Assembly (NCBI GenBank): GCA_963827705.1
Contig: CAWHBN010000001.1
Coordinates: forward strand, 41,973 to 105,972
Direction of reading: 5' to 3'
Origin: an uncultured Actinomycetes bacterium
GTDB taxonomy: Bacteria > Actinomycetota > Thermoleophilia > Gaiellales > Gaiellaceae
DNA length: 64,000 nt
This document shows positions 1 to 64,000 of the stretch, in pieces. The position numbers and the translations under genes were made by a program. The stretch's first letter is position 1. Each line of letters begins with the position of its first letter. The notes under the pieces are model-generated. The model did no database searches and was not told the DNA's origin. It worked only from the letters and a program-made list of their open reading frames with translations.

Positions 1-646
1 TCATCGTCTCGAGGACCGTCGCCCGGATCATGCGGGTGTAGAGGGCCGCGTAGAGAAGGGCGAACGTCACCCAGGGGAGGACGAGCGAATGCGCCCAGTC
101 CACCGGCCCTCCGCACTCCGTCGCCGGATTGAAGAAGTCGCAATAGCCGCCCAGCGGCGTCAACCCGGCCTTGTAGCCAACGAAGTAGATGAGGATCAGG
201 CCGATCCAGACCGGGTGCGCCGAGATCCCGAGAAGCACGAACCCCATCGCGGTCCGGTCTAACAACGACCGTGGTTTCAGCGCCGAGAGGATCCCGATCG
301 GAAGCGCGACCAGCATCCAGAGGAGAACTCCGCCGATGATGATGCTCGCCGTGACCGGTGCGGCCTCCTTGATGATGTCCGTCACCGGCCGGCGCGACGC
401 GTACGACCGGCCGAGCGATTGGTGCACGACGATGTTCTTGAGGAAGTCGCCGTACTGGATGTACACCGGACGATCGAGCCCGACTTCCTTCCGGACGCGC
501 TCGACCTGGTCGGGCGGGCACTGCGCGCCGCAGATCAGGCGCGCGGGCTCGGCAGGCACCAGGAAGAAGATGATGTACGACACCATGGTGACGGCGACGA
601 ACAGCACGCCGGCCCAGAGCAGCCGTCTCACGAGATACCTGAACAT
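1..646 (-). CDS. ABC transporter permease, Dpp/Opp (peptide/nickel) type; 5' part only, gene runs off the left edge
   Basis: Not in the ORF track because there is no stop in the window. Reverse translation from ATG 646-644 gives MFRYLVRRLLWAGVLFVAVTMVSYIIFFLVPAEPAR...VYIQYGDFLKNIV...LPIGILSALKPRSLLDR. This is a typical DppB/OppB N-terminus with its first TM helices. Confidence 0.8.
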   Translation of the reverse strand, partial: MFRYLVRRLLWAGVLFVAVTMVSYIIFFLVPAEPARLICGAQCPPDQVERVRKEVGLDRPVYIQYGDFLKNIVVHQSLGRSYASRRPVTDIIKEAAPVTASIIIGGVLLWMLVALPIGILSALKPRSLLDRTAMGFVLLGISAHPVWIGLILIYFVGYKAGLTPLGGYCDFFNPATECGGPVDWAHSLVLPWVTFALLYAALYTRMIRATVLETM

Positions 647-685
647 CTCTCTCCAGACAGGTGAGACTCGGCACAAGGGTCAGGG

Positions 686-1936
686 TTGGAGGTGATAAGG
701 AGCGCTAATCGCCCTGTCGAGGACGCGAGCGTCCTCTTCGTCGGCGCCGGACGGCATCAGCGCCGCGCGCTCGTGCGCCTTCGAGAGCTGGGCGTGCGGG
801 TCGTCGCGGTCGACCGGAACTCCGAGGCCCCCGGCCTGGCAATCGCCGACGTCGGTGAGGTCGTCGATCTCCTCGACGTCCCTGCCGTCATCGAGGCCGG
901 GCGCCGGCACGGCGTCGACGGAGTGATGACGTACGCGGCGGATCGTGCGGTCCCGGTCGTCGCCGCCGTCGCCGAGGCACTCGACCTGCCGGGGATCGGG
1001 AGCGACACGGCACACCTGATGACGAACAAGATCGCGATGCGCCGCCAGCTCGCCGACGCCGGCGTCCCGCAGCCGCGCTTCGCCGCCGTCCGGACCTTGC
1101 ACGAGGCACGCGCCGCCGCAGGCGCTGTCGGGTTTCCCGCCGTACTCAAGCCCGCGGACTCGGCCGGCCAGCGCGGCCTCTTCCTGTGCGAGTCGATCGG
1201 CGATGTGGAGCGCCACCTGCACGCCTCGCTCGTACAGTCGACCGAGCAGGAGGCGATTCTCGAGAGCTACCACGGGGGTAAGGAGGTGAACGGCCTGCTC
1301 GTCGTGCTCGACGGCGAGCCCACGGTCGTGACGCTGTCCGACCGGCGCCGGCCGCCCGGCCGCGGCTTCGGGGTCGCGATCGCGCACGTCTATCCCTCGA
1401 CGCTCTTCGGAGACGCACTCGAGGAAGTCCGCCGAACCGGTGTCCATACGGTCAAGGCGCTCGGGCTCCGCGAGGGCGTGGCCTATCCGCAGGTGCTCTG
1501 GAGCGAGGACGGCGTCGCGCGGCTGATCGAGGTCGCGGCGCGCATCCCTGCAGGCCAGATGGACTCGGTGGCGCGCTACGGCGTCGGCGTCGACCTGATC
1601 GACATCGCGCTCCTCCAGGCGCTCGGTCGTCCGGTGCCTGATGAGATGGTCGCGGCGAAGATGGAGCAGCCGATGGCGATCTCGTTCCTCACGGCGGAGC
1701 CCGGGCCGCTTCCGACCGGCAAGCTCGTCCGCTTCAGCGGCCTCGAGCGGGTGCGCGCGTTCCCCGGCGTCGTCGAGGCGGAGCTCTACTTCCAGGACGG
1801 CGAGACGATCCGGCCCGTGCAGCTCGACGGCGACCGACGCGGCTACGTGATCGCCTTGGGCGGAACGAACCTCGAGGCTGTCGAGCGGGCCGAGTCTGCG
1901 GCGCGGCTGCTCGACGTCGAGGTCGAGGCGGCGTGA
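686..1936 (+). CDS. ATP-grasp domain protein (carboxylate-amine ligase type)
   Basis: 416-aa ORF. It has an N-terminal Rossmann-like VLFVGAG, then MTNKIAMRRQL...GFPAVLKPADSAGQRG...IEVAARIPAG. The start (TTG 686 or GTG 692) is uncertain. Confidence 0.8.
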   Translation: MEVIRSANRPVEDASVLFVGAGRHQRRALVRLRELGVRVVAVDRNSEAPGLAIADVGEVVDLLDVPAVIEAGRRHGVDGVMTYAADRAVPVVAAVAEALDLPGIGSDTAHLMTNKIAMRRQLADAGVPQPRFAAVRTLHEARAAAGAVGFPAVLKPADSAGQRGLFLCESIGDVERHLHASLVQSTEQEAILESYHGGKEVNGLLVVLDGEPTVVTLSDRRRPPGRGFGVAIAHVYPSTLFGDALEEVRRTGVHTVKALGLREGVAYPQVLWSEDGVARLIEVAARIPAGQMDSVARYGVGVDLIDIALLQALGRPVPDEMVAAKMEQPMAISFLTAEPGPLPTGKLVRFSGLERVRAFPGVVEAELYFQDGETIRPVQLDGDRRGYVIALGGTNLEAVERAESAARLLDVEVEAA

Positions 1937-2574
1937 GCTGCACGTTCTCCATGGCGCACTACCGCGAGCTGCTCGAGGCCGCCCACGAGGGCGGACACCG
2001 CTGGACGGCCTTCGGCCAGGAGCCGCAGCCGGGCGACCTCTTCCTGCGGCACGACGTCGACCTCTCGCTCGACGCGGCGATCGCGATGGCCGAGGTGGAG
2101 GCCGAGCTCGGCGCGCGGGCCACGTACTTCCTGATGACGCAGTCGGTCTTCTACAACCTCGGCTCGTCCGAGGGTCGCCGCGCGCTGAACCGGCTCCGCG
2201 AGCTCGAGCACGGAGTCGGGCTCCACGCCGTCTGGCCCAACGTCGAGCTCGACGACCGCTTCGACGCGGTGGTCGCATGGCACAACCCGGACGCCGACTA
2301 CATGTCGGAGCCGGTCGACGGCGCCGTCAACGTGATGCAGCGGCCGTTCTTCGACCCTGACCACTACCGCTCGGATTCGAACCAGCACTGGCAGCACGGC
2401 TGCCCGCACGAGGATCTCCGCCAGGGCAGGTTCGAGTGGCTCCAGCTCCTGATCCACCCGGAGATCTGGGTCTACCCGGGCGAGACGATGGGCGAGACGA
2501 TGACGGCGATGCTCGACGCGGAGCGCGACCGGCGCCGCGCCCTGCTCGCGGAAGACCGCATCGACCTCTCGTGA
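1933..2574 (+). CDS. Polysaccharide deacetylase-like protein (NodB-related family common in glycan loci)
   Basis: 213-aa ORF whose start overlaps the upstream stop by 4 nt. Motifs LRHDVDLSLDAAIAMAEVEAELGARATYF and HGVGLH resemble the RHDVD...YF...GHEIGLH pattern. Confidence 0.55.
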   Translation: MSCTFSMAHYRELLEAAHEGGHRWTAFGQEPQPGDLFLRHDVDLSLDAAIAMAEVEAELGARATYFLMTQSVFYNLGSSEGRRALNRLRELEHGVGLHAVWPNVELDDRFDAVVAWHNPDADYMSEPVDGAVNVMQRPFFDPDHYRSDSNQHWQHGCPHEDLRQGRFEWLQLLIHPEIWVYPGETMGETMTAMLDAERDRRRALLAEDRIDLS

Positions 2575-2587
2575 GCGCCCGATGCCA

Positions 2588-2604
2588 AGTAACAACTTGT
2601 TACT
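2588..2604. promoter_or_regulatory. AT-rich perfect palindrome AGTAACAA-C-TTGTTACT (candidate operator, copy 1)
   Basis: 8-bp arms around one central base. It sits inside a 22-nt direct repeat CAAGTAACAAC(T/G)TGTTACTAG that recurs 76 bp downstream, and it is a sharp low-GC island in 70% GC DNA. Confidence 0.5.
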
Positions 2605-2623
2605 AGCTCCTAGCCACGCCGAG

Positions 2624-2647
2624 ACCCGGCTCTCCGAGCGGGTTTTC
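2624..2647 (+). terminator. Candidate intrinsic terminator after the deacetylase-like gene
   Basis: ACCC(G)GCTC-tcc-GAGCGGGT forms an 8-bp stem with one bulged G, followed by TTTTC. Confidence 0.4.
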
Positions 2648-2663
2648 AACGCTCCGAGGGGCA

Positions 2664-2680
2664 AGTAACAACGTGTTACT
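2664..2680. promoter_or_regulatory. AT-rich palindrome AGTAACA-ACG-TGTTACT (candidate operator, copy 2), overlapping the wzx start codon
   Basis: 7-bp arms. This is the second copy of the 22-nt repeat, and the GTG start of the flippase ORF (2673) lies inside it. Confidence 0.5.
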
Positions 2681-4112
2681 AGGCCGACGGCTCGGCGAGC
2701 TCGCCCGCCACTCGGCGGTGTACGGGGCCGGATCGCTCGTCTCGCGGTTCATCGCGGTCCTGCTGCTGCCGATCTACACGCGCTACCTCTCCCCGGCGGA
2801 CTACGGGTTGATCGAGACCCTGATCGCGCTGTCGGCGGTCCTCACCGTGCTCCTCGCTGCCGGCGTGAAGAGCGCCTTCTTCCGCTTCTACTTCGACGAG
2901 GCCGACGAGGCCGGGAAGCGGCGCGTGATCCGCACGTCGTTCTGGTTCACGATGGCGATGGGCACGGCGGGGCTCGTCGCCGGCCTTGCGCTCGCGGGGC
3001 CGATCTCGCAGTTCCTGTTCGACACGGGCGACCACGCAAACCTCGTGCGGGCGTCGTTCGTCGGGCTCTGGGCGCACGTGAACTACGAGCAGATGACGTC
3101 GCTCTTCCGGGTCGAGCAGCGCTCGGTCTCCTACCTGATCGCGACGCTGATCAACCTCGGGCTGACCGTGGGGGCGACCCTGCTCCTCGTCGTCGTCTGG
3201 GATCAGGGCCCGATCGGCGTCATCGTCGGGAACTTCACCGGGACGCTCGCCGTCTACGCGGGGCTGCTCCTCTACCGGCGGTCGCAGCTCGGCTTCGAGT
3301 GGGATCGCCCGCTGCTGCGGGAGATGAATCGGTTCGGGATGCCGCTCGTCCCCTCGGCCTTGTTCCTCTGGGTACTGAACTTCAGCGACCGGTTCTTCCT
3401 GGTCCGGATTGCGGGACCGCGCGAGGTCGGCCTCTACTCGATCGGCGTGCGGATCGCCTCGGCGATCATCCTGCTCCTCGCGGCCTTTCGCACGGCGTGG
3501 CCGGCCTTCGCCTACTCGATCGAGGACGACCGCGAGGCGGCGCGGACATACGCGTTCGTCCTCACATACCTCGTGGCGCTCACGTCGTGGATGGCGCTCG
3601 CGCTGGGTGTGCTGGCGCCATGGCTCGTGCAGCTGCTGACGACGGAGGCGTTCTACTCGGCCGAGCGCGTCGTGGCCCCGCTCGCGTTCGCCGCGGCCGT
3701 GTTCGGGGCCTACATCGTCGTTGTCATCGGGATCGGGCGAGCGCGGCGCACCCGGTCGAACTGGATCATCTCGGGCGTCGCCGCCGCCCTGAACGTCGTC
3801 CTCAATCTGACGCTGATCCCGGAGTTCGGAATGATGGGTGCCGCAGCCGCCACCGTCGGTGCGTACGCGACGCTCTTCCTCGGCATGGCGTGGAAGGCGC
3901 AGCAGGTGTTTCCGGTGCCGTACCAGTGGCGGCGAGTCGCGACAGCGTTCGGAACCGCGATCGCGTTGTGCGTCATCGGCCGTGCGCTGGATGTCCCGTT
4001 GGGCGCGGCGATCGCGCTCGTCGCCGTCTATCCGTTCGTGCTCTGGCCGCTCGGCTTCTACCTTCCGGAAGAGCTCAGACGGCTCCGCGTCATTACGATG
4101 CCGACCCGATGA
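2673..4112 (+). CDS. Oligosaccharide/polysaccharide flippase (Wzx, MOP superfamily)
   Basis: 479-aa polytopic membrane ORF. The N-terminus HSAVYGAGSLVSRFIAVLLLPIYTRYLSPADYG is the classic Wzx signature. Confidence 0.85.
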   Translation: MLLGRRLGELARHSAVYGAGSLVSRFIAVLLLPIYTRYLSPADYGLIETLIALSAVLTVLLAAGVKSAFFRFYFDEADEAGKRRVIRTSFWFTMAMGTAGLVAGLALAGPISQFLFDTGDHANLVRASFVGLWAHVNYEQMTSLFRVEQRSVSYLIATLINLGLTVGATLLLVVVWDQGPIGVIVGNFTGTLAVYAGLLLYRRSQLGFEWDRPLLREMNRFGMPLVPSALFLWVLNFSDRFFLVRIAGPREVGLYSIGVRIASAIILLLAAFRTAWPAFAYSIEDDREAARTYAFVLTYLVALTSWMALALGVLAPWLVQLLTTEAFYSAERVVAPLAFAAAVFGAYIVVVIGIGRARRTRSNWIISGVAAALNVVLNLTLIPEFGMMGAAAATVGAYATLFLGMAWKAQQVFPVPYQWRRVATAFGTAIALCVIGRALDVPLGAAIALVAVYPFVLWPLGFYLPEELRRLRVITMPTR

Positions 4113-4798
4113 GCGCCGTCGAAGACACGACACCCGCAGACGAAGTCCGCGAGTCCGGGCTCGTCGAGCACCTCGAGGAGCAGGCGGCCCACTTCTGGGA
4201 TGTCGTCCAGGGCGAGACACAGCGCGGCCACCGCTACAACACGGGCCGGGTCACCGGGCGCGACGGCTACGACGAGGGGCTTCGCCTCTACCGGCTCGTA
4301 CGTGAGATGAAGCCGATGGTCGCCGTCGAGACCGGGGTCTGCAATGGAGTCTCGACCGCGTTCCTCCTCCTGGCGCTCGAGCGGAACGGCACCGGCGAGC
4401 TGCACTCGATCGACCTGCCTGAGGTCGCCGGCGAGGAGTACGAGCCGGGCACCTTCTGGGACGGGAAGGGCGGCGCGGTCATCCCACCCGGCCGCGATCC
4501 GGGCTGGATGGTTCCCGACGATCTTCGGAGCCGGTGGAAGCTCGTGCTCGGCAAGAGTCAGGACGAGCTGCCGCCGCTGCTCGACCGGGTCGGCTCGATC
4601 GACTTCTTCATGCACGACAGTGAGCACTCGTACGAGTGCATGTCGTTCGAGTTCGACCATGCCTGGGAAGCGCTGAACGACGGCGGCGCGCTCGTAGCGG
4701 ACGACGTGAACGTCAACAGCGCCTGGGACGAGTTCACCCAGCGAGTCGGTCGCCGGTCGCAGCCGCTCGGGCCGAAGCTGTCGCTGATCGTGAAGTGA
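4109..4798 (+). CDS. Class I SAM-dependent methyltransferase (Methyltransf_24-like)
   Basis: ATG 4109 overlaps the wzx stop (ATGA). The sequence MSAVEDTT...MVAVETGVCNGVSTAFLLLAL...FFMHDSEHSYE has a SAM-binding glycine motif. The longer ORF 3299..4798 is an out-of-gene extension. Confidence 0.8.
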   Translation: MSAVEDTTPADEVRESGLVEHLEEQAAHFWDVVQGETQRGHRYNTGRVTGRDGYDEGLRLYRLVREMKPMVAVETGVCNGVSTAFLLLALERNGTGELHSIDLPEVAGEEYEPGTFWDGKGGAVIPPGRDPGWMVPDDLRSRWKLVLGKSQDELPPLLDRVGSIDFFMHDSEHSYECMSFEFDHAWEALNDGGALVADDVNVNSAWDEFTQRVGRRSQPLGPKLSLIVK

Positions 4799-5826
4799 CG
4801 ACGATCCTGGTCTCGGCGGCGGGGGCCCCTGGGACCGCCGCGCTCGTCAACGCGCTGCGGAAGAACGGCGAGAGCGAAGTCCGCGTGGTCGGAACGGACA
4901 TGGCCGACCGCTCTGTCGGCCGCCACATCGCCGACGCCTTCCACCTCGTGCCTTCCGGGTCGGATCCAGGTTTCGCCGACGCGATGCTGGACGTCGTCGA
5001 GCGGGAGAGCGTCGACGCCATCCTTCCGCAGTCCTCGTTCGACCTGCTCGGCCTCGCCGAGGCGAAGTCCCGGTTCGAGGGCGTCGCGGTCATGGTCTCG
5101 TCGCCGGAGGCGATCCGCCGCTCGAACGACAAGGCGGAGAGCTACGCGCTCCTGGACGAGATCGGCGTGCCCGGTCCGCGCTGGCGCCGAGTCGTCGGCG
5201 GCGATGCGGTCGCGGAGGCCGCCCGTGAGCTCGGCTATCCCGGCGAGAACGTCGCGATCAAGCCGGCCTTCTCCTCCGGTTCCCGGGGGTTCCGGATCCT
5301 CTCCGCCGGTGCCGACCGGCGCGAGCAGCTGCTGAAGAACCGGCCCGGCGTCGCCGAGGCGCTGCGCCTCGAGGAGCTGGTCGAGCTCCTAGGCGACGAC
5401 GAGACGCCGTTGCTCGTGATGGAGCTCGCCTCCGGCCTCGAACGGACGATCGACGGGATCGCGGAAGGCGGCCGCATCCTCCTCGGCCACCCGAAGACGC
5501 GCGAGTCGATGCGCGCCGGCCTGGCCATGTACTTCGCGACCCTCGACGAGCCCTGGCTGATGGAGATCTCGGCCACGATCGTGGAGGCGCTCTCCATCGA
5601 CCACTTCTTCAACATCCAGCTCGTCGGCGACAAGGTGATCGAAGTCAACCCGCGGATCTCGACGATCGTCTACCAGGAGGACCTCAACCTCCCCTGGCTC
5701 GGCGTGAAGCACGCACTCGGGGAGATCTCGGCGGAAGAGCTCGCCGGGTACCAGGCGCGCATCCGGTCCACGCGCCGCGCGCTGCGCTACTTCGACCAGG
5801 TCGAGTGGGACGAGCCCTCCGCGTAG
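4795..5826 (+). CDS. ATP-grasp domain protein (second, PylC/CarB-like)
   Basis: GTG 4795 overlaps the upstream stop (GTGA). Sequence: VTTILVSAAGAPG...NDKAESYALLDEIGVP...VAIKPAFSSGSRGF...IEVNPRIS. Confidence 0.8.
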   Translation: MTTILVSAAGAPGTAALVNALRKNGESEVRVVGTDMADRSVGRHIADAFHLVPSGSDPGFADAMLDVVERESVDAILPQSSFDLLGLAEAKSRFEGVAVMVSSPEAIRRSNDKAESYALLDEIGVPGPRWRRVVGGDAVAEAARELGYPGENVAIKPAFSSGSRGFRILSAGADRREQLLKNRPGVAEALRLEELVELLGDDETPLLVMELASGLERTIDGIAEGGRILLGHPKTRESMRAGLAMYFATLDEPWLMEISATIVEALSIDHFFNIQLVGDKVIEVNPRISTIVYQEDLNLPWLGVKHALGEISAEELAGYQARIRSTRRALRYFDQVEWDEPSA

Positions 5827-6743
5827 TCCACACGCCGCTGAACGTGGCGGGGATCCCGTGGACGAACGTGGAGGCGCTCCGGCGCAAGGGTGTGGACGCG
5901 CAGCTCGTCGTCGTCGAGCGGCAGAAGCTCCACCCGGAGGCGGACCGATCGCTCGACCGGCCCGCCGGTTTCTGGGGACGGCAGGCTGTCCAGTGGCCGG
6001 CGTTCCTTCGCCTCTTGCCGAAGACCGATGTCTTCCACTTCTACTTCGGGTGGACACTCGTGCCGCGGAAGGCGACCTGGCCGATCCTGAAGGCGACGCG
6101 CAGGAAGTCGGTGCTCCACTTCCTCGGCTCGGACATCCGCGGCAAGACGCCCGACGAGCTCCGGTACGCGGGCGGCGCCGATGCGCGCATCGTCGGTTCG
6201 TACGATGCACTGCGCTGGGTGCCCGACGCCGAGGTGGTCCCGCCCGGCCTCGACCTGCGCGAGTACGAAGCGCCGCAGCCTGAGGAGCGCACGCGCCCGA
6301 TCGTCCTGCACGCGCCGTCGAGCCGGCGCCGAAAGGGCACCGAGCACGTGGTCGAAGCATGCGAGGGCCTCGACGTCGAGCTGGACATCGTCGAGGGCCT
6401 GCGCCACGACGAGGCCCGTCGGCGGTACGAGCGCGCCGACATCGTCGTCGACCAGCTCAACGCCGGCTGGTACGGGATCTTCGCGCTCGAGGCGATGGCG
6501 CTCAGCAAGCCGGTGCTGAGCTACCTGCGGCCCGAGGCCGTGCAGGAGACCGAGCGCGAGCTCGGCGTCCCAGTGCCGATCGTCCGCGTGACGACGAAGA
6601 CGCTTCGCGAGCGGATTGCGGAGCTGGCGGCGTCCCTTGAGGAACGGCAGCGGATCGGCGCGCTGTCCCGCGCCTACGTCGAGCGTGTCCACGACGCGGA
6701 CAAAGGCGCCGATCGCCTGCTCGAGGTCTACCGCTCGCTGTAG
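5805..6743 (+). CDS. Glycosyltransferase, GT-B fold (GT4-like)
   Basis: 312-aa ORF. The C-terminal half HAPSSRRRKGTEHVVEA...DIVVDQLNAGWYGIFALEAMALSKPVLSY matches the GT4 EX7E-type region. Confidence 0.7.
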   Translation: MGRALRVVHTPLNVAGIPWTNVEALRRKGVDAQLVVVERQKLHPEADRSLDRPAGFWGRQAVQWPAFLRLLPKTDVFHFYFGWTLVPRKATWPILKATRRKSVLHFLGSDIRGKTPDELRYAGGADARIVGSYDALRWVPDAEVVPPGLDLREYEAPQPEERTRPIVLHAPSSRRRKGTEHVVEACEGLDVELDIVEGLRHDEARRRYERADIVVDQLNAGWYGIFALEAMALSKPVLSYLRPEAVQETERELGVPVPIVRVTTKTLRERIAELAASLEERQRIGALSRAYVERVHDADKGADRLLEVYRSL

Positions 6744-6783
6744 GAGGGCTTGGCGCAAAAGCGGCTTGTGCCGCCAGGCCCTC

Positions 6784-8289
6784 CTAGCGCCGGTAGACGA
6801 TCGTGCGACTGATGCCGGCGAGGTAGCCCGGGCCGGCCTGGTTCACGCTCATCACGATTCGGAGCCGGGACCTGCCTCTCCTGAGTTTCACGCGAAAGGT
6901 CGCAGCCGAGCGGTTCTTCAGCCGAACTCGCTTCACCGTCACCCAACGGCCGCCCGCCGTCAGGCGCTGGAGCTTCACGCGACGGCCGCGGAACGAGCGC
7001 GCCGCGATCACCCGCGTGGAGAAGCGAGCCGTTCCGATCCGCCGGAACCTCACTCTCGGCCGAACGCCGATCGCGACCCCACGGCTCGTCAAGCCGTTCC
7101 AACTGGCGATGTAGGAGGTGAGGATCGGCGGCCTCGCAAGGTACTGCCACACTCCGCCGGCGGCGGTCACGAGCGTCGCAACCGACGTGGGAGAGCCTCT
7201 GCCGAACACCTCGGCGAACAAGGTCACCGTCTCGCCCGCCTTTCCGCTCGGCACGCGGCCCGAGAGCATGACGGCACGGCCGTAGACAACTATCTGTGAC
7301 CGCACCGCAAGCGTCATCCCGGCTGTCGTGAACGTCGCATTCGCCCCTCGCCTCGTCCCCGCAGAGTTCATCGCGACGAGCCGGTAGTGGTAGGTGGTCG
7401 CCGCACGGAGTCGTGTGAGTGCGACCGAGACATTCCCGGGCCTCGTGCCTTTGCCGGCGCTCCGAGTAGTGGTCTTGGCGCCGTAGCGCGTGCTCGTCCC
7501 ATACTCGAAGTACCAGTTCGTCGCCAGCCCGTTGGCGGTGACCTTTCCGTTGAGCCTCGCCGAGCTATGCGTGAGCGTTGACGCAGGCGCCGTGACCACT
7601 GTTGGTGGACCGAAGGTCGAGAATGTGCGGTCCGCCCCGCGGCTCGTGCCTGCGTCGCTCGTCGCGACGAGCCGATAGTGGTAAAGCCGTCCCGGCCTCA
7701 GGCGCGAAACCGCGGCCGCGACGCCGGTCGCCGTCGTTCCCGAGCCGGCGCTTTGCGCGGGCGTCCTCGAGCCGTAGCCCGTGCTCGTGCCGTACTGGAA
7801 GTGCCAGGTCGTCGCGCGGCCGTTCGGGTCGACCGTTCCATTGAAGGTCGCGGAGCTGACGGTGACGCTCGTCGAGGAGCCGGTAACCGCACTCGGCGCT
7901 GACGGAGTGGTGAAAATCCCGTCGCCACCTCGCGTCATGCCGCCGCCGTTCGCTGCGACCAGCCGGTAGTGGTAGGTCGTGCCCGGCGAGAGAGCCGTGA
8001 GTGCTCCGGAAACCTGGACGTTGGCAGTTCCGGAGCCGGCGCTCCTGGACGAGGTCTTCTTGCCGTAAGTCGTGCTCGTGCCGTACTCGAAGTACCAGCT
8101 CGTCGACTGGCCGTTGGGGTTCACCGTTCCACTCGCCGTCGCGGAGGTCGGGCCTACCGCGCTCATCGGGCCTGTGATGGCCGTCGGCGCGGCGAGTACG
8201 GCGGCCACCCCGGCACCGGTCGTCAGAAGCACGAGGCCGGCCAGAAGGAGGGTTGCCCCGAGACACCTGCTCGGACGTCGCGTCCTCAT
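6784..8289 (-). CDS. Secreted protein with three tandem 97-aa Ig/FN3-like repeats and a C-terminal beta-rich domain
   Basis: Signal peptide MRTRRPSRCLGATLLLAGLVLLTTGAGVAAVLAAPTA. It is followed by three copies of the pattern NPNG..T.W.FEYGTST.YG..T...SAG.G....V...L..L.PGT.YHYRLVA.N..G...G....F.T. Confidence 0.8.
   Translation of the reverse strand: MRTRRPSRCLGATLLLAGLVLLTTGAGVAAVLAAPTAITGPMSAVGPTSATASGTVNPNGQSTSWYFEYGTSTTYGKKTSSRSAGSGTANVQVSGALTALSPGTTYHYRLVAANGGGMTRGGDGIFTTPSAPSAVTGSSTSVTVSSATFNGTVDPNGRATTWHFQYGTSTGYGSRTPAQSAGSGTTATGVAAAVSRLRPGRLYHYRLVATSDAGTSRGADRTFSTFGPPTVVTAPASTLTHSSARLNGKVTANGLATNWYFEYGTSTRYGAKTTTRSAGKGTRPGNVSVALTRLRAATTYHYRLVAMNSAGTRRGANATFTTAGMTLAVRSQIVVYGRAVMLSGRVPSGKAGETVTLFAEVFGRGSPTSVATLVTAAGGVWQYLARPPILTSYIASWNGLTSRGVAIGVRPRVRFRRIGTARFSTRVIAARSFRGRRVKLQRLTAGGRWVTVKRVRLKNRSAATFRVKLRRGRSRLRIVMSVNQAGPGYLAGISRTIVYRR
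7306..8178 (-). repeat. Three coding tandem repeats, period 291 bp
   Basis: Antisense ORFs starting MLVPY(S/W)KYQ recur at 7490, 7781 and 8072, exactly 291 bp apart. The protein repeats are listed in the CDS entry above. Confidence 0.75.
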
Positions 8290-8393
8290 TGCCCGAGTGC
8301 GTCATAACCAAGTGCTGTTAGCAAGGTGCTAGGAAAACGGAAGGATTCTGCTTTGGCCGGGGGGCGAGCCCCAGGCCCGCCCCCCGACCTGTC

Positions 8394-9287
8394 CTACGGC
8401 GTCATCACGTTCGCCGCCTCCCGTGTGACCGTCGTGGTGAACGCCCAGTCGGACGACGCATCGTTCGTGTCCTTGCCGTTGGGGTTGCGGATCAGCGAGC
8501 CCGACACCGTGTTGGAGTCCTCGACGGTCGCAGCGAGGGCAGTTCCCTCGACCAGGTTGTACGTCTGGCCGCCGATCGTCGCCGCCGTGATCGCGCCTTC
8601 GTACGACAGTGCGTCGACGAGCGTCGTCCCATCCAGCAATGCGAGCCCGTCGGGCGCGCCGTTCTGCAGCTCGATCGCCACGGCGAGGTAGCCGCCGGCC
8701 GCGAGCGAGCCGGTCAGCGCGACCCGGTCGTACTCCGAGCCGTCGCCGCCGTTGACGGCGACGAGGTCGACGTTGGACAGATCGGCGGCGGCTCCGCCGG
8801 TGTTGTGGATCTCGACGAAGCCGTTTTCGTCCGCGCCGACCTGGTCGTAGTCGACCTCGTTGATCACGAGCTTGGCGTTCCCGCCCGGAGGAGGCGGAGG
8901 CGGCGGCTGGTCGGGGGCGGCCTCGCACGTGAGGGTCACGTCGCCGCTCGCACCGATCGTCACCTTGATCTCGCCGGCGGCGGAGTCCTCGGCAACACAC
9001 GGGACTCCCTCGAGCGTCTTCAGCCCGGTGATCGCCGTCCCCGGATCGCCCTTGTCGCCTTTCGGTCCCGGCGCTCCGGGGTCGCCCTTCGGCCCCGCGA
9101 TGTTCCAGCTCACAGGCGTCTCGCGGCGGCGGCACTGAGCCGACTCCGATACCTGGCGGAGCCAGCCGCCGGACGGATGCTTGCAGGCGAAGATCGTCTC
9201 GGACGCGCCGCCCGAGCTCGCGGCGAGCGCGACACCCGCGGCGACCGACGTCGCCGCGGCGAGCACGGCCAACAGAATCGTCTTCAT
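8394..9287 (-). CDS. Secreted lamin-tail-domain (LTD) protein with a short collagen-like G-X-Y stretch and a poly-Pro linker
   Basis: ATG 9287 is preceded by GGGAGGA. Signal peptide MKTILLAVLAAATSVAAGVALA, then GPKGDPGAPGPKGDKGDPG (6 triplets), then PPPPPPP. The stretch KLVINEVDYDQVGADENGFVEIHNTGGAAADLSNVDL fits the LTD pattern. Confidence 0.75.
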   Translation of the reverse strand: MKTILLAVLAAATSVAAGVALAASSGGASETIFACKHPSGGWLRQVSESAQCRRRETPVSWNIAGPKGDPGAPGPKGDKGDPGTAITGLKTLEGVPCVAEDSAAGEIKVTIGASGDVTLTCEAAPDQPPPPPPPGGNAKLVINEVDYDQVGADENGFVEIHNTGGAAADLSNVDLVAVNGGDGSEYDRVALTGSLAAGGYLAVAIELQNGAPDGLALLDGTTLVDALSYEGAITAATIGGQTYNLVEGTALAATVEDSNTVSGSLIRNPNGKDTNDASSDWAFTTTVTREAANVMTP

Positions 9288-9371
9288 GGTCCTCCCTCGG
9301 TTGCTTGACCAGAAGGAGATAGATGCGTCGGCTCCGCTCCGGCTAGTGGCCATCACAGTTTCGGAACGCTC

Positions 9372-10061
9372 TTGGCGCGGAGTAGGCTGGAAGGCACGTT
9401 GCCGCCGCAGGTCGCGACCCTCAATGCCTCGCTGACCGAGGCCAAGCGGGCACAGCACCGCGCTCGCCTCGCCTGGCAGAAGGCCCTCCGGCGGCTCCCG
9501 AAGAACGACCCGCAGGTCAAGGACGCCCTCGCCGCCTACAAGGCGGCCAAGGCGGTCCGCCAGCGCCTCGACGCACAGATCGCGCGCGCGCAGAGCCCGA
9601 CGACGATGTCGGCGAAGGGCCTCGACTTCCTCGTCGCGCAGGAGGGCTTCATCCCCTACGCCTACAACGACTCACAGCGGCACGCCACGTTCGGCGTCGG
9701 GCACCTGCTGCATCGCGGACCGGTGACCGCCGCCGACCGCGCCGAGTGGGGGACGAAGGCGAATCCGAAACCGCGGGCTCTCGTCCTCGGCGTGCTGCGC
9801 AAGGACCTCGCCGATCGCTTCGAGCCGGCGGTACGCGAGTCGGTCAAGACACAGCTGAAGCAACATCAGTTCGACGCGCTCGTCTCGATGGCGTTCAACA
9901 TCGGCGCCGGCGGCTTCCGCGGGTCAACGGTCGTCAAGCGGCTGAACGCGCGCGACTTCGGCGGCGCAGCCGACGCCATGCTCCTCTGGCGCCGCCCGCC
10001 GGAGATCATCCCGCGTCGCCGCCGCGAGCGCGAGCTGTTCCTGAACGAGACGTACCGCTAG
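9372..10061 (+). CDS. GH24 (T4-type) lysozyme with a 78-aa coiled-coil-like N-terminal extension
   Basis: In GLDFLVAQEGFIPYAYNDSQRHATFGVGH, the Glu-(9)-Asp-(6)-Thr spacing is identical to T4 lysozyme E11/D20/T26. I see no signal peptide or TM segment. The start is uncertain (TTG 9372; an internal ATG lies at 9607). Confidence 0.8.
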   Translation: MARSRLEGTLPPQVATLNASLTEAKRAQHRARLAWQKALRRLPKNDPQVKDALAAYKAAKAVRQRLDAQIARAQSPTTMSAKGLDFLVAQEGFIPYAYNDSQRHATFGVGHLLHRGPVTAADRAEWGTKANPKPRALVLGVLRKDLADRFEPAVRESVKTQLKQHQFDALVSMAFNIGAGGFRGSTVVKRLNARDFGGAADAMLLWRRPPEIIPRRRRERELFLNETYR

Positions 10062-10762
10062 CGGCCGACGAGCTTGAAGACGCGGCGGCCGGCCCGCTCC
10101 ACCGGGCCCGGGAGCCACCCGCGCCGCTTCTTCAGCACGCGCGTCACCGAGCCGAAGATCGCCTTCATCGCCTGCACGCGCCGTGCGTGGAGCCGGTCGT
10201 ACGGCGTGTTGTGGGCGACCTTCGAGGCAATCGTGGTGGAGCCGATCACGAACCGGACGTCGCGGAAGTTCCGCGAGGCGTAGATCTTCTCCGCGACGAC
10301 CTTTCGGACCCCCGGATGCCACGTCGTGTCGTGGAAGGCGACCGTGCCGCCCTCCACGACCTTCGGGACCCACGTCTCGAAGTCGTACCGCACGTCGTCC
10401 TCCTCGTGCGACCCGTCGACGAAGAGCAGCTCGATCGGCTCGTCGAAGTCGTCCACGACGTCCTGGGACAGCCCCTTCACGGGCGTGACGAGATCGGCGA
10501 TCCCGGCCCGCTCGACGTTCTCCTTGAATTCACCATGCCGGTAGTCCGCGTGAGGGTCGACGGCGAAGATTCGAACGCCCTCGCCCGCACGCGAGCCGAG
10601 CCCGAGGCAGATCGTCGACTTGCCCTTCCACGATCCGATCTCGACGATCACGCCCCGCCCGGTGCAGTCCTTCGCGAGCTCGTAGAGCGCCTCGCCCTCC
10701 TCGTCGGAGAGCCAGCCCGGGACGTCTTTGATCAGCTCCTTGACCGGAGCGAAGTCGCTCAC
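10058..10762 (-). CDS. Class I SAM-dependent methyltransferase (Methyltransf_24-like)
   Basis: 234-aa ORF with GWLSDEEGEALYELA...VIVEIGSWKGKSTICLGLG...LLFVDGSHEEDDV. Its start overlaps the upstream cupin stop by 4 nt. Confidence 0.8.
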   Translation of the reverse strand: MSDFAPVKELIKDVPGWLSDEEGEALYELAKDCTGRGVIVEIGSWKGKSTICLGLGSRAGEGVRIFAVDPHADYRHGEFKENVERAGIADLVTPVKGLSQDVVDDFDEPIELLFVDGSHEEDDVRYDFETWVPKVVEGGTVAFHDTTWHPGVRKVVAEKIYASRNFRDVRFVIGSTTIASKVAHNTPYDRLHARRVQAMKAIFGSVTRVLKKRRGWLPGPVERAGRRVFKLVGR

Positions 10763-11232
10763 GTCTCGCGGTCGTAGTAGTCGACATGGCTCTCCCGCCG
10801 CACCATCACGTGATCCCCGTGGTGCTCCTCTCCCGGGAACACCCCGATCTTGTCGCTGTCCGGATACACCGCCAGCGCGGGGTCGACCATGGTCGAGAGC
10901 AGCAGCACGCGCACGGTCTCGTCGGTCTCGTTCGTGAAGTTGTGGGCGCCCTCCGGCCCGACCGGGAAGCAGATCACGTCCATCGGCTCAACCGCCTCGT
11001 CGCCGTCTGGATTGCGAAGCGTCGGCCTGCCCTGCAGGACGAGCGCCCACTCCTCGTTCCCGTATTCGTAGTGGTACGGACCCACGCACTGGCCCGGCGG
11101 AAGCTCGTAGAGCGTCGCGCCGAGCATCGCGGCGCCGATGGACTTCCCGAAGCTTGCAATGCCGGCCTTGTAGCCCTCCGGACGGGCCTCGTACCACTCG
11201 AACTCGAGGTCGCCGAGGTTGATCTTCTTCAT
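10759..11232 (-). CDS. Cupin domain protein (paralog 1)
   Basis: ATG 11232. The sequence MKKINLGDLEFE...PYHYEYGNEEWALVLQGRPTL...MDVICFPVGPEGAHNFTN is about 70% identical to the next gene. Confidence 0.8.
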   Translation of the reverse strand: MKKINLGDLEFEWYEARPEGYKAGIASFGKSIGAAMLGATLYELPPGQCVGPYHYEYGNEEWALVLQGRPTLRNPDGDEAVEPMDVICFPVGPEGAHNFTNETDETVRVLLLSTMVDPALAVYPDSDKIGVFPGEEHHGDHVMVRRESHVDYYDRET

Positions 11233-11236
11233 GCGC

Positions 11237-11710
11237 CTACGGCTCGCGATCCCAGTAGTCCACCTGGCTCTCGCGCCGGACGAGGATGTGGTCGTCGCGG
11301 AACTCAGGCCCCGGCCAGGCGCCGATCTTGTCGCTGTCGGGGTAGACGGCAAGCGAAGGATCGACCTTCGTGGACAGCAGCATCACCCGCACGGGCTCGT
11401 CCGTGTCGTTCGTGAACTTGTGCGCGCCTTCCGGCCCGTTGGGAAAGCAGATGACGTCCATCGGCTCCACGGCCTCTTCGCCGCCGGGATGCCGCAGCGT
11501 CGGCCGTCCCTGGAGGATCAGGGCCCACTCCTCGTTCCCGTACTCGTAGTGGTAGGGGCAGATGCTCTGACCAGGCGGGAGCTCGTAGACGCTGGCACCG
11601 AGCATGGAGGCGCCGATCGACGGCCCGAAGCGCGCCATCGCCGCCTTGTAGCCCTCGGGATCGCTGTCGTCGGTCTCGAACTCGAGCGAGTTGAGATTGG
11701 TCTTCTTCAA
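11237..11710 (-). CDS. Cupin domain protein (paralog 2)
   Basis: 157-aa ORF MKKTNLNSLEFE...PYHYEYGNEEWALILQGRPTL...MDVICFPNGPEGAHKFTN. It is a tandem duplicate of the previous gene, 4 nt away. Confidence 0.85.
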   Translation of the reverse strand: MKKTNLNSLEFETDDSDPEGYKAAMARFGPSIGASMLGASVYELPPGQSICPYHYEYGNEEWALILQGRPTLRHPGGEEAVEPMDVICFPNGPEGAHKFTNDTDEPVRVMLLSTKVDPSLAVYPDSDKIGAWPGPEFRDDHILVRRESQVDYWDREP

Positions 11711-11730
11711 GGCCTCGATTGAACCAGAGG

Positions 11731-12936
11731 CTAGGCGACGAGCAGGCCCGTGACGTACATCACCGCCACGCCGGCGAGGAAACCGAGCAGGACGTGGGGC
11801 GACGACAGCCCGCCCGGCGCCTTCCGCGCGACGTAGCGCCCGACCTCGACGACCACCTCGAACGCCGCCCCCGCCGCGGCCGCGAAGAACACGACTCCGA
11901 GCAGGTCACTCGTCAGGAATCCGCCCAGCCAGGCGCCGAGAATCGCCGGAGCGCCTGCGACGAGCGTCAGCACCACGAGCCGGCCCCTCGAGACCGCCTT
12001 GCCCTCGGAGAGCGGCGCGGCGATGCCGAGCCCCTCCGTGATGTTGTGGATCATGAAGCCGACGACGAAGAACGTTCCGAGCGCGAGCTCCCCGAGCGCG
12101 AATGACGACCCGATCGCCAGGCCCTCGCCGAGGTTGTGGACCCCGATGCCGATCGCCACGAGCGTCGCGAGGGCGAGCCCGGCTATCCCCGCGCCGCCGC
12201 TGCCGCCGCCCCGTCCGAGCCGAGACGAGATCGCCGTCAGGATCAGATAGCTCGAGGCCACGCCGAGCAGGACGAGCCCGGCGCCGCCCAGCGCGCTCGG
12301 CAGCTGCGCCTGGAGCTCGAACGCCTCCGAGAGCGCCTCGACCGCGAGGAAGGTCAGGAGCCCGGCTGTGAGCGCCATGAACGCCGCCAGCCACTCAGGC
12401 GAGGCGCGCCGGAGGGACGGCAGCCAGAGCAAACCCAGCGCGATGGGCACGATCCCGACGAGGAATCCGATCACCGCGTACCCGAAGAAGCTCCGCGCCG
12501 AGGCTGTCGGTGTCTCAACGGCGGCGGCGATCTCCTCCACGGTCTGGATCCCCGTCGAGCTCGTCACGCCCACCGAGATCGGCTCGTGCTCGACCCAGTC
12601 GTACTGGACGACGATCTCGCTCGAGCGGAGCCGCCCGAGGGTCTGAGGCCCGTCGACCTCGAACGGCAGGATCGCGTCATCCACCGTGACTGCAGCGATC
12701 GTCAGGTCATCGCGCTGCGGATTGGTGACCCGGATCCGGATCTCGCCGGGGTGGAACTCGACGCGGCGGATGTCGAACTCGTCGACCGGCGGCGGGTTCT
12801 CGCCCAGCAGCCCGGTGATCGACGATCCGCCCGCCGTGAAGAGCGCCACGACGCCGGTCAGCAGGATCAGCGGCACGAACGCCCAGAGCCGCCAGCTGCG
12901 ACCCGCGCGAACGGCTGCGACCGACTCGGACATCAA
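11731..12936 (-). CDS. ZIP-family divalent metal transporter with an approximately 130-aa N-terminal extracytoplasmic domain
   Basis: 401-aa ORF with ZIP signatures GVHNLGEGLAIG and MIHNITEGLG and a Gly-rich loop. Its ATG overlaps the stop of the upstream oxidase (ATGA). Confidence 0.85.
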   Translation of the reverse strand: MMSESVAAVRAGRSWRLWAFVPLILLTGVVALFTAGGSSITGLLGENPPPVDEFDIRRVEFHPGEIRIRVTNPQRDDLTIAAVTVDDAILPFEVDGPQTLGRLRSSEIVVQYDWVEHEPISVGVTSSTGIQTVEEIAAAVETPTASARSFFGYAVIGFLVGIVPIALGLLWLPSLRRASPEWLAAFMALTAGLLTFLAVEALSEAFELQAQLPSALGGAGLVLLGVASSYLILTAISSRLGRGGGSGGAGIAGLALATLVAIGIGVHNLGEGLAIGSSFALGELALGTFFVVGFMIHNITEGLGIAAPLSEGKAVSRGRLVVLTLVAGAPAILGAWLGGFLTSDLLGVVFFAAAAGAAFEVVVEVGRYVARKAPGGLSSPHVLLGFLAGVAVMYVTGLLVA

Positions 12937-13934
12937 TCGGTCACGTTGAAGAAGCCCATCCAGCCGAGCTCGGCGAACTCGGACTGGTGCGCGTGGAACA
13001 TGAACAGGCCCTTGTTGGCGAAGTCGATCTCGATGATCCCGCGCTGGCCCTGCGACTGGACGACGGTGTCCGTGTACTCGAAGTGGTCGCCCGTCCCGGT
13101 CGGGTAGTAGCGGAAGAAGTCCCCGTGGAGGTGGAACGAGTTGATGAGATCGAACTCGGTCAGGTTCGCGAGGTAGATCCGGACGGTCTTCGACTTGCTG
13201 ACCCGGATCGGGTACTTCGCGTAGTAGAACGCCTTGCCGTTGACGGTGTAGAAGTTGTTCTCACCGTCGCCGTCCGTGTCGTAGCCGTTCATCACCATCA
13301 CGAGCTCCTGCGCCGGCTTGCGCGGCTTGGCGGGATCGATGATGAAGGCGCCGTAGAGGCCCTTGTGGATGTGCTTCTTCAGCGGCGTGGAGTGACAGTG
13401 GTAGAGGTGGAAGCCCGCAGGCCGAGCGGGAAACTCGTAGGTGAAGTCGTCGCCCGGCTCGACGATCTGGAAGACGCCGTCCATGTTCGCCGGGTGGATC
13501 CCATGGAAGTGGATCGTGTGCGGGTGGGATCCGCCGTTCGTGAACTTGACGCGGAGCAGGTCGCCCTCGGTGGCGCGAACGATCGGGCCTGGAACCGTCC
13601 CGTTGTACGTCCAGGCGTTGAACTCGACTCCCTGCGCGACCTCGATCGTCCTGTCGAGCGCGACGAGCTCGTAATCGCGGACACGGCCCGGCTTGTGCGG
13701 CAGCGCAGGCGTCGGCAGGAGGAGCTTGTCCAGAGCGCGTGGGCCGCCGGGCGCCGGGACATCGGGGCCGATCATCGCCGCATGGCCCATCGCGGCATGC
13801 GAGTGGTCGTGACCCAGGTGCGTCACGCTCGGGTCAGCCTGTGCTTCGGTCGGCCAGGCGACCTTCACAAAGGGCGAGGCCGCGGCTGCCGCTGCAGCCC
13901 CACCGATCAGACCCTTCCGAGTAAACTTAGGCAT
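12933..13934 (-). CDS. Two-domain multicopper oxidase / NirK-like cupredoxin protein, probably exported
   Basis: ATG 13934 (MPKFTRKGLIGGAAAAAAA, Tat-like). A His/Met-rich stretch HLGHDHSHAAMGHAAM follows. Copper motifs are HTIHFHG, LYHCHSTPLKKHIHKGL, HLHG and HAHQSEF. Confidence 0.8.
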   Translation of the reverse strand: MPKFTRKGLIGGAAAAAAASPFVKVAWPTEAQADPSVTHLGHDHSHAAMGHAAMIGPDVPAPGGPRALDKLLLPTPALPHKPGRVRDYELVALDRTIEVAQGVEFNAWTYNGTVPGPIVRATEGDLLRVKFTNGGSHPHTIHFHGIHPANMDGVFQIVEPGDDFTYEFPARPAGFHLYHCHSTPLKKHIHKGLYGAFIIDPAKPRKPAQELVMVMNGYDTDGDGENNFYTVNGKAFYYAKYPIRVSKSKTVRIYLANLTEFDLINSFHLHGDFFRYYPTGTGDHFEYTDTVVQSQGQRGIIEIDFANKGLFMFHAHQSEFAELGWMGFFNVTD

Positions 13935-13945
13935 GTCTAAACTAT
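13927..13945. promoter_or_regulatory. Candidate DtxR/IdeR-type operator in the divergent MCO/DtxR intergenic region
   Basis: TTAGGCATGTCTAAACTAT contains the near-palindrome TTAGnCATGnCTAA. It matches 13 of 19 positions of the TTAGGTTAGCCTAACCTAA consensus as I recall it, and it overlaps the oxidase start codon. Confidence 0.4.
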
Positions 13946-13956
13946 AACTGAGCCTC

Positions 13957-14607
13957 ATGGAACTGACGGACGCGATCCAGGACTACGTCAAGGAGATCTA
14001 CAAGCTCCAGGCCGCGGGCGCGCGGGTCACGACCTCTGCCCTCGCCGGCCGCCTGGGAGTCTCCCCGCCTTCGGCGACGGCGATGGTGAAGAAGCTCGCC
14101 TCGCTCGGCCTCGTCGAGTACGAGCGGTATCGCGGCGCTCGGCTGACGCGGAAGGGCGAGAAGGTCGCCCTCGAGGTGATCCGCCACCACCGCCTGCTCG
14201 AGCAGTACCTCTCCCAGACTCTCGGCCTGCCGATCGACGCGCTGCACGACGAGGCCGACCGGCTCGAGCACGCACTGTCGGAGGAGCTCGAGGCGCACAT
14301 CGATCGCACCCTCGGCTTCCCGACGCACGATCCCCACGGTGATCCGATCCCCGGCCCCGACTTGAAGCTCGTCCTCAGCCAGGCGACGCCGCTCTCCGCA
14401 CTGGAGCCGGGGGCCAAGGCGACCGTCTCTCGCGTCCCGGACGGAGACGGCGAGCTCCTCCGCTACCTCTCGGAGCTGAAGCTGACGCCCGGGAGACGCA
14501 TCGAGGTGCGCGAGGCGGCGCCGTTCGAAGGCCCGCTGACCGTCCGTGTTGCCGGTGCGGACCACGCGATCTCGCGCGAGCTGGCCGCCCGGATCGCCGT
14601 CAGCTAG
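13957..14607 (+). CDS. DtxR/IdeR/MntR-family metal-dependent transcriptional regulator with a C-terminal FeoA/SH3-like domain
   Basis: 216-aa ORF with DYVKEIYKLQ...TSALAGRLGVSPPSATAMVKKL...IRHHRLLEQYL...HDPHGDPIP. Confidence 0.9.
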   Translation: MELTDAIQDYVKEIYKLQAAGARVTTSALAGRLGVSPPSATAMVKKLASLGLVEYERYRGARLTRKGEKVALEVIRHHRLLEQYLSQTLGLPIDALHDEADRLEHALSEELEAHIDRTLGFPTHDPHGDPIPGPDLKLVLSQATPLSALEPGAKATVSRVPDGDGELLRYLSELKLTPGRRIEVREAAPFEGPLTVRVAGADHAISRELAARIAVS

Positions 14608-14669
14608 GTTCGGGCATCACGTAGCGCAGCCAACGCACCCGGCGCGCGTCTCCAGGCGCGTCGGAGGAA

Positions 14670-15155
14670 TCACCGCGTGACGTAGGGCTCGAGCAGCTTC
14701 TCCATTTGCGCGTCCAGTTCAGCGGCCTCCTCGACCGTCATCGTCATCCGGGCATTCGAGTGCCCGGAAACCCGCAGCCAGTCCCCGTCCAATCGGGGCT
14801 CGTCCTCGGCCATCCACCGCCTGGGCAGCTCGTCGGCGCGCAGGAACAGCAGTCTTGCGAGTGCCCGGTATGCGGCCTGGCTTGCATCGTCGTCGGCCGG
14901 CTCGAAGTGGATGCCGGAACCGACGGCCTCCCAGATACCGTCGCTCCCCGCGACGAGCCCGTGCTGCGCCAGCTGGCGCAAGTGCCGGCCGGCCGCAGAA
15001 GGGGTGGTCCCGGCGTCTGCCGCCAGCTCGGCGACCGAGGCCGGACCGTGCCGCTGCAGCCGCTCGAAGATGGTCAGCCGCACGGGATGCGCCAGGGCGC
15101 GCATGGCGCGCGGATCGGAGATCTCGAGGTCCCCAAGCTCGTTCACCCGCGGCAT
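14670..15155 (-). CDS. ArsR-like winged-helix transcriptional regulator
   Basis: 161-aa ORF with DPRAMRALAHPVRLTIFERLQRHGPASVAELAADAG. Confidence 0.75.
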   Translation of the reverse strand: MPRVNELGDLEISDPRAMRALAHPVRLTIFERLQRHGPASVAELAADAGTTPSAAGRHLRQLAQHGLVAGSDGIWEAVGSGIHFEPADDDASQAAYRALARLLFLRADELPRRWMAEDEPRLDGDWLRVSGHSNARMTMTVEEAAELDAQMEKLLEPYVTR

Positions 15156-15173
15156 GCGACAAGCCTAGAGAAA

Positions 15174-15205
15174 GTAACTTGACAGTTACGTAACTGCTCA
15201 GTTAC
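15174..15205. promoter_or_regulatory. Two abutting GTAACT-N4-AGTTAC palindromes (candidate ArsR/SmtB operator pair)
   Basis: GTAACTtgacAGTTAC (15174-15189) is directly followed by GTAACTgctcAGTTAC (15190-15205), between two divergent ArsR-type genes. Confidence 0.55.
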
Positions 15206-15208
15206 TCT

Positions 15209-15532
15209 TTGCCGGTGAGCGCATTCGAGGCCCTCGCGGATCCGACGAGACGACGCATCGTCGAGCTCGTCTCCGAAGGCGAACGCTCGGCCGGTGAGAT
15301 CGCGTCCGCGTTCGCAATCTCACGGCCGGGCGTGTCGAAGCACCTCCGCGTTCTGCGGGAGCACGGTGTAATCCGCTCCCGGTCGGACGGCACGCGCCGC
15401 CTGTACTCGCTCGAGGGTGAGGGCCTCGTGGAGCTCGACGAATGGATCCGGCGGTTCTGGACGAACCGGCTGGACGCCCTGGAGACCGAACTGAGGAGAG
15501 GACGGCGTGATCGAGGGAAAGCTGAGATCTGA
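15209..15532 (+). CDS. ArsR/SmtB-family transcriptional regulator
   Basis: 107-aa ORF with FEALADPTRRRIVELVSEGERSAGEIASAFAISRPGVSKHLRVLREHG. Confidence 0.9.
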   Translation: MPVSAFEALADPTRRRIVELVSEGERSAGEIASAFAISRPGVSKHLRVLREHGVIRSRSDGTRRLYSLEGEGLVELDEWIRRFWTNRLDALETELRRGRRDRGKAEI

Positions 15533-16007
15533 AGGCGACCGGGCCGGAGTGCGGTTCGAGAGGCGGTACGACTTCGCGCCGGAGGAGGTCTGGTCGGCGC
15601 TGACCGACCCCGACCGGCTCGGGCGCTGGCTCGCGAACGTCGTCGAGCTGGAATTGCGAGTCGGTGGCCGCTTCCTGCTGGTCTGGAACGAAGACGATGG
15701 CGACCAGCGCACGGACGGACTGGTCCGCGCACTCGAGCCCGGCCGCGTGCTCGAGCTCGACTGGACCTACCCGGGCGAGCCGGACAGCGTCGCCCGCTTC
15801 GAGCTGCAGCCCGACGGCGACGGAACGCTCCTCGTCCTCGACCATCGCGGCCTGCCTCCAGCAGCCATCGCGGGCTACGGCGCGGGCTGGCATTCGCATC
15901 TCGACTCGCTCGAGGCGCACCTCGCGGGCCGCGAGGCCGACTGGTCGGCACGGTTCGAGGAGCTTGGCCCGGCGTACGAACGACAGGCGGCAGCTGTCAG
16001 CGGTTGA
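15507..16007 (+). CDS. SRPBCC/AHSA1 (Aha1-like) domain protein
   Basis: 166-aa ORF with the FAPEEVWSALTDPDRLGRWL pattern. ArsR followed by SRPBCC is a common gene pair. Confidence 0.85.
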   Translation: MIEGKLRSEGDRAGVRFERRYDFAPEEVWSALTDPDRLGRWLANVVELELRVGGRFLLVWNEDDGDQRTDGLVRALEPGRVLELDWTYPGEPDSVARFELQPDGDGTLLVLDHRGLPPAAIAGYGAGWHSHLDSLEAHLAGREADWSARFEELGPAYERQAAAVSG

Positions 16008-16052
16008 GCGCCGGCACGCGGAGCGGCGGCCGCGGGACGGTCGCCGCTGCGC

Positions 16053-16751
16053 TCACGCCACGACCCGATAGACCTCGAACACCTCGGCGTACTCGCGATT
16101 CACGTTGATCCCGTGCGTCCGGGCGACGTTCCAGATGTACTCGGGGTCGGAGTACCGGCGGTGCTGCTGCGATTCGTACTTCGCGAGCGCGCGCACCTTC
16201 CGTTCCACGTGCTCCTTCTCGAGCGCAAAGTAGGCCTGGTAGTCGAAGTTGAAGTTGTTCCACGGGATCTCGTACCCGAGGATCGTCGTCCGCTTGAAGG
16301 CGCGGAGGCCCTCGGCGGCAATGACCTGGTGATCCTGGTGGATGTCGCGCAGGCTCGGCTGGAGCACCGCGTCGGGCTTCCACTCCTCCCACAGCCCGAT
16401 CAGGAGCTCGAGGATCTCCTGGCGGCGCTCGGGAAAGGTGCGCACTTCGAAGTCGTGGACGTCGAGCCGCTCTTCGGAGATACCGAGCTCGGCTGTCGCC
16501 TCGCGCACCTCCCGCGCGAGCGTGTCGGGAGGGAAGCCCTCCGGCAGCGAGCGGGTCGCGATCGAGAAGGCGACGTAGCGGACGTCCGTCCCGCCGTCCA
16601 CCAGACGCGCGAGCGTGGCGCCGCATCCGAACTCGCCGTCGTCCGTGTGCGGCGCGAGAACGAGGACGCGCTTCCAGGCTGTGATCACAGGTGCCCCGTC
16701 CGGTAATGCCGCTGGATTTCTGGGTCGCGAGCACCAAGCCAGAGGCCGCAA
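16053..16751 (-). CDS. PIG-L/LmbE-family N-acetylglucosaminyl deacetylase
   Basis: Motifs VLVLAPHTDDGEFGCGATL and HQDH. The true start may be the internal GTG (VITAWKR). Confidence 0.85.
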   Translation of the reverse strand: MRPLAWCSRPRNPAALPDGAPVITAWKRVLVLAPHTDDGEFGCGATLARLVDGGTDVRYVAFSIATRSLPEGFPPDTLAREVREATAELGISEERLDVHDFEVRTFPERRQEILELLIGLWEEWKPDAVLQPSLRDIHQDHQVIAAEGLRAFKRTTILGYEIPWNNFNFDYQAYFALEKEHVERKVRALAKYESQQHRRYSDPEYIWNVARTHGINVNREYAEVFEVYRVVA

Positions 16752-16896
16752 TCCGACGAGCCAAGGTCAGAAGACCTTGGTGAGGAGGAGGGTGGGCTCT
16801 GGCGCAGCGTGATCGCGGGCCAGAAACCGGCATGCATTGCTGGATGGGGCACCGAGTCAACCATTCGACGGAGGGACGTAGTATCCGGCTCCGGGG

Positions 16897-18429
16897 ATGG
16901 ACGAAGCCGGACTGGCGGAGCTCGCTGGGATCGTCGGCGCCGGCGGCGCCGCGCTGGCCGTTCTGGCCGGGCGAAGAGCCACCCTCCTGGCCGGGTTCGG
17001 GCTGCTCGCCCTCGCCGAGGCGTTGCTCGCTGTTTCGATCGCCGGTACCGGCGCGCTGGACAAGGCCGCGTCGGCTGCCGCGGTCGGCGCGGGGGCCGGC
17101 GGCCTCGTCGTCGTGGCCTTGGCGGCCGCGGTCTTCGTGCGCTTTCCGCTGCTGACGATCCCGGCGCTCGTTGTGGCGGCGCCCTTCCGGCCGCCCCTCG
17201 ACTTCGACCGCGAATACCGGTTCTTCTTCGCGCTCGCAGAGGGAGGCCGGCTCGGACGGCTCATCCCGCTCTACGCGGTGCTCACGGCCTCGGCAGCGGC
17301 GTTCCTGTACCGAACGCTGCGTCGCAACGAGATCGTCGCCCCACCGCGGCTGATCGCCGTGCCGACAGCGGCGTTCCTGGCGTTCGCCTCGCTGTCACTG
17401 CTGTGGTCGCACGACATCGAGGCGGGAGCGAACCTGCTCGCGTTCTTCCTCCTTCCTTTCGCCGCGCTCGTCGCGATCGTCGCCCGGGCCGACCTTGCTC
17501 CCTGGCTACCGCGCGCGCTGGCGGTGATCGCGATCGGCCTCGCGTCTGCCTTCGCGGCCTTCGGCCTCTGGCAGCAGGTGACGAAGGATCTCCTCTTCTA
17601 CGAGCCGAAGCTCGAGGTCGCCAACGCCTACTCCCCGTTCTTCCGCGTGACCTCGTTCTTCACCGATCCCAGCCTGTACGGCCGGCACGTCGTGCTCGGG
17701 TTCGCGGTGCTCCTGGTACTGCTCTGGGCGGGCAAGATCAGCGTCGCCCTCGCCGCGCCGCTGATGGTGCTGCTCTTCGCCGGCCTCTACTTCTCCTACT
17801 CGCAGTCGAGCATGGCCGCGCTCTTCGTCGTCACAGCGGCGGTGACGATCGTCGCCGGGGATCGCCTCGCGAGGCGCATCGTGCTCGTCGCCACCGCGGT
17901 CGCCGTGCTCGTCGCCGCCGGATTCGTGGGCCTGCAGGCGCGCGACAAGTCGATCCGCGAGCTGACGAGCGGCCGGTGGCAGCGGGCAGAGTTGACGATC
18001 GACGTCGTCCGCGAGCAGCCGCTGCTCGGCGTCGGACTGGGCGCACAGCCGAAGGTCAGCCGCGAGCTCGGCGCCGGGCAGAACGCCCGCGAGGCGAGGT
18101 TCGTGTCGCACACGACGCCGCTCACGGTCGCCGCGGAGCTCGGCCTCGTCGGCTTTGCGCTGTACCTGGTGCTGCTGCTGGCGGCGATCAGGATGCTCGC
18201 GCTGCTCCGCGAGACCCTGCCGACGCTCGCGCTGGCGCTCGGGGCTGTGCTGCTCGCGCTCTTCACGCACTCACTTGCCTACAGCGGCTTCTTCGAGGAC
18301 CCGATCACCTGGCTCACACTCGGTGTGGGCGCCGCGTATCTCGCAGTCCCGGCGCCTGCCCGGGAACCGGCGCCGGCCCCCGCCGACAGCGGGACGATCG
18401 CGAGCCCACAACCCGTGCCGAGCAAGTGA
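16897..18429 (+). CDS. O-antigen ligase/polymerase-like (Wzy_C) membrane protein
   Basis: 510-aa polytopic ORF with YFSYSQSSMAAL and HTTPLTVAAELGLVGF. The overlapping 979-aa ORF 16809.. is a frame artefact upstream of 18426. Confidence 0.8.
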   Translation: MDEAGLAELAGIVGAGGAALAVLAGRRATLLAGFGLLALAEALLAVSIAGTGALDKAASAAAVGAGAGGLVVVALAAAVFVRFPLLTIPALVVAAPFRPPLDFDREYRFFFALAEGGRLGRLIPLYAVLTASAAAFLYRTLRRNEIVAPPRLIAVPTAAFLAFASLSLLWSHDIEAGANLLAFFLLPFAALVAIVARADLAPWLPRALAVIAIGLASAFAAFGLWQQVTKDLLFYEPKLEVANAYSPFFRVTSFFTDPSLYGRHVVLGFAVLLVLLWAGKISVALAAPLMVLLFAGLYFSYSQSSMAALFVVTAAVTIVAGDRLARRIVLVATAVAVLVAAGFVGLQARDKSIRELTSGRWQRAELTIDVVREQPLLGVGLGAQPKVSRELGAGQNAREARFVSHTTPLTVAAELGLVGFALYLVLLLAAIRMLALLRETLPTLALALGAVLLALFTHSLAYSGFFEDPITWLTLGVGAAYLAVPAPAREPAPAPADSGTIASPQPVPSK

Positions 18430-19748
18430 CGCGACGCGAGGCCGGCGCCGTCCTCGGCGTCCTGGGGATCCTCGTCGCGATCACAGTGCCGGAGCTTGGA
18501 TCAGAGGCTTGGCCCTTCAGAGTGCGCTCGGGCGTCACGGATCCACAAGGGCCGTTCGGCTGGCTGGTGAGGGCAGCCGACCGGGACTTCGACATCGCGC
18601 TGCTGCGGTCCGGTGCGCTGGTGGCGGGGCTGGTCGTCGCGCTCAGCGCGGCGGTAGTCCTTGCGCGCCGCACCGTCCCACGAGCGGCCGTATTCGCAAT
18701 CTGCGCAGCCGTCGTCGGGCTCCTGATCCTGCCGGCGACCTTCCTCCAGGTCGGCCTGCGCGACGCGACCGAGCCGTGGTACCACGTCAATGACTCGACG
18801 TACCAGATCGAGATCGCCGGCGACCTGGTCCTTGACGGCGAGAACCCGTATGGGCACGACTACCGCGACTCCGGGCTCGAGCGCTGGTACCCGGCCGCCC
18901 AGCCGGAGGTGAGGATCCCGCAGGTCGCGCTCGACCACTTCGCGTACTTCCCCGGTACTGCAATGACGGCTGCGGCTTGGCGGCTCCTTCCCGAGCCGTT
19001 CGACGACTACCGGCTGCTCGTCCTGCTCTGCACGCTCGGCCTCTTCGGCGCCGCGCTGCTCTTCGACGCACCATTCCACTGGCGGCTCGCCGCCGGCGCC
19101 GCACTCGCCGCCAACCCGCTGGCGGTGACCGCTGCATGGTTCGGGACCGCCGATGCGCCGTCCCTGCTCCTGACCGTGTTGGCGTTCGTCTTCGTGGCCA
19201 GGACGCGCTACCTGGCGGCCGCAGCGTGCATCGCGGGCGCCATCCTCCTGAAGCAGTTCGCGCTGATCGCCCTGCCCTTCCTTGCCGTGATGATGCTGAC
19301 CCGCGGCGCTCCGAGGCGGGTGCTCTGGCAGTCGGCGGCGCTGTTCGCGGGCATCGTCGCCCTCGGGATCCTTCCGTTCGCGATCTGGGATCCGGGCGCG
19401 CTCTGGGACGACACGATCGCCTACGGGGCTCAGACCTACCGGATCATCGGCTACGGGCTCGCCGGCGTGCTGCTCGAGATCGGCATTCTCGACGACCGGT
19501 TCGGGCCCTACCCGTTCCTCCCGCTCGCCGTGGTGCTCTGGCTACCGGTCACGGCGTGGCTGCTGTGGACGCAGTGGCGCTCTCGCCGGTTGTGGATCGG
19601 CGCGGCGGCGTTTGCGGCGTCGATCTTCGGCCTGCTCTACCTTGGCCGCGTTTTCCAGAACTCGTACTTGATCTGGCCTTTGACTGCCGTGCTCGTTGCC
19701 TTCTTGCTTGCCTACGCTGAGCGCGACGATTCTTCGGTGCAAAGCTGA
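18426..19748 (+). CDS. Polytopic membrane protein, GT-C-like glycosyltransferase (DUF2029/GT87-like)
   Basis: GTG 18426 overlaps the upstream stop (GTGA). It has more than 9 predicted TM helices and a periplasmic loop YHVNDSTYQIEIAGDLVLDGENPYGHDY. The family assignment is tentative. Confidence 0.6.
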   Translation: MTRREAGAVLGVLGILVAITVPELGSEAWPFRVRSGVTDPQGPFGWLVRAADRDFDIALLRSGALVAGLVVALSAAVVLARRTVPRAAVFAICAAVVGLLILPATFLQVGLRDATEPWYHVNDSTYQIEIAGDLVLDGENPYGHDYRDSGLERWYPAAQPEVRIPQVALDHFAYFPGTAMTAAAWRLLPEPFDDYRLLVLLCTLGLFGAALLFDAPFHWRLAAGAALAANPLAVTAAWFGTADAPSLLLTVLAFVFVARTRYLAAAACIAGAILLKQFALIALPFLAVMMLTRGAPRRVLWQSAALFAGIVALGILPFAIWDPGALWDDTIAYGAQTYRIIGYGLAGVLLEIGILDDRFGPYPFLPLAVVLWLPVTAWLLWTQWRSRRLWIGAAAFAASIFGLLYLGRVFQNSYLIWPLTAVLVAFLLAYAERDDSSVQS

Positions 19749-21174
19749 AGACGCGCGAGCGCCCGACGATGTAGAGATGCTGGCTGTCGGCGATGGCGGG
19801 ACTGAAGACTCCGTCGGGCCAGCGCCAGACGAGCTTCCCGGTGAGGGCGTTCAAGGCGTAGGTGCCGCGGTCGCCGCTCCTGGACGACCGGGAGGCGTTG
19901 CGGCCACAGCGGGGGCAGGCGGCGAAGTAGACGAGACCGTCGATGACGCTCGGCGCGCCGTGGATCGCGGACGAGGCCTGGAAGCGCCACAGCCGGTCCC
20001 CGGTCGCCGCGTTGAACGCCATGAACTGACCGTCGTACGTGCCGACGTAGACCCGCTGCCGCCAGACCGCGGCCGCCGTGTAGATGTAGTTGCCGGCGCG
20101 CTGGGCCCACAGCAGCCGGCCGCTCGAGGCGCCGAAGGCGTAGAGCGTGCCGTCCGTGTTCCCGACGAAGACGCGGCCGTACGCGATCGTCGGCGTGGCG
20201 TAGAAGAACTCGCGGCGCCCGAAGCGGGAGAGCGCTTGAGCGCGCCAACGAAGGCGTCCCGTGCGGGCGTCAAGCGCGTAGACGCTGCCGCCGTCCGTTC
20301 CGAAATAGACCTTCCCGTTCGCGAACGCCGGAGAGCTGTTGACCTCGGCGTCGGCGGTGAACGTCCAGCGGGCCTTGCCGGTGTAGATGTTGACCGCATG
20401 GAGCTTGTGGTCCCACGACCCGACGTAGAGCGTCTTGCCCACGACGAGCGGTGACGACTCGAACACGCCCGCCCGGTAGCGCCAGACGATCTTCCCGGTG
20501 CGAGCCGCCATCGCCACGACCTGTCCGGGCTGGTTCCGCGGGAACCGGTTGCAGGGCAGCGGCTGCATCCACGAGTGGTAGACGACGCGGTAGGCGATCG
20601 TCGGCGAGGCCGCGGAGCAGTGGTTGAACCGCCGCTGCCAGACGACCTTGCCGGTGCGGTGGTGGATGGCGAAGAACCGACCGCGCTGCTGGGCGAAATA
20701 GAGACGGCCGTACGCGATCGAGGGCGGGAACTCGAGCACGTGGCCCGCCTTGAACGTCCAGCGCAGCCGGAACGGCGGGCGGATCTTGAAGTCCTCGGAC
20801 GTGTGCGTGCGCTGCACGCGCAGGCCGTACGTCGGCCAGGGGAGGCGGAGGACGACGCGGCGCGGCCGCGGCGCCTCGGGCGCCTTCGCCTTCTGCGTCG
20901 TCACGAACTCCTCCGTCGACGAGCCGCGCTTGTACTCGATCGTCGACTCCTCGTGGAGCCAGACACCGGCCAGGAAGCCCGGGATCGCGGCGGCGAGCGC
21001 GATCCCGGCGATGGCGAAGATCCGGTTCCCGTTCAGGGCCTCCGCACCACCACGAGCGCGGAGTCGCGCCGACCAGAGACCTCGACCACGAGCGGGTAGC
21101 GACCCGGAGTGGCAGGCGCCCGCAGCCGCAGGATGCGGACCCGGGCGGACCCGACGCGGCGTCCCAGCCGCCAC
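19549..21174 (-). CDS. PQQ-like beta-propeller repeat protein (BamB-like fold) with an N-terminal membrane anchor; both ends uncertain
   Basis: Repeated G.lyvg..dg.lyA.d..tG...W units (GKTLYVGSWDHKLHAVNIYTGKARW, GKVYFGTDGGSVYALDARTGRLRW, and others). Its only canonical start (ATG 21174) overlaps the upstream gene by 142 nt, and its 3' tail overlaps the convergent gene by 200 nt. Confidence 0.7.
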   Translation of the reverse strand: MAAGTPRRVRPGPHPAAAGACHSGSLPARGRGLWSARLRARGGAEALNGNRIFAIAGIALAAAIPGFLAGVWLHEESTIEYKRGSSTEEFVTTQKAKAPEAPRPRRVVLRLPWPTYGLRVQRTHTSEDFKIRPPFRLRWTFKAGHVLEFPPSIAYGRLYFAQQRGRFFAIHHRTGKVVWQRRFNHCSAASPTIAYRVVYHSWMQPLPCNRFPRNQPGQVVAMAARTGKIVWRYRAGVFESSPLVVGKTLYVGSWDHKLHAVNIYTGKARWTFTADAEVNSSPAFANGKVYFGTDGGSVYALDARTGRLRWRAQALSRFGRREFFYATPTIAYGRVFVGNTDGTLYAFGASSGRLLWAQRAGNYIYTAAAVWRQRVYVGTYDGQFMAFNAATGDRLWRFQASSAIHGAPSVIDGLVYFAACPRCGRNASRSSRSGDRGTYALNALTGKLVWRWPDGVFSPAIADSQHLYIVGRSRVFSFAPKNRRAQRRQARRQRARQSKARSSTSSGKRGQGRAGRRSTPQTPPRRSTTGESATASTAATP

Positions 21175-21947
21175 GAGTAGCGCCGTGCGTCGGTCGAGAC
21201 GCGGACGGAGAAGCCGGCGCGGGGGCGGGCGCGGATCACCTCGGCCGCGATGTCGACATAACGGATGCGCACGTCGAACGGCCCGGTCGGCGGGCTGCGG
21301 TTGCCGGCGGCGTCGACCGCTGCGACCGAGAGGCGGTACGGCCCGCGGCGCCGTCCCTTGGGCGACCAGACGATCGCCCCGTTCCGCCGCAGCGCTGTCT
21401 TGATCTCCTGCCGACCGTCAACGAGCAGCAGCGCGTTCACCGGCTCGGACGCCCGGTACCGGATCGTGAGCTCGTCGGCGCGCCCGTCGTCGTCGGGCGA
21501 GATGACCCGCGGCCTCAACCGCGTGATCTCGAGCTCGGCCGGGGTCGTGTCGACGCGCATCCGGCGCGGAAACTCGATCGCACGGTCGAGCTTGGCGAGC
21601 TCGATATGCGGCCGATAGTTCCCCTCCGGTACGACCTGGCCGGAATCGTTCCGGCCGTCCCAGCCGAAGGCGTGGCTGCCGCGTCCGAAGCTGACGTCCC
21701 GAAGCAGGGTGCGGACGACCTGGCCGTCCTCGTCCAGGACCGTGAGGGTGAGCCGGTCCGACTGGCGGAGCCTGAACGCGATCTGCGCGGTCTGGCTCTC
21801 GCATCGACAGGTGGGGGAAAACGTCGGCGTGATCCGCGGCCGCGCGATCGGATCGGGCTCCAGCTTCAGCTCCTCCGTGACGACGAATGCCGCGGCCGTC
21901 CCGGCAAGCAGGAGCAGAACGAGGATCGTGCGCAGGTGCCGGGCCAC
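21033..21947 (-). CDS. Membrane-anchored protein with FlgD-Ig-like domains
   Basis: GTG 21947 (VARHLRTILVLLLLAGTAAAF). FGWDGRNDSGQVVPEGNY is the FlgD_ig hallmark. Confidence 0.7.
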   Translation of the reverse strand: MARHLRTILVLLLLAGTAAAFVVTEELKLEPDPIARPRITPTFSPTCRCESQTAQIAFRLRQSDRLTLTVLDEDGQVVRTLLRDVSFGRGSHAFGWDGRNDSGQVVPEGNYRPHIELAKLDRAIEFPRRMRVDTTPAELEITRLRPRVISPDDDGRADELTIRYRASEPVNALLLVDGRQEIKTALRRNGAIVWSPKGRRRGPYRLSVAAVDAAGNRSPPTGPFDVRIRYVDIAAEVIRARPRAGFSVRVSTDARRYSWRLGRRVGSARVRILRLRAPATPGRYPLVVEVSGRRDSALVVVRRP

Positions 21948-22017
21948 GCCCGCCGAGTGTAGAGACGGGTTGTTCGGGGCCAGTGAAGGACCGGAGCGCC
22001 TGGCTACCATCCACGCC

Positions 22018-23745
22018 GTGACGAAGCTTCTGGTCGCAGGGGTCGCGGCGCTCGCGCTCTTTGCCGGAACAGCACAGGAGGCGCGAGCTGCGGACGCGTG
22101 CGGCCTGCCGAAGAGGGGGGCTGCTACTGCGTGGGTCGACTTCGCCGACGGCTCCGTGCCCTTCTGGTACCGCTTTGCGCGGCCCGGGGTCATCGCCGCC
22201 GCCTCGAACTTCATCTACCCGCCGAAGCTCCGGAGTGCCGGCGCGAAGACCGTCTACTTCGACCTGTATATGAACAGCCGCACGGGGACGCCGGCCAAGC
22301 CGACGACGGCACAGGAGACCGTCGACTGGGCGCAGCGGATCTTCTACCGGGCCGTCGCGTCGGCGGATTGCGCTCGGCCGTGGATGGCGCTGAACGAGCT
22401 CTTCGGCGCGCACACGACGACCCCGTGGACGACGAACAACGCCCAGTACCGGGGCAACGTCCTCCTGTTCGCGAAGACCCTTCGCGAGCTCGGCGCCCGG
22501 CCGTTCATCCTCATCTCGAGCAAGCCGTACACACAGGGCGACGCCGGAAACTGGTGGCGCGAAGCGTCGCACTATGCCGACCTCGTCCAAGAGGTCTACT
22601 TCACGGGCCGACTGATCCATCGCCAGGGCACGGTGGCGGGCAGCCGCACGATCAGAAACCGCTTCAGGGAAGCCGTACGGACGTTCACGGACATCGGGAT
22701 CCCGTCGCGCAGGATCGGGATCATGCTCGGCTTCCAGGCCTCGAACCGCGGGTCGATGCCGCCGATCGCCTGGTTCGAGCACGTCAAGCTCCAGGCGCTC
22801 GCAGCGAAGCAGGTCGCGCGGGAGGCGCGGATCGGCACCGTCTGGTCGTGGGGCTGGCAGGCGCGGAACACGGCCCAGGCCGATCCGGACAAGGAAGTCG
22901 GCGCCTGCATCTGGCTCTGGACGCGCGATCCGCGGCTGTGCGCCGGCCCTGAGGCCGCCGGGCCCGACTTCGACAAGACGCTGACGCAGGGGCAGATCAC
23001 GTTGCCGCGCGGCGTGCGCTGCGAGGTGGCCGGCAACGCGATCAGCTACGGCAGCGTCCGCCGGCTCTCGCGGGTGATCGGAGACGGAGGGGTGGCCTTC
23101 TCGGCCGCCTATTCGCAGGCGGTGCTCGCCGGTCTCGTCGAGGTCCCGCGCGCGGATGTCCTCGCCGCCGTCCGAGGGATCATTCGGTCGCGATTCCGAG
23201 GCAGTAGAGCGGCCTACCGCAGAGCGCTTGCCCGGGCGGGCGCCACGGAGGGCCTCGCGCGGGGGATCATCGCCGACGAGCTCCGCCAGCAGCGGATGGG
23301 CCGCCGGTTCCGGGCGCCGAGCCCGACGGGACAGCAGATCCTCGAGTATCACGAGAACTTCTCCGCCCAGCCGGCGCGGATGGTCGAGGTCAAGCCTCGC
23401 GCGTGGTGGCTCGGCGAGCGCCGCAGGGGTCTCGCGATCGGGTCGATCGCTCCGCCGCAGGTGTTCAGCCTGCCGGCGGGCAAGAAGGTGAAGATTCGGA
23501 CGGCCGACGGCGTCTACCAGGTGAAGGCGGAGGACGAGACCATGCCGCTCGGCGCCTTCCCGGTCGGCATCGCGCGAAACGCCGTCGTGTCCGCTCTGCG
23601 CGAGACCGCGCGCCGGCAGCTCTTCGAGCGCTGGTTCAACCGACCGCTGAACGACCAGCTGAAGAACCTGCGCTGCGCGGACGACCAGCTGCCGGCCGTG
23701 GCAGTGGTCGACATGACGACCTTCCTGCCGTTCTTGACGCTCTGA
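22018..23745 (+). CDS. Secreted hypothetical protein
   Basis: GTG 22018 with signal peptide VTKLLVAGVAALALFAGTAQEARA. The 575-aa coding frame is consistent throughout, but I recognise no family. Confidence 0.65.
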   Translation: MTKLLVAGVAALALFAGTAQEARAADACGLPKRGAATAWVDFADGSVPFWYRFARPGVIAAASNFIYPPKLRSAGAKTVYFDLYMNSRTGTPAKPTTAQETVDWAQRIFYRAVASADCARPWMALNELFGAHTTTPWTTNNAQYRGNVLLFAKTLRELGARPFILISSKPYTQGDAGNWWREASHYADLVQEVYFTGRLIHRQGTVAGSRTIRNRFREAVRTFTDIGIPSRRIGIMLGFQASNRGSMPPIAWFEHVKLQALAAKQVAREARIGTVWSWGWQARNTAQADPDKEVGACIWLWTRDPRLCAGPEAAGPDFDKTLTQGQITLPRGVRCEVAGNAISYGSVRRLSRVIGDGGVAFSAAYSQAVLAGLVEVPRADVLAAVRGIIRSRFRGSRAAYRRALARAGATEGLARGIIADELRQQRMGRRFRAPSPTGQQILEYHENFSAQPARMVEVKPRAWWLGERRRGLAIGSIAPPQVFSLPAGKKVKIRTADGVYQVKAEDETMPLGAFPVGIARNAVVSALRETARRQLFERWFNRPLNDQLKNLRCADDQLPAVAVVDMTTFLPFLTL

Positions 23746-23780
23746 GGTGAGTGCGCCGGGGGAAACCCGGCGCACTCACC
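23746..23780. terminator. Bidirectional terminator hairpin between convergent genes
   Basis: Perfect 15-bp stem GGTGAGTGCGCCGGG / CCCGGCGCACTCACC with loop GGAAA. Confidence 0.6.
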
Positions 23781-23789
23781 GTCGAGCCC

Positions 23790-24578
23790 CTAGAGGCCGT
23801 ACCTCGAGAGGAACGCCCGCGCGGACGGAGTGTCCGTACGCGAGGACACATTCGTCGAATAGCACGGGACGTCACCGGTGGAGGTGACGGCGAGCACGAC
23901 GTCGCCGTCGTTCGGTGCTGCGCCGAGGAACGTGGGGCCGCCGGAGTCGCCGTAACAGGCCCCGCTGTCGCCGTGTGCCGCGTTCTGGCTCATCTTCAGC
24001 GCATCCGTTGTGAGCGCATTGAAGCCGCCGATCCCGTATCCGCGGTCACCCTCGAACGGGAACTGCGGGCCGTTCTCGCCCTTGACGATGATCTTCTCGC
24101 TCGTTCCGTACCCGACGACGGTCAGCTTCGTCTTCTGGTTGAGCCCGAGCGTGTCGAGGTAGCCGACCGTGGTCGGAACCTGCGCAAGCGGAATGGACAC
24201 CGGCGCAGCGGTCTTGAGCACCATCACGGAGACGTCGCTCTTGTAGCCGCCGCGATAGGCCGGGTTCGTCACCGCCGTCGCCTCGATCAGCCCGCTCGGG
24301 AACGGCTCGATGTCCGTCTCATCGAAGGTGACGTAGTCGGGCCGCGGATCGGCCTCCAGGAACGCGGTGCAGTGGCTCGCCGTCAAGAAGATCGTGCGCG
24401 AGACCAGGGTCCCCGAGCAGACCTCCGCGTAGCCGACTCCGCTGCGCGCCGGAACCATGATCGCTCCGACGTTCGGATGCAGACCGTTGTCCGGGAAGCC
24501 GTTCGTGGTCACCGCCTGGGCGCCGGCGGCCCACACGCTGCAAGCGGCGAGAGCCGCGACAAGCAGCAATTTCTTCAC
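23790..24578 (-). CDS. Secreted trypsin-like serine protease (S1 family)
   Basis: GTG 24578 follows AAGGGGGGA. Signal peptide VKKLLLVAALAACSVWAAGAQA; catalytic motifs TASHC and GDSGGP. Confidence 0.85.
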   Translation of the reverse strand: MKKLLLVAALAACSVWAAGAQAVTTNGFPDNGLHPNVGAIMVPARSGVGYAEVCSGTLVSRTIFLTASHCTAFLEADPRPDYVTFDETDIEPFPSGLIEATAVTNPAYRGGYKSDVSVMVLKTAAPVSIPLAQVPTTVGYLDTLGLNQKTKLTVVGYGTSEKIIVKGENGPQFPFEGDRGYGIGGFNALTTDALKMSQNAAHGDSGACYGDSGGPTFLGAAPNDGDVVLAVTSTGDVPCYSTNVSSRTDTPSARAFLSRYGL

Positions 24579-24613
24579 GTTTCCCCCCTTCCTGCGATTG
24601 GAAGGGGCGGATC

Positions 24614-25576
24614 CTAACTCCGATATAGAGAGTTCTGTACTTCTCTCGTCGCCACGAAGACCTGGGAGCCTTCCTCGAGCTCGAGCTGCTCGGCTTCCGA
24701 CTTCGTCATCTGCACCCACACCTCTCGGCCGTCCTCGAGCGCGAGGTCGGCGCGCACCTCGAAGCCGAGGTGGACGACCCGCTCGACCGTCGCACGCTCG
24801 GCCGACCCGTTCGGCTCGCGCCGCACCTCGATGTCGTGCGGGCGGACGAGCTCCTCGCCGAAGCTCGAGACGGGCCCGATGAACGTCATCACGAACTCGT
24901 TCGCCGGCCGCTCGTAGAGGTCGCGCGCACCGCCGATCTGCTCGACACGGCCCTCGTTCATGAGGACGATCTGGTCGGCGATCTCCATCGCCTCTTCCTG
25001 GTCGTGCGTCACGAAAATGGTCGTCACGTGCACCTCGTCGTGGAGGCGGCGGAGCCAGGCGCGGAGCTCCTTGCGAACACGCGCGTCGAGGGCGCCGAAC
25101 GGCTCGTCCAGGAGCAGCACCTTCGGCTCGACGGCGAGCGCCCGTGCGAGCGCCATCCGCTGTCGCTGTCCGCCCGAGAGCTGCGCCGGATAGCGCTTCG
25201 CGAGCCCGCCGAGCTGGACGAGGTCGAGGAGCTCGCCGACGCGCTCCTTGATCTCCGCCTTCGGCCGCTTGCGGATGGTCAGGCCAAACGCGACGTTGTC
25301 CCAGACGGTCATGTGCTTGAAGGCCGCGTAGTGCTGGAAGACGAAGCCGACGCCCCGCTTCTGCGGCGAGACGGTCGTCGCCTCCTCGCCCGAGATGAAG
25401 ACCTCGCCGGCGTCGGGCTGCTCGAGCCCGGCGATCACGCGAAGCAGCGTCGACTTCCCGCTGCCGCTCGGCCCGAGCAGCGCTGTCAGCGAGCCACTCT
25501 CGACCTCGACGGACACGTTGTCGATCGCCGTGAAGTCGCCGAAGCACTTCGAGACGTTGCGGACCTCGATCGCCAT
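24614..25576 (-). CDS. cysA: Sulfate/thiosulfate ABC transporter ATP-binding protein
   Basis: [15 protein letters not shown]...[12 protein letters not shown]...LSGGQRQR...LLLDEP, with a CysA-type C-terminal regulatory domain. The start overlaps the cysW stop (TGATG). Confidence 0.9.
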
Positions 25577-26364
25577 CAGTGCTCGTCCTTTCGGAGCAGA
25601 GTCATCGCCAGCAGCGTCATGACGGCAAGGAGCGCGAGCACGACCGAAGCCGCGTACGCATCCTGCACCTCGAACGCCTGGAACCGCTCCTCGACGTGGA
25701 GCGTCATCGTCTCCGTGCGGCCGGCGATCCGCCCGGAGACGACGCTGACCGCGCCGAACTCGCCGAGCGCACGAGCGGTGGTCAGGACAACGCCATAGGC
25801 AACTCCCCAGCGGATCGCGGGAAGCGTCACGCGCCAGAAGGTCTGCCAAGAGGACGCACCGAGCGTGGCGGAGGCCTCCTCCTGCTCGTCGCCGATCTCA
25901 CGCAGGACGGGGACCACCTCACGGACGACGAACGGCAGCGAGACGAAGATGGTCGCCAGCACCATCCCGGGCAGCGCAAAGATCACCTGGAAGCCGTTGT
26001 CGATCAGCCAGCCGCCCCACCAGCCCTGGCGTCCGTACACGAGAACCAGCGCGAGCCCGACGACGACCGGCGACAGAGCCAGCGGCAGGTCCACGATGCT
26101 GTTCACGAGCCCGTGGCCGCGGAACTTCCGGCGAACGATCGCGAGCGCGCACATGATCCCGAAGACGGTGTTCAGAGGCACCGCGATCAACGCGATCAAG
26201 ATCGTCAGCCAGAGGGCGTGCAACGCCTCCGGCGTCGTGATCGCCGCGAAGAACTCTGCAATCCCGTCCTCGAACGCACGGAACACGACCAGCCCGACCG
26301 GGACGATGAGCAGCGCGGCGAGGTAGCCGAGCGCGGCGAATCTCAGGACGTACCTAGAGGTCAT
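25576..26364 (-). CDS. cysW: Sulfate ABC transporter permease
   Basis: 262-aa ORF with the EAA-loop region [22 protein letters not shown] and [15 protein letters not shown]. Confidence 0.9.
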
Positions 26365-27176
26365 GCCTCGTGGCCCAGCGGCGCACGCCGCCGATCGCGA
26401 GCAGAACTCCGAGCGAGGCGACGAGCAGGACGACGGACACGGCGGCCGCGCCGGTGACGTTGTCGCTCTCGATCTGCCCGAAGATGTAGACGGACGCGAC
26501 CTCGGTCTTGAACGGCTGGTTGCCCGGAGATCAGGACGACGGCGCCGAACTCACCGAGCGCTCGGGCGAACCCGAGCGCCGTCCCCGACAGGATCGCCGG
26601 GAACAGGTTCGGGAAGACGACTCGCCTGAAGGTCTGGAGCGGTGTGGCGCCGAGCGAATGCGCCGCCTCCTCCATGTCGCGGTCGAGCTCGAGCAGCACC
26701 GGCTGCACGGTGCGGACGACGAACGGCAGGGTCACGAACAGCAGCGCGAGAACGAGCGCCCCCGTCGTGTACGCGACGTTCACTCCGATCGGGCTCCGCG
26801 GGCCGTAGAGCGCGAGCAGCGTCAGGCCGGCGACGATCGTCGGAAGCGCGAAGGGCAGGTCGATTAGCGCGTTCACCAGGCTCTTGCCGCGGAACGAGTC
26901 GCGGACGAGCACCCAGGCGGTCACCGTCCCGGCGACGGCATTGATCAGCACCACGCCGAGCGAGATCGCGAAGGTGAGCTTGAGCGCAGCGACCGCCTGC
27001 GGCTCGGTGATCGCATCCCAGAAAGCCTGTGCTCCGCCCTCCATGGAGCGGAGCACGAGCGCTGCGAGCGGGATCAGGACGATCACGCTCAGGTATCCGG
27101 TCGTCACGCCCAGGCTGAGCGTGGCTTCACGCCGCCTCCGGAGCGGTTTGGCGACCGGTTGCGCGACGCTACTCAA
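26354..27176 (-). pseudogene. cysT: Sulfate ABC transporter permease CysT interrupted by a +1 frameshift (extra G in a G-run at 26523-26525)
   Basis: The listed ORF ends in an Arg-rich tail (..VLISGQPAVQDRGRVRLHLRADRERQRHRRG). Shifting one base after ISG restores [55 protein letters not shown]. This is collinear with the E. coli CysU C-terminus as I recall it and ends at TAG 26354. Confidence 0.8.
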
Positions 27177-28170
27177 GGGCTGCGCCGACCTCCCTCTGAA
27201 TGCCCGCCATGATCCCGTCCTCGCGGTCGAAGAACGTCTTCTGCACCTCGTCCCAGCCGCCAACGTCCTCGATCGTGAAGAGGTCGGGCGGGGTAGGGAA
27301 CTGGAACTCGCCGGCGACCGCCTCGTTCACCGGCCGGTAGCCCGCCTTGCCGAAGACGCGTTGCGCCTCCTCCCCGCGGATGTAGTCGAGGAAGCCAGCC
27401 GCCTGTTCAGGCGTGTCCTTCGTCACCGCGACGGGGTTCTCGATCAGGATCGTCTGGTCCGGCACGACGTAGTCGAGGTCCTCGCCCTTCTCCTGGGCCA
27501 GGATCGCCTCGTTCTCGTACGCGAGCAGGACGTCGCCCTTCCCGCCGGTGAAGGTCTGGAGCGATTCGCGCGCGCTCTTGTCCTGGACGGAGACATGCTT
27601 GAAGAGCTCGCCGAGGTACTCGACTGCCTGCTCGTGCGTCTTGCCGAGCTTCCTCTGCGCGCCGTAGGCCGCCATGACGTTCCACCGCGCTCCGCCCGAG
27701 GTGAACGGGTTGGGCTCGATCACCTCGACGCCGTCCTTGACCAGGTCGTCCCAGGTCTTGATGCCCTTCGGGTTCCCTTTCCGGACTGCGAAGACGACGA
27801 CCGAGTTCGTGACCATGCCGTTGTACTGGTCATCGGCCCAGGTCTCGGCGACCTGACCGGACTCGACGAGCCGATCGACGTCCGGCGCGAGCGAGAAGGC
27901 GACGACGTCGGCCGGCAGTCCTTGCTCGACGGCGCGGCTCTGCTCGCCCGAGCTGCCGTACGACTCGTCGAACGAGACGCCCTTGCCGGCGTCCGTCTTG
28001 GCGAAGTCCTTCGTCAGCTGCGCATAGACCTCGCGCGGTGTCGAGTACGCGACGAGCGTCAGCTTCGCGCCGTCGGAACCGGCTTCCGCCGACTCCTCCG
28101 ACGTCCCGCCGCACGCCGTGACCAACGCGGCTACGGCAATGGCGGCGAGTGCCAGAATAAGAGAACGCAT
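27169..28170 (-). CDS. sbp: Sulfate/thiosulfate-binding lipoprotein
   Basis: ATG 28170 follows AGGAGG. Lipobox LVTAC. Sbp-like sequence LVAYSTPREVY...GSSGEQSRAV..G..ADV... Confidence 0.9.
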   Translation of the reverse strand: MRSLILALAAIAVAALVTACGGTSEESAEAGSDGAKLTLVAYSTPREVYAQLTKDFAKTDAGKGVSFDESYGSSGEQSRAVEQGLPADVVAFSLAPDVDRLVESGQVAETWADDQYNGMVTNSVVVFAVRKGNPKGIKTWDDLVKDGVEVIEPNPFTSGGARWNVMAAYGAQRKLGKTHEQAVEYLGELFKHVSVQDKSARESLQTFTGGKGDVLLAYENEAILAQEKGEDLDYVVPDQTILIENPVAVTKDTPEQAAGFLDYIRGEEAQRVFGKAGYRPVNEAVAGEFQFPTPPDLFTIEDVGGWDEVQKTFFDREDGIMAGIQREVGAALE

Positions 28171-28191
28171 GGGGCCTCCTGAGATTGGAAA

Positions 28192-28212
28192 CGCTAATTT
28201 CACGGATTAGCG
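28192..28212. promoter_or_regulatory. Palindrome CGCTAAT-N7-ATTAGCG upstream of sbp (shared motif, copy 1)
   Basis: 7-bp perfect arms, 22 nt upstream of the sbp ATG and 2 nt downstream of a candidate -10 element. The same GCTAAT-N7-ATTAGC occurs at 34064-34082. Confidence 0.5.
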
Positions 28213-28214
28213 GT

Positions 28215-28243
28215 TTCTATCCGGGAGGCCTCTGCGCTGTCAA
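28215..28243 (-). promoter_or_regulatory. Candidate promoter for sbp-cysTWA
   Basis: On the minus strand: TTGACA (28243-28238), a 17-nt spacer, then ATAGAA (28220-28215). Confidence 0.35.
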
Positions 28244-28249
28244 GTCGCA

Positions 28250-29398
28250 TCAGGCGCGGTAAGCCTCGATCAGCACCTCGGCGACCTCGGGCCGCGAGAA
28301 CTCCACGGGCGGGACCTCGCCGTTCGTCAGCATCTCCCGCACCTTCGTTCCCGACAGGAACACGTGGTCGTCGCCGCCGTGCGGGCAGGTCTTCGGCGAG
28401 ACCATCGCCTCGCAGCGCTTGCAGTAGACGGCGTGCTCGAAGAACATCGGCTCGATGTCGAGCTCGTGCGGCTCGAACTCGTCGAAGATCTGCTGCGCGT
28501 CGTAGGAGCCGTAGTAGTCGCCGACGCCGGCGTGGTCGCGGCCGACGATGAAGTGCGAGCAGCCGTAGTTCTTGCGGCAGATCGCGTGCCAGATCGCCTC
28601 CCGCGGGCCCGCGTAGCGCATGGCCGCCGGGAAGGCGGAGACGACGACGCGGTCGGCCGGGTAGTAGTTGTCGACGAGCACGCGGTAGCAGTCGACGCGC
28701 GTCTTGGCCGGAACGTCGTCCTGCTTCGTGTCGCCGACGAGCGGGTGGATCAGAAGGCCGTCGACGGTCTCGAGCGCCGTCTTCGTCAGGTACTCGTGCG
28801 CCCGGTGGATCGGGTTGCGGGTCTGGAAGCCGACGATGCGCTTCCAGCCACGCTTCTCGAACTCCGCGCGGGTCTCCGCGGGATCGAGCGCGAGCTCCGG
28901 GAAAGGCGGCACGGCCCGCTCGAAGACCGTGACCCGGCCGGCGAGGTAGAGCGGCTTCTGCGCGTAGAGGCGCGCCACTCCCGGGTGGGCGTCGTCGGTG
29001 GTGCGGAAGCACTGCTCGGCCTCACGTTCCTTGTCGTACTCGTAGGTCTCCTCGACCTCGAGCACCGCGACGAGGCGGCCCGATTCGTCGGCGAGCGCCA
29101 CGCGATCGCCCTCGGGCGCCTTGTCGACTGCAAGGCAGACCGGCAGTGCCCACGGGAGGCCGCTCACGAGGCGCATCTCCTCGACCACGCGCTCGTAGTC
29201 CTCTCGGCCCATGAAGCCCTCCAGCGGGCTGAGAGCGCCCGAGGCGAGCATGTCCAGGTCGGACAGCTCGCGGGACGTCAGCGTGACGACCTCGAGCTGC
29301 TCGACGTCGTCCGGCCGCTCGCCGGTGCGGTCGACGAGCTCCCCGCCGTGTGGCTCGATCAGACCTGTCCCAGTGACTGTCACTGAGGCGTGGCTCAT
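28250..29398 (-). CDS. sat: Sulfate adenylyltransferase (ATP sulfurylase)
   Basis: 382-aa ORF with [18 protein letters not shown] and [10 protein letters not shown]. Confidence 0.92.
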
Positions 29399-29947
29399 GC
29401 GGCCACCTCGGCCGGGACGAGGCCCAGCTCCTCGAGCTTGGCGACGACGATCTGCGCGGACTCCTCCGGCTCGTGCTCCTCTGTGTCGATCCGAAGCTCC
29501 GGGCTCTCCGGCTCCTCGTACGGATCCGACACCCCCGTGAACTCCTTGATCTCGCCGCTGAAGGCCTTCTCATAGAGGCCCTTGACGTCGCGGCGGGCGC
29601 ACTCCTCCACCGAGGTCGCAATGAAGACCTCGACGAAGCGTCCATGCCCCTCGACCATGCTCGCGGGCGTGCCGCCGCGTCTCCTCGTAGGGCGAGATCG
29701 CGGAGACGAGCACCGCGGCGCCGTGTCGCGTCAGCCGCGAGGCGACCCAGCCGATGCGCTCGATGTTGGTGTCGCGGTCCTCCTTCGAGAAGCCGAGGCC
29801 CTTCGAGAGGTGGGTGCGGACGACGTCGCCGTCGAGGTACTCGACGAGGTGGCCGCGGCGCTCGAGCTCGGGGCCGACGATTTCCGCGATCGTCGTCTTC
29901 CCGGCCCCCGAGAGCCCGGTGAACCAGAGCGTGAATCCGTCAGGCAT
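29395..29947 (-). pseudogene. cysC: Adenylylsulfate (APS) kinase split by a +1 frameshift (extra base at about 29659)
   Basis: The N-terminal part [19 protein letters not shown]...[12 protein letters not shown] is in ORF 29570..29962. The C-terminal part [29 protein letters not shown]... is in ORF 29395..29658. The junction reads CGC GAG C ATG GTC, and removing one base joins them seamlessly. Confidence 0.85.
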
Positions 29948-30653
29948 TGGTCTCCTTCGCATCGATGGGTGTGTCCAGATGGATGCCGCACTCGAGCTTG
30001 TCCGAGCCGGCCCAGCGTCCGGCCCGCTCCTCCTCGTCGGGCGCGGTCGGGCGGGTGCAGGGCATGCAGCCGATCGACCGGTAGCCGGCGTCGTGGAGCG
30101 GGTTGAACGGGATCTCGTTGACGTGGATGTAGAGCCAGACCTTGCGCTCGTCCCAGTCGGCGAGCGGGTGCACCTTCCAGACGCCGTAGCGCTCCGACCA
30201 CTGCAGCTTCGGCGTGGTGGCGCGGCTCGGCGACTGGTCTCGCCGAATCCCGCTGATCCAGGCGTCGTACGGCTTCAGCGCGTCGAGGAGCGGCTCGACC
30301 TTGCGGATGTGGCAGCAGCGGTCGGGATCCCGCTCCCAGAGGTTCGGGCCCTCTTGCTTGTGCTGCTCGGCGACGGTAATCACCGGCGGGGGCGGCAGCA
30401 GGCTCAGGCCGTAGCGCTCAACGAGCCGGTCACGCGTGTCGTAGGTCTCGCGGAAGAAGAGATGCGTGTCGAGCTCGACGATCGGGACGTCGAGGCCGAG
30501 CTCCGAGACCATGTGGACGAGGACCGACGATTGCTTCTGCCAGGAGCAGGTGAGGCAGAGCTTGTCGCCGTACTCCTCGTGGGCCCAGCGGAGCAGGTCC
30601 TCCGCGGACATGGCTTCGACGTCCTGTTCAGGAAGCGGGGGCGCGGTCGCCAA
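29940..30653 (-). CDS. cysH: APS/PAPS reductase, Fe-S (APS reductase) type
   Basis: Cys pairs RCCHIRK and SIGCMPCT plus the catalytic ECGIH tail. As far as I recall, this CC...CxxC set marks 4Fe-4S APS reductases such as those of M. tuberculosis and P. aeruginosa. Confidence 0.88.
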
Positions 30654-31374
30654 GGAGCACCTCCTTCAATGTGTCGGCGCGAAGCCCGCGCCGGAGTGTC
30701 TCGAGCGGGATGGCTTCCTCGGGCGGGATGTTCCCGAGGTTCACGGTCGGCCCGAAGCGCTTCACGAACCAGGCCTGCGCGGCCTTGGTCGGCGCCTCGA
30801 AGATGACGTCGTCGAGGTCGACGGCGGAGCCGATCTCCTCGACCAGGTCGGTGCGCATGGCGCCGTCCGACGTGAAGATCCCGGAGCTCGCGCCCTCGCG
30901 CGCTTCGGTGATCACCTTCCAAGCGCCGGCGTCGAGCTCCTCGCGGAGCCACTGCGTCCACTCCTCGGACGTGAACTCGACGGAGGAATCCTTCGAGCCG
31001 ACCTCGGAGAGGACCGTGAAGTCGCGAGCCAAGTCTGCGATGAGCTCCAGCTTCTGCTCGCGCGGAATCTCGACGGCGCCGTCCGAGACCTCGACGTGGT
31101 CGAGCCCGAGGTCGGCGAGCCACTGCTTGTAGCGGTCGAGCTGGCCGGTGGCCCAGACGGCTTCGAAGAACGTCCCGCCGACGACGACGCGCTTCTCGCG
31201 CAGGACGTCGAGCTTCTTCCGGAGGTTCGCCGTGACGAAGGCGGTGCCCCAACCGAGCTTGACGACGTCGATGTAGAGGCCGCTCGTCTCGAGCACGTCC
31301 TCCCAGGCGCGCGGCCCGAGACCCTTGTCGAGGACATGCGTCAGCCCGCCTTCGGGCGCCTCAAAGCTCAGCAA
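30628..31374 (-). CDS. comA: (2R)-phospho-3-sulfolactate synthase (ComA family)
   Basis: Collinear with my recollection of M. jannaschii ComA: GLTHVLDKGL, DVVKLGWGT, GGTFFE, VEVSDG, EVGSKD, LDAGAWKVITEAREG, VIFEAPTKAAQAWFVKRFGPTVNLGNI, PLETLRRGLRADT. Confidence 0.85.
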   Translation of the reverse strand: MLSFEAPEGGLTHVLDKGLGPRAWEDVLETSGLYIDVVKLGWGTAFVTANLRKKLDVLREKRVVVGGTFFEAVWATGQLDRYKQWLADLGLDHVEVSDGAVEIPREQKLELIADLARDFTVLSEVGSKDSSVEFTSEEWTQWLREELDAGAWKVITEAREGASSGIFTSDGAMRTDLVEEIGSAVDLDDVIFEAPTKAAQAWFVKRFGPTVNLGNIPPEEAIPLETLRRGLRADTLKEVLLGDRAPAS

Positions 31375-31945
31375 GGATCTTCTCCAGGCGCTCGTTCGCC
31401 GCCTCGTTGACGTCGTGGAACATCGAGTTGCCGTGCGAGTCGATCCCGACCCAGAGCGGGCCGAAGTCCTTGACGCGGAACTTCCAGAGGCACTCCGGCA
31501 TCAGCTCCTCCCAGGCGACCTCCTCGATCTCCTCGATCTGGGTCGTCTCGAGTGCCGCGGCGCCGCCGACGATCGCGAAGTAGACCATCCCGTGCTCGCG
31601 CATCGGCTCGATCGCCTCGTCGGGCAGGCCGCCCTTGCCGCAGATCGCGCGGACGCCGTAGTCGCGGCCGAGCGGCTCCGTGAAGCGCACCATGCGCGCG
31701 CTGGTCGTCGTGCCGATGCAGACGGGGTCGTAGCCGCCGTCGTCCCGCTTGCGGACTCCCGGCGCGGTGTGCAGCAGAAATGCGCCGTTCAAGTCCATCG
31801 GCGGCGCGATGCCCTGGTCGAAGATCCGGATCTGCGTGCGGTCGCGGATCCCGATGATGTGCCCGTCCACGGTGACAAGGTCGCCGGCGCGAAGCTTGCG
31901 GGTGTCCTCTTCCGAGGCCGGGAATGTGAGTCTGTGCTCGGCCAT
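31361..31945 (-). CDS. Fe-S hydro-lyase beta subunit (class I fumarate hydratase / tartrate dehydratase beta-type, Fumerase_C)
   Basis: ATG 31945 follows GGGAGG. The sequence GDLVTVDGHIIGIRDRTQ...TTTSARMV...AICGKGGL...YFAIVGGAAAL is typical of FumB/TtdB-like beta subunits. Confidence 0.8.
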   Translation of the reverse strand: MAEHRLTFPASEEDTRKLRAGDLVTVDGHIIGIRDRTQIRIFDQGIAPPMDLNGAFLLHTAPGVRKRDDGGYDPVCIGTTTSARMVRFTEPLGRDYGVRAICGKGGLPDEAIEPMREHGMVYFAIVGGAAALETTQIEEIEEVAWEELMPECLWKFRVKDFGPLWVGIDSHGNSMFHDVNEAANERLEKILAEL

Positions 31946-31947
31946 TC

Positions 31948-32850
31948 CTATGCCTCCCGGTCGTACTCGACGGAGCCGTCGGCGCCGATATGCGCGGAGG
32001 CGCGCCGCGCCGCCCAGCACTGGTAGTTGACGGCCACCGGGTTCAGCGTCATGTGCGTGTCGGCATGCTCGATGTGGCACTGAAGGACAGTGACGTCGCC
32101 GCCGAGCCCCATCGGGCCGATCCCGGTCTCGTTCAGCAGCCGGTAGAGGTCATCCTCCAGCTCCGCGACCAGCGGGTCGGGGTTCCGGGTGCCGACGGGC
32201 CTGGCGATGGCCTCTTTCGCGAGGTGCATCGCGTAATCGGCCGAGCCGCCGATCCCCACTCCGACGATTCCGGGCGGGCAGGGCTTCCCGCCGGCGCCGA
32301 CGATCGACTCGAGCACGAACTGCTTGATCCCCTTCACGCCGTCGGCGGGGACGCACATCTTGAGGAAGCTCATGTTCTCCGAGCCCGATCCCTTCGGGAC
32401 AGACTTGACGTCGAGGCCGTCCCAGTCCGAGACGAAGTCCCAGTGGACGATCGGGACCCTGTAGCCGACGTTCGGCCCCGTGTTCTCGCGCGTGAGCGTG
32501 TGGACGATGTTCGAGCGCAAGGGGTGGTCGAGCGTCGCGCGCATCGTCCCGTCGTAGAGCGCCTGGTAGATCCGGGCGGGGTGGAGCGGAAAGTGCTCGC
32601 CGACCCGGCAGTAGTAAACGGCGATCCCGGTGTCCTGGCAGACCAGGTTGTTCTCGCGTTCTGCCACCTGGACGTTCTTGAGGATCGTCTGGAGGACGCG
32701 CTGACCGGGAATGGACGTCTCCTTTCGGGACGCGTCCGCCAGGGCGTCGCGGAGGTCCTGGGGGATGTCCTTCAGCGCCCAGACGTAGAGGTGCGCCGCG
32801 GCATCCTCGACAGATTGCTGCAGCGTACCTAGGGCGCGTAGCGCGCTCAT
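31948..32850 (-). CDS. Fe-S hydro-lyase alpha subunit (class I fumarate hydratase / tartrate dehydratase alpha-type)
   Basis: ATG 32850 overlaps the flavoprotein stop (ATGA). Motifs LVCQDTGIAVYY, VPKGSGSENMS and PPGIVGVGIGGSAD. Confidence 0.8.
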   Translation of the reverse strand: MSALRALGTLQQSVEDAAAHLYVWALKDIPQDLRDALADASRKETSIPGQRVLQTILKNVQVAERENNLVCQDTGIAVYYCRVGEHFPLHPARIYQALYDGTMRATLDHPLRSNIVHTLTRENTGPNVGYRVPIVHWDFVSDWDGLDVKSVPKGSGSENMSFLKMCVPADGVKGIKQFVLESIVGAGGKPCPPGIVGVGIGGSADYAMHLAKEAIARPVGTRNPDPLVAELEDDLYRLLNETGIGPMGLGGDVTVLQCHIEHADTHMTLNPVAVNYQCWAARRASAHIGADGSVEYDREA

Positions 32851-34061
32851 GCCGCCGCCTTCTCCGCCGCCGCCTTGCCGGCGCGACGGCCGAACACCGT
32901 GCACTCGAGCAGCGAGTTGCCCATCATCCGGTTCCTTCCGTGCGTGCCGCCGGCGATCTCGCCGGCCGCGTAGACCCCTTCCAACGTCGTCTCTCCCTGC
33001 TCGTCGATCACGAGCCCGCCGTTCTGGTAGTGGAGCACCGGGTAGGTCAGGATCCGCTCCTTTAGCGGGTCGATCCCGCCTGCGCGGTAGCGGCGGAGCA
33101 TGTACGGGAGCGATACCTCCGCGTCAGCCTCAGCGATCCGGGTCGTGTCGAGGTAGACCGCAGGGCGGCCGTCCTCGGTCTCGACGCCCCTCCCGTTCTC
33201 GACCTCGTCGAAGATCGCCTGAGAGACCTCGTCGCGCGGCCCGAGGGAGTCCGTGAACTCCTCGCCGTCGGCGTTGAGCAGGACCGCGCCGTAGGCACGC
33301 GTGGTCTCCGGGATCGAGTAGCCCTGCATGTTCTCGGGCCAGGCGCCGCCGTTCGGGTGGTACTGGAGCGCGTCAAGGTCCCGCGACTCGGCACCCAGAG
33401 CAAGCGCGAACTGCGTCACCTCGCCCGTCGCTCCCGGATGGTTCGTCGAGAGCTCGCCGCGCTCCTTCGCCTCGCGGAAGCAGCGGCCGCCTGCGGCGAG
33501 GACGACGGTCGCGGCCTCGATGTCGTGTTCCCCGCACCGCGCTAACCAGCCGTTCTCGATCTCCTTGAGCTCCGTCAACGGCGACTTCGGAAACGCGGTG
33601 CCGGAGCCCGACTCGAACGCGTCCTTCAGCGCAGACGTAATCGCGAGACCGGTCCGGTCGCCGACCTGGAGCAGACGCTTGCGAGTCGCGCCGCCGCAGC
33701 GTGCGAGCCGGTAGCCGCCGTTCTCGCGCGTGAACTGGACGCCGAGCTCCTCGAGCCAGTGGATCGCCGGCGGCGCCTCCGACGTGAGGATCTCGACGAG
33801 GCGGCGATCGGCGGTTTCGTGCGAGCTATGCCAGACGTCCTCGGCGTGGATCTCTGGGGTGTCGTCCTCGCCGAACGCGGCCTGGATCCCGCCCTGCGCC
33901 TTGGCCGAATTGCAGGACTGAAGCGCGCCCTTGGTTGCCAGTGCGACCCGCGCGCCGGCCCGCTCGGCGGAGACGGCGGCCGCGAGGCCGGAGGCCCCCG
34001 ATCCGATCACGAGCACGTCGAAAGAGAGCTTGCCGCCCACGACTGCGATCCTACCACCCAT
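32847..34061 (-). CDS. Short (about 400 aa) FAD_binding_2 flavoprotein related to fumarate reductase/succinate dehydrogenase flavoprotein and L-aspartate oxidase
   Basis: Motifs DVLVIGSGASGLAAA, SAKAQGGI (no His at the covalent-FAD position), QYHPNG (compare QFHPTG) and GRNRMMGNSLLE (compare ANRLGSNSLLE). It lacks the C-terminal helical domain. The start may be GTG about 21 nt downstream. Confidence 0.8.
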   Translation of the reverse strand: MGGRIAVVGGKLSFDVLVIGSGASGLAAAVSAERAGARVALATKGALQSCNSAKAQGGIQAAFGEDDTPEIHAEDVWHSSHETADRRLVEILTSEAPPAIHWLEELGVQFTRENGGYRLARCGGATRKRLLQVGDRTGLAITSALKDAFESGSGTAFPKSPLTELKEIENGWLARCGEHDIEAATVVLAAGGRCFREAKERGELSTNHPGATGEVTQFALALGAESRDLDALQYHPNGGAWPENMQGYSIPETTRAYGAVLLNADGEEFTDSLGPRDEVSQAIFDEVENGRGVETEDGRPAVYLDTTRIAEADAEVSLPYMLRRYRAGGIDPLKERILTYPVLHYQNGGLVIDEQGETTLEGVYAAGEIAGGTHGRNRMMGNSLLECTVFGRRAGKAAAEKAAA

Positions 34062-34063
34062 GC

Positions 34064-34082
34064 GCTAATCGCACGTATTAGC
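34064..34082. promoter_or_regulatory. Palindrome GCTAAT-N7-ATTAGC upstream of the flavoprotein gene (shared motif, copy 2)
   Basis: 6-bp perfect arms, 2 nt downstream of the A/T hexamer TAATGA on the minus strand. The geometry matches the sbp copy. Confidence 0.5.
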
Positions 34083-34119
34083 ATTCATTATTCTGCTCGC
34101 TCTTGCCGATACATGTTCC

Positions 34120-34407
34120 ATGGTCAAGACGATCGGCCTCGTCGGGATCCTCTGCGCTGCGGCAATCCTCGGGATGACCTGGGCGCGCCAGAGCTTCCAG
34201 GCGACGGAGAAAGCGCCCGCTGCCATCCTCCAGGCGGCTGCGACGGTCCTCGAGTTCAATCACCGGACGACCGGCACATACGACGCAGGGAAGGTCGAAA
34301 CCGTCACGCTCGCCTGGGCGGACCAGTCCCGGTACTGCATCGAGTTCGGCGGCCAGCACATCGCCGGTCCCGGCGGCACGCCGACCACCGGCGACTGTCC
34401 GCGCTAA
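34120..34407 (+). CDS. Small membrane-anchored or secreted hypothetical protein
   Basis: 95-aa ORF with an N-terminal hydrophobic segment MVKTIGLVGILCAAAILGMTWA, divergent from the sulfur operon. Coding status is plausible but unproven. Confidence 0.5.
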   Translation: MVKTIGLVGILCAAAILGMTWARQSFQATEKAPAAILQAAATVLEFNHRTTGTYDAGKVETVTLAWADQSRYCIEFGGQHIAGPGGTPTTGDCPR

Positions 34408-35354
34408 TAGATCGACTGGAACAGCTCGGCGATCTCGGCCGGTGACGCAGGCCTCGGGTTCGCCTTTGCCCCAGCGCGCTGGGCGGTCGCCTCGGCGACG
34501 ACGTCCAGCTCCTGCTCAGGGACGTCGAAGTCGCGCAGCCGCTCGAAGCCCCCGAGCCGCGCCAGCTCCTCCACGCGATCCGCCGCGTGGTCGGCGCCGA
34601 TCGACTTCCCGAAATCGTCGATCGCCTCCGTCGCAACCGGCTCGTTGAACCGGAGCGCGGGCGGCAGGCACAGCGCGTTCATCGCGCCGTGCGGAAGGCC
34701 GTAGCGGCCGCCGAGTGCCTGCGCCATCGCGTGGCCGAGACAGAGGCCGGAAAGCCCGAGCGCTTCGCCCGCGCGTGCGGCTCCTTTCAGCAGGGTCTTC
34801 CGAGGGCCGAGCGCCCCGAGGTTCTCGAGCACGGCGGGTAGCGAGCCGTTGATCAGCTCTGCGCCTTCGTGCGCGGCCCGATCGGACTCGGGGCTCCGTG
34901 CCGGGTGGTACAACGCCTCGGCGGCGTGGGCCAGCGCGTTGAGCGCGGTGCCCGCCGTCTCCTCCCGGAGCAGGTCGAGCGTCAGCTCCGGGTCGTAGAC
35001 GATCGCCGCGAGCTTCGCGTCGCCTCCGCCGCCGACCATCCGCTTGTCGGGGTCGCGAACGCCGTAGAACGGCGTCCACTCCGAGCCCGAGTACGTCGTC
35101 GGAACCGAGACGAGCGGCAAACCGCTCGCCGCCGACGCCGCCTTGGCCGTGTCGATGGCGCTGCCGCCGCCCACCGCGAGCACGCCGTCGACGCCCTCCG
35201 GCACCTCGATCCGGTGCGACGGGATCTCCTCCCAGCGTGCCGCCGCGGGAAGTTCCAGTGGGCTCCACCGCGGGCTTGCGACCAGAAAAGGCCGCTCGAT
35301 CCCCAACTCGCGGAGGACGCCCGGTAGCTCCTCCAGGCCCCAGCGGACGATCAC
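34404..35354 (-). CDS. Iron-containing alcohol dehydrogenase family protein (maleylacetate reductase-like)
   Basis: 316-aa ORF with AVGGGSAIDTAKA and the His-rich site LCLGHAMAQALGGRYGLPHG. Confidence 0.8.
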   Translation of the reverse strand: MIVRWGLEELPGVLRELGIERPFLVASPRWSPLELPAAARWEEIPSHRIEVPEGVDGVLAVGGGSAIDTAKAASAASGLPLVSVPTTYSGSEWTPFYGVRDPDKRMVGGGGDAKLAAIVYDPELTLDLLREETAGTALNALAHAAEALYHPARSPESDRAAHEGAELINGSLPAVLENLGALGPRKTLLKGAARAGEALGLSGLCLGHAMAQALGGRYGLPHGAMNALCLPPALRFNEPVATEAIDDFGKSIGADHAADRVEELARLGGFERLRDFDVPEQELDVVAEATAQRAGAKANPRPASPAEIAELFQSIY

Positions 35355-36241
35355 GGGATTCGCTCGCGCGCGAAGGCGACGAACGCCTCCGCGACCCTGC
35401 TCGGCGTCCGGCCGGTCGAGCGGACCAGCGAGATCTCGCGAGTCGGCGCCAGCCCCTCGACTGTCGCAGCCGCGAGGGTGCCCGCCGCCAGCTCCGGCTC
35501 GATCGAGGACCTGGAGATGAACGTGACGCCGTGACCGGCGGCAACCGCCGCTTTCACCGACTCCTGCAGCCCCAGCTCGAGCTTCACGTCGAGGTCGCGG
35601 AGCCGCACGCCGCCGGCCCGCAGCTCGTCCTCGACCATCTGCCTGACCCCGGCTCCCTCCTGCATGAGGATCACCGCCTCGGCGCGAAGATCGTCGAGCT
35701 TCACGGTCGCGCCGGCGAGCTTGTGGCCCGGCGGGACGGCGAGCACGATCTGGTCCTGGAAGAACGGCTCGAAGGTCACGGCTCGATGGCGTGGCGCCGC
35801 CCCGACGACGCCGAGCTCGAGCCGCCGCTCCGCCACGAGGTCGATCACGTGCAGCGTGTCGTTGACCGAGAGCGAGATCGCGACGTCAGGGTTCTCGCGC
35901 TGGAACTCGCAGAGCAGGAGCGGAAGGACGGTCGCGCCGGGGCCGGTCGAGCAGCCGATCTCGAGCCGGCCGCGCAGTTCGTCGCTCTCGCCGGAGACCT
36001 CCTCCAGCAGCTGCTGCTCGAGCGCCAGCATCCGCTGAGCGCTTCGGTACAGCCGCTGGCCGGCCTCGGTCGGCTCGACCCGCCGCCCGGAGCGGTCGAG
36101 GAGCCGCTCGCCGAGCCGCTTCTCGAGCGAACGGATCTGGAGACTGACCGCAGGCTGGGTGACGCCGAGCTGCTCGGCCGCGAGCGAGAAGCTCTTCCGG
36201 TCGACGACGGCGCAGAAGGCCGCAAGCTGACGAGTGTCCAT
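35351..36241 (-). CDS. LysR-family transcriptional regulator
   Basis: MDTRQLAAFCAVVDRKSFSLAAEQLGVTQPAVSLQIRSLE is a textbook LysR helix-turn-helix. The 3' end overlaps the Fe-ADH start by 4 nt. Confidence 0.9.
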   Translation of the reverse strand: MDTRQLAAFCAVVDRKSFSLAAEQLGVTQPAVSLQIRSLEKRLGERLLDRSGRRVEPTEAGQRLYRSAQRMLALEQQLLEEVSGESDELRGRLEIGCSTGPGATVLPLLLCEFQRENPDVAISLSVNDTLHVIDLVAERRLELGVVGAAPRHRAVTFEPFFQDQIVLAVPPGHKLAGATVKLDDLRAEAVILMQEGAGVRQMVEDELRAGGVRLRDLDVKLELGLQESVKAAVAAGHGVTFISRSSIEPELAAGTLAAATVEGLAPTREISLVRSTGRTPSRVAEAFVAFARERIP

Positions 36242-36346
36242 AAGTCAGCATGATACGTAGGCCAAAACTCATAAGGGTTGAGGTTTGGGAGAATCAGGTA
36301 CGAGAGACACATGCGGCCGTTCTTTTTAGGGGAAAGGGGAGACATC

Positions 36347-38125
36347 GTGGATAGCTCGAGATCCGTGAACAAGCGCCGCCGCACGGCTGGAGTGGCCGTG
36401 GTTGGCGTACTGGCGCTTGCCATCGCAACCATCGCCATGCCGGCGGCGGCTCACAAGGGCAAAGGGAAACCGCATCACGCCGGCTTCAAGACGTCCCAGG
36501 CGGCAATGCTCGATCCTGCCGTGCCCGGCGCGACGGTGACGCCGTTGATCACCGTCGGCGAGACACTGCCCGGCTCGTCCTACAAGTTCGAGTCGATTCC
36601 GGACGGGATTGCCCTTCGCAAAGGAAAGGGCTGGAAGGTCGAGGCCTACGTGAACCACGAGACCTCGACGGTCCCGTTCCCGTTCACGCCCGGGACACCG
36701 CCGGTCCAGGGAACCGGGTTCAACGACTTCACCAACGCACTCCTCAGCAAGCTGACGCTCAGCCGGCACGGCGGGGGCGTGCTCAGCGGGAAGTACGTGA
36801 TCCAGAGCGAGCAGAACTACCAGCGCTTCTGCTCGAACACGATCGTTTCCCGGCGGGAGGGCTTCAGCCGGCCACTGCTGTTCACGAACGAGGAGGCAAC
36901 CGACCTCGTCAACCGGACGGGCACCGCGTGGCCCGCCGGCGCCAATCCAGAGCAGGCGGGCGTCGTCGCTGCACACGACGTGAAGAGCGGCCAGACGCGG
37001 TCGATCTACGGCATGGGCCGTCACAACCACGAGAACAGCGTGGGCGTGCCGGGGTACGGCTACCCGGTGGTCCTCTCGGGCGACGACACGTTCACCGCGC
37101 CCGCATCGCAGCTGTACATGTACACGGCGCGGAACGGTCGAGCCGTCTGGAACGACGAAGGCGAGCTGTGGGCGTTCCGGTCGACCCAGGCGAACGACTA
37201 CGGCGACCTGAGCGGGACCATGTCGGTCAGCGGCGAGTTCATCCAGGTGCCGCGGATCATCGCGACGGGCAAGAAGGCCGACGGGACGGACGCGAAGTCG
37301 GCAGACGTCGGCTTCCCGACGCCACCGGCGAGCGCCGGGCTCCCCGACGGGCCGCAGTGGCTCCTCGAGCACTGGAGCAACACCAACAACGTGTTCCAGT
37401 TCATCCGTGTCGAGGACATCCAGTACGACCGGCACCACCGGAACGTCGTGTACTTCGCGGACACCGGTGAGCCTCGGGCACTTCCGGATCCGGCCACCGG
37501 CCGGCTTCGTCGCGGCCCGGCCGGCACGATCGGCCCGTGGCCGAACGGCCGGATCTTCAAGATGGTCCTCGACCGCAAGGATCCGAAGAAGGTAAGCAGC
37601 CTCTCGATCCTGGTAGACGGTGATGCCCGCGGCGCCGCCGGCTCCGGGGCACTGGACCTGATCCACCAGCCGGACAACGTCGAGACGACGAAGGACCTGG
37701 TGTTGTGGCAGGAGGACCCGGGCAGCCACAACCAGTACCCGCTCGGGACCGGCACCACGGCTCGAATCTGGGCCTACGACCTGAAGAGGGGCGGCGCGCC
37801 GTTCGTGGTGGCCCGCGTCAACCAGTCGGCCGACGAGGGCCCGACGGACGTCGATGCGAGCACGACGAAGGCGAACGCAGGCGCATGGGAGTCGAGCGGC
37901 ATCGTGGACGCGTCGAAGTTCTTCGGCAAGGGCGCGTTCCTGGTCGACATCCAGGCGGGCTCGCTGATCGTCCAGGAAGAGGTCCGAGTCGAGGGCAACA
38001 ATCGCCTCACCTACCAGCGTGAGGGCGGCCAGCTCCTGCTTCTGCGCATTCCGGGCGCCGGAGACAACGGCCATCACCACGGTCACGACAAGGGCAAGGG
38101 CCACGGAAAGAAGCGCGGCCGCTAG
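36347..38125 (+). CDS. Secreted DUF839/PhoX-like beta-propeller protein with His/Lys-rich termini
   Basis: GTG 36347 follows GGGGAG, and a signal anchor is present. FCSNT...LLFTNEEA, GRHNHENS and FIRVEDIQYD resemble the PhoX/DUF839 pattern. The tail is GDNGHHHGHDKGKGHGKKRGR. Confidence 0.6.
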   Translation: MDSSRSVNKRRRTAGVAVVGVLALAIATIAMPAAAHKGKGKPHHAGFKTSQAAMLDPAVPGATVTPLITVGETLPGSSYKFESIPDGIALRKGKGWKVEAYVNHETSTVPFPFTPGTPPVQGTGFNDFTNALLSKLTLSRHGGGVLSGKYVIQSEQNYQRFCSNTIVSRREGFSRPLLFTNEEATDLVNRTGTAWPAGANPEQAGVVAAHDVKSGQTRSIYGMGRHNHENSVGVPGYGYPVVLSGDDTFTAPASQLYMYTARNGRAVWNDEGELWAFRSTQANDYGDLSGTMSVSGEFIQVPRIIATGKKADGTDAKSADVGFPTPPASAGLPDGPQWLLEHWSNTNNVFQFIRVEDIQYDRHHRNVVYFADTGEPRALPDPATGRLRRGPAGTIGPWPNGRIFKMVLDRKDPKKVSSLSILVDGDARGAAGSGALDLIHQPDNVETTKDLVLWQEDPGSHNQYPLGTGTTARIWAYDLKRGGAPFVVARVNQSADEGPTDVDASTTKANAGAWESSGIVDASKFFGKGAFLVDIQAGSLIVQEEVRVEGNNRLTYQREGGQLLLLRIPGAGDNGHHHGHDKGKGHGKKRGR

Positions 38126-38147
38126 GCCCGCGCACGAGCTGACGATT

Positions 38148-38182
38148 CCGAGGGCCGGCAACATGCCGGCCCTCGGTCTTCC
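38148..38182 (+). terminator. Intrinsic terminator
   Basis: Perfect 12-bp stem CCGAGGGCCGGC / GCCGGCCCTCGG with loop AACAT, followed by TCTTCC. Confidence 0.65.
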
Positions 38183-38205
38183 TGCGAGCGGACTACCATC
38201 GGCCG

Positions 38206-38892
38206 GTGCAGACTCGGTCGCAGAGCTCGCTTACCGAGAGCTTCATCCGGCGCGCCCGCGAGAGCCCGCGGCGCAACCGTGTCGACGCCGTCCTGCGCGG
38301 CCTCGACATCGGCCTCTCGCTCGTCTTCGCCGCACTCGCGCTCATCCCGGTGGCGTTGATCTCGCTCGCCATCGTCCTGTCGAGCGGTAGGCCGGTGCTC
38401 TACCGCGGCACGCGGGTCGGGCGGGGCGGCGAGTTCTACACGATGCTCAAGTTCCGAACGCTGCGCCGAGGCGCCGAGCAACGGCTCGGCGCGCATCTCG
38501 GCGAGGAGCTCGTCTTCCGGACGAAGGAGGAGCGGACGACCGTCGGGGGCTGGCTGCGAGCGACGCAGCTGGACGAGCTCCCGCAGCTCCTCAACATCCT
38601 CCGCGGCGACATGAGCTTCGTCGGGCCGCGGCCGATCCGGCCGATCTTCTTCGAGCAGCTTGCGTCGGACTTGCCGGCGTACTGGCAGCGCCTCGTCGTG
38701 CGCCCGGGTCTGACGGGGTTCGCGCAGGTGCGGCGCGGCTACGAGACGTCGATGGCCGAAAAGCTCGCGCACGACATGGAGTGGATCGCCGACCGCTCCG
38801 TCGGCCTCTACCTGCGGACGCTCGCCGCCACCGGCTGGCGCGTGCTGCGCCAGTCGCTGCGCGGGGCGGTCCGACCGACGCGCGTAGAGTGA
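38206..38892 (+). CDS. Polyprenyl-phosphate sugar-1-phosphate transferase (bacterial sugar transferase, WbaP/EpsL-like)
   Basis: 228-aa ORF with one TM helix, KFRTL, DELPQLLNILRGDMSFVGPRP and RPGLTGFAQV. Confidence 0.85.
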   Translation: MQTRSQSSLTESFIRRARESPRRNRVDAVLRGLDIGLSLVFAALALIPVALISLAIVLSSGRPVLYRGTRVGRGGEFYTMLKFRTLRRGAEQRLGAHLGEELVFRTKEERTTVGGWLRATQLDELPQLLNILRGDMSFVGPRPIRPIFFEQLASDLPAYWQRLVVRPGLTGFAQVRRGYETSMAEKLAHDMEWIADRSVGLYLRTLAATGWRVLRQSLRGAVRPTRVE

Positions 38893-38898
38893 GGCGCC

Positions 38899-40779
38899 GT
38901 GTGTGGGATCTGCGGACTCGCAACTAAGAGCGGGCCGGTCGACCCCGAGCGCCTGCGCGCGATGAGCGCCACGCTCGTCCACCGCGGCCCCGATTCCGAC
39001 GGCGAGCTGCTCGACGGTCCGGTCGGGCTCGCCGCGCGCCGGCTCTCGATCATCGACCTGGAGGGCGGCGACCAGCCGATCGCGAACGAAGACGGCACCG
39101 TCCACGTCGTCCAGAACGGCGAGCTCTACAACTTCCGGGAGCTGCGGGCGGAGCTGGAGCAGGCCGGGCACCGATTCTCGACCCGCTCCGACACCGAAGT
39201 GCTCGTCCACCTCTACGAGGAGCACGGCGAGAACTTCGCCGAGCGGCTTCGCGGGATGTTCGCCGTCGCGATCTGGGACTCGCGCCGCCGCCGGCTCGTG
39301 ATCGCGCGGGACCGGTTCGGCATCAAGCCGCTCTACTACCGGGACGAGGCCGGCGAGCTCGCGTTCGCGTCCGAGCTGCGCGCCCTCCCCCGCGGCGAGG
39401 TCGACCCGGACGCGCTCGAGGCGTTCCTCGCCTTCAACTCGGTGCCGGCGCCGTATTCGATCTTCACCGGAACGCGCAAGCTGCCCGCCGGGCATCTCCT
39501 CGTCTGGGAGGACGGCGAGACGCGGGTCGAGCGATACGCACGGCCGATGCCGGCCGAGGTGCGTGACGAGGATTCCGCCGAGCTGGCCGAGGAGCTGCGC
39601 GCTCGTCTCCGGGACTCCGTGCGGGCGCACCTGATCGCCGACGTCCCCGTCGGGGTGTTGCTGTCCGGCGGCGTGGACTCGTCTCTCCTCGCGGCGCTCG
39701 CCGCCCAGGAGAGCGGCGAGGAGGTGCACACGTTCTCGATCGGGTTCGAGGAGCGCTCGTTCGACGAGCTCGACGACGCGCGCTCCGTCTCGTCCATGTA
39801 CGGGACGCGCCACGAGGAGCTGACGCTCAGGCCCGACGCCGCGCTGCTCCTGCCGCGACTCGCCGAGACCTTCGACGAGCCCTTCGCCGACTCGTCGGCG
39901 CTTCCGACCTACCTCGTCTCGGAGCTGGCGGCGCGGCACGTGAAGGTCGCGCTCTCCGGGGAGGGCGGCGACGAGCTCTTCGGCGGCTACTACACCTACG
40001 CCGCCGACCTGCTGGCGCTCCGCGTCGGCCGTTTCGCCCCAGGGGTCAGGCCCCTGGTGGAGCGGCTGCCGAGCTCGAGCCGCCGGGCGAGCTTCGACTA
40101 CAAGGCGAAGCGGTTCGTCCGCGGGGCCGCGTTGCCCCCGCTCGAGCGGCACCACGCCTGGAAGGAGATCTTCTCCCCGGACTTGCGAGCCGAGCTGACC
40201 GGCCGTCGGTCGGCTTTCGATCCTGTCGACCTCCTCCGCGCCCGCTTCGAGGAGACGGAGGGCGCCGAGCTGTTGACGCGACTCCAGGACGTCGACCTCG
40301 GCACCTACCTCGTCGACGACCTGCTCGTAAAGACCGACCGGGCCTCGATGGCGCACTCGCTCGAGGCGCGCGTGCCGTACCTCGATCCCGTCGTCGCCGG
40401 TCTTGCGCAATCGCTGCCGACCCGCCTCAAGGTCCGAGGGCTGCGGAAGAAGGTCCTGCTGCGGAAGGCCGCGGCGCCGCTCCTGCCACGGCGAATCGTC
40501 TACGGCCGCAAGCGCGGGTTCTCGATCCCGGCCGCGGCCTGGCTCCGCGGCGAGCTCGAGCCGTTCGCGCGTGACGTGCTCGCTCCGGGCACGCTGCGCC
40601 GGCAGGGCTTCTTCAGGCCCGAGCCGGTCGAACGGCTGATCGACCGCCACGTCGCGGGCGAGGAGGATCTCTCGCGCCAGCTGTGGGGGCTGCTCGCCTT
40701 CACGCTCTGGCACGAGCACCACGTGGAGCGCACGCCCGGCCCGCTGCGCGAGCCGCGGCTCGCCGCAGCCGTCGCTTGA
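38899..40779 (+). CDS. asnB: Asparagine synthase (glutamine-hydrolysing) family amidotransferase
   Basis: MCGICG N-terminal nucleophile and the SGGVDSS PP-loop, 626 aa. Confidence 0.9.
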   Translation: MCGICGLATKSGPVDPERLRAMSATLVHRGPDSDGELLDGPVGLAARRLSIIDLEGGDQPIANEDGTVHVVQNGELYNFRELRAELEQAGHRFSTRSDTEVLVHLYEEHGENFAERLRGMFAVAIWDSRRRRLVIARDRFGIKPLYYRDEAGELAFASELRALPRGEVDPDALEAFLAFNSVPAPYSIFTGTRKLPAGHLLVWEDGETRVERYARPMPAEVRDEDSAELAEELRARLRDSVRAHLIADVPVGVLLSGGVDSSLLAALAAQESGEEVHTFSIGFEERSFDELDDARSVSSMYGTRHEELTLRPDAALLLPRLAETFDEPFADSSALPTYLVSELAARHVKVALSGEGGDELFGGYYTYAADLLALRVGRFAPGVRPLVERLPSSSRRASFDYKAKRFVRGAALPPLERHHAWKEIFSPDLRAELTGRRSAFDPVDLLRARFEETEGAELLTRLQDVDLGTYLVDDLLVKTDRASMAHSLEARVPYLDPVVAGLAQSLPTRLKVRGLRKKVLLRKAAAPLLPRRIVYGRKRGFSIPAAAWLRGELEPFARDVLAPGTLRRQGFFRPEPVERLIDRHVAGEEDLSRQLWGLLAFTLWHEHHVERTPGPLREPRLAAAVA

Positions 40780-41144
40780 GCGACCTGCCGCCGTTCGAGC
40801 TCGGGTACGCCCGGACCGAGCTGCGCCGCAGGCTCGTCGAAGCGGTGCTCGCCGGAAGGAAGACGGCGACCGCGGGACTGGCCGAATCGGGCGAGCCGGA
40901 GGACAAGCCGGGCGAGCGCTATGCGCTTCTCGGCTACGACGACGAGCCGGTCGGCGTCGTCGAGGTCACCGAGGCGCGAGTCGTACCGGCGTCGGAAATC
41001 GACGAACAGTTCGCCCGCGACGAGGGCGAAGGTTTCGAGTCCGTTGAGGAGTGGCGAGTCGACCACGAGCGCTTCTTCGAGCGGCCGATCGAGCCCGACA
41101 CGCTGATCGAGGCCGTGCGCTTCCGGCTCGTCGAGGACGGCTGA
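40776..41144 (+). CDS. ASCH domain protein
   Basis: TTG 40776 overlaps the asnB stop (TTGA). The sequence LVEAVLAGRKTATAG...YALLGYDDEPVGVVEVTE...FARDEGEGF fits the ASCH fold pattern. Confidence 0.65.
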   Translation: MSDLPPFELGYARTELRRRLVEAVLAGRKTATAGLAESGEPEDKPGERYALLGYDDEPVGVVEVTEARVVPASEIDEQFARDEGEGFESVEEWRVDHERFFERPIEPDTLIEAVRFRLVEDG

Positions 41145-42148
41145 TGCGGGTCTGGATGGACATGACCGCACCGGCCCACGTGCTCGTGTTCCGGCCGCTG
41201 ATCCGGATCCTGCGCGACCGGGGCGACGAGGTCCAGATCACAGCGCGCGACTACGCGCAGACGCTCCAGCTGCTCGAGCTCCACGGGATCGAGGCCGAGG
41301 TGTTCGGCAGCCACGGAGGCCGCTCGCGGCTGGGCAAGGCCCGAGCGCTCACGTCCAGGCTCGGCCGCCTTCGCGACTGGGCGAAAAGCCGTGACTTCGA
41401 CGCAGCCCTCGCCCACGGGTCCCACGAGCTGACGATCACCGCGCGGAGGCTCGGCATCCCGAGCTCGACGACCTTCGACTACGAGTTCGCCTGGCTCCAG
41501 CACCAGCTCGGCCTCAGGGCGGCGACGTTCGTCGTCGTCCCCGATGCGATTCCGCCCGAGCGCCTGCGGCCCTACGGCGTCAAGAGTCCGAAGCTACGGC
41601 GCTACCCCGGCCTGAAGGAGGAGTACTACCTCTCCGACTTCGAGCCCGACCGCTCGGTGCTCGACCAGCTCGGTCTCGACTCCGAACGGACGCTCGTCGT
41701 GGTCCGGACGCCGCCCGACGTCTCGCTCTACCACCGCACCTCGAACCCGCTCTTCCCCCAGGTGCTCGACCACCTGGGGCACCAGGAGGGCGTTCAGGTC
41801 GTCGTCCTACCGCGCACCGCCGAGCAGGGCGCCTACGTCCGGAGCCTCGAGCTTCCCGCGGTCGTCGTACCCGAACGCGCCGTGGACGCTCAGAGCCTGA
41901 TCGGCCTCTCGGATCTTGTCGTCTCGGCAGGAGGGACGATGAACCGAGAGGCCGCGGCGCTCGGCATCCCCGTCTACACGACGTTCGGCGGCCGGCTGGG
42001 CGGCGTGGACGAGGAGCTGATCCGCCAGCGACGGCTGGTCCCGATCACGGACCCGCGCGCCCTCGTCGTCTCGAAGCGCGACTCAGGAGAGGCGACTCGG
42101 GTCCGCCGCGACCCCACCGAGATGCTCGACCTGCTGCTTCCGGTCTAG
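41144..42148 (+). CDS. DUF354-family protein (GT-B-like, common in glycan loci)
   Basis: ATG 41144 overlaps the upstream stop (TGATG). Sequence: MRVWMDMTAPAHVLVFRPLIRILRDRGDEV...SAGGTMNREAAALGIPVYT. Confidence 0.65.
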   Translation: MRVWMDMTAPAHVLVFRPLIRILRDRGDEVQITARDYAQTLQLLELHGIEAEVFGSHGGRSRLGKARALTSRLGRLRDWAKSRDFDAALAHGSHELTITARRLGIPSSTTFDYEFAWLQHQLGLRAATFVVVPDAIPPERLRPYGVKSPKLRRYPGLKEEYYLSDFEPDRSVLDQLGLDSERTLVVVRTPPDVSLYHRTSNPLFPQVLDHLGHQEGVQVVVLPRTAEQGAYVRSLELPAVVVPERAVDAQSLIGLSDLVVSAGGTMNREAAALGIPVYTTFGGRLGGVDEELIRQRRLVPITDPRALVVSKRDSGEATRVRRDPTEMLDLLLPV

Positions 42149-43994
42149 CGCCTTCGCGCTTCGGCACCCGCACCATCGTGGAGAGCCGCGAGACGGCCTC
42201 CAGCGTCTCGCCCTCCTCGACGAGGCGCTCCAGGTCCACCAGCTCCGCGTCGAGCCATTCGGCGACGATTGGTGCGCGCCGGGCACGCGAGATCTTCGCG
42301 TGGGCGGTCGGGGCGATCTCCTCGTCCGGGCCCCAGAGCTCCTCGTGCAGCTTCTCCCCCGCCCGAACGCCGATGAAGTCGATCGGGATGTCGCGCTCGG
42401 GCTCACGGCCCGAAAGGCGGATCATGTCCCGCGCCAGGTCGAGGATCCCGACGGGGTCGCCCATGTCGAGAACGAAGATCTCGCCGCGGCCGCCGATCGA
42501 GCCGGCCTGGACGACGAGCGACGCCGCCTCCGGGATCGTCATGAAGTAGCGGGTCATGTCCGGGTGCGTGATCGTCACCGGGCCGCCTTTGGCGATCTGG
42601 CGCCGGAAGATCGTGATCACGCTGCCGGCGGAGCCGAGCACGTTGCCGAAGCGGACCGCCATGAACCGGGTTGCGACATCCTCGCGGCAGCCGTAGGCCT
42701 CGGTGATCCATTCGGCGAGCGCCTTGCACTGGCCGTAGACCGCCTTCGGGTTGAGCGCCTTGTCGGTCGAGACGAGCACGAAGCGCTTGGCGCCGAACCG
42801 GACGGCCGTGTCGGCGACGACCTTCGTCCCCAAGACGTTGTTGCGGATCGACTCCAGCGGGTTCGCCTCCATCAACGGCACGTGCTTGTAGGCCGCCGCG
42901 TGGAAGACGACGCCCGGCCGGTAGCGCTCGAAGACCTGTGCCAGCTTCCGCCGGTTGGAGACGTCGGCGAGGACGGGGATGCTGGCCGTGAACTGCCGCT
43001 CGTCCACGAGCTCGCGCTCGATCTCGAAGAGCGGCGTCTCGCCCTGGTCGAGGAGGATCAGCCGAGCCGGGTTCGCGCGGGAGATCTGGCGGCAGAGCTC
43101 CGATCCGATCGAGCCGCCGGCGCCCGTGACCAGCACGGTCTCGCCCTCGAGATACGACGAGATCGCCTCCAGGTCCACTTCGACCGGCTCGCGGCCGAGG
43201 ACGTCCTCCACCTGGACCGGACGGATCTGCGCCGCGAGGTTGTCCTCGTCGGCGATCAGCTCGTAGAGGCCCGGCAGGGTCTTGACCGGAACTCCCTCCC
43301 TGCGTGCGACCTCGACGACCCGCTGGCGCTGCTCACCCGACGCCGAGGGAATCGCGATCAGGAGCTCGTCCGGCCGGTTGTCGCGCAGGACGTGCGGGAG
43401 CTCGTCCGTCGTCCCGAGAACGCGGACGCCGTGGACGCGGAGGTTCTTCTTGCGCGGATCGTCGTCGACGATCCCGATCGGCGTGTAGCCGAGCTGGCGC
43501 GAGCGTTGCATCTCCTTGATCACGAGCTGGCCTGCATCGCCGGCTCCGACGACGATCACTTCCTTGCCGCGGGCGACCAGTCGCGACGCGGACGGCCGCT
43601 CGAAGATGCTCCGCGCCAGGAGGCGCGAGCCGGCGACGAGGCCGAGGAGCAGCACGCCGTCCATCAGCGCGACGCCTCGCGGAAGCCGGCGCTCGAACGG
43701 ATCGATGAAGTAGATCGCGTACGCAGCGATCACCGAGGCGACGACGACGCCGAGCGCCGCCCGCCACATGTCCTTCGTGGACACGTAGCGCCACCAGCGG
43801 TTGTAGAAGCCGAACGCGACGAAGACGGCGAGCTTGATGGCGACGACGATCGCGACCGTCGTCCAGAGGCCGTCTCGGAAGTTCGCAGGGACGTCGAAGT
43901 CGAACCGGAGCTGGAACGCGAGCCACCAGGCGAGCGCGATCAGCCCAGCGTCTGCCGCGATCTGCCACAGCCTGTGTCGGTTGACAGGGAGCAC
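42045..43994 (-). CDS. Membrane-bound nucleotide-sugar 4,6-dehydratase (CapD/PglF/WbpM family)
   Basis: GTG 43994 overlaps the DegT stop. Four N-terminal TM helices, then VIVVGAGDAG and VLVTGAGGSIGSEL, YKH, STDKA. The last approximately 35 codons overlap the convergent DUF354 gene. Confidence 0.85.
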   Translation of the reverse strand: MLPVNRHRLWQIAADAGLIALAWWLAFQLRFDFDVPANFRDGLWTTVAIVVAIKLAVFVAFGFYNRWWRYVSTKDMWRAALGVVVASVIAAYAIYFIDPFERRLPRGVALMDGVLLLGLVAGSRLLARSIFERPSASRLVARGKEVIVVGAGDAGQLVIKEMQRSRQLGYTPIGIVDDDPRKKNLRVHGVRVLGTTDELPHVLRDNRPDELLIAIPSASGEQRQRVVEVARREGVPVKTLPGLYELIADEDNLAAQIRPVQVEDVLGREPVEVDLEAISSYLEGETVLVTGAGGSIGSELCRQISRANPARLILLDQGETPLFEIERELVDERQFTASIPVLADVSNRRKLAQVFERYRPGVVFHAAAYKHVPLMEANPLESIRNNVLGTKVVADTAVRFGAKRFVLVSTDKALNPKAVYGQCKALAEWITEAYGCREDVATRFMAVRFGNVLGSAGSVITIFRRQIAKGGPVTITHPDMTRYFMTIPEAASLVVQAGSIGGRGEIFVLDMGDPVGILDLARDMIRLSGREPERDIPIDFIGVRAGEKLHEELWGPDEEIAPTAHAKISRARRAPIVAEWLDAELVDLERLVEEGETLEAVSRLSTMVRVPKREGARPEAAGRASRWGRGGPESPLLSRASRRRGRAGP

Positions 43995-45079
43995 TACGAG
44001 ACTGGCGCTCCGACGGCTGAACGGACGGTCTCGACCACGCGCTCCTGGACCTCCGCCGCAATGCCGGGCCACAGCGGCACCGAGAAGTTCTCCGCAGCGG
44101 CGCGCTCGGTCTCGGGCAGCGATCCCGGCTCGTAGCCGAGGAAGCTGAGCGCGGGCTGGAGGTGAAGCGGCGTGACGTAGTACGTCGCGGAGGCGATGTC
44201 GGCCGCGCTCAGCGCGTCGCGGATCCGGTCCCGCTCGGGCGAGCGCGAGACGATCAGGTGGTAGACGTGTCCGGGCTCGTCCTCGGGCAGCTCGACCAGG
44301 TCGCCGAGGCCGAGGTCGGCGTACCGGGCTGCGGCCTCGCGCCGGCCGCGCGTCCACTCGTCGAGATGCTCGAGGAAGACGCGCAGGAATGCAGCCTGGA
44401 GCTCGTCGAGGCGCGAGTTGTAGCCGACGAAGTCGAACGTGGTCTTGTCGCGCGAGCCGTGGAAAGCGAGCATGCGGATCCTCTCGGCGAGGTCTTCGTC
44501 GTTGGCGGTCACCAACCCTCCATCGCCGAGACAGAAGAGATTCTTCGTCGGATAGAAGCTGAACGTGGATACGACGCCCGTCTTGGCGATGCCGGGGGCC
44601 CCGAACGCCTGGGCTGCGTCCTCGATCAGTGGGACACCGAGGGAGGCGAGCTCGGCCGTCGGCGCCGGCCGGCCGAACAGGTGGACGGGCATGATCGCCT
44701 TCGTCCGCTCGGTGATCCGGCCGGAGACGTCCTCCGGGTCGAGGTTCAGGGTCGCGGCGTCGATGTCCGCGAAGACCGGTGTCGCGCCACGCCGAGCGAT
44801 CGACTCGGCGGTTGCGTAGAACGTGAACGCGGGGCAGATCACCTCGTCGCCGGCCCCGATGCCCATCGCGTCGAGGACGAGCACGAGCGCGTCAGTCCCG
44901 TTCGCGACTCCGACCGCGCGCCTGACACCGAGGTAGGCAGCGGCCTCCTCCTCGAAGGCCTTCACATTCGGGCCGCGGATGAACTGCGCGGACTCGAGGA
45001 CCCCCTCGAACCGGTTCCGCAGCTCCTCCGTCAGCGGCGCGTACTGCGCCTGGACGTCAACCAGCGGGATCTTCGGCAC
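43994..45079 (-). CDS. DegT/DnrJ/EryC1/StrS-family PLP-dependent sugar aminotransferase
   Basis: 361-aa ORF with FIRGPNVKAFEEE, NGTDAL and SFYPTKNL (PLP lysine). Confidence 0.9.
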   Translation of the reverse strand: MPKIPLVDVQAQYAPLTEELRNRFEGVLESAQFIRGPNVKAFEEEAAAYLGVRRAVGVANGTDALVLVLDAMGIGAGDEVICPAFTFYATAESIARRGATPVFADIDAATLNLDPEDVSGRITERTKAIMPVHLFGRPAPTAELASLGVPLIEDAAQAFGAPGIAKTGVVSTFSFYPTKNLFCLGDGGLVTANDEDLAERIRMLAFHGSRDKTTFDFVGYNSRLDELQAAFLRVFLEHLDEWTRGRREAAARYADLGLGDLVELPEDEPGHVYHLIVSRSPERDRIRDALSAADIASATYYVTPLHLQPALSFLGYEPGSLPETERAAAENFSVPLWPGIAAEVQERVVETVRSAVGAPVS

Positions 45080-45749
45080 GCCGATTCATCCTAGCCCCTC
45101 GCCTGTGACGCCAGATTCCGGCCGCGATCAGGACGAGAATCGCCGCGGCGACGACGTATTCCGCGTAGCGGAAGCTGTGGTGGAAGTCCTCCCACTGGGA
45201 GCCCGCCGCCCAGCCGGCGCCCGCAAATGCGAATGCCCAGACCACCGAGCCGGGGATCGTCAGCAGCGTGTAGCGGCCGAGCGGCATGCGGAAGACGCCG
45301 GCCGGGATCGCGATGAACGAGCGGACCACGGGCGTCACGCGTCCGATCGCGACCGCCCAGTCGCCGAAGCGCTCGAACCACGCCTCGGCCCGGTTGAGCG
45401 TGTGCGGCGTCACGTGCAACCACCTTCCGCGCCGCTCGACGAACGGCCGCCCGCCGTAGTAGCCGATCGCCCACCCGGCGATCGAGCCGAGGATGTAGCC
45501 GAGGGCGCCGGCCGAGGCCATTGCGACGTACGCCCAGAAGTTCGACTCGATCGGCTCGCCGAACAGGACGACGCTCTGCCCGGCGAACGCGCCGGCCGCG
45601 ACGGCACCGGCGTAGACCATCACGAGCTCGCTTGCGGCGGGCAGGACGGCGTCCACGAACATCAGGACGAAGACGGCGTAGATCCCGTGGTCGCCGATCA
45701 GCTCGGTGAGCGCGTCCGTGATCGCGCTCAGGATCGAGGCTTCGAGCAC
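45057..45749 (-). CDS. DedA-family membrane protein
   Basis: 230-aa ORF with the pattern ...FVDAVLPAASELVMVYAGA... and RVTPVVRSFIAIPAG. Confidence 0.85.
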   Translation of the reverse strand: MLEASILSAITDALTELIGDHGIYAVFVLMFVDAVLPAASELVMVYAGAVAAGAFAGQSVVLFGEPIESNFWAYVAMASAGALGYILGSIAGWAIGYYGGRPFVERRGRWLHVTPHTLNRAEAWFERFGDWAVAIGRVTPVVRSFIAIPAGVFRMPLGRYTLLTIPGSVVWAFAFAGAGWAAGSQWEDFHHSFRYAEYVVAAAILVLIAAGIWRHRRGARMNRRAEDPAG

Positions 45750-45767
45750 CGGCCGAGTGTACGGACG

Positions 45768-47504
45768 CTAGCGGCGTCTCACTCGGAACGAACGCGCCAG
45801 CTCGGCGCGACCGACCGAGTTGGTGGCCACGACGCGAGCCACGTACGTGCCCGAGAAAACGGGCTTCCCGTTGGGGTACTTGCCGTTCCAGAGGACGACG
45901 GTCTTGCCGGCGCGAGCGTTGAAGTTCCGCACGACGCGAAGGAGCTGCCCCGTCTTCGACGTGATCGTGACGCTGGCACGCGCCGGGCGGGTGAGCGTGA
46001 AGCCGATCAGGAGCCGTCCGCCCCGCTTCCGTCCCACGGTCATGCGGGACGGCTGGACGGAGATGAACCCGAGCGTGTTGTTGAGGCTGAACGAGCGCTC
46101 GGCGGTCGAGCGGCGCCCGTCGGCGTCCACGGCAGTGATCGACCAGCGATAGCGCCCTTCGGGCTCGGCGGCGCCGGCCCGGTTCGACCGGGTGCCGCCG
46201 GCGAACGCGAACTTGTAGAGGCCGGGCTTGCGCTCACCCGAGTCGATCGTGCGGCCGACACCATCGGGCCCGGTGAGGGTCGCCGTGACGGTCGACGGCT
46301 TCACGACCTTGTACTCGAGCCGCTGCCGTTCGCCTGCGCCGTCGCCGTTCGGCGAGAACGACGGCTCCGTTGCGGGCGCGTACACGCCGTAGTACATGAC
46401 GAGAAGCGCCTCCGAGACGAGCCGCTCGCCGCCGGTGTCGGAGGGACGGCTGAGGAGCTGCCCGCCGAACGCCATCGTCGACGAGCCTCCCGCGTCGAGC
46501 GCGGAGGCCGTGACGACGCCGAGCCGTGCCATCGTCTGCGCCAGCTCGAAGTTCGTCATTCCCGAGGAGTAGCCGGGCCGCCGTCCGTCGACCACGAGCA
46601 TCACGATCCGCCCGTCCGAGCGCTGCCCCACGGCCGTCCTCGGGTGGCGGCGGTTGAGGTGGTAGGTGCCGAAGTCCTCGGCGGGCCGGAAGATGGGACG
46701 TCCCTGGCGGATGAGCTCGGGACCGCCGCCGAGCGCTTCGGGCACGTCGCGCCACTCCGGCCGCAACACGAGCCGGACGGTGATCGTGTCCGCCGTGACC
46801 GCTTCGACGGCCATCCGCTGGGCCTGCGTCCCTCGGGCGACCAGCACGGCGCCGCCGGGCGGGATCGGCGTCCCACCGCGCCTGTTCTCCGAGACGAAGC
46901 CGACCAGGTCGGCGTTCGGCGTTGCGGACGGGAAGGGCGAGAGCACGGCCTCGAACACGCCGTTGCCGGTCGGCGTCGTCGTCCCGTACGAAGGTGTGTA
47001 GAGCGTCGTCCCGTTGGGACCCGGAGGCCGGTTGACGAGGTGGATCGGCCGCCGCGGGCCGGAGCCCTGCCAGGTGCCGAGCATCGAGATCCGGTCGACG
47101 CGCAGGTTCCCCGCCACGTCCACGCCGAGCATGGAGCGCTTCGGGTGCGGCGTCGTGCGCAGGACCCCGTCCTGGATCAGCCCGCTGGAGGGGATGCCGT
47201 CGGCCCAGGTGAAGAGGTCACCGTTCACGCCGGCGACCGTGGCGCTCGCCTCGGCGCGCCGCTGCATCGAGGTCACTCGCTCGCGGCCGGTCGCCGCCCC
47301 GTTCGAGAGCACGGGCTTGAGCCCGTACAGGCCACCGGCGGGCTTCGGCGCCGTGAGGATGTGCATCGTCTGTGGGCCGAACCGGGTGAACTGGAGCCGC
47401 TTCTCGTAGGTGACGCCCGGCATCAGGAGTTGCTGAGGCGCCCCCGCCGCCGGAGAAGCAAAAATGCCTGCGAGCAGGCCGAAAAGAATCGCCTTCCTCA
47501 GCAT
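45768..47504 (-). CDS. Secreted phosphodiester glycosidase (NAGPA/DUF2233) with C-terminal FlgD-Ig-like domains
   Basis: Signal peptide, then VAGVNGDLF...GLIQDGVL and PRTAVGQRSDGRIVMLVVDGRR...GMTNFELAQTMARLG...LDAGGSSTM. The tail carries VVLWNGKYPNGKPVFSGTY. Confidence 0.75.
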   Translation of the reverse strand: MLRKAILFGLLAGIFASPAAGAPQQLLMPGVTYEKRLQFTRFGPQTMHILTAPKPAGGLYGLKPVLSNGAATGRERVTSMQRRAEASATVAGVNGDLFTWADGIPSSGLIQDGVLRTTPHPKRSMLGVDVAGNLRVDRISMLGTWQGSGPRRPIHLVNRPPGPNGTTLYTPSYGTTTPTGNGVFEAVLSPFPSATPNADLVGFVSENRRGGTPIPPGGAVLVARGTQAQRMAVEAVTADTITVRLVLRPEWRDVPEALGGGPELIRQGRPIFRPAEDFGTYHLNRRHPRTAVGQRSDGRIVMLVVDGRRPGYSSGMTNFELAQTMARLGVVTASALDAGGSSTMAFGGQLLSRPSDTGGERLVSEALLVMYYGVYAPATEPSFSPNGDGAGERQRLEYKVVKPSTVTATLTGPDGVGRTIDSGERKPGLYKFAFAGGTRSNRAGAAEPEGRYRWSITAVDADGRRSTAERSFSLNNTLGFISVQPSRMTVGRKRGGRLLIGFTLTRPARASVTITSKTGQLLRVVRNFNARAGKTVVLWNGKYPNGKPVFSGTYVARVVATNSVGRAELARSFRVRRR

Positions 47505-47583
47505 GGACCCCGGCTGAGGCTATCGAAGACCGGGAAACGTCAAGGCCGCCTTTACAGCATTCGTACACGGGTAGTGTGCGGGG

Positions 47584-48558
47584 GTGGAACAGGCGATCGA
47601 AGTTCGCGGCCTGGTTCGCGAGTTCAAGGGCGGAATTCATGCGGTTGCAGGAATCGACCTCGACGTCGCGCCGGGCGAGATCTACGGCTTCCTCGGCCCC
47701 AACGGCGCCGGCAAGTCGACGACCGTGCACATGCTCACGACACTGCTTCCGCCGACGGCGGGCACAGCCAAGGTCGGTGGGCACGACATCGTGTCGGAGG
47801 GGCCGGCGGTGCGGAGGACGATCGGCGCAGCACTCCAGGAGGCGGCGCTTGACCCGCTCCTGACGGGCCGCGAGCACCTGAAGCTCCAACTTGCGCTGCA
47901 CGGAATCCCGCGGGGCGAGCGGGACCGGCGCACCGACGAGCTCCTCGAGCGTGTCGGACTTCGACTGGCCGCCGACCGGAAGATCGGCGGCTACTCGGGC
48001 GGCATGAAGCGCCGCCTCGACCTGGCGCTCGCGTTGGCGCACCGCCCGCGCATCCTCTTCCTGGACGAGCCGACGACAGGGCTCGACCCGCAGAGCCGCA
48101 GCGCGCTCTGGGACGAGGTCGTGCGGCTGAAGCGGGACGAGGGCGTCACGGTCTTCCTGACGACGCAGTACCTCGAGGAGGCCGACGTGCTCGCCGACCG
48201 AGTCGGGATCATCGACCACGGAAAGATCGTCGCCGAGGGCACACCGGCGGCACTGAAGGCGGAGATCGGACGGCCGACCGTCGAGGCGGTCCCGACCGAG
48301 GAAACCGAGCCGGCCAAGCTCGAGGAGATCTTCGGGCGCTTCGGCGAGCTCCAGCCGTCCACTGCCGGCGTGGCCGTTCGCCTGGACGGTAAGGGCGGGC
48401 TCGCCGACGTCGTGCGCGCGCTCGACTCGGCGGACGTGACCGTCGCCGCGCTCAACCTGCACGCACCGACGCTCGACGACGTGTTCCTGGCGAAGACCGG
48501 CCGCTCACTGGAGGGCGAGGAGGAGGAGCCCTCCGAGCCCGAGCCGGCTCCCGCTTGA
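47584..48558 (+). CDS. ABC transporter ATP-binding protein (DrrA/ABC-2 type)
   Basis: GPNGAGKSTT, YSGGMKRRLDLA, LFLDEPTTGLD. Confidence 0.9.
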   Translation: MEQAIEVRGLVREFKGGIHAVAGIDLDVAPGEIYGFLGPNGAGKSTTVHMLTTLLPPTAGTAKVGGHDIVSEGPAVRRTIGAALQEAALDPLLTGREHLKLQLALHGIPRGERDRRTDELLERVGLRLAADRKIGGYSGGMKRRLDLALALAHRPRILFLDEPTTGLDPQSRSALWDEVVRLKRDEGVTVFLTTQYLEEADVLADRVGIIDHGKIVAEGTPAALKAEIGRPTVEAVPTEETEPAKLEEIFGRFGELQPSTAGVAVRLDGKGGLADVVRALDSADVTVAALNLHAPTLDDVFLAKTGRSLEGEEEEPSEPEPAPA

Positions 48559-49328
48559 GCCTCGCGAACCAGGTCCTCCATCTCGCGCGCCGGTCGGTGA
48601 TCCGGACGCTGCGCCAGCCCGCCAACTGGATCACGCCGCTCATCTTCCCGCTGGCGCTCATGGCGGTGAACTCCGGCGGCCTCCAGGCGGCGACGAGCCT
48701 GCCGGGCTTCCCGACCGACTCGTACGTCGCGTTCTTCCTCGCCTTCCCGTTCATCCAGGGCGCGCTCTTCTCGACCGTCAACGCCGGGGTCGACCTGGCG
48801 CGCGACATCCAGACCGGGTTCCTGAACAGGCTCGCCCTGACGCCGATGCAGAGCACCGCCCTGCTCGTCGGCCACCTGGGCGGGGTGATCGTGATGGGCT
48901 TCGTGCAGGCGATCTGGTACCTCGCCGTCGGCCTGGCGATCGGCGTGCGCATCCAGGCAGGCGTCCTCGGTACGGTCGTGCTGCTCGTCCTCGCCGTCCT
49001 GATCGTCACCGCCTTCGGGTCGTTCGGCGCGCTCGCCGCACTGCGCACCGGCTCGACCGAGGCCGTGCACAGCCTCTTCCCCGTCTTCTTCGTGTTCCTG
49101 TTCATCTCGTCGATGAACCTGCCGCGGAACCTGATCGAGACGGACTGGTTCCAGGTCGCGGCGTCGGCGAACCCGGTCTCCTACCTGATCGAGGCGATCC
49201 GCAGCCTCGTGATCCAGGGCTGGAACGAGGAGGCGCTGGCGCTTGGCTTCGCCATCGCGATCGGCCTTTCGATCGTCGGCCTCACGCTTTCGTCCCTTTC
49301 GCTGCGGACGAGGCTGGCACGGACATGA
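48555..49328 (+). CDS. ABC-2 type transporter permease
   Basis: 257-aa six-TM ORF with a 4-nt overlap onto the ATPase gene. Confidence 0.8.
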   Translation: MSLANQVLHLARRSVIRTLRQPANWITPLIFPLALMAVNSGGLQAATSLPGFPTDSYVAFFLAFPFIQGALFSTVNAGVDLARDIQTGFLNRLALTPMQSTALLVGHLGGVIVMGFVQAIWYLAVGLAIGVRIQAGVLGTVVLLVLAVLIVTAFGSFGALAALRTGSTEAVHSLFPVFFVFLFISSMNLPRNLIETDWFQVAASANPVSYLIEAIRSLVIQGWNEEALALGFAIAIGLSIVGLTLSSLSLRTRLART

Positions 49329-50101
49329 GGAGCGTCGTCAGCGTGGCGCTCGCCGTCGGGTGGCGGATGCTGCACAACAACTTCACGACCCCCTCGCTTC
49401 TGATCCCAGGCATTGCCTTCCCGATGTTCTTCTTCATCGCCTTCGCGGGAGGGCTCTCACGGGTGAACGACGTCCCGGGCTTTCAGTTCCCCGTCGGGTA
49501 TACGGCGTTCCAGTTCGTCTTCGTGCTCCTCCAATCAGCTGCCTTTGCAGGAGTTTTTACAGGATTTGGGATCGTCCGCGACTTCGAGACCGGGTTCGCG
49601 CGGCGCCTGATGGTGGCGGCGCCCGACCGGCGAGGCATCCTGCTCGGCTACGGGATCGGCGCCATCGGCCGCTGGGCGGTGACTGCGACCGTCCTGACCT
49701 CGGTCGCGATGCTCGCGGGGATGGAGGTGGGCGGAAACGGCGTCGACGTCTTCGCGCTCTATACGCTCGCCGCCCTCGTCAACGTCATCGGGCTCGGGTG
49801 GTCAGCCGGCGTGGCGATGCGCTTCCGGTCGCTGCAGGCCGCGCCGCTCATGCAACTGCCGGTATTCCTCTCGCTCTTCTTCGCTCCGGTCTTCGTGCCG
49901 GTCGAGCTCCTGGCGGGCTGGCTGCAGACGATCGCGCACCTGAACCCGGTGACGCTGATGCTCGCAGCCGGCCGGAGCCTGATCGCCGGCGAGCCTGCGC
50001 ACATCGCCGGCGCGTTCGGCGCCGCCTTCGCGCTGATCGCGCTGTTTTCGATCTGGGCCTTGCGCGGCCTGCGCCGAGCCGAGGCCGCCGGCGCCGGTTA
50101 G
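49325..50101 (+). CDS. ABC-2 type transporter permease (second subunit)
   Basis: 258-aa six-TM ORF with a 4-nt overlap onto the previous permease. Confidence 0.8.
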   Translation: MRSVVSVALAVGWRMLHNNFTTPSLLIPGIAFPMFFFIAFAGGLSRVNDVPGFQFPVGYTAFQFVFVLLQSAAFAGVFTGFGIVRDFETGFARRLMVAAPDRRGILLGYGIGAIGRWAVTATVLTSVAMLAGMEVGGNGVDVFALYTLAALVNVIGLGWSAGVAMRFRSLQAAPLMQLPVFLSLFFAPVFVPVELLAGWLQTIAHLNPVTLMLAAGRSLIAGEPAHIAGAFGAAFALIALFSIWALRGLRRAEAAGAG

Positions 50102-50118
50102 AGGCTTAGAGTGGACGC

Positions 50119-50475
50119 GTGAACGTCCGGACCGCGCTCTTCTGGTTGGGAACGATCACCGGCATCGCCTATCTGCTGATCGGCGCACTCGGCGCCTGGT
50201 GGCCGGGTCACTGGGACGATACGGGAGCGAGTGACCAGATCCTGTGGGGAGCCCTGCTCATGGGCGGCGGCGTGGCGCTTCTCGCCGGTCTCCGGATCAT
50301 CGAACGCTCACCTCGGTGGGGCGCGGTCCTCGTCGCGGTCGGCGCGGTTGCCGGCGCGCTCGTGATCTTCTGGACGGTGATCGTGATCGTCGTGGCCCTG
50401 ACCGTTGTGGTCCTGGCCGTGGTCTACGCCCGGCGGCTCGCCTCGCCCTCGACAGCTTCGGACACCAGCGCCTGA
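50119..50475 (+). CDS. Small integral membrane protein
   Basis: 118-aa ORF with four hydrophobic segments. Its 3' end overlaps the convergent oxygenase gene by about 50 nt. Confidence 0.5.
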   Translation: MNVRTALFWLGTITGIAYLLIGALGAWWPGHWDDTGASDQILWGALLMGGGVALLAGLRIIERSPRWGAVLVAVGAVAGALVIFWTVIVIVVALTVVVLAVVYARRLASPSTASDTSA

Positions 50476-51452
50476 AACGCAGCGACCAGCTGCTCGCTCT
50501 CAGGTAGGAGCCGGCCGTCGGGGATGGCGCCCGACCCGGCGCCGCGCTGCACCGACTCCACGAGGCGAGCGTCCTCCCGCCCGACCTGATCGTCGAACTC
50601 GAGGAACTCGGCGATCCAGGCGCCGTCCTCGTCCGGAGCGAAGAAGTAGTCGAGGACCCGGCGGGTCCGGTCGGGGGCAATCGGCAGGATCGGGCCGATC
50701 GAGAGGTTCGGCCTGCCCGGGAAGACGTTGATCCCCGTGTTGGGCCAGATGAGGTGGAACTGGCCCTCGGGCAGCGGTGCCCCACTCGGGTCCTTCAGCC
50801 GTCCGAACTGGCTCAGGTGCCACGGCCTGCGCTCGAGCCGGTAGTCGCCCGGCGAGGTCTCGACCATTGCCGAGAAGCCGGGATGCGCGACGGCGCAGTG
50901 GTAGCACTCGAGGAAGTTCTCGGTCGCGATCTTCCAGTTCGCCGAGACCTCCCAGTCCACCCGGTGGTGAAACGCAAGGCCGTCGACGTCGATCCCGCCC
51001 TCGGCCAGCATCGCCGGCACCTCGCCGAGTACCTCGTCGAGCGGCGGCGCCTCGCCGTCCAGGTTCACGAACCGGAACGGGCCCCAGGCACCGAGGCGGA
51101 TCTCGACGAGCCCGAGGTCCCCGGCGCCGGAGAGCTCCTCCGACCGGGGCGCCGACCGCAGCGATCCGTCCAGCCCGTACGTCCAGGCGTGGTAGGCGCA
51201 CTGAAGTGTCTTCCGGCTCCCGGCCTCCTCGACGACGACCGAGCCGCGGTGCCGGCAGACGTTGACGAACGCGCGCTCGGCCCCCTCGTCTCTCACCACC
51301 ACGACCGGGACCCGACCGGCCGAGCCGGGAACGACGTTGTGCTCGCCGAGAACGCCGACGTACTGCCACGTCCGCGCGAAGATCGCCTTCTCCTCCCGCT
51401 CCAGCACCGCGGGATCGCGGTACCAGGCCCAGGGGGTGGTGGCGAGCGTCAC
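50424..51452 (-). CDS. Rieske [2Fe-2S] non-haem-iron oxygenase alpha subunit
   Basis: Rieske motif CRHRG...CAYHAW, followed by a catalytic domain with ENFLECYHCAVAHP. Confidence 0.85.
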   Translation of the reverse strand: MTLATTPWAWYRDPAVLEREEKAIFARTWQYVGVLGEHNVVPGSAGRVPVVVVRDEGAERAFVNVCRHRGSVVVEEAGSRKTLQCAYHAWTYGLDGSLRSAPRSEELSGAGDLGLVEIRLGAWGPFRFVNLDGEAPPLDEVLGEVPAMLAEGGIDVDGLAFHHRVDWEVSANWKIATENFLECYHCAVAHPGFSAMVETSPGDYRLERRPWHLSQFGRLKDPSGAPLPEGQFHLIWPNTGINVFPGRPNLSIGPILPIAPDRTRRVLDYFFAPDEDGAWIAEFLEFDDQVGREDARLVESVQRGAGSGAIPDGRLLPESEQLVAAFQALVSEAVEGEASRRA

Positions 51453-51830
51453 TCCGGTTGCGGCTCGTAGTCTGCGGGCGGCTCGAAGAACGTCACGAGG
51501 TTCCCGTCGTGGTCGACGACGGCGAACTCACGGAAGCCCCACGGCTTCTCCTCGAGCGGTGCGTTCGGGTGGAGGATCTCCTTGGCGCGGCAGTGCTCGT
51601 ACAGCTGGTCGATGCCGCGGACACCGACACGGATCATCGTGTCCGACTTCTCGGGCGGGATGCCGCTCGGTCCCCAGAAGTGGATCCAGGTCTCCCCGCG
51701 ACCAACGATCCCGTACTCGTCCTCGGTGTGGAAGATCGTGAAGCCGAGCCGGTCGCGGTACCAGACCGTACTCTGCCTCGATGTCGCGCGCCGGGATGAT
51801 CGGGACGGCCGAGATGAACTCGGTGCTCAA
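51449..51830 (-). pseudogene. Glyoxalase/bleomycin-resistance (VOC) family protein with a +1 frameshift near 51772-51775
   Basis: The N-terminal frame (TTG 51830) reads LSTEFISAVPIIPARDIEA. The remainder, TVWYRDRLGFTIFHTEDEYGIVGRGETWIHFWGPSG...MIRVGVRGIDQLYEHC...PWGFREFAVVDHDGNLVTFFEP, is one base out of frame. Total length is 3n+1. Confidence 0.75.
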
Positions 51831-53197
51831 GTCAAGAACGATGGCGGGTCGTCCATGACCCCGTCCGCAATCAGCGCGATCACATAGCCGAGGATCAGCA
51901 GGACGCCCGTCGCCAGATGGAGCTGGATGTTCTTTGCCATCGCCGGCATGAGGGCGTAGGGCTGGTCGTACGACGACTTGAGCGCCCGGTAGACGGGGAG
52001 AGCGAGGGGCGCTGCGGCGACCGCGATGATCGCCGGCCGCACGATCCACCCTGCGACGGCGAACACGACGATCAGCGCGAACGTCAGCGCGACGGCGGCG
52101 GCGTACCCATTGATGATTGCGTCCTTCGAGAACCGCACCGGGAGCGTGCGCTTCCCCGCCGCGGCGTCGGCCGGGCGGTCCGGCACCTCGTTCACGTAGA
52201 GCACGAGCGCGATCAGGATCCCGACCGGGATCGAGGCGAGGAGCGGCTCGAGATCGAACTCCTGCGCCTGGACGAAGTAGGCGCCCAGGGCCATGATCGG
52301 GCCGAAGCCGAGGAAGACGTCGATCTCACCGAGCCCGCGGTGAACGAGCTTGAGCGGCGGCGCGGTGTAGAAGACGCTGAGCAGCGCGCCGGCGGCGCCG
52401 AGCCAGAAGAGATCCCAGCCGCGCGTCGCGCAGAGGTAGAGCCCGATCCCGATCCCCACGGCGTAGAACGCGGCGGAGAGCAGCGTGATCTGCCGCAGTG
52501 TCAGCAGCCCGTAGTGGACGACGCGCGATCCGCCGCTGAACTGCGTGGGGTTGACGTTCTCCGCATCGGCGCCGCTCGTCGTGTCGAAGACGTCGTTCGC
52601 GACGTTGAGGCCAAGGTGGATGCTTGCGCCGCCGAAGAGCGTCAGGAGCGCGAGCCACCAGCTGAAGCCGTTCGTCCAGGCAGCGACCGCGATGCCGAGA
52701 AGAATCGGCACGAAGGTCGCCGTAAGGAACGGCAGCCGCGTCGTCCGTAGGAAGAGCCAGCCGAACGACAGCTTCGGCCGCACCTCGCGGCCAGTCTCCT
52801 CCGAGACTCGCTCGAGATATCGCCTGGCCTGCGGGACGCCGCGCTCGGAGTACTCGAAGAACGACATCTCCTCCTCGTCCCAGTGCTGGACGTCCTCCGG
52901 CGAGAACTCGAGCCCGCCCTCCGTCCGCATCAGCGGCCCCCAGAGCGAGACGTAGCGGCGCTCGTCGTAGCCGACGCCCGGCTGGGGGTGAATGTGGCTG
53001 AAGACCACGTTGACCCGCTCGCCCTGCGGCGGCTGCGCGTCGCCGGCGACGGCTCGCAGCGAGACGATCCCACGCTCCTCGTCGACCTCGAAGTCGGTCG
53101 CGACCGACATCGGGTAGCCGTCAACGTCGACATAGGCGATCACCGCGTGGCCGAAGCGCTCTTCGAGCTTGGCGATCAGCTCCGGTGTCGGTTTCAC
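51827..53197 (-). CDS. Fusion protein: PNPOx-like (FMN/F420-binding split-barrel) N-domain plus UbiA-family prenyltransferase (MenA-like)
   Basis: Residues 1-140 (HAVIAYVDVDGYPMSVATDF...) look PNPOx-like. They are followed by 8-9 TM helices with NVANDVFDTTSGAD and YVNEVPDRPADAAAGKRTL, the two Asp-rich UbiA/MenA motifs. Confidence 0.75.
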   Translation of the reverse strand: MKPTPELIAKLEERFGHAVIAYVDVDGYPMSVATDFEVDEERGIVSLRAVAGDAQPPQGERVNVVFSHIHPQPGVGYDERRYVSLWGPLMRTEGGLEFSPEDVQHWDEEEMSFFEYSERGVPQARRYLERVSEETGREVRPKLSFGWLFLRTTRLPFLTATFVPILLGIAVAAWTNGFSWWLALLTLFGGASIHLGLNVANDVFDTTSGADAENVNPTQFSGGSRVVHYGLLTLRQITLLSAAFYAVGIGIGLYLCATRGWDLFWLGAAGALLSVFYTAPPLKLVHRGLGEIDVFLGFGPIMALGAYFVQAQEFDLEPLLASIPVGILIALVLYVNEVPDRPADAAAGKRTLPVRFSKDAIINGYAAAVALTFALIVVFAVAGWIVRPAIIAVAAAPLALPVYRALKSSYDQPYALMPAMAKNIQLHLATGVLLILGYVIALIADGVMDDPPSFLT

Positions 53198-53679
53198 GCG
53201 AGCACCGGGTCGACGTCGAAGACCTGAGGCGGCCGGTCCGTGCGTCCGTCCTCCCAGAGGAATGCCTTCCGCGGCCGGATCTCGATCACCGAGCGCTCGA
53301 AGAAGAGGGGAAGCGCGACGCGCTTACCGAGAAAAAAGTCGATGGCGGGCTCCTTCTTCCGCCAGAGCGGGAGCACGCGCTCCCAGCCGGCGTGGAGATC
53401 CGAATCGTCGACCTCGGCGTCGCCCTGGATCGTCGCCCGGGCGACCTGGCCCGGCTCGAGCGCGGCGGGGTCGGTGATCGAGAGCGACACCTTCGGGTTG
53501 GCCTTGATGTGCTCGAGCTTCTTGGAGAAGAGGATGCTCGAGGTGAGGTAGATCAGCTCCCCGTCGTAGAGCGGGATCAACGGATGCGTCACGGGCCGGC
53601 CCGACGGGTCAATGACCGTGAGCTCGCTCACGAGCGCCGTCTCGAGCAGTGCTTCGACCGGTTCCGGAAGGATCCCCAT
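53194..53679 (-). CDS. Pyridoxamine 5'-phosphate oxidase-family (FMN/F420-binding) protein
   Basis: ATG 53679. Sequence: MGILPEPVEALLETALVSELTVIDPSGRPVTHPLIPLYDGELIYLTSS...KANPKVSLSI. Its 3' end overlaps the downstream fusion gene by 4 nt. Confidence 0.7.
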   Translation of the reverse strand: MGILPEPVEALLETALVSELTVIDPSGRPVTHPLIPLYDGELIYLTSSILFSKKLEHIKANPKVSLSITDPAALEPGQVARATIQGDAEVDDSDLHAGWERVLPLWRKKEPAIDFFLGKRVALPLFFERSVIEIRPRKAFLWEDGRTDRPPQVFDVDPVLA

Positions 53680-53703
53680 CAGCTTCGGGGGAAGATATCC
53701 CCT

Positions 53704-53865
53704 GGAGGGTTTGGCGGGATAGTGCTCGTTGCCAGGGCGTGATGCTCGTTCCCAGGCAAGGACGCAGGGAGCGCCCGTATTCCTGATACGGGCGCGACTG
53801 AGGACGCAGTCCTGGGGGCGAGCAGCGCGGCCTGGCGACACAGCCGCTATTTCGCCAAACCCTCC
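53704..53865 (-). other. 162-nt structured intergenic element closed by a 13-bp perfect inverted repeat (unclassified RNA structure or MITE-like element)
   Basis: GGAGGGTTTGGCG (53704-53716) pairs with CGCCAAACCCTCC (53853-65), extended by ATAG/CTAT. Inside is the perfect hairpin GCGCCCGTAT-tcctg-ATACGGGCGC (53771-53795), flanked by direct repeats of AGGACGCAG. Confidence 0.4.
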
Positions 53866-54779
53866 TAGCTTCGTCTCTCGACGACGATGTGCGTCAGCGC
53901 CTCGAGCTCCGGGCAGTGAGCGGTCCGCCCGAGGTGCGAGCGCGCCTCGGCGGCGTAGCGCAGTGCGATCTCGCGGGCCTGTTCCAGCGCGCCCGTCTGG
54001 GCGACGCGGATGAGCGCGCCCTCGAGCGGCCCGCCGGCGAGCGCCTCGCGCACGACCGGGTCTTCACGGGCGGCGAAGATCAGCGGCAAGGTCGGCGTGC
54101 CTTCCCGGAGGTCGTTCCCGGCGAGCTTCCCGGTCTCGATCGTCGTGCCTGTGCAGTCGAGGATGTCGTCGGCGATCTGGAACGCGATCCCCAGCGCGAG
54201 CCCGAAGCGGCCGATCGCCTCGTCGCGGCTGCCGAGCAGGCACGCGGCGCGGAAGAGCTCGGCCGTCTTCAGCGTGCAGCGCCGGAGGTACTCCTCCTCG
54301 GTCGTTTCCGGCTTGTGCGCCTGCCCGTGCTGAATCGCCTCGCCACGGACGAGGGCGAGCGCAGCGGCGGCAAGCAGCTGCACGCCCTCCTCGTCTCCGG
54401 TCGAGGACAGCTCGGAGAACGCCCGCGCGTACAGATAGTCGCCCGTCGTGCGCGCGCCGACCGAGCCGTGCGTGCGCCACGCGGTTTCGTGACCGCGGCG
54501 CAGCGCAGCCCGGTCGATCATGTCATCGTGGACGAGGCTCGCCATGTGGACGAGCTCGACCGCGGCTCCGGCCGGCACCGGGTCGCGGCCGTCCCGGGCG
54601 GTGAGGAAGACGAGCAGCGGCCGCAACCGCTTCCCGCCGGCGGCGAGCGCCTGGGCACCGGCGTCGGCGACCGTGCCTGGATGGCTCGCGACGGACTCGC
54701 GGAGACGATCCTCCAGCGCCGCCATGTAGGCGTCGAGCCCGGGAGCCTCCTCGACGGCGGCGAGCGCCGGGCGGTTCAT
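53865..54779 (-). CDS. Polyprenyl diphosphate synthase (trans-IPPS, HepT/IspB-like)
   Basis: ATG 54779 follows GGGGAGG. Motifs GGKRLRP, the first DDxxD in LVHDDMID, the second in IADDILD, and GKLAGNDLREG. Confidence 0.85.
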   Translation of the reverse strand: MNRPALAAVEEAPGLDAYMAALEDRLRESVASHPGTVADAGAQALAAGGKRLRPLLVFLTARDGRDPVPAGAAVELVHMASLVHDDMIDRAALRRGHETAWRTHGSVGARTTGDYLYARAFSELSSTGDEEGVQLLAAAALALVRGEAIQHGQAHKPETTEEEYLRRCTLKTAELFRAACLLGSRDEAIGRFGLALGIAFQIADDILDCTGTTIETGKLAGNDLREGTPTLPLIFAAREDPVVREALAGGPLEGALIRVAQTGALEQAREIALRYAAEARSHLGRTAHCPELEALTHIVVERRS

Positions 54780-55460
54780 CTGCGCCTCCCCGACGACGAG
54801 GACGACGATGCCGCCTCCCAGCAGGCGGTGCGCCGCCGGGTGGAAGCCCGCCGCGCGAACACGTTCGGTGAGCTCGGCCGGGCCTGGGAATCGACGCACG
54901 CTCGCAGGAAGGTAGCCGTACGCGGCGCCGCCGGGGATCACCTTGCCGGCCAAGGGGACGAGCACGTCGAACCACGCCCTGTAGAAGAGGGCCAGCGGGC
55001 CTTTCGGCCGCACGATCTCAAGGATCGCCAGCCTGCCGCCCGACTTGAGCACCCGCCTGAGCTCGCGGAGCGAGAGGTCGAGATCGTCGACGTTTCGCAC
55101 GCCGAAGCCGACCGTCGCCGTGTCGAAAGAGCCGTTCCCGAAAGGCAGGTGCAGCAGGTCACCCTCGACCCACTCGATATCGGACGACTTGCGACGAGCT
55201 CGTTCGAGCATCGCCTCGGAGAAGTCGAGGCCGGTCACGGTCCCGCCCGCCGACCTGGCGGCCAGCGCGAGGTCGCCGGTCCCGCAGCAGGCGTCGAGCA
55301 CCCGGTCGCCCTGCGCGACCACGGCGTCGGCGGCGAGCCGCCGCCAACGCCGGTCTAGGCCGGCCGTCATCGCGTGGTTCATGGTGTCGTAGACCGGTGC
55401 GATCCGGTCGAACATCGTCCGGACGCCTTCGGCCGGGAAATGGCCGGTCCGCGCCGTCAC
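54776..55460 (-). CDS. menG: Demethylmenaquinone methyltransferase (UbiE/MenG); no in-frame stop before the next gene as sequenced
   Basis: GTG 55460. Motifs MFDRIAPVYDTMNHAMTAG, VLDACCGTGDL, FGVRNV. The frame runs ...LLGGGIVVLVVGEAQ directly into ATG 54779. Removing one G from the GGGG run would give VVGRRR-TGA with an ATGA overlap. Confidence 0.8.
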
Positions 55461-55465
55461 CGAAT

Positions 55466-56290
55466 CTACCCGGGGCCCTTGGAGGCCTCGAGGAAGGCCG
55501 CGATCTGCCCCAGCTGCTCCTCGCTCAGCGTCTCGCCGTAGACCGGCATCACCTGGTTGCCGAACTCCCGCGGGTTGGCGATGTACGCCTCCAGCCGCGC
55601 CGCGTCCATCTCGTTTCCGATCTCGGACAGATCGGGTGCGCCGAGGTTCGCGACGCCCGAGCCCAGGTAGATGTGGCAGTTCGTGCAGCCGGACTCGGCG
55701 AAGAGCTGGGCGCCCTCCTGCGCCTCCCCCTCCGGAATGTTGTTCTCCTCGATCCAGCGCGCCACGTCGCCCGTCGCTCCGGTGCCCTCCTCCGCGACCG
55801 CACCCTTGTAGGTCAGGACGCCCATCGTGACCACGGTGAGGAGCGCCGCGATCACGGCCACAGGCCGCCGGGAGAGCCGCCGCTCCTGCCGCCTGTCGAG
55901 GAACGGAAGCGCCAGCAGCAGGATCAACGCGATCGTCGGAATCCCGACCGTGCCGAGCACGACCGAGTCCGGCCACTTGAAGATCCGGAGCAGGTAGAAG
56001 AGGAAGTAGAAGTACCAGTCGGGCCGCGGGATGAAGCTCGTGGTGCCGGGGTCGGCCTTCTCCTCGTAGAGCACGCCGAGCCGCCCTGAGCCCGACGCAC
56101 CTTCCGGATCCGTCGCCTCCTCGGCCGTGAAGTACCACACGCAGGCGAGCCCGACGATGACCGTGACCACGACGAGGCTCATGACCACGTCGTGGAACAT
56201 CGCGTACGGGTGGAACTGCTTCCCGCGGGTCTCGACGTCCTCCTTGTAGCGTTTGAACTGCGCGCGGCGTTCGTCGGTCGCGCTACTCAC
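55466..56290 (-). CDS. qcrC: Menaquinol-cytochrome c reductase subunit IV fused to a mono-haem cytochrome c (Bacillus QcrC-type)
   Basis: GTG 56290 overlaps the qcrB stop. PRPDWYFYFLFYLLRIF is the cytochrome b C-terminal half (subunit IV) motif. The C-terminal CTNCH is followed by a Met in NQVMPVY. Confidence 0.85.
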   Translation of the reverse strand: MSSATDERRAQFKRYKEDVETRGKQFHPYAMFHDVVMSLVVVTVIVGLACVWYFTAEEATDPEGASGSGRLGVLYEEKADPGTTSFIPRPDWYFYFLFYLLRIFKWPDSVVLGTVGIPTIALILLLALPFLDRRQERRLSRRPVAVIAALLTVVTMGVLTYKGAVAEEGTGATGDVARWIEENNIPEGEAQEGAQLFAESGCTNCHIYLGSGVANLGAPDLSEIGNEMDAARLEAYIANPREFGNQVMPVYGETLSEEQLGQIAAFLEASKGPG

Positions 56291-57053
56291 TTCGCGGCCT
56301 CCCCCCACGCGGGCGAGGGCTGAGCAGCCCGCCGTCGCCGGTCGGCTGCGGCTCGGGCCGTTCCCGCCCGGCCTCCTCTTCCGACCACGGCGGCGAGACG
56401 ACACCGAGCCGGACGACGAGGTAGAGGTGCAGGAAGATCAGGCCGATGAGCGCCCCGGGGAGAAGGAGCATGTGCGTGGCGTAAAAGATCGTCAGCGTGT
56501 TCCCGCCGATCTCGTCACCCCCACGTAAGAACTGCGCGAGGAACGGGCCGACGAACGGCCCCGTCCCGTTCAGGTTGATGCCGACCTCGGTCGCCCAGTA
56601 CGCCGTTTGATCCCACGGGAGCAGGTACCCCGTAAAGCCCATGAGCAGCGCCAGCGGCAGGATCAGGACGCCGACGATCCAGTTCAGCTCACGCGGGTAC
56701 TTGTAGGCCCCGAACAGGAACACGCGGCCCATGTGGAGGAAGAGCAGGATGATGAAGACGCTCGCGCCCCACCGGTGCATCCCGCGAACGAGCCAGCCCA
56801 GCGTCACGTCGTGCGTGATGTGGCGGATCGACTCGTAGGCCTCGTCCGGCGTCGGCTTGTAGTACATCGCCAGGATTACGCCCGTCCCCAGCTGGACGAG
56901 AAATGCCGTCAGCGTCGCGGAGCCGAGCGTCTGGAACCAGTTGATGTCGGAAGGGACCTTCCTGAAGAGGAAGTACTTGACGCCGCCGGCGACCCCCGAC
57001 CGCTCCTCCAGCCAATTGACTGGGGCCATCACGATCTGGCCGACCTTGGCCAT
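56283..57053 (-). CDS. qcrB: Cytochrome b6-type subunit (N-terminal half of cytochrome b)
   Basis: Haem-ligand His pairs lie in RGMHRWGASVFIILLFLHMGRV and FYATHMLLLPGALIGLIFLHL. The PWDQ motif is present. The start is ATG 57053 (after AAGGGGA) or 57098. Confidence 0.85.
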   Translation of the reverse strand: MAKVGQIVMAPVNWLEERSGVAGGVKYFLFRKVPSDINWFQTLGSATLTAFLVQLGTGVILAMYYKPTPDEAYESIRHITHDVTLGWLVRGMHRWGASVFIILLFLHMGRVFLFGAYKYPRELNWIVGVLILPLALLMGFTGYLLPWDQTAYWATEVGINLNGTGPFVGPFLAQFLRGGDEIGGNTLTIFYATHMLLLPGALIGLIFLHLYLVVRLGVVSPPWSEEEAGRERPEPQPTGDGGLLSPRPRGGRPRSE

Positions 57054-57103
57054 GATCCCCTTGTTGCGGTGCCTGCTCGGAGGGGGGACGACGGCCACGA
57101 GCT

Positions 57104-58024
57104 CTAGTACTCCAGGTCTTTGGGCTGGATGGGGTACAGAAACGCGGAGAGGCCGTCGACGTGCTCGCCCGGCCCCTGCTTCTGATACGCGATGATCTTG
57201 GCGTCCGCCCCCTTGCCCTCGACCTCGCCGACGCTGTATGGCAGGAGCAGCTTGAGATTGCCGCCGGAGATCTCGAACGTGTAACGGTCGAGGGCGCGAA
57301 CGGGCGGCCCGGCGATCCGGTTGCCCTCGAGGTCGTACGCGCCGCCGTGGCAGGGGCAGCTGAAGTTCGCAGGCTGGACCGGGGTCACCGTCAATTCGCC
57401 CCCCTCGGTCTCACTCTCGACCGTCTCGGCGCGCTCGTCCTCGCGGGGGCCGCCGGCTTGGACCGGGCAGCCGAGGTGGACGCAGCGGTTGGAGAGGATG
57501 GTCATGTTCGGGGTGCCGTCCACGTCGCCGTTGGACCGGACGAACGCGGTCCGCCTCGACACCTCGCCCGAGCCCGGGTCGAGCAGGAACGTCGACTCAC
57601 GCCACTCGTTCTCCGGGTAGAGGTCCAGCGGCCCGAGGTCGGCCGGCTCCAGGTCCACTTTCTCGAAGGCCGGCAGGACGGCGAAGCCGAGGACCGGGAG
57701 CGTGACGATGCCCGCGATGACCGCACCGAGACCGAGCGTCGTCAGCTCGAGAAAGACGTTCCGCGGGTACTTCTCCTGCTCCGGCCCGTCGTCGGCGACG
57801 GCCGGAGCTTCGGGCTCGGGCCCGGGAGCCGGCTCGCGATCGGGCGCCATCACGTCGCGGGCCCAGAGGAAGCCGAAGATCACCGTGATGATCACGCCGG
57901 CGATGAGGGCGGGCCTGCTGACGACGAGCCCTACGAGGACACAGGCGATGCCGACGGCGAACCCGACCGGCCAGATGCTCGGCGATGGCAGATGCGGCTT
58001 GTTGTCTCCGCCGTGCGGATCCAG
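57104..58024 (-). CDS. qcrA: Rieske iron-sulfur subunit of the menaquinol-cytochrome c reductase; start probably non-canonical
   Basis: CVHLGCP ... CPCHGG. The frame is open to a TAG at 58058-58060 and encodes an N-terminal TM helix (PSIWPVGFAVGIACVLVGLVV) upstream of the first ATG/GTG/TTG (57895). CTG 58024 sits 6 nt after GAGGAGGG. Confidence 0.75.
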   Translation of the reverse strand: MDPHGGDNKPHLPSPSIWPVGFAVGIACVLVGLVVSRPALIAGVIITVIFGFLWARDVMAPDREPAPGPEPEAPAVADDGPEQEKYPRNVFLELTTLGLGAVIAGIVTLPVLGFAVLPAFEKVDLEPADLGPLDLYPENEWRESTFLLDPGSGEVSRRTAFVRSNGDVDGTPNMTILSNRCVHLGCPVQAGGPREDERAETVESETEGGELTVTPVQPANFSCPCHGGAYDLEGNRIAGPPVRALDRYTFEISGGNLKLLLPYSVGEVEGKGADAKIIAYQKQGPGEHVDGLSAFLYPIQPKDLEY

Positions 58025-58068
58025 TTCGAGCCCTCCTCGCTCTCGTCCGCGGCGAGTCTACGAGACGG

Positions 58069-58098
58069 ATTACAGCGGCGCGCAGCTCTCGGTGTCAA
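58069..58098 (-). promoter_or_regulatory. Candidate sigma-70-type promoter of the qcr-men operon
   Basis: On the minus strand: TTGACA (58098-58093), an 18-nt spacer, then TGTAAT (58074-58069), about 45 nt upstream of the proposed qcrA start. Confidence 0.35.
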
Positions 58099-58120
58099 CG
58101 ACGCAACAAACGCTGCAAGT

Positions 58121-60571
58121 TCAGTCTGGGGAGAGCGCGAGGTCGACGGCGTCCTCCAGCGAGAGCAGCCGGCCGGCTTCGCGTCCCGCTTCGAGCTCGG
58201 CGTCGGCGTGGGCGAAAACCATCCGCTCGTACTGCTCCCGCTCGTTTTCCCACTGGCCGATCGCGCCGCGCTCCTCCTCGGCCTCGACTGCACCCCAGAG
58301 CTGTCCCGCCCGTTCGCCATGTCCTCGCTCTGCCTCGAGTGCCGCGAGCATTGCCAGTCCGTATACGAGGAGCTGCCGGTCGCGGAGCGGCAGGAGGACG
58401 GCAAGCCCGTCTCGGATCCAGCCCTCGGCATCCTCCGAGCGACCTGCCTCGACGGCCAACTCGGCGAGGTCGAGAAGCCGCCCGCCCTGCCACCAGGTGA
58501 AGCCAACCTCAGCGGCAACCTCGACTGATTGCTCGAGGAGCTCGATGGCCTGGTCGGTGTTCCCCTCCTCGAAGGCGATCGATCCGAGGGTTGACAACGC
58601 AAATGCCTCCTCCCGCCGCGCCCCGAGCCCTGCAGCCATCGAACGTGCCTCCTCCGTTAGCACTCGGCCTCGCTCGAGATCTCCGATGCGGACGGCGTCG
58701 ACTGCCAGGCGGTGGAGCATGTGTGCGACGCCCAGCTCGTCTCCGAGGCTCCGGTAGAGGGCCAGACTCTCCTCGTAGAGGGCCATCCCCCGATCGAACT
58801 GACCGAGGATGTAGACCGCGCCGCCGTGGTCGCGCAGCGCGTCGGCACGAAGGCCCTGATCCACGTTGCCGGCGCCGGCGAGCAAGGCCCCGAACCACTG
58901 GTCGCCTTCGAATGGAGCCTCGGAGACCCAGAAGCGTGCAAGCGCGACGGCCAGCCGCAGCCCGAGCTCGATCTCGCGATTGTCGACGGCCCATTGGAGC
59001 GCGCCGCGGAGATTCGCCTGCTCCAGCCGGGCGATTTCCGGAGCATCTGGACCATCGTCGTCGCTGCCGAGCTTCGCTGACTGAGCGACGGCCAGGAAGT
59101 GCTCAGCGTGCCTCCGTTTGACCTCGCCGTCCTCGCCGGCTTCGCTCAGTCGTTCCGCCGCGAACTCGTGGATCGTCTCCAGCATCCCGAAGCGTCCACT
59201 CCCCCAGCGGCGAACGAGGCTCTTGTTGGTCAGCGACTGCAGGACGTCGAGATCGACGCCGCCGACCGGCGACACAGCACCAAGGTCGAAGCTGCCCGCG
59301 AACACCGCGAGCGAGCGGAAGGCGCGCTGCTCCTCCTCGGTCAGGAGCTCGTAGCTCCACTCGATCGCCGCGCGAAGCGTTCGTTGCCGTTCCGGGACAT
59401 CCCGCGCGCCGCCGGTCAGGAGCGGAAGCGCGCGCTCGAGCCGCGAAGCCAGGTCCTCCGCCGACAGGACGGACACTCGTGCGGCTGCGAGCTCGAGCGC
59501 GAGCGGAAGGCCATCGAGGCGGCGGCAGATCTCGCCCACCGCCGGGCTCGCCGAGAACCCGGGGTCGACTGCTCGAGCCCGCTCCAGGAAGAGGGTGATC
59601 GCGTCGTCGTCGGGCAGCGGGTCGACAGGAAACCGCTGCTCGCCGGCGAGGTTGAGCGGCTCGCGGCTGGTCGCGAGCATCTTTACGCCGCTCGTCTCAC
59701 GAAGCAGCGCGGCGAGGCCCGGCGCGGCCGCGAGGACCTGCTCGAGGTTGTCGAGGAGCAGAAGGGCCTTGCGGCCGCGAAGGAACTCAGCCGCCCCGTC
59801 CCTGGCCCCGACGTTCTGCGCGATCGTCGACTCGACGAGACGCGAGTCTGCGACGGCTTGGAGGGGCACCCAGAAGACACCACCCTCGAAGTCCTCGACT
59901 GCCTCGGCGGCAAGCTGGAGGGCTAGACGGGTCTTCCCCGAGCCGCCTGGGCCGACGAGCGTTACGAGTCGGTTCCCGCGAAGAAGCGCGCCGGCCTCCG
60001 CGAGCTCGCTGTCCCTGCCGACCAGCGGCGTCGGCTGTACGGGCAGATTCGTCTGGTGGAGCGTCTTGAGGGCCGGGAACTCTCCAGAGCCGAGTTGGAA
60101 CAAGCGCTGCGGCGCGGACAGGTCCTTGAGTCGATGCTCGCCGAGGTCCTGGAGCTCGAACGCCTCGTCCAGGAGGTCACGGGTCGTCTGCGAGAGCACG
60201 ACCTGGCCGCCGTGCCCCGCGGACATCACCCGAGCCGCCCGATGCACGTCCATCCCGATGTAGCCGGTGTCCGCCAGGAGTGGCTCACCCGTGTGGATCC
60301 CCATCCGCACACGAAGCCCGGTGTCCGCAAGTGCCTCCTGCGCTGAGGAGGCGGCGGCGACCGCGTCCGAGGCTCGGGCGAACGAGACGAAGAAGGCGTC
60401 GCCCTGCGTGTCGACTTCGACGCCACTGTGCTCCTCGATCGCCTTGCGGACGACGCGGTGGTGCTCGGCCAAGACCTCCGCGTAGCCTTCCCCCAACTCG
60501 TCGAGCAGCCGCGTGGAGCCCTCGATGTCCGTGAAGAGGAATGTGACGGTTCCGGTCGGCAGCTCCCGCAC
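58121..60571 (-). CDS. Class III adenylate/guanylate cyclase domain + STAND (NB-ARC/AAA) NTPase + TPR protein
   Basis: VTFLFTDIEGST...QGDAFF...GMDVHRAARV (cyclase fold), P-loop GPGGSGKTRLA, LLLLDNLEQV (Walker B), then TPR-like helices to the C-terminus. I see no LuxR helix-turn-helix. Confidence 0.85.
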   Translation of the reverse strand: MRELPTGTVTFLFTDIEGSTRLLDELGEGYAEVLAEHHRVVRKAIEEHSGVEVDTQGDAFFVSFARASDAVAAASSAQEALADTGLRVRMGIHTGEPLLADTGYIGMDVHRAARVMSAGHGGQVVLSQTTRDLLDEAFELQDLGEHRLKDLSAPQRLFQLGSGEFPALKTLHQTNLPVQPTPLVGRDSELAEAGALLRGNRLVTLVGPGGSGKTRLALQLAAEAVEDFEGGVFWVPLQAVADSRLVESTIAQNVGARDGAAEFLRGRKALLLLDNLEQVLAAAPGLAALLRETSGVKMLATSREPLNLAGEQRFPVDPLPDDDAITLFLERARAVDPGFSASPAVGEICRRLDGLPLALELAAARVSVLSAEDLASRLERALPLLTGGARDVPERQRTLRAAIEWSYELLTEEEQRAFRSLAVFAGSFDLGAVSPVGGVDLDVLQSLTNKSLVRRWGSGRFGMLETIHEFAAERLSEAGEDGEVKRRHAEHFLAVAQSAKLGSDDDGPDAPEIARLEQANLRGALQWAVDNREIELGLRLAVALARFWVSEAPFEGDQWFGALLAGAGNVDQGLRADALRDHGGAVYILGQFDRGMALYEESLALYRSLGDELGVAHMLHRLAVDAVRIGDLERGRVLTEEARSMAAGLGARREEAFALSTLGSIAFEEGNTDQAIELLEQSVEVAAEVGFTWWQGGRLLDLAELAVEAGRSEDAEGWIRDGLAVLLPLRDRQLLVYGLAMLAALEAERGHGERAGQLWGAVEAEEERGAIGQWENEREQYERMVFAHADAELEAGREAGRLLSLEDAVDLALSPD

Positions 60572-60622
60572 AGCCGTCCAAGTGAAGCGCCTTGGGGGCG
60601 AGAGTTCCAGTCCAGAGAGAGG

Positions 60623-61324
60623 CTAGGGCGCCCGCGCTGCCTCCGCGCGGTAGTGGCGCCAGCGACGGATGACCCAGACCGTCCCGACCAGCGCGTTGGC
60701 GCGGATGAGAAGGCCGTAGGCGACGTTGAAGGTCGTCAGCTCCGCCCCGGTCGGCCGGCCGATCCACTCGTCGGTCGCGGGCCAGCCGGAGTCCCATCCG
60801 TCTCCGGCCAGGCCGCGCGCGATCACGATCGCCCATCCGTACGTGGAGTCCCACGCCGCGTGCAGAGCGACAACGCCTGCGAACGTCCAGACGACTGGGG
60901 AGATCGGCGCGAAGCCGCCGCCACACCAGGCGGCGAAGATCGCGCCGCCGAGCAGGGAGGTCCAGGTCAGATGACCGAAAGGCGAGACGACGGCCCGCTG
61001 TGTCTCTACTCGAAAAGGCCGACGGCGACGAACGTCCCAGCCGCGTTCGGCAGGAAGTACGTGTCCGTTACCCCGCGAACACGGTTCCCAGAAGGCCGCC
61101 GCCGAGGAAGTCGACGATCACATGCTCCACCCTCAGATAGCCGTCGCCCGTTCGCGCCAGCGCGAAGAGGACGAGCGAGACGGGAACGAGAAAGCTGCCC
61201 AGCAGGACGACGTTCGGGATCAGGTGGTCGAGGTCGGTAAGGCCGGTGGCGACTGCGGTGACGAGCCAGATCGCGGCCCCGACGACCAGAACCCACGCCC
61301 AGAGCCAAAGAGGGCATCGGACAT
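60623..61324 (-). pseudogene. Decayed membrane-protein gene (PrsW-like intramembrane protease remnant, tentative) spread over at least 3 frames
   Basis: Four fragments: (1) MSDALFG; (2) LWLWAWVLVVGAAIWLVTAVA...LLGSFLVPVSLVLFALAR...FLGGGLLGTVFAG then TAA; (3) VTDTYFLPNAAGTFVAVGLFE then TAG; (4) ETQRAVVSPFGHLTWTSLLGGAIFAAW...VWVIRRWRHYRAEAARAP. All are hydrophobic and collinear but in different frames. The GFGF..EN-type middle region expected for PrsW is missing. Confidence 0.5.
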
Positions 61325-61400
61325 GGAGTCACGGCACGCCGCGCGGCGGCGTCCCTCGTCATCCCAACCGGACGATCTGGGCCGACGCTGCTAGCGCAGG

Positions 61401-63974
61401 TCAGCTCGGTGCGAGGGCCTCGTCGAGGGCGTCGGCTTGGCTGAGCTCGTGCCCTTCGGCCAGCCCCGCGACGAAGGCCGGGTCCGTGACATACGGGCCG
61501 AGCGTTCGCTCGTACCGCTCGCGCTCGAAGGGAAGAATCCGCAGGCCGCGCCGCCGCTCGATGCTCTCCACGGCCGCCCAGAGGTGTCCGGCCCGGGTCA
61601 GGTCGCCGGACGCCGCCGCGACGCAGGCGAGACCGGCGAGCGTCAGGAGGACGACGTTCGGCGTGTCGAGCTCCAGCGCCAGCGTCAGGCTCTCGCGATA
61701 GCGCTCGGAGGCCGCCGCGAGGTTCTCCGAGTCCAGCTCCAGGTCGCCCAACCCGTGCAGGGAGGCCATCACGAAGGACTTGTCCCCGAGCTCGCGCATC
61801 ACGTCGAGGCTCTCCTCGAACGCACGACGGGCTCCGGCCCGGTCGCCGGTGTCGCGTGACTCCTCCCCGATGTAATGCAGCGTCCGCGCGACGCCGCGCG
61901 GGTCCCCGAGCTCCCAGCAGAGCCTGATCGCCTCCTCGCGCAACTTCAGAGTCCGCTTTCGATCGCCGAGGGCCCAGGTGGAGTTGCCGAGCGTGTTGGC
62001 GAGCTCCGCGACCCGGCGTCGGTCACCGGCCGCGCGGGAGAGCGCGAGGCTCTCCTCGAGGGCACGGGCGGAACGCTCGAACTCTCCCTCCCAGAACAGG
62101 AGCGCGCCGAGCACGTGGAGCCCCGCGGCCCGAGCCGTCGGAGAAAGGCTGTCGGGCGCTTCGAGCGCCCGCTCGACCCAGCGGCGCGCCTCGGCCTCGT
62201 GTGCCCGCAGATGCCAGAAGGAGAGCAGGGACTCGGCGATCCGAAAGCCGAGCTCGACGTCCACCTCGAGGCTGCAGTCGAGCGCTGACCTGAAGTTGTC
62301 GAGCTCGGCCTCGACGCGGTCGAGCCACTCGCGCCCTGGACCGCGGAGGTGCGGCTCCGCAGCTTGCCCGAGCCGGGCGTAGAACTCCGCGTGGCGTCGA
62401 CGCAGGTCCGTGAGCTCACCGCGGAGATCGAGGCGCTCGCGTGCGTACTCCCGCACCGTTCCGAGCATCCGGAACCGCTCTCCGTCCTCGCGAACGAGGT
62501 TCTTGTCGACGAGCGAGGTAAGGGTGTCGAGGTCGGCGTCGCACACGGCCTCGGCGGCGTCGACGGTCCACCCACCTCGAAAGACCGCCAGCCGGTCGAA
62601 GAGGAGCCGCTCCTCCGTGGTGAGGAGCCCGTAGCTCCACTGGATCGTTGCGCGCAGCGTCTGCTGTCGAGCCGGCACGCCGCGATTCGCGGCGGCCAGG
62701 ACGGAGAGCCGGCGGTCGAGCCGCTCGAGCAGGACGTCGGGCGAGAGGACCTTCATGCGCGCCGCGGCGAGCTCGATCGCGAGGGGCAGGTTGTCGAGCC
62801 GTTCGCAGATCGCGGCGAGCTGGCGATAGTCGGCCTCGAAGTCGTACCTCGCGGCCTGTGCGCGCTGACGGAACAGCTCCACGGCCGGCGCTTCGGGGAG
62901 CGGGCGGATCCGGAACTCGCGCTCGCCTGGGATCCGCATCGGCTCGCGGCTCGTCGCGAGCACCGCGACGCCCGGAGCCGCAACCAGGAGCCGGGCGATG
63001 TCCGGAGCTGCATCGACGACCTGCTCCACGTTGTCGAGCACCAGCAGGTGCTGCCTGGTCCCGATCTTGGTCGCGAGGTCGCCCTCGATCCCGAGGGCAT
63101 CCGCGATCGTCGGCAGGACCACCTCGGGATCGCGGATCGGCGCCAGGTCGACGAAGGTGACCCCGTCGTCGTACGACTCGACGAGCTCCTGCGCCGCGGC
63201 GGTCGCGAGACGCGTCTTCCCTACGCCTCCCGGCCCCGTGATCGTCACCGCGCGAGCCCGGTTCCTCCCGAGCATGCGCACGAGGTCGCCGAGCTCGCGC
63301 TTGCGGCCGATCAGCGGGGACAGGTCGATCGGGAGCCGGGCCTGGTCGAGGCTCCGCAACGGCGGGAACTCTCCGGTGCCCAGCTGGAAGAGCCGGAGCG
63401 GCACCGGGAGGTCCTTGAGCCGGTGCTCACCGAGGTCGCGAACGTCGAAGGCGCCTTCGACCTGGTCTCCGGTCGGTTGCGTGAGGAGCACCTGGCCGCC
63501 GTGCCCCGCAGCCATCACCCGCGCGGCTCGGTGGACGTCCATGCCGACGTAGTCGTCGTCGGCGACGATCGGCTCGCCGCTGTGGATTCCCATCCGCACC
63601 CGGACACCGATCTCGGCCAGGGCGTCCTGCGCGGCGACCGCGGCCTCAACGGCGTCGGACGCTCGCTCGAAGGCGGCGAAGAACGCGTCGCCACCGGCGT
63701 CGACCACGACGCCACTGTGCTCGGCGATCGCCGAACGCATGACGCGGTTGTGCTGTGCGAGGAGCGCGGCGTAGTCGTCTCCGAGCTCGTCCAGCAGCCG
63801 CGTGGAGCCCTCGATGTCGGTGAAGAGAAAGGTGACTTTTCCCGTCGGGAGCGCAGCCGGTTGGTCAGGCGAGTGCAATCTCCACCGCCTCGTCGACGCC
63901 GAGCCGCCGGCCTTCGTCGTACTGCTCGGGATGGAGAGCGGCAGGCGGACCGCACCGCTCCTCGTAGAGGACAC
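61401..63974 (-). CDS. Class III cyclase domain + STAND NTPase + TPR protein (paralog of 58121..60571)
   Basis: KVTFLFTDIEGSTRLLDELG...GGDAFF...GMDVHRAARV, P-loop GPGGVGKTRLA, LLVLDNVEQV, then TPR-like repeats. By analogy with the paralog, the likely start is TTG 63878 rather than ATG 63974. Confidence 0.85.
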   Translation of the reverse strand: MSSTRSGAVRLPLSIPSSTTKAGGSASTRRWRLHSPDQPAALPTGKVTFLFTDIEGSTRLLDELGDDYAALLAQHNRVMRSAIAEHSGVVVDAGGDAFFAAFERASDAVEAAVAAQDALAEIGVRVRMGIHSGEPIVADDDYVGMDVHRAARVMAAGHGGQVLLTQPTGDQVEGAFDVRDLGEHRLKDLPVPLRLFQLGTGEFPPLRSLDQARLPIDLSPLIGRKRELGDLVRMLGRNRARAVTITGPGGVGKTRLATAAAQELVESYDDGVTFVDLAPIRDPEVVLPTIADALGIEGDLATKIGTRQHLLVLDNVEQVVDAAPDIARLLVAAPGVAVLATSREPMRIPGEREFRIRPLPEAPAVELFRQRAQAARYDFEADYRQLAAICERLDNLPLAIELAAARMKVLSPDVLLERLDRRLSVLAAANRGVPARQQTLRATIQWSYGLLTTEERLLFDRLAVFRGGWTVDAAEAVCDADLDTLTSLVDKNLVREDGERFRMLGTVREYARERLDLRGELTDLRRRHAEFYARLGQAAEPHLRGPGREWLDRVEAELDNFRSALDCSLEVDVELGFRIAESLLSFWHLRAHEAEARRWVERALEAPDSLSPTARAAGLHVLGALLFWEGEFERSARALEESLALSRAAGDRRRVAELANTLGNSTWALGDRKRTLKLREEAIRLCWELGDPRGVARTLHYIGEESRDTGDRAGARRAFEESLDVMRELGDKSFVMASLHGLGDLELDSENLAAASERYRESLTLALELDTPNVVLLTLAGLACVAAASGDLTRAGHLWAAVESIERRRGLRILPFERERYERTLGPYVTDPAFVAGLAEGHELSQADALDEALAPS

Positions 63975-64000
63975 GCCGCCGCAACGTGAAGCGGAGCCGC

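Follow-up and report, generated by a model that had tools for sequence, protein, structure and literature searches.

Sulfoacrylic acid is formed by XcbC, which removes the phosphate of phosphosulfolactate by elimination (PMC9457059), and ComC enzymes accept both the sulfolactate-type and the malate-type substrate pairs (PMC5695019). In L-aspartate oxidase (NadB), Glu121 acts as base towards the amino group and sets the enzyme apart from SDH and FRD, while Thr259 binds the substrate carboxylate together with His244 (PMC10249383). A published description of a route from sulfolactate to sulfopropionate was not found in the literature. The window analysed here, a stretch of 64,000 nucleotides from an uncultured member of the Gaiellaceae, encodes on its minus strand (31361–34061) a flavoprotein, then the alpha and beta subunits of a hydro-lyase, directly upstream of comA. 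These three genes and comA are proposed, with moderate confidence in the explanation as a whole, to form one conserved biosynthetic module co-transcribed with genes for sulfate uptake and reduction. As the operon is shared with ComA and the sulfate-uptake genes and the gene set recurs in distant microbes, the module probably makes 3-sulfopropionate (sulfate to sulfite, phosphosulfolactate, (R)-sulfolactate, sulfoacrylate and 3-sulfopropionate).

Organisation of the locus

The genes of the module and its surroundings are as follows.

35351–36241, minus: LysR-family regulator, upstream of the module (PF00126 and PF03466)
34404–35354, minus: maleylacetate-reductase-like Fe-ADH family protein with a short N-terminus (PF25137 and PF00465)
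32847–34061, minus: 404-aa truncated FRD/SDH/NadB-type flavoprotein, proposed sulfoacrylate reductase (PF00890, E 8e-64)
31948–32850, minus: alpha subunit of a two-subunit class I [4Fe-4S] hydro-lyase of fumarase type, proposed (R)-sulfolactate dehydratase (PF05681, E 3e-89)
31361–31945, minus: hydro-lyase beta subunit (PF05683, E 5e-28)
30628–31374, minus: ComA, (2R)-phospho-3-sulfolactate synthase (PF02679, E 1e-78)
29940–30653, minus: CysH, APS/PAPS reductase, sulfite supplier for ComA (PF01507, E 6e-49; NF002537, 257 bits)
29395–29962, minus: cysC (APS kinase), two ORFs
28250–29398, minus: Sat, ATP sulfurylase (PF01747 and PF14306; NF003166, 540 bits)
24614–28203, minus: sulfate ABC transporter, whole
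28203–27169, minus: Sbp (translation)
27263–26361, minus: CysT (translation)
26364–25576, minus: CysW (translation)
about 25579–24614, minus: CysA (ABC_tran and TOBE domains)

Stop and start codons overlap or nearly abut from the flavoprotein gene through alpha, beta, comA, cysH and cysC, which links these genes as an operon: the flavoprotein stop and the alpha start have an ATGA in common, the beta ATG lies 2 nt after the alpha stop, and the pairs beta/comA, comA/cysH and cysH/cysC overlap. The best solved relatives of ComA are B. subtilis YitD (1U83, 183 bits) and M. jannaschii ComA (1QWG, 160 bits), and the translation of CysH contains the CC...CxxC motif of APS reductases. The cysC gene is broken by a 1-nt insertion near 29659, seen as a single-base gap against L001 and L003, and synteny of the sulfate-transporter genes extends to the closest loci. 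The regulator scores 262.6 bits on NF040786 (cutoff 250) and a LysR gene lies upstream of the module in 71 of the 80 Gaiellaceae loci; the Fe-ADH, with structural matches 3JZD, 3HL0 and 3W5S in the PDB, is present in 65 of the 80 and is a module partner only in this family. As the first-pass annotation had observed, neither an SdhB/FrdB subunit nor a membrane anchor occurs among the neighbours (LysR, Fe-ADH, ComA and CysH); the ferredoxin motif CxxCxxCxxxCP is absent from the whole window, and no electron donor for the flavoprotein is evident. Homologues of ComB, histidine phosphatases and XcbC were likewise not found in the window by tblastn, in agreement with the earlier remark on a missing ComB-type phosphatase.

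The hydro-lyase and the flavoprotein

The two-subunit Fe-S hydro-lyase that had been recognised upstream of comA from its CQDTG and GSGSENMS motifs was recovered as PF05681 plus PF05683. The alpha subunit (NF004885, 304 bits, cutoff 276; 251 bits against M. jannaschii fumarase 7XKY_A) retains the cysteine ligands, CQDTG, the arginine of PLRS and KGSGS (KGSGSENMS), while beta (121 bits against 7XKY_B) retains IRD, GTTTSARM and GKGG, corresponding to Arg421, Thr467/468, Arg471 and Lys491 of LmFH. All known malate-binding residues are kept, among them the ones that hold the distal carboxylate (LmFH Arg173, Arg421 and Gln134).

The flavoprotein contains PF00890 as its sole Pfam domain, carries the motifs SAKAQGGI, QYHPNG and GRNRMMGNSLLE, and ends approximately 20 residues past the GNSLLE motif. 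It reaches none of the NCBIfam equivalog cutoffs for NadB, TfrA, SdhA and FrdA. Its AlphaFold (AF2) model (pLDDT 94, pTM 0.92) has FrdA, Fcc3, SdhA and NadB as best Foldseek matches and matches FrdA over the FAD and capping domains only, with TM scores of 0.87–0.88 (query-normalised) and 0.62 (target-normalised). The reported absence of the covalent-FAD histidine and of the SdhA/FrdA C-terminal domain was borne out, as His44 of FrdA aligns with Asn51 and PF02910 was not found in a Pfam search. Pro251 replaces the carboxylate-binding threonine (NadB Thr259, FrdA Thr244); proline occupies this position in 17 of 17 ComA-linked flavoproteins examined, and threonine in 9 of 9 long relatives examined as well as in FrdA and NadB. 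In the 150 top-ranking database representatives, proline is found in 15 of 23 short-architecture proteins and threonine or serine in 46 of 52 extended ones. The replacement of carboxylate-binding residues that had been suggested as a check on a sulfonate substrate is therefore seen in the flavoprotein, but not in the hydro-lyase.

Recurrence of the gene set with ComA

Of the 65 Gaiellaceae/Gaiellales loci with sufficient length to be counted (the wider set comprises 80 loci), 64 show the order flavoprotein, alpha, beta, ComA, and the four-gene block persists despite insertions and rearrangements around it, although common descent accounts for part of this synteny within one bacterial family. 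Outside the family, an unrelated contig of 47% GC (L081) carries the order flavoprotein–Fumerase–Fumerase_C–ComA–His_Phos_1–PIG-L inside a glycan cluster, its flavoprotein being 42% identical to the 404-aa protein. An Omnitrophota MAG (L171/L172) shows the order aminotransferase–flavoprotein–Fumerase–Fumerase_C–PseG-like–ComA–PAPS reductase–ComB (PF04029)–ATP-grasp–PseH-like, with NeuB and a CMP-sugar synthetase alongside.

In six other lineages (L082, L084, L085/86, L087, L088 and L089) the approximately 400-aa flavoprotein family adjoins a Lyase_1 protein scoring 387–461 bits on the NCBIfam model CoM_syn_XcbC versus 255–273 bits on ArgH. These loci contain no fumarase at all; ComA is also adjacent except in L082, and a PAPS reductase and a ligase of the ATP-grasp or AMP-binding type are often present. 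Between flavoprotein and ComA, the fumarase-type hydro-lyase is here replaced non-orthologously by an XcbC-like lyase. This lends the sulfonate reading indirect support and suggests that sulfoacrylate is the intermediate common to both types of locus and the substrate of the flavoprotein. A phosphatase occurs only in fumarase-type loci (L081 and L171), namely both of those outside Gaiellaceae with enough flank, and never in XcbC-type loci, a distribution that fits a dehydratase requiring free sulfolactate. All approximately 400-aa Pro251 flavoproteins with enough flank adjoin a lyase, and all except that of L082 adjoin ComA. A functional tie of the three genes to ComA, and not to respiration, is thus supported. 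Of the first-pass proposal that they act on sulfonate analogues of malate and fumarate, the core is strengthened by the retention of the block with ComA and by the XcbC-like exchange, but two of its options, cysteate as substrate and direct phosphate elimination, fare badly, as set out below.

Alternative explanations and the proposed pathway

The hydro-lyase may, judged by its residues, still be a fumarase, or a fumarase as well. An unlikely alternative is that it has a housekeeping function and no specific sulfonate role, the flavoprotein and ComA still cooperating while sulfoacrylate, or some other substrate, is made otherwise. The complete fumarase active site with its KGXGS motif is consistent with this, and beta and alpha are 61–64% and 48–49% identical, respectively, to the fumAB encoded directly 3' of sdhBCDA in Acidobacteria and Planctomycetes (L168 and L169); beta is equally close to this FumB and to other ComA-linked betas, and ComA-linked sequences do not form a single clade by neighbour-joining. 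Furthermore, L170 has fumAB in a similar glycan/LysR position (beside Wzy_C and LysR) without flavoprotein or ComA, and L054 has a flavoprotein–ComA pair without fumAB. However, three independent lineages place fumAB exactly where the XcbC-like lyase sits, with tightly spaced or overlapping genes; the non-Gaiellaceae loci of this type with enough flank are those that add a phosphosulfolactate phosphatase; and the window has no XcbC homologue, which leaves no other enzyme there to form sulfoacrylate.

A catabolic direction that would serve to gain sulfur from 3-sulfopropionate or sulfolactate, in which the flavoprotein would oxidise 3-sulfopropionate to sulfoacrylate, the hydro-lyase would hydrate this to sulfolactate and sulfite would be freed, possibly by reversed ComA, is improbable. 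For Roseovarius, a thesis cited in PMC11489063 reports that 3-sulfopropionate is converted by way of sulfoacrylate into sulfolactate, and reversal of ComA has been speculatively suggested for SAR11 (PMC11796062). This direction would explain the co-regulation with the sulfate-assimilation genes, with which the module shares its operon, under the LysR regulator, and some relatives have TauE/SafE or MFS permeases beside the module. However, neither a kinase to form phosphosulfolactate nor a sulfonate-type uptake system is present, and CysH beside ComA is a source of sulfite, not a sink. The orthologous flavoprotein is elsewhere paired with XcbC-like lyases, whose phosphate elimination we regard as effectively irreversible, or accompanied by ComB, PAPS reductase and ligases in glycan/nonulosonic-acid biosynthesis clusters, which argues for the biosynthetic direction.

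Direct elimination of phosphate from phosphosulfolactate by the hydro-lyase, a variant of the favoured explanation that would make a phosphatase unnecessary in Gaiellaceae, deserves little weight. No phosphosulfolactate phosphatase was found in the window or the 80 Gaiellaceae loci, and XcbC proves the chemistry feasible, but the hydro-lyase exactly matches the true fumarase MjFH in type, both in the KGSGSENMS loop contacting the C2-OH and in the region that binds the cluster, which leaves a phosphate ester no obvious space, and both other fumarase-type lineages with enough flank have a phosphatase beside ComA.

Slightly less credible still is an ordinary soluble C4-dicarboxylate branch (malate to fumarate to succinate) merely neighbouring ComA. 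The flavoprotein does retain all four catalytic residues of FRD (His235, Arg276, His344 and Arg378, equivalent to FrdA His232, Arg287, His355 and Arg390), and flavoprotein–fumAB neighbours without ComA occur in gut-metagenome loci and sdh operons; those flavoproteins, however, are of a different, longer architecture (530–580 aa) with Thr at position 251, whereas the Pro251 members keep to lyases and ComA, and XcbC-type loci dispense with fumarase. Oxidation of cysteate by an L-aspartate-oxidase-like enzyme is very improbable: public annotations give this name and nadB is the top NCBIfam score (244 bits, far under the cutoff of 453), but the position of Glu121 is Cys122 here and Ala, Gly, Ser, Thr or Val elsewhere in the family, which together with proline at the carboxylate-binding site argues against this reaction, the NadB C-terminal domain is missing, and the partner lyases would yield sulfoacrylate, not cysteate.

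The favoured route to 3-sulfopropionate would thus begin with import of sulfate by Sbp-CysTWA, activation by Sat and reduction to sulfite by CysH, all predicted from strong family matches, after which ComA, a strong family assignment, would condense sulfite with phosphoenolpyruvate to (2R)-phosphosulfolactate. A phosphatase encoded outside the locus would release (R)-sulfolactate, the hydro-lyase, as gene context suggests, would dehydrate it to sulfoacrylate, and the truncated flavoprotein with non-covalent FAD would reduce this to 3-sulfopropionate, as suggested by context and the family-specific active-site substitution. More speculatively, ATP-grasp or adenylating enzymes might attach the acid to an amino sugar in a glycan of the cell envelope; a surface glycan or export is its probable, if speculative, destination. 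The window contains the following genes of relevance, assigned by Pfam.

686–1936, plus: ATP-grasp ligase, LAL_C2 type
2673–4112, plus: Wzx-type flippase
4636–5826, plus: ATP-grasp ligase, ATPgrasp_Ter/PylC-like
16053–16751, minus: PIG-L family deacetylase
16897–18429, plus: Wzy_C polymerase/ligase
38206–38892, plus: Bac_transf
38899–40779, plus: AsnB-like amidotransferase
41051–42148, plus: DUF354
42045–44357, minus: PglF-like dehydratase ORF
43994–45079, minus: DegT aminotransferase

The genes at 38206–45079 are a possible acceptor pathway, and at least one of them adjoins the module in 64 of the 80 Gaiellaceae loci. The two ATP-grasp proteins are candidate ligases for the sulfonated acid; no ligase adjoins the module in this genome, the closest ATP-grasp genes lying 27–33 kb off, and the product of 686–1936 shares 27% identity (E 2e-36) with the ATP-grasp protein of the Omnitrophota cluster L171. 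The window also has the families (ATP-grasp, PIG-L, Wzy, Wzx and amino-sugar genes) that elsewhere neighbour the module, and members of the PIG-L and Wzy_C families border it in L081, L085 and L087.

If correct, this would be an undescribed route to the sulfonic acid 3-sulfopropionate. The flavoprotein differs from FrdA, which has both a covalent-FAD histidine and a C-terminal domain, and from NadB, which is marked by Glu121, Thr259 and its own C-terminal domain. Like fumarases specific for (S)-malate, the hydro-lyase carries the KGXGS motif where L-tartrate dehydratase has AGGGC, and (R)-sulfolactate is a spatial (steric) analogue of (S)-malate.

Gene content of the window

The window has a G+C content of ~69%, and the nearest relatives of its proteins are found in Gaiellaceae MAGs (Thermoleophilia, Actinomycetota). 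The first-pass annotation had placed three genes at 31361-34061, upstream of comA, and these are present as minus-strand ORFs exactly as described, with all the motifs quoted for them. The features of the window are as follows.

36278-38125 (+): 615-aa secreted-looking protein with a His/Lys/Gly-rich C-terminus and no Pfam or NCBIfam match; it sits between the module and glycan genes in some Gaiellaceae loci only
35351-36241 (-): LysR protein, 262.6 bits (cutoff 250) against the model 'selenium metabolism-associated LysR family transcriptional regulator'; no selenium genes seen nearby
34404-35354 (-): Fe-ADH family protein, closest to maleylacetate reductases (PDB 3JZD, 3HL0, 3W5S), ~35-50 residues short at the N-terminus, its start overlapping the lysR stop
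34120-34407 (+): divergent ORF of 95 aa, hydrophobic helix at its N-terminus, without Pfam match, inside the 343-bp gap between the Fe-ADH and flavoprotein genes; kept in seven Gaiellaceae/Gaiellales loci (L001-L006 and L043; 39-81% identity), with similar small ORFs at the same place in L022 and L033
34061-32847 (-): flavoprotein, 404 aa, FAD_binding_2 only (PF00890, E 8e-64)
32850-31948 (-): hydro-lyase alpha subunit, Fumerase (PF05681, E 3e-89; TIGR00722, 304 bits, over cutoff)
31945-31361 (-): hydro-lyase beta subunit, Fumerase_C (PF05683, E 5e-28; TIGR00723, 151 bits, over cutoff)
31374-30628 (-): ComA, directly after the hydro-lyase, full-length PF02679 domain (264 bits; PDB 1U83, 183 bits; PDB 1QWG, 160 bits)
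29395-29962 (-): cysC (APS kinase), broken into two ORFs by one base near 29659 that the intact genes of L001 and L003 do not have; a pseudogene or else misassembled
13957-14607: DtxR/IdeR-FeoA regulator (unrelated)
12933-13958: multicopper oxidase (unrelated)
9372-10061: phage-lysozyme-domain protein (unrelated)
within 8394-14607: lamin-tail-domain protein and cupin (unrelated)

ComA scores 226 bits against the archaeal equivalog TIGR03849, under its cutoff of 280. The gene order past comA is cysH, cysC and sat, followed by an Sbp-CysTWA transporter, and the genes from the flavoprotein through cysC are regarded as one operon because their stop and start codons overlap or abut. CysH carries the APS-reductase motif CC...CxxC, so CysC may be dispensable for sulfite supply.

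Two absences claimed in the first-pass annotation hold. The flavoprotein has no adjacent SdhB-like Fe-S subunit or membrane anchor, its neighbours being the Fe-ADH family protein and the hydro-lyase, and no ferredoxin motif occurs in the window; ComB (PF04029) gives no tblastn match in the window or in the 80 Gaiellaceae/Gaiellales loci (L001-L080). The window likewise contains no histidine phosphatase homologue, no tblastn match to XcbC-like proteins and no GSSxMPxKxN signature, and XcbD is unmatched among the window genes scanned with NCBIfam. Neither a phosphatase, a class II fumarase, SdhB-type motifs nor a second fumarate reductase (FRD)-type flavoprotein was found in the window and the 80 Gaiellaceae loci, which cover a small part of each genome.

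Linkage of the flavoprotein, two lyase types and ComA

The scan of 185,579 species genomes with the family alignment yielded 80 loci, all from Gaiellaceae or Gaiellales, and the order flavoprotein, alpha subunit, beta subunit, ComA is kept in 64 of the 65 sufficiently long ones. This order survives upstream insertions (MFS or other genes) and variable downstream genes (cys genes or a TauE/SafE permease). Searching 1.8 billion representatives retrieved a short flavoprotein family of ~400 aa sharing 35-55% identity. The metagenome scan returned mostly relatives of 530-580 aa with another architecture, the family members being confined to L088, L089, L090 and L092. Near-identical copies of the flavoprotein occur by the thousand in metagenome databases.

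Outside Gaiellaceae, two arrangements are found. A 47% GC locus (L081) contains flavoprotein-Fumerase-Fumerase_C-ComA-His_Phos_1-PIG-L within a polysaccharide cluster, and the Omnitrophota loci L171/L172 contain NeuB, a CMP-sugar synthetase, an oxidoreductase and an aminotransferase, followed by flavoprotein-Fumerase-Fumerase_C-PseG-like-ComA-PAPS reductase-ComB-ATP-grasp-PseH-like. In six further loci (L082, L084, L085/86, L087, L088 and L089) the flavoprotein is adjoined by a Lyase_1 protein and, except in L082, by ComA, often together with an ATP-grasp or AMP-binding ligase and PAPS reductase. These Lyase_1 proteins score 387-461 bits against CoM_syn_XcbC (NCBIfam) versus 255-273 bits against ArgH, and XcbC has been shown to form sulfoacrylic acid by eliminating phosphate from phosphosulfolactate (PMC9457059). 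Two unrelated lyase types thus alternate at one position between the same flavoprotein family and ComA, and the simplest common denominator would be that both make sulfoacrylate, which the flavoprotein consumes. The flavoprotein family itself falls into two subgroups that follow the lyase type, where residue 51 is Asn with the two-subunit class I hydro-lyase (fumAB) and Lys with the XcbC-like lyase.

The Fe-ADH family protein was considered as the true sulfoacrylate reductase, as the maleylacetate-reductase-like family can reduce C=C bonds, and was rejected, since it accompanies the module in Gaiellaceae only (65/80 loci) and is missing from all other module-bearing loci.

The module lies within glycan or pseudaminic-acid-type clusters outside Gaiellaceae, alongside ligases and sugar deacetylases, and adjoins at least one glycan gene (Bac_transf, AsnB-like amidotransferase, DUF354, PglF-like dehydratase or DegT aminotransferase) in 64 of the 80 Gaiellaceae loci. 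The window also holds a Wzx flippase, a PIG-L deacetylase, Wzy_C and two ATP-grasp ligases, one of which is 27% identical (E 2e-36) to the ATP-grasp protein of the Omnitrophota cluster. Attachment of the product to a surface glycan is our preferred guess, with export as the alternative. A TauE/SafE-family permease stands straight after ComA in Gaiellales loci without cys genes (L061, 11465-12373; L066, 11549-12436; L075, 9973-10875), and an MFS_3 exporter straight before the flavoprotein in L012 (6657-7952), L022, L033 and L045; these adjacent permeases hint at transport of sulfite or of a sulfonate product.

Residue analysis of the flavoprotein and the hydro-lyase

The flavoprotein scores far under the NCBIfam cutoffs for NadB, TfrA, SdhA and FrdA; against TIGR00551 (nadB) it reaches 244 bits (cutoff 453), aligning to positions 2-390 of the 489-position model, and it lacks the three-helix domain that NadB has at its C-terminus. 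It was rightly described at first as lacking the covalent-FAD histidine, as Asn51 occupies the position of FrdA His44, and the SdhA/FrdA C-terminal domain, as the chain stops soon after the GNSLLE motif and carries PF00890 alone without PF02910. Its AlphaFold model (pLDDT 94, pTM 0.92) matches E. coli FrdA, Fcc3, SdhA and NadB in their FAD and capping domains (TM ~0.88, query length). The family shows no variation at the four FRD catalytic residues (His235, Arg276, His344 and Arg378). Compared with E. coli FrdA, Shewanella Fcc3, yeast Osm1 and NadB, the FAD/capping fold is alike, the catalytic His/Arg/His/Arg set is kept and the FAD is non-covalent, as in Fcc3 and NadB. Unlike these proteins, that of the window has only 404 aa, without a C-terminal helical domain, heme/FMN domain or Fe-S partner, and has proline in place of the carboxylate-binding threonine; unlike NadB, it has no Glu121.

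Glu121 of NadB binds and deprotonates the amino group of the substrate (PMC10249383), and its position is taken by Cys122 in the window protein and by Ala, Gly, Ser, Thr or Val across the family. The absence of this residue speaks against an aspartate or cysteate oxidase, and cysteate oxidation, which the first-pass annotation had offered as an alternative, was rejected on this ground. Thr259 of NadB binds, with the first His, one substrate carboxylate (PMC10249383), and its FrdA counterpart is Thr244. This position is Pro251 in 17/17 ComA-linked sequences compared, its placement relative to the substrate being taken from sequence alignment to FrdA and NadB only, and Thr in nine longer relatives, FrdA and NadB. 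Among the best 150 database representatives, proline is found here in 15 of the 23 short-architecture proteins, and threonine or serine in 46 of the 52 extended ones. The window protein thereby has the features of a proposed, uncurated ComA-linked flavoprotein family (~400-420 aa, Pro251, and ComA and a predicted sulfoacrylate-forming lyase as neighbours).

One ~415-aa member of the short group, from an archaeon MAG (P0149, HLC37137.1), has Ser-Thr rather than Pro-Glu at positions 251-252. In eight loci from gut and other metagenomes (L106, L110, L117, L121, L122, L130, L131 and L137), FRD-type flavoproteins of 535-560 aa adjoin two-subunit fumarase genes without ComA. These flavoproteins are longer by ~90 residues at the N-terminus and by ~50 at the C-terminus, have Thr251, and together with the fumarase may form a soluble fumarate-reducing pair.

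The hydro-lyase keeps the Cys-ligand and catalytic motifs (VCQDTG, KPCPP and YQCWA in the alpha and GTTTSARM in the beta subunit), as aligned with 7XKY and 5L2R-type chains. With residue roles in the L. major and M. jannaschii fumarases taken from bioRxiv 10.1101/2023.06.17.545066, the L. major residues Gln134, Arg173 and Arg421, which bind the C4 carboxylate, and Arg471 and Lys491, which bind the C1 carboxylate, are all conserved, as are Asp135 (acid), Thr467 (base), the Cys ligands and the KGXGS loop. Since all malate-binding residues are kept, the site is malate-compatible, and a sulfolactate substrate is neither supported nor opposed. The first-pass annotation had proposed to look in both enzymes for replaced residues of distal-carboxylate binding; judged from the alignments, the Thr-to-Pro change of the flavoprotein is of this kind, and the hydro-lyase shows none. 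The proximal loop of the latter is KGSGS, which is of the fumarase/(S)-malate type and not the AGGGC of L-tartrate dehydratase. By the CIP rules, (R)-sulfolactate has the spatial arrangement of (S)-malate. ComC enzymes take both sulfolactate- and malate-type substrate pairs (PMC5695019).

The ComA-linked hydro-lyases share GTTTS (not GPTTS), IxGIRD, LHTAP and MPECLWKF when compared with the M. jannaschii fumarase and gut-metagenome fumAB. These motifs were rejected as a sulfonate signature, as GTTTS is present in 118/120 homologues of the L081 beta subunit and the motifs run through a broad bacterial clade that takes in fumAB directly after sdhBCDA in L168 and L169 (Acidobacteria, Planctomycetes); direct comparison of ComA-linked with sdh-linked sequences gave lineage noise only. 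The window beta subunit is 61-64% identical to sdh-linked and 57-62% identical to other ComA-linked proteins, and the ComA-linked sequences are not monophyletic. With no sequence separation from fumarases, the hydro-lyase shows no detectable sulfonate signature, and it may have changed little on recruitment, or it may still be a fumarase.

That fumAB is a housekeeping fumarase only is the main rival to our reading, and two loci suit it. In a 69% GC contig (L170, 7104-8591), fumA-fumB stands directly after DegT-DUF354-PglF-Wzy_C and before LysR, with no flavoprotein or ComA within 8 kb, a neighbourhood like that of the module minus the sulfonate genes, and in one Gaiellaceae MAG contig (L054, 1899-3900) the flavoprotein gene is followed directly by comA, with both hydro-lyase genes missing. 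The hydro-lyase resembles the M. jannaschii fumarase (PDB 7XKY) and TtdAB in its Pfam domains, three Cys ligands, catalytic Asp and Thr and substrate residues; it shares the KGXGS motif of fumarases, and no sequence feature distinguishes it from true ones. Its context differs, lying between the short flavoprotein and ComA whereas close relatives belong to sdhBCDA-fumAB operons (TCA), and so does its proposed substrate, (R)-sulfolactate instead of the malate/fumarate of the 7XKY-type enzyme. The database labels 'L-aspartate oxidase' and 'L(+)-tartrate dehydratase' on the two enzymes are probably wrong.

Proposed pathway and comparison with known systems

In the pathway that we propose, sulfite and PEP would be joined by ComA to phosphosulfolactate, which a phosphatase would convert to (R)-sulfolactate. 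A class I fumarase recruited as an (R)-sulfolactate dehydratase, in whose place an XcbC-type phosphate lyase could stand, would then form sulfoacrylate, and the minimal FRD-type flavoprotein, with the Thr-to-Pro change in its acid-binding site, would act as a sulfoacrylate reductase yielding 3-sulfopropionate. On comparative genomics and residue analysis, the entire basis of this scheme, we lean slightly towards this chemistry for the module. More tentatively, and short of an even chance in our estimation, the module might represent a widespread undescribed pathway from sulfite and PEP to 3-sulfopropionate, with two new activities and with a product that ATP-grasp or adenylating ligases attach to amino sugars or nonulosonic acids; surface glycans carrying a C-S bonded sulfonate would then form a new class, in Gaiellaceae, Omnitrophota, low-GC lineages and possibly archaea.

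Outside Gaiellaceae, both fumarase-type loci with enough flank have a phosphatase by ComA (His_Phos_1 in L081 and ComB in L171), while the XcbC-type loci have none. This pattern fits a dehydratase requiring free (R)-sulfolactate and makes it less likely that the Fe-S enzyme eliminates phosphate directly, an option raised in the first-pass annotation. As the window and the 80 Gaiellaceae loci contain no phosphatase gene, the phosphatase is presumably encoded elsewhere in these genomes.

The reverse, catabolic direction, from 3-sulfopropionate through sulfoacrylate to sulfolactate by analogy with Roseovarius, would suit co-regulation with the cys genes but conflicts with the presence of ComB, PAPS reductase and XcbC-type lyases and with the biosynthetic contexts. 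We consider it unlikely that the module simply takes malate to succinate, as the flavoprotein-fumAB pairs without ComA use the different, longer flavoprotein with Thr251.

If the proposed biosynthetic route is true, the Fe-S fumarase and the fumarate reductase flavoprotein, both well-studied enzyme types, would gain physiological activities on sulfonate analogues. To our knowledge, sulfoacrylate has been known from bacterial coenzyme M synthesis alone until now, and it would become a branch point to biosynthetic 3-sulfopropionate. Gaiellaceae rank with the most abundant actinobacteria of soil, and a pathway of theirs devoted to turning sulfate into a C3 sulfonate would matter for soil organosulfur pools. 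From the recurrence of the module in glycan and pseudaminic-acid-type clusters one would expect a new glycan decoration that is anionic and resists sulfatases.

The searchable literature, mostly without subscription journals, contained no published report of the module or of a 3-sulfopropionyl glycan. Decoration with a ComA-derived sulfo-acyl group has a precedent in misaugamycin-B, where the ComA homologue of the misNOPQ cassette (ACP, acyl-CoA ligase, phosphosulfolactate synthase and glyoxalase) supplies the 2-sulfoacetyl unit that N-acylates the natural product (PMC9136965). This cassette differs in its downstream enzymes, in the C2 sulfoacetyl versus the proposed C3 sulfopropionyl group and in its peptide-antibiotic versus presumed glycan acceptor. 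In the accessible part of the literature on 3-sulfopropionate in sulfoquinovose/DHPS and homotaurine degradation (HpfXYZ), a Roseovarius route links the same three compounds, 3-sulfopropionate, sulfoacrylate and sulfolactate, in one pathway (PMC11489063); as described there, these routes are catabolic, the known enzymes are an aldehyde dehydrogenase and a CoA ligase, and no description of the enzymes of the sulfoacrylate steps was found.

The archaeal coenzyme M pathway (ComA-ComB-ComC-ComDE) shares ComA and, in the Omnitrophota locus L171, also ComB, giving (R)-sulfolactate, which is here proposed to be dehydrated and not oxidised to sulfopyruvate; ComC and ComDE were seen in none of the loci examined, although no dedicated search was made for either. 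Among known systems, the bacterial coenzyme M pathway of Xanthobacter autotrophicus (XcbB/ComA, XcbC, XcbD, XcbE and XcbA in turn; PMC9457059) comes nearest as far as sulfoacrylate, as both comprise the ComA-type addition of sulfite to PEP and a sulfoacrylic acid intermediate, and the XcbC-like lyase is present in six related loci. Unlike in that pathway, no XcbC is found in the window, and sulfoacrylate would be formed from dephosphorylated sulfolactate by a [4Fe-4S] class I hydro-lyase and reduced by a flavoprotein instead of being thiolated with cysteine, ending in 3-sulfopropionate rather than coenzyme M. Both the route to sulfoacrylate, via a phosphatase and an Fe-S dehydratase, and its fate, a flavin-dependent reduction, would be new.
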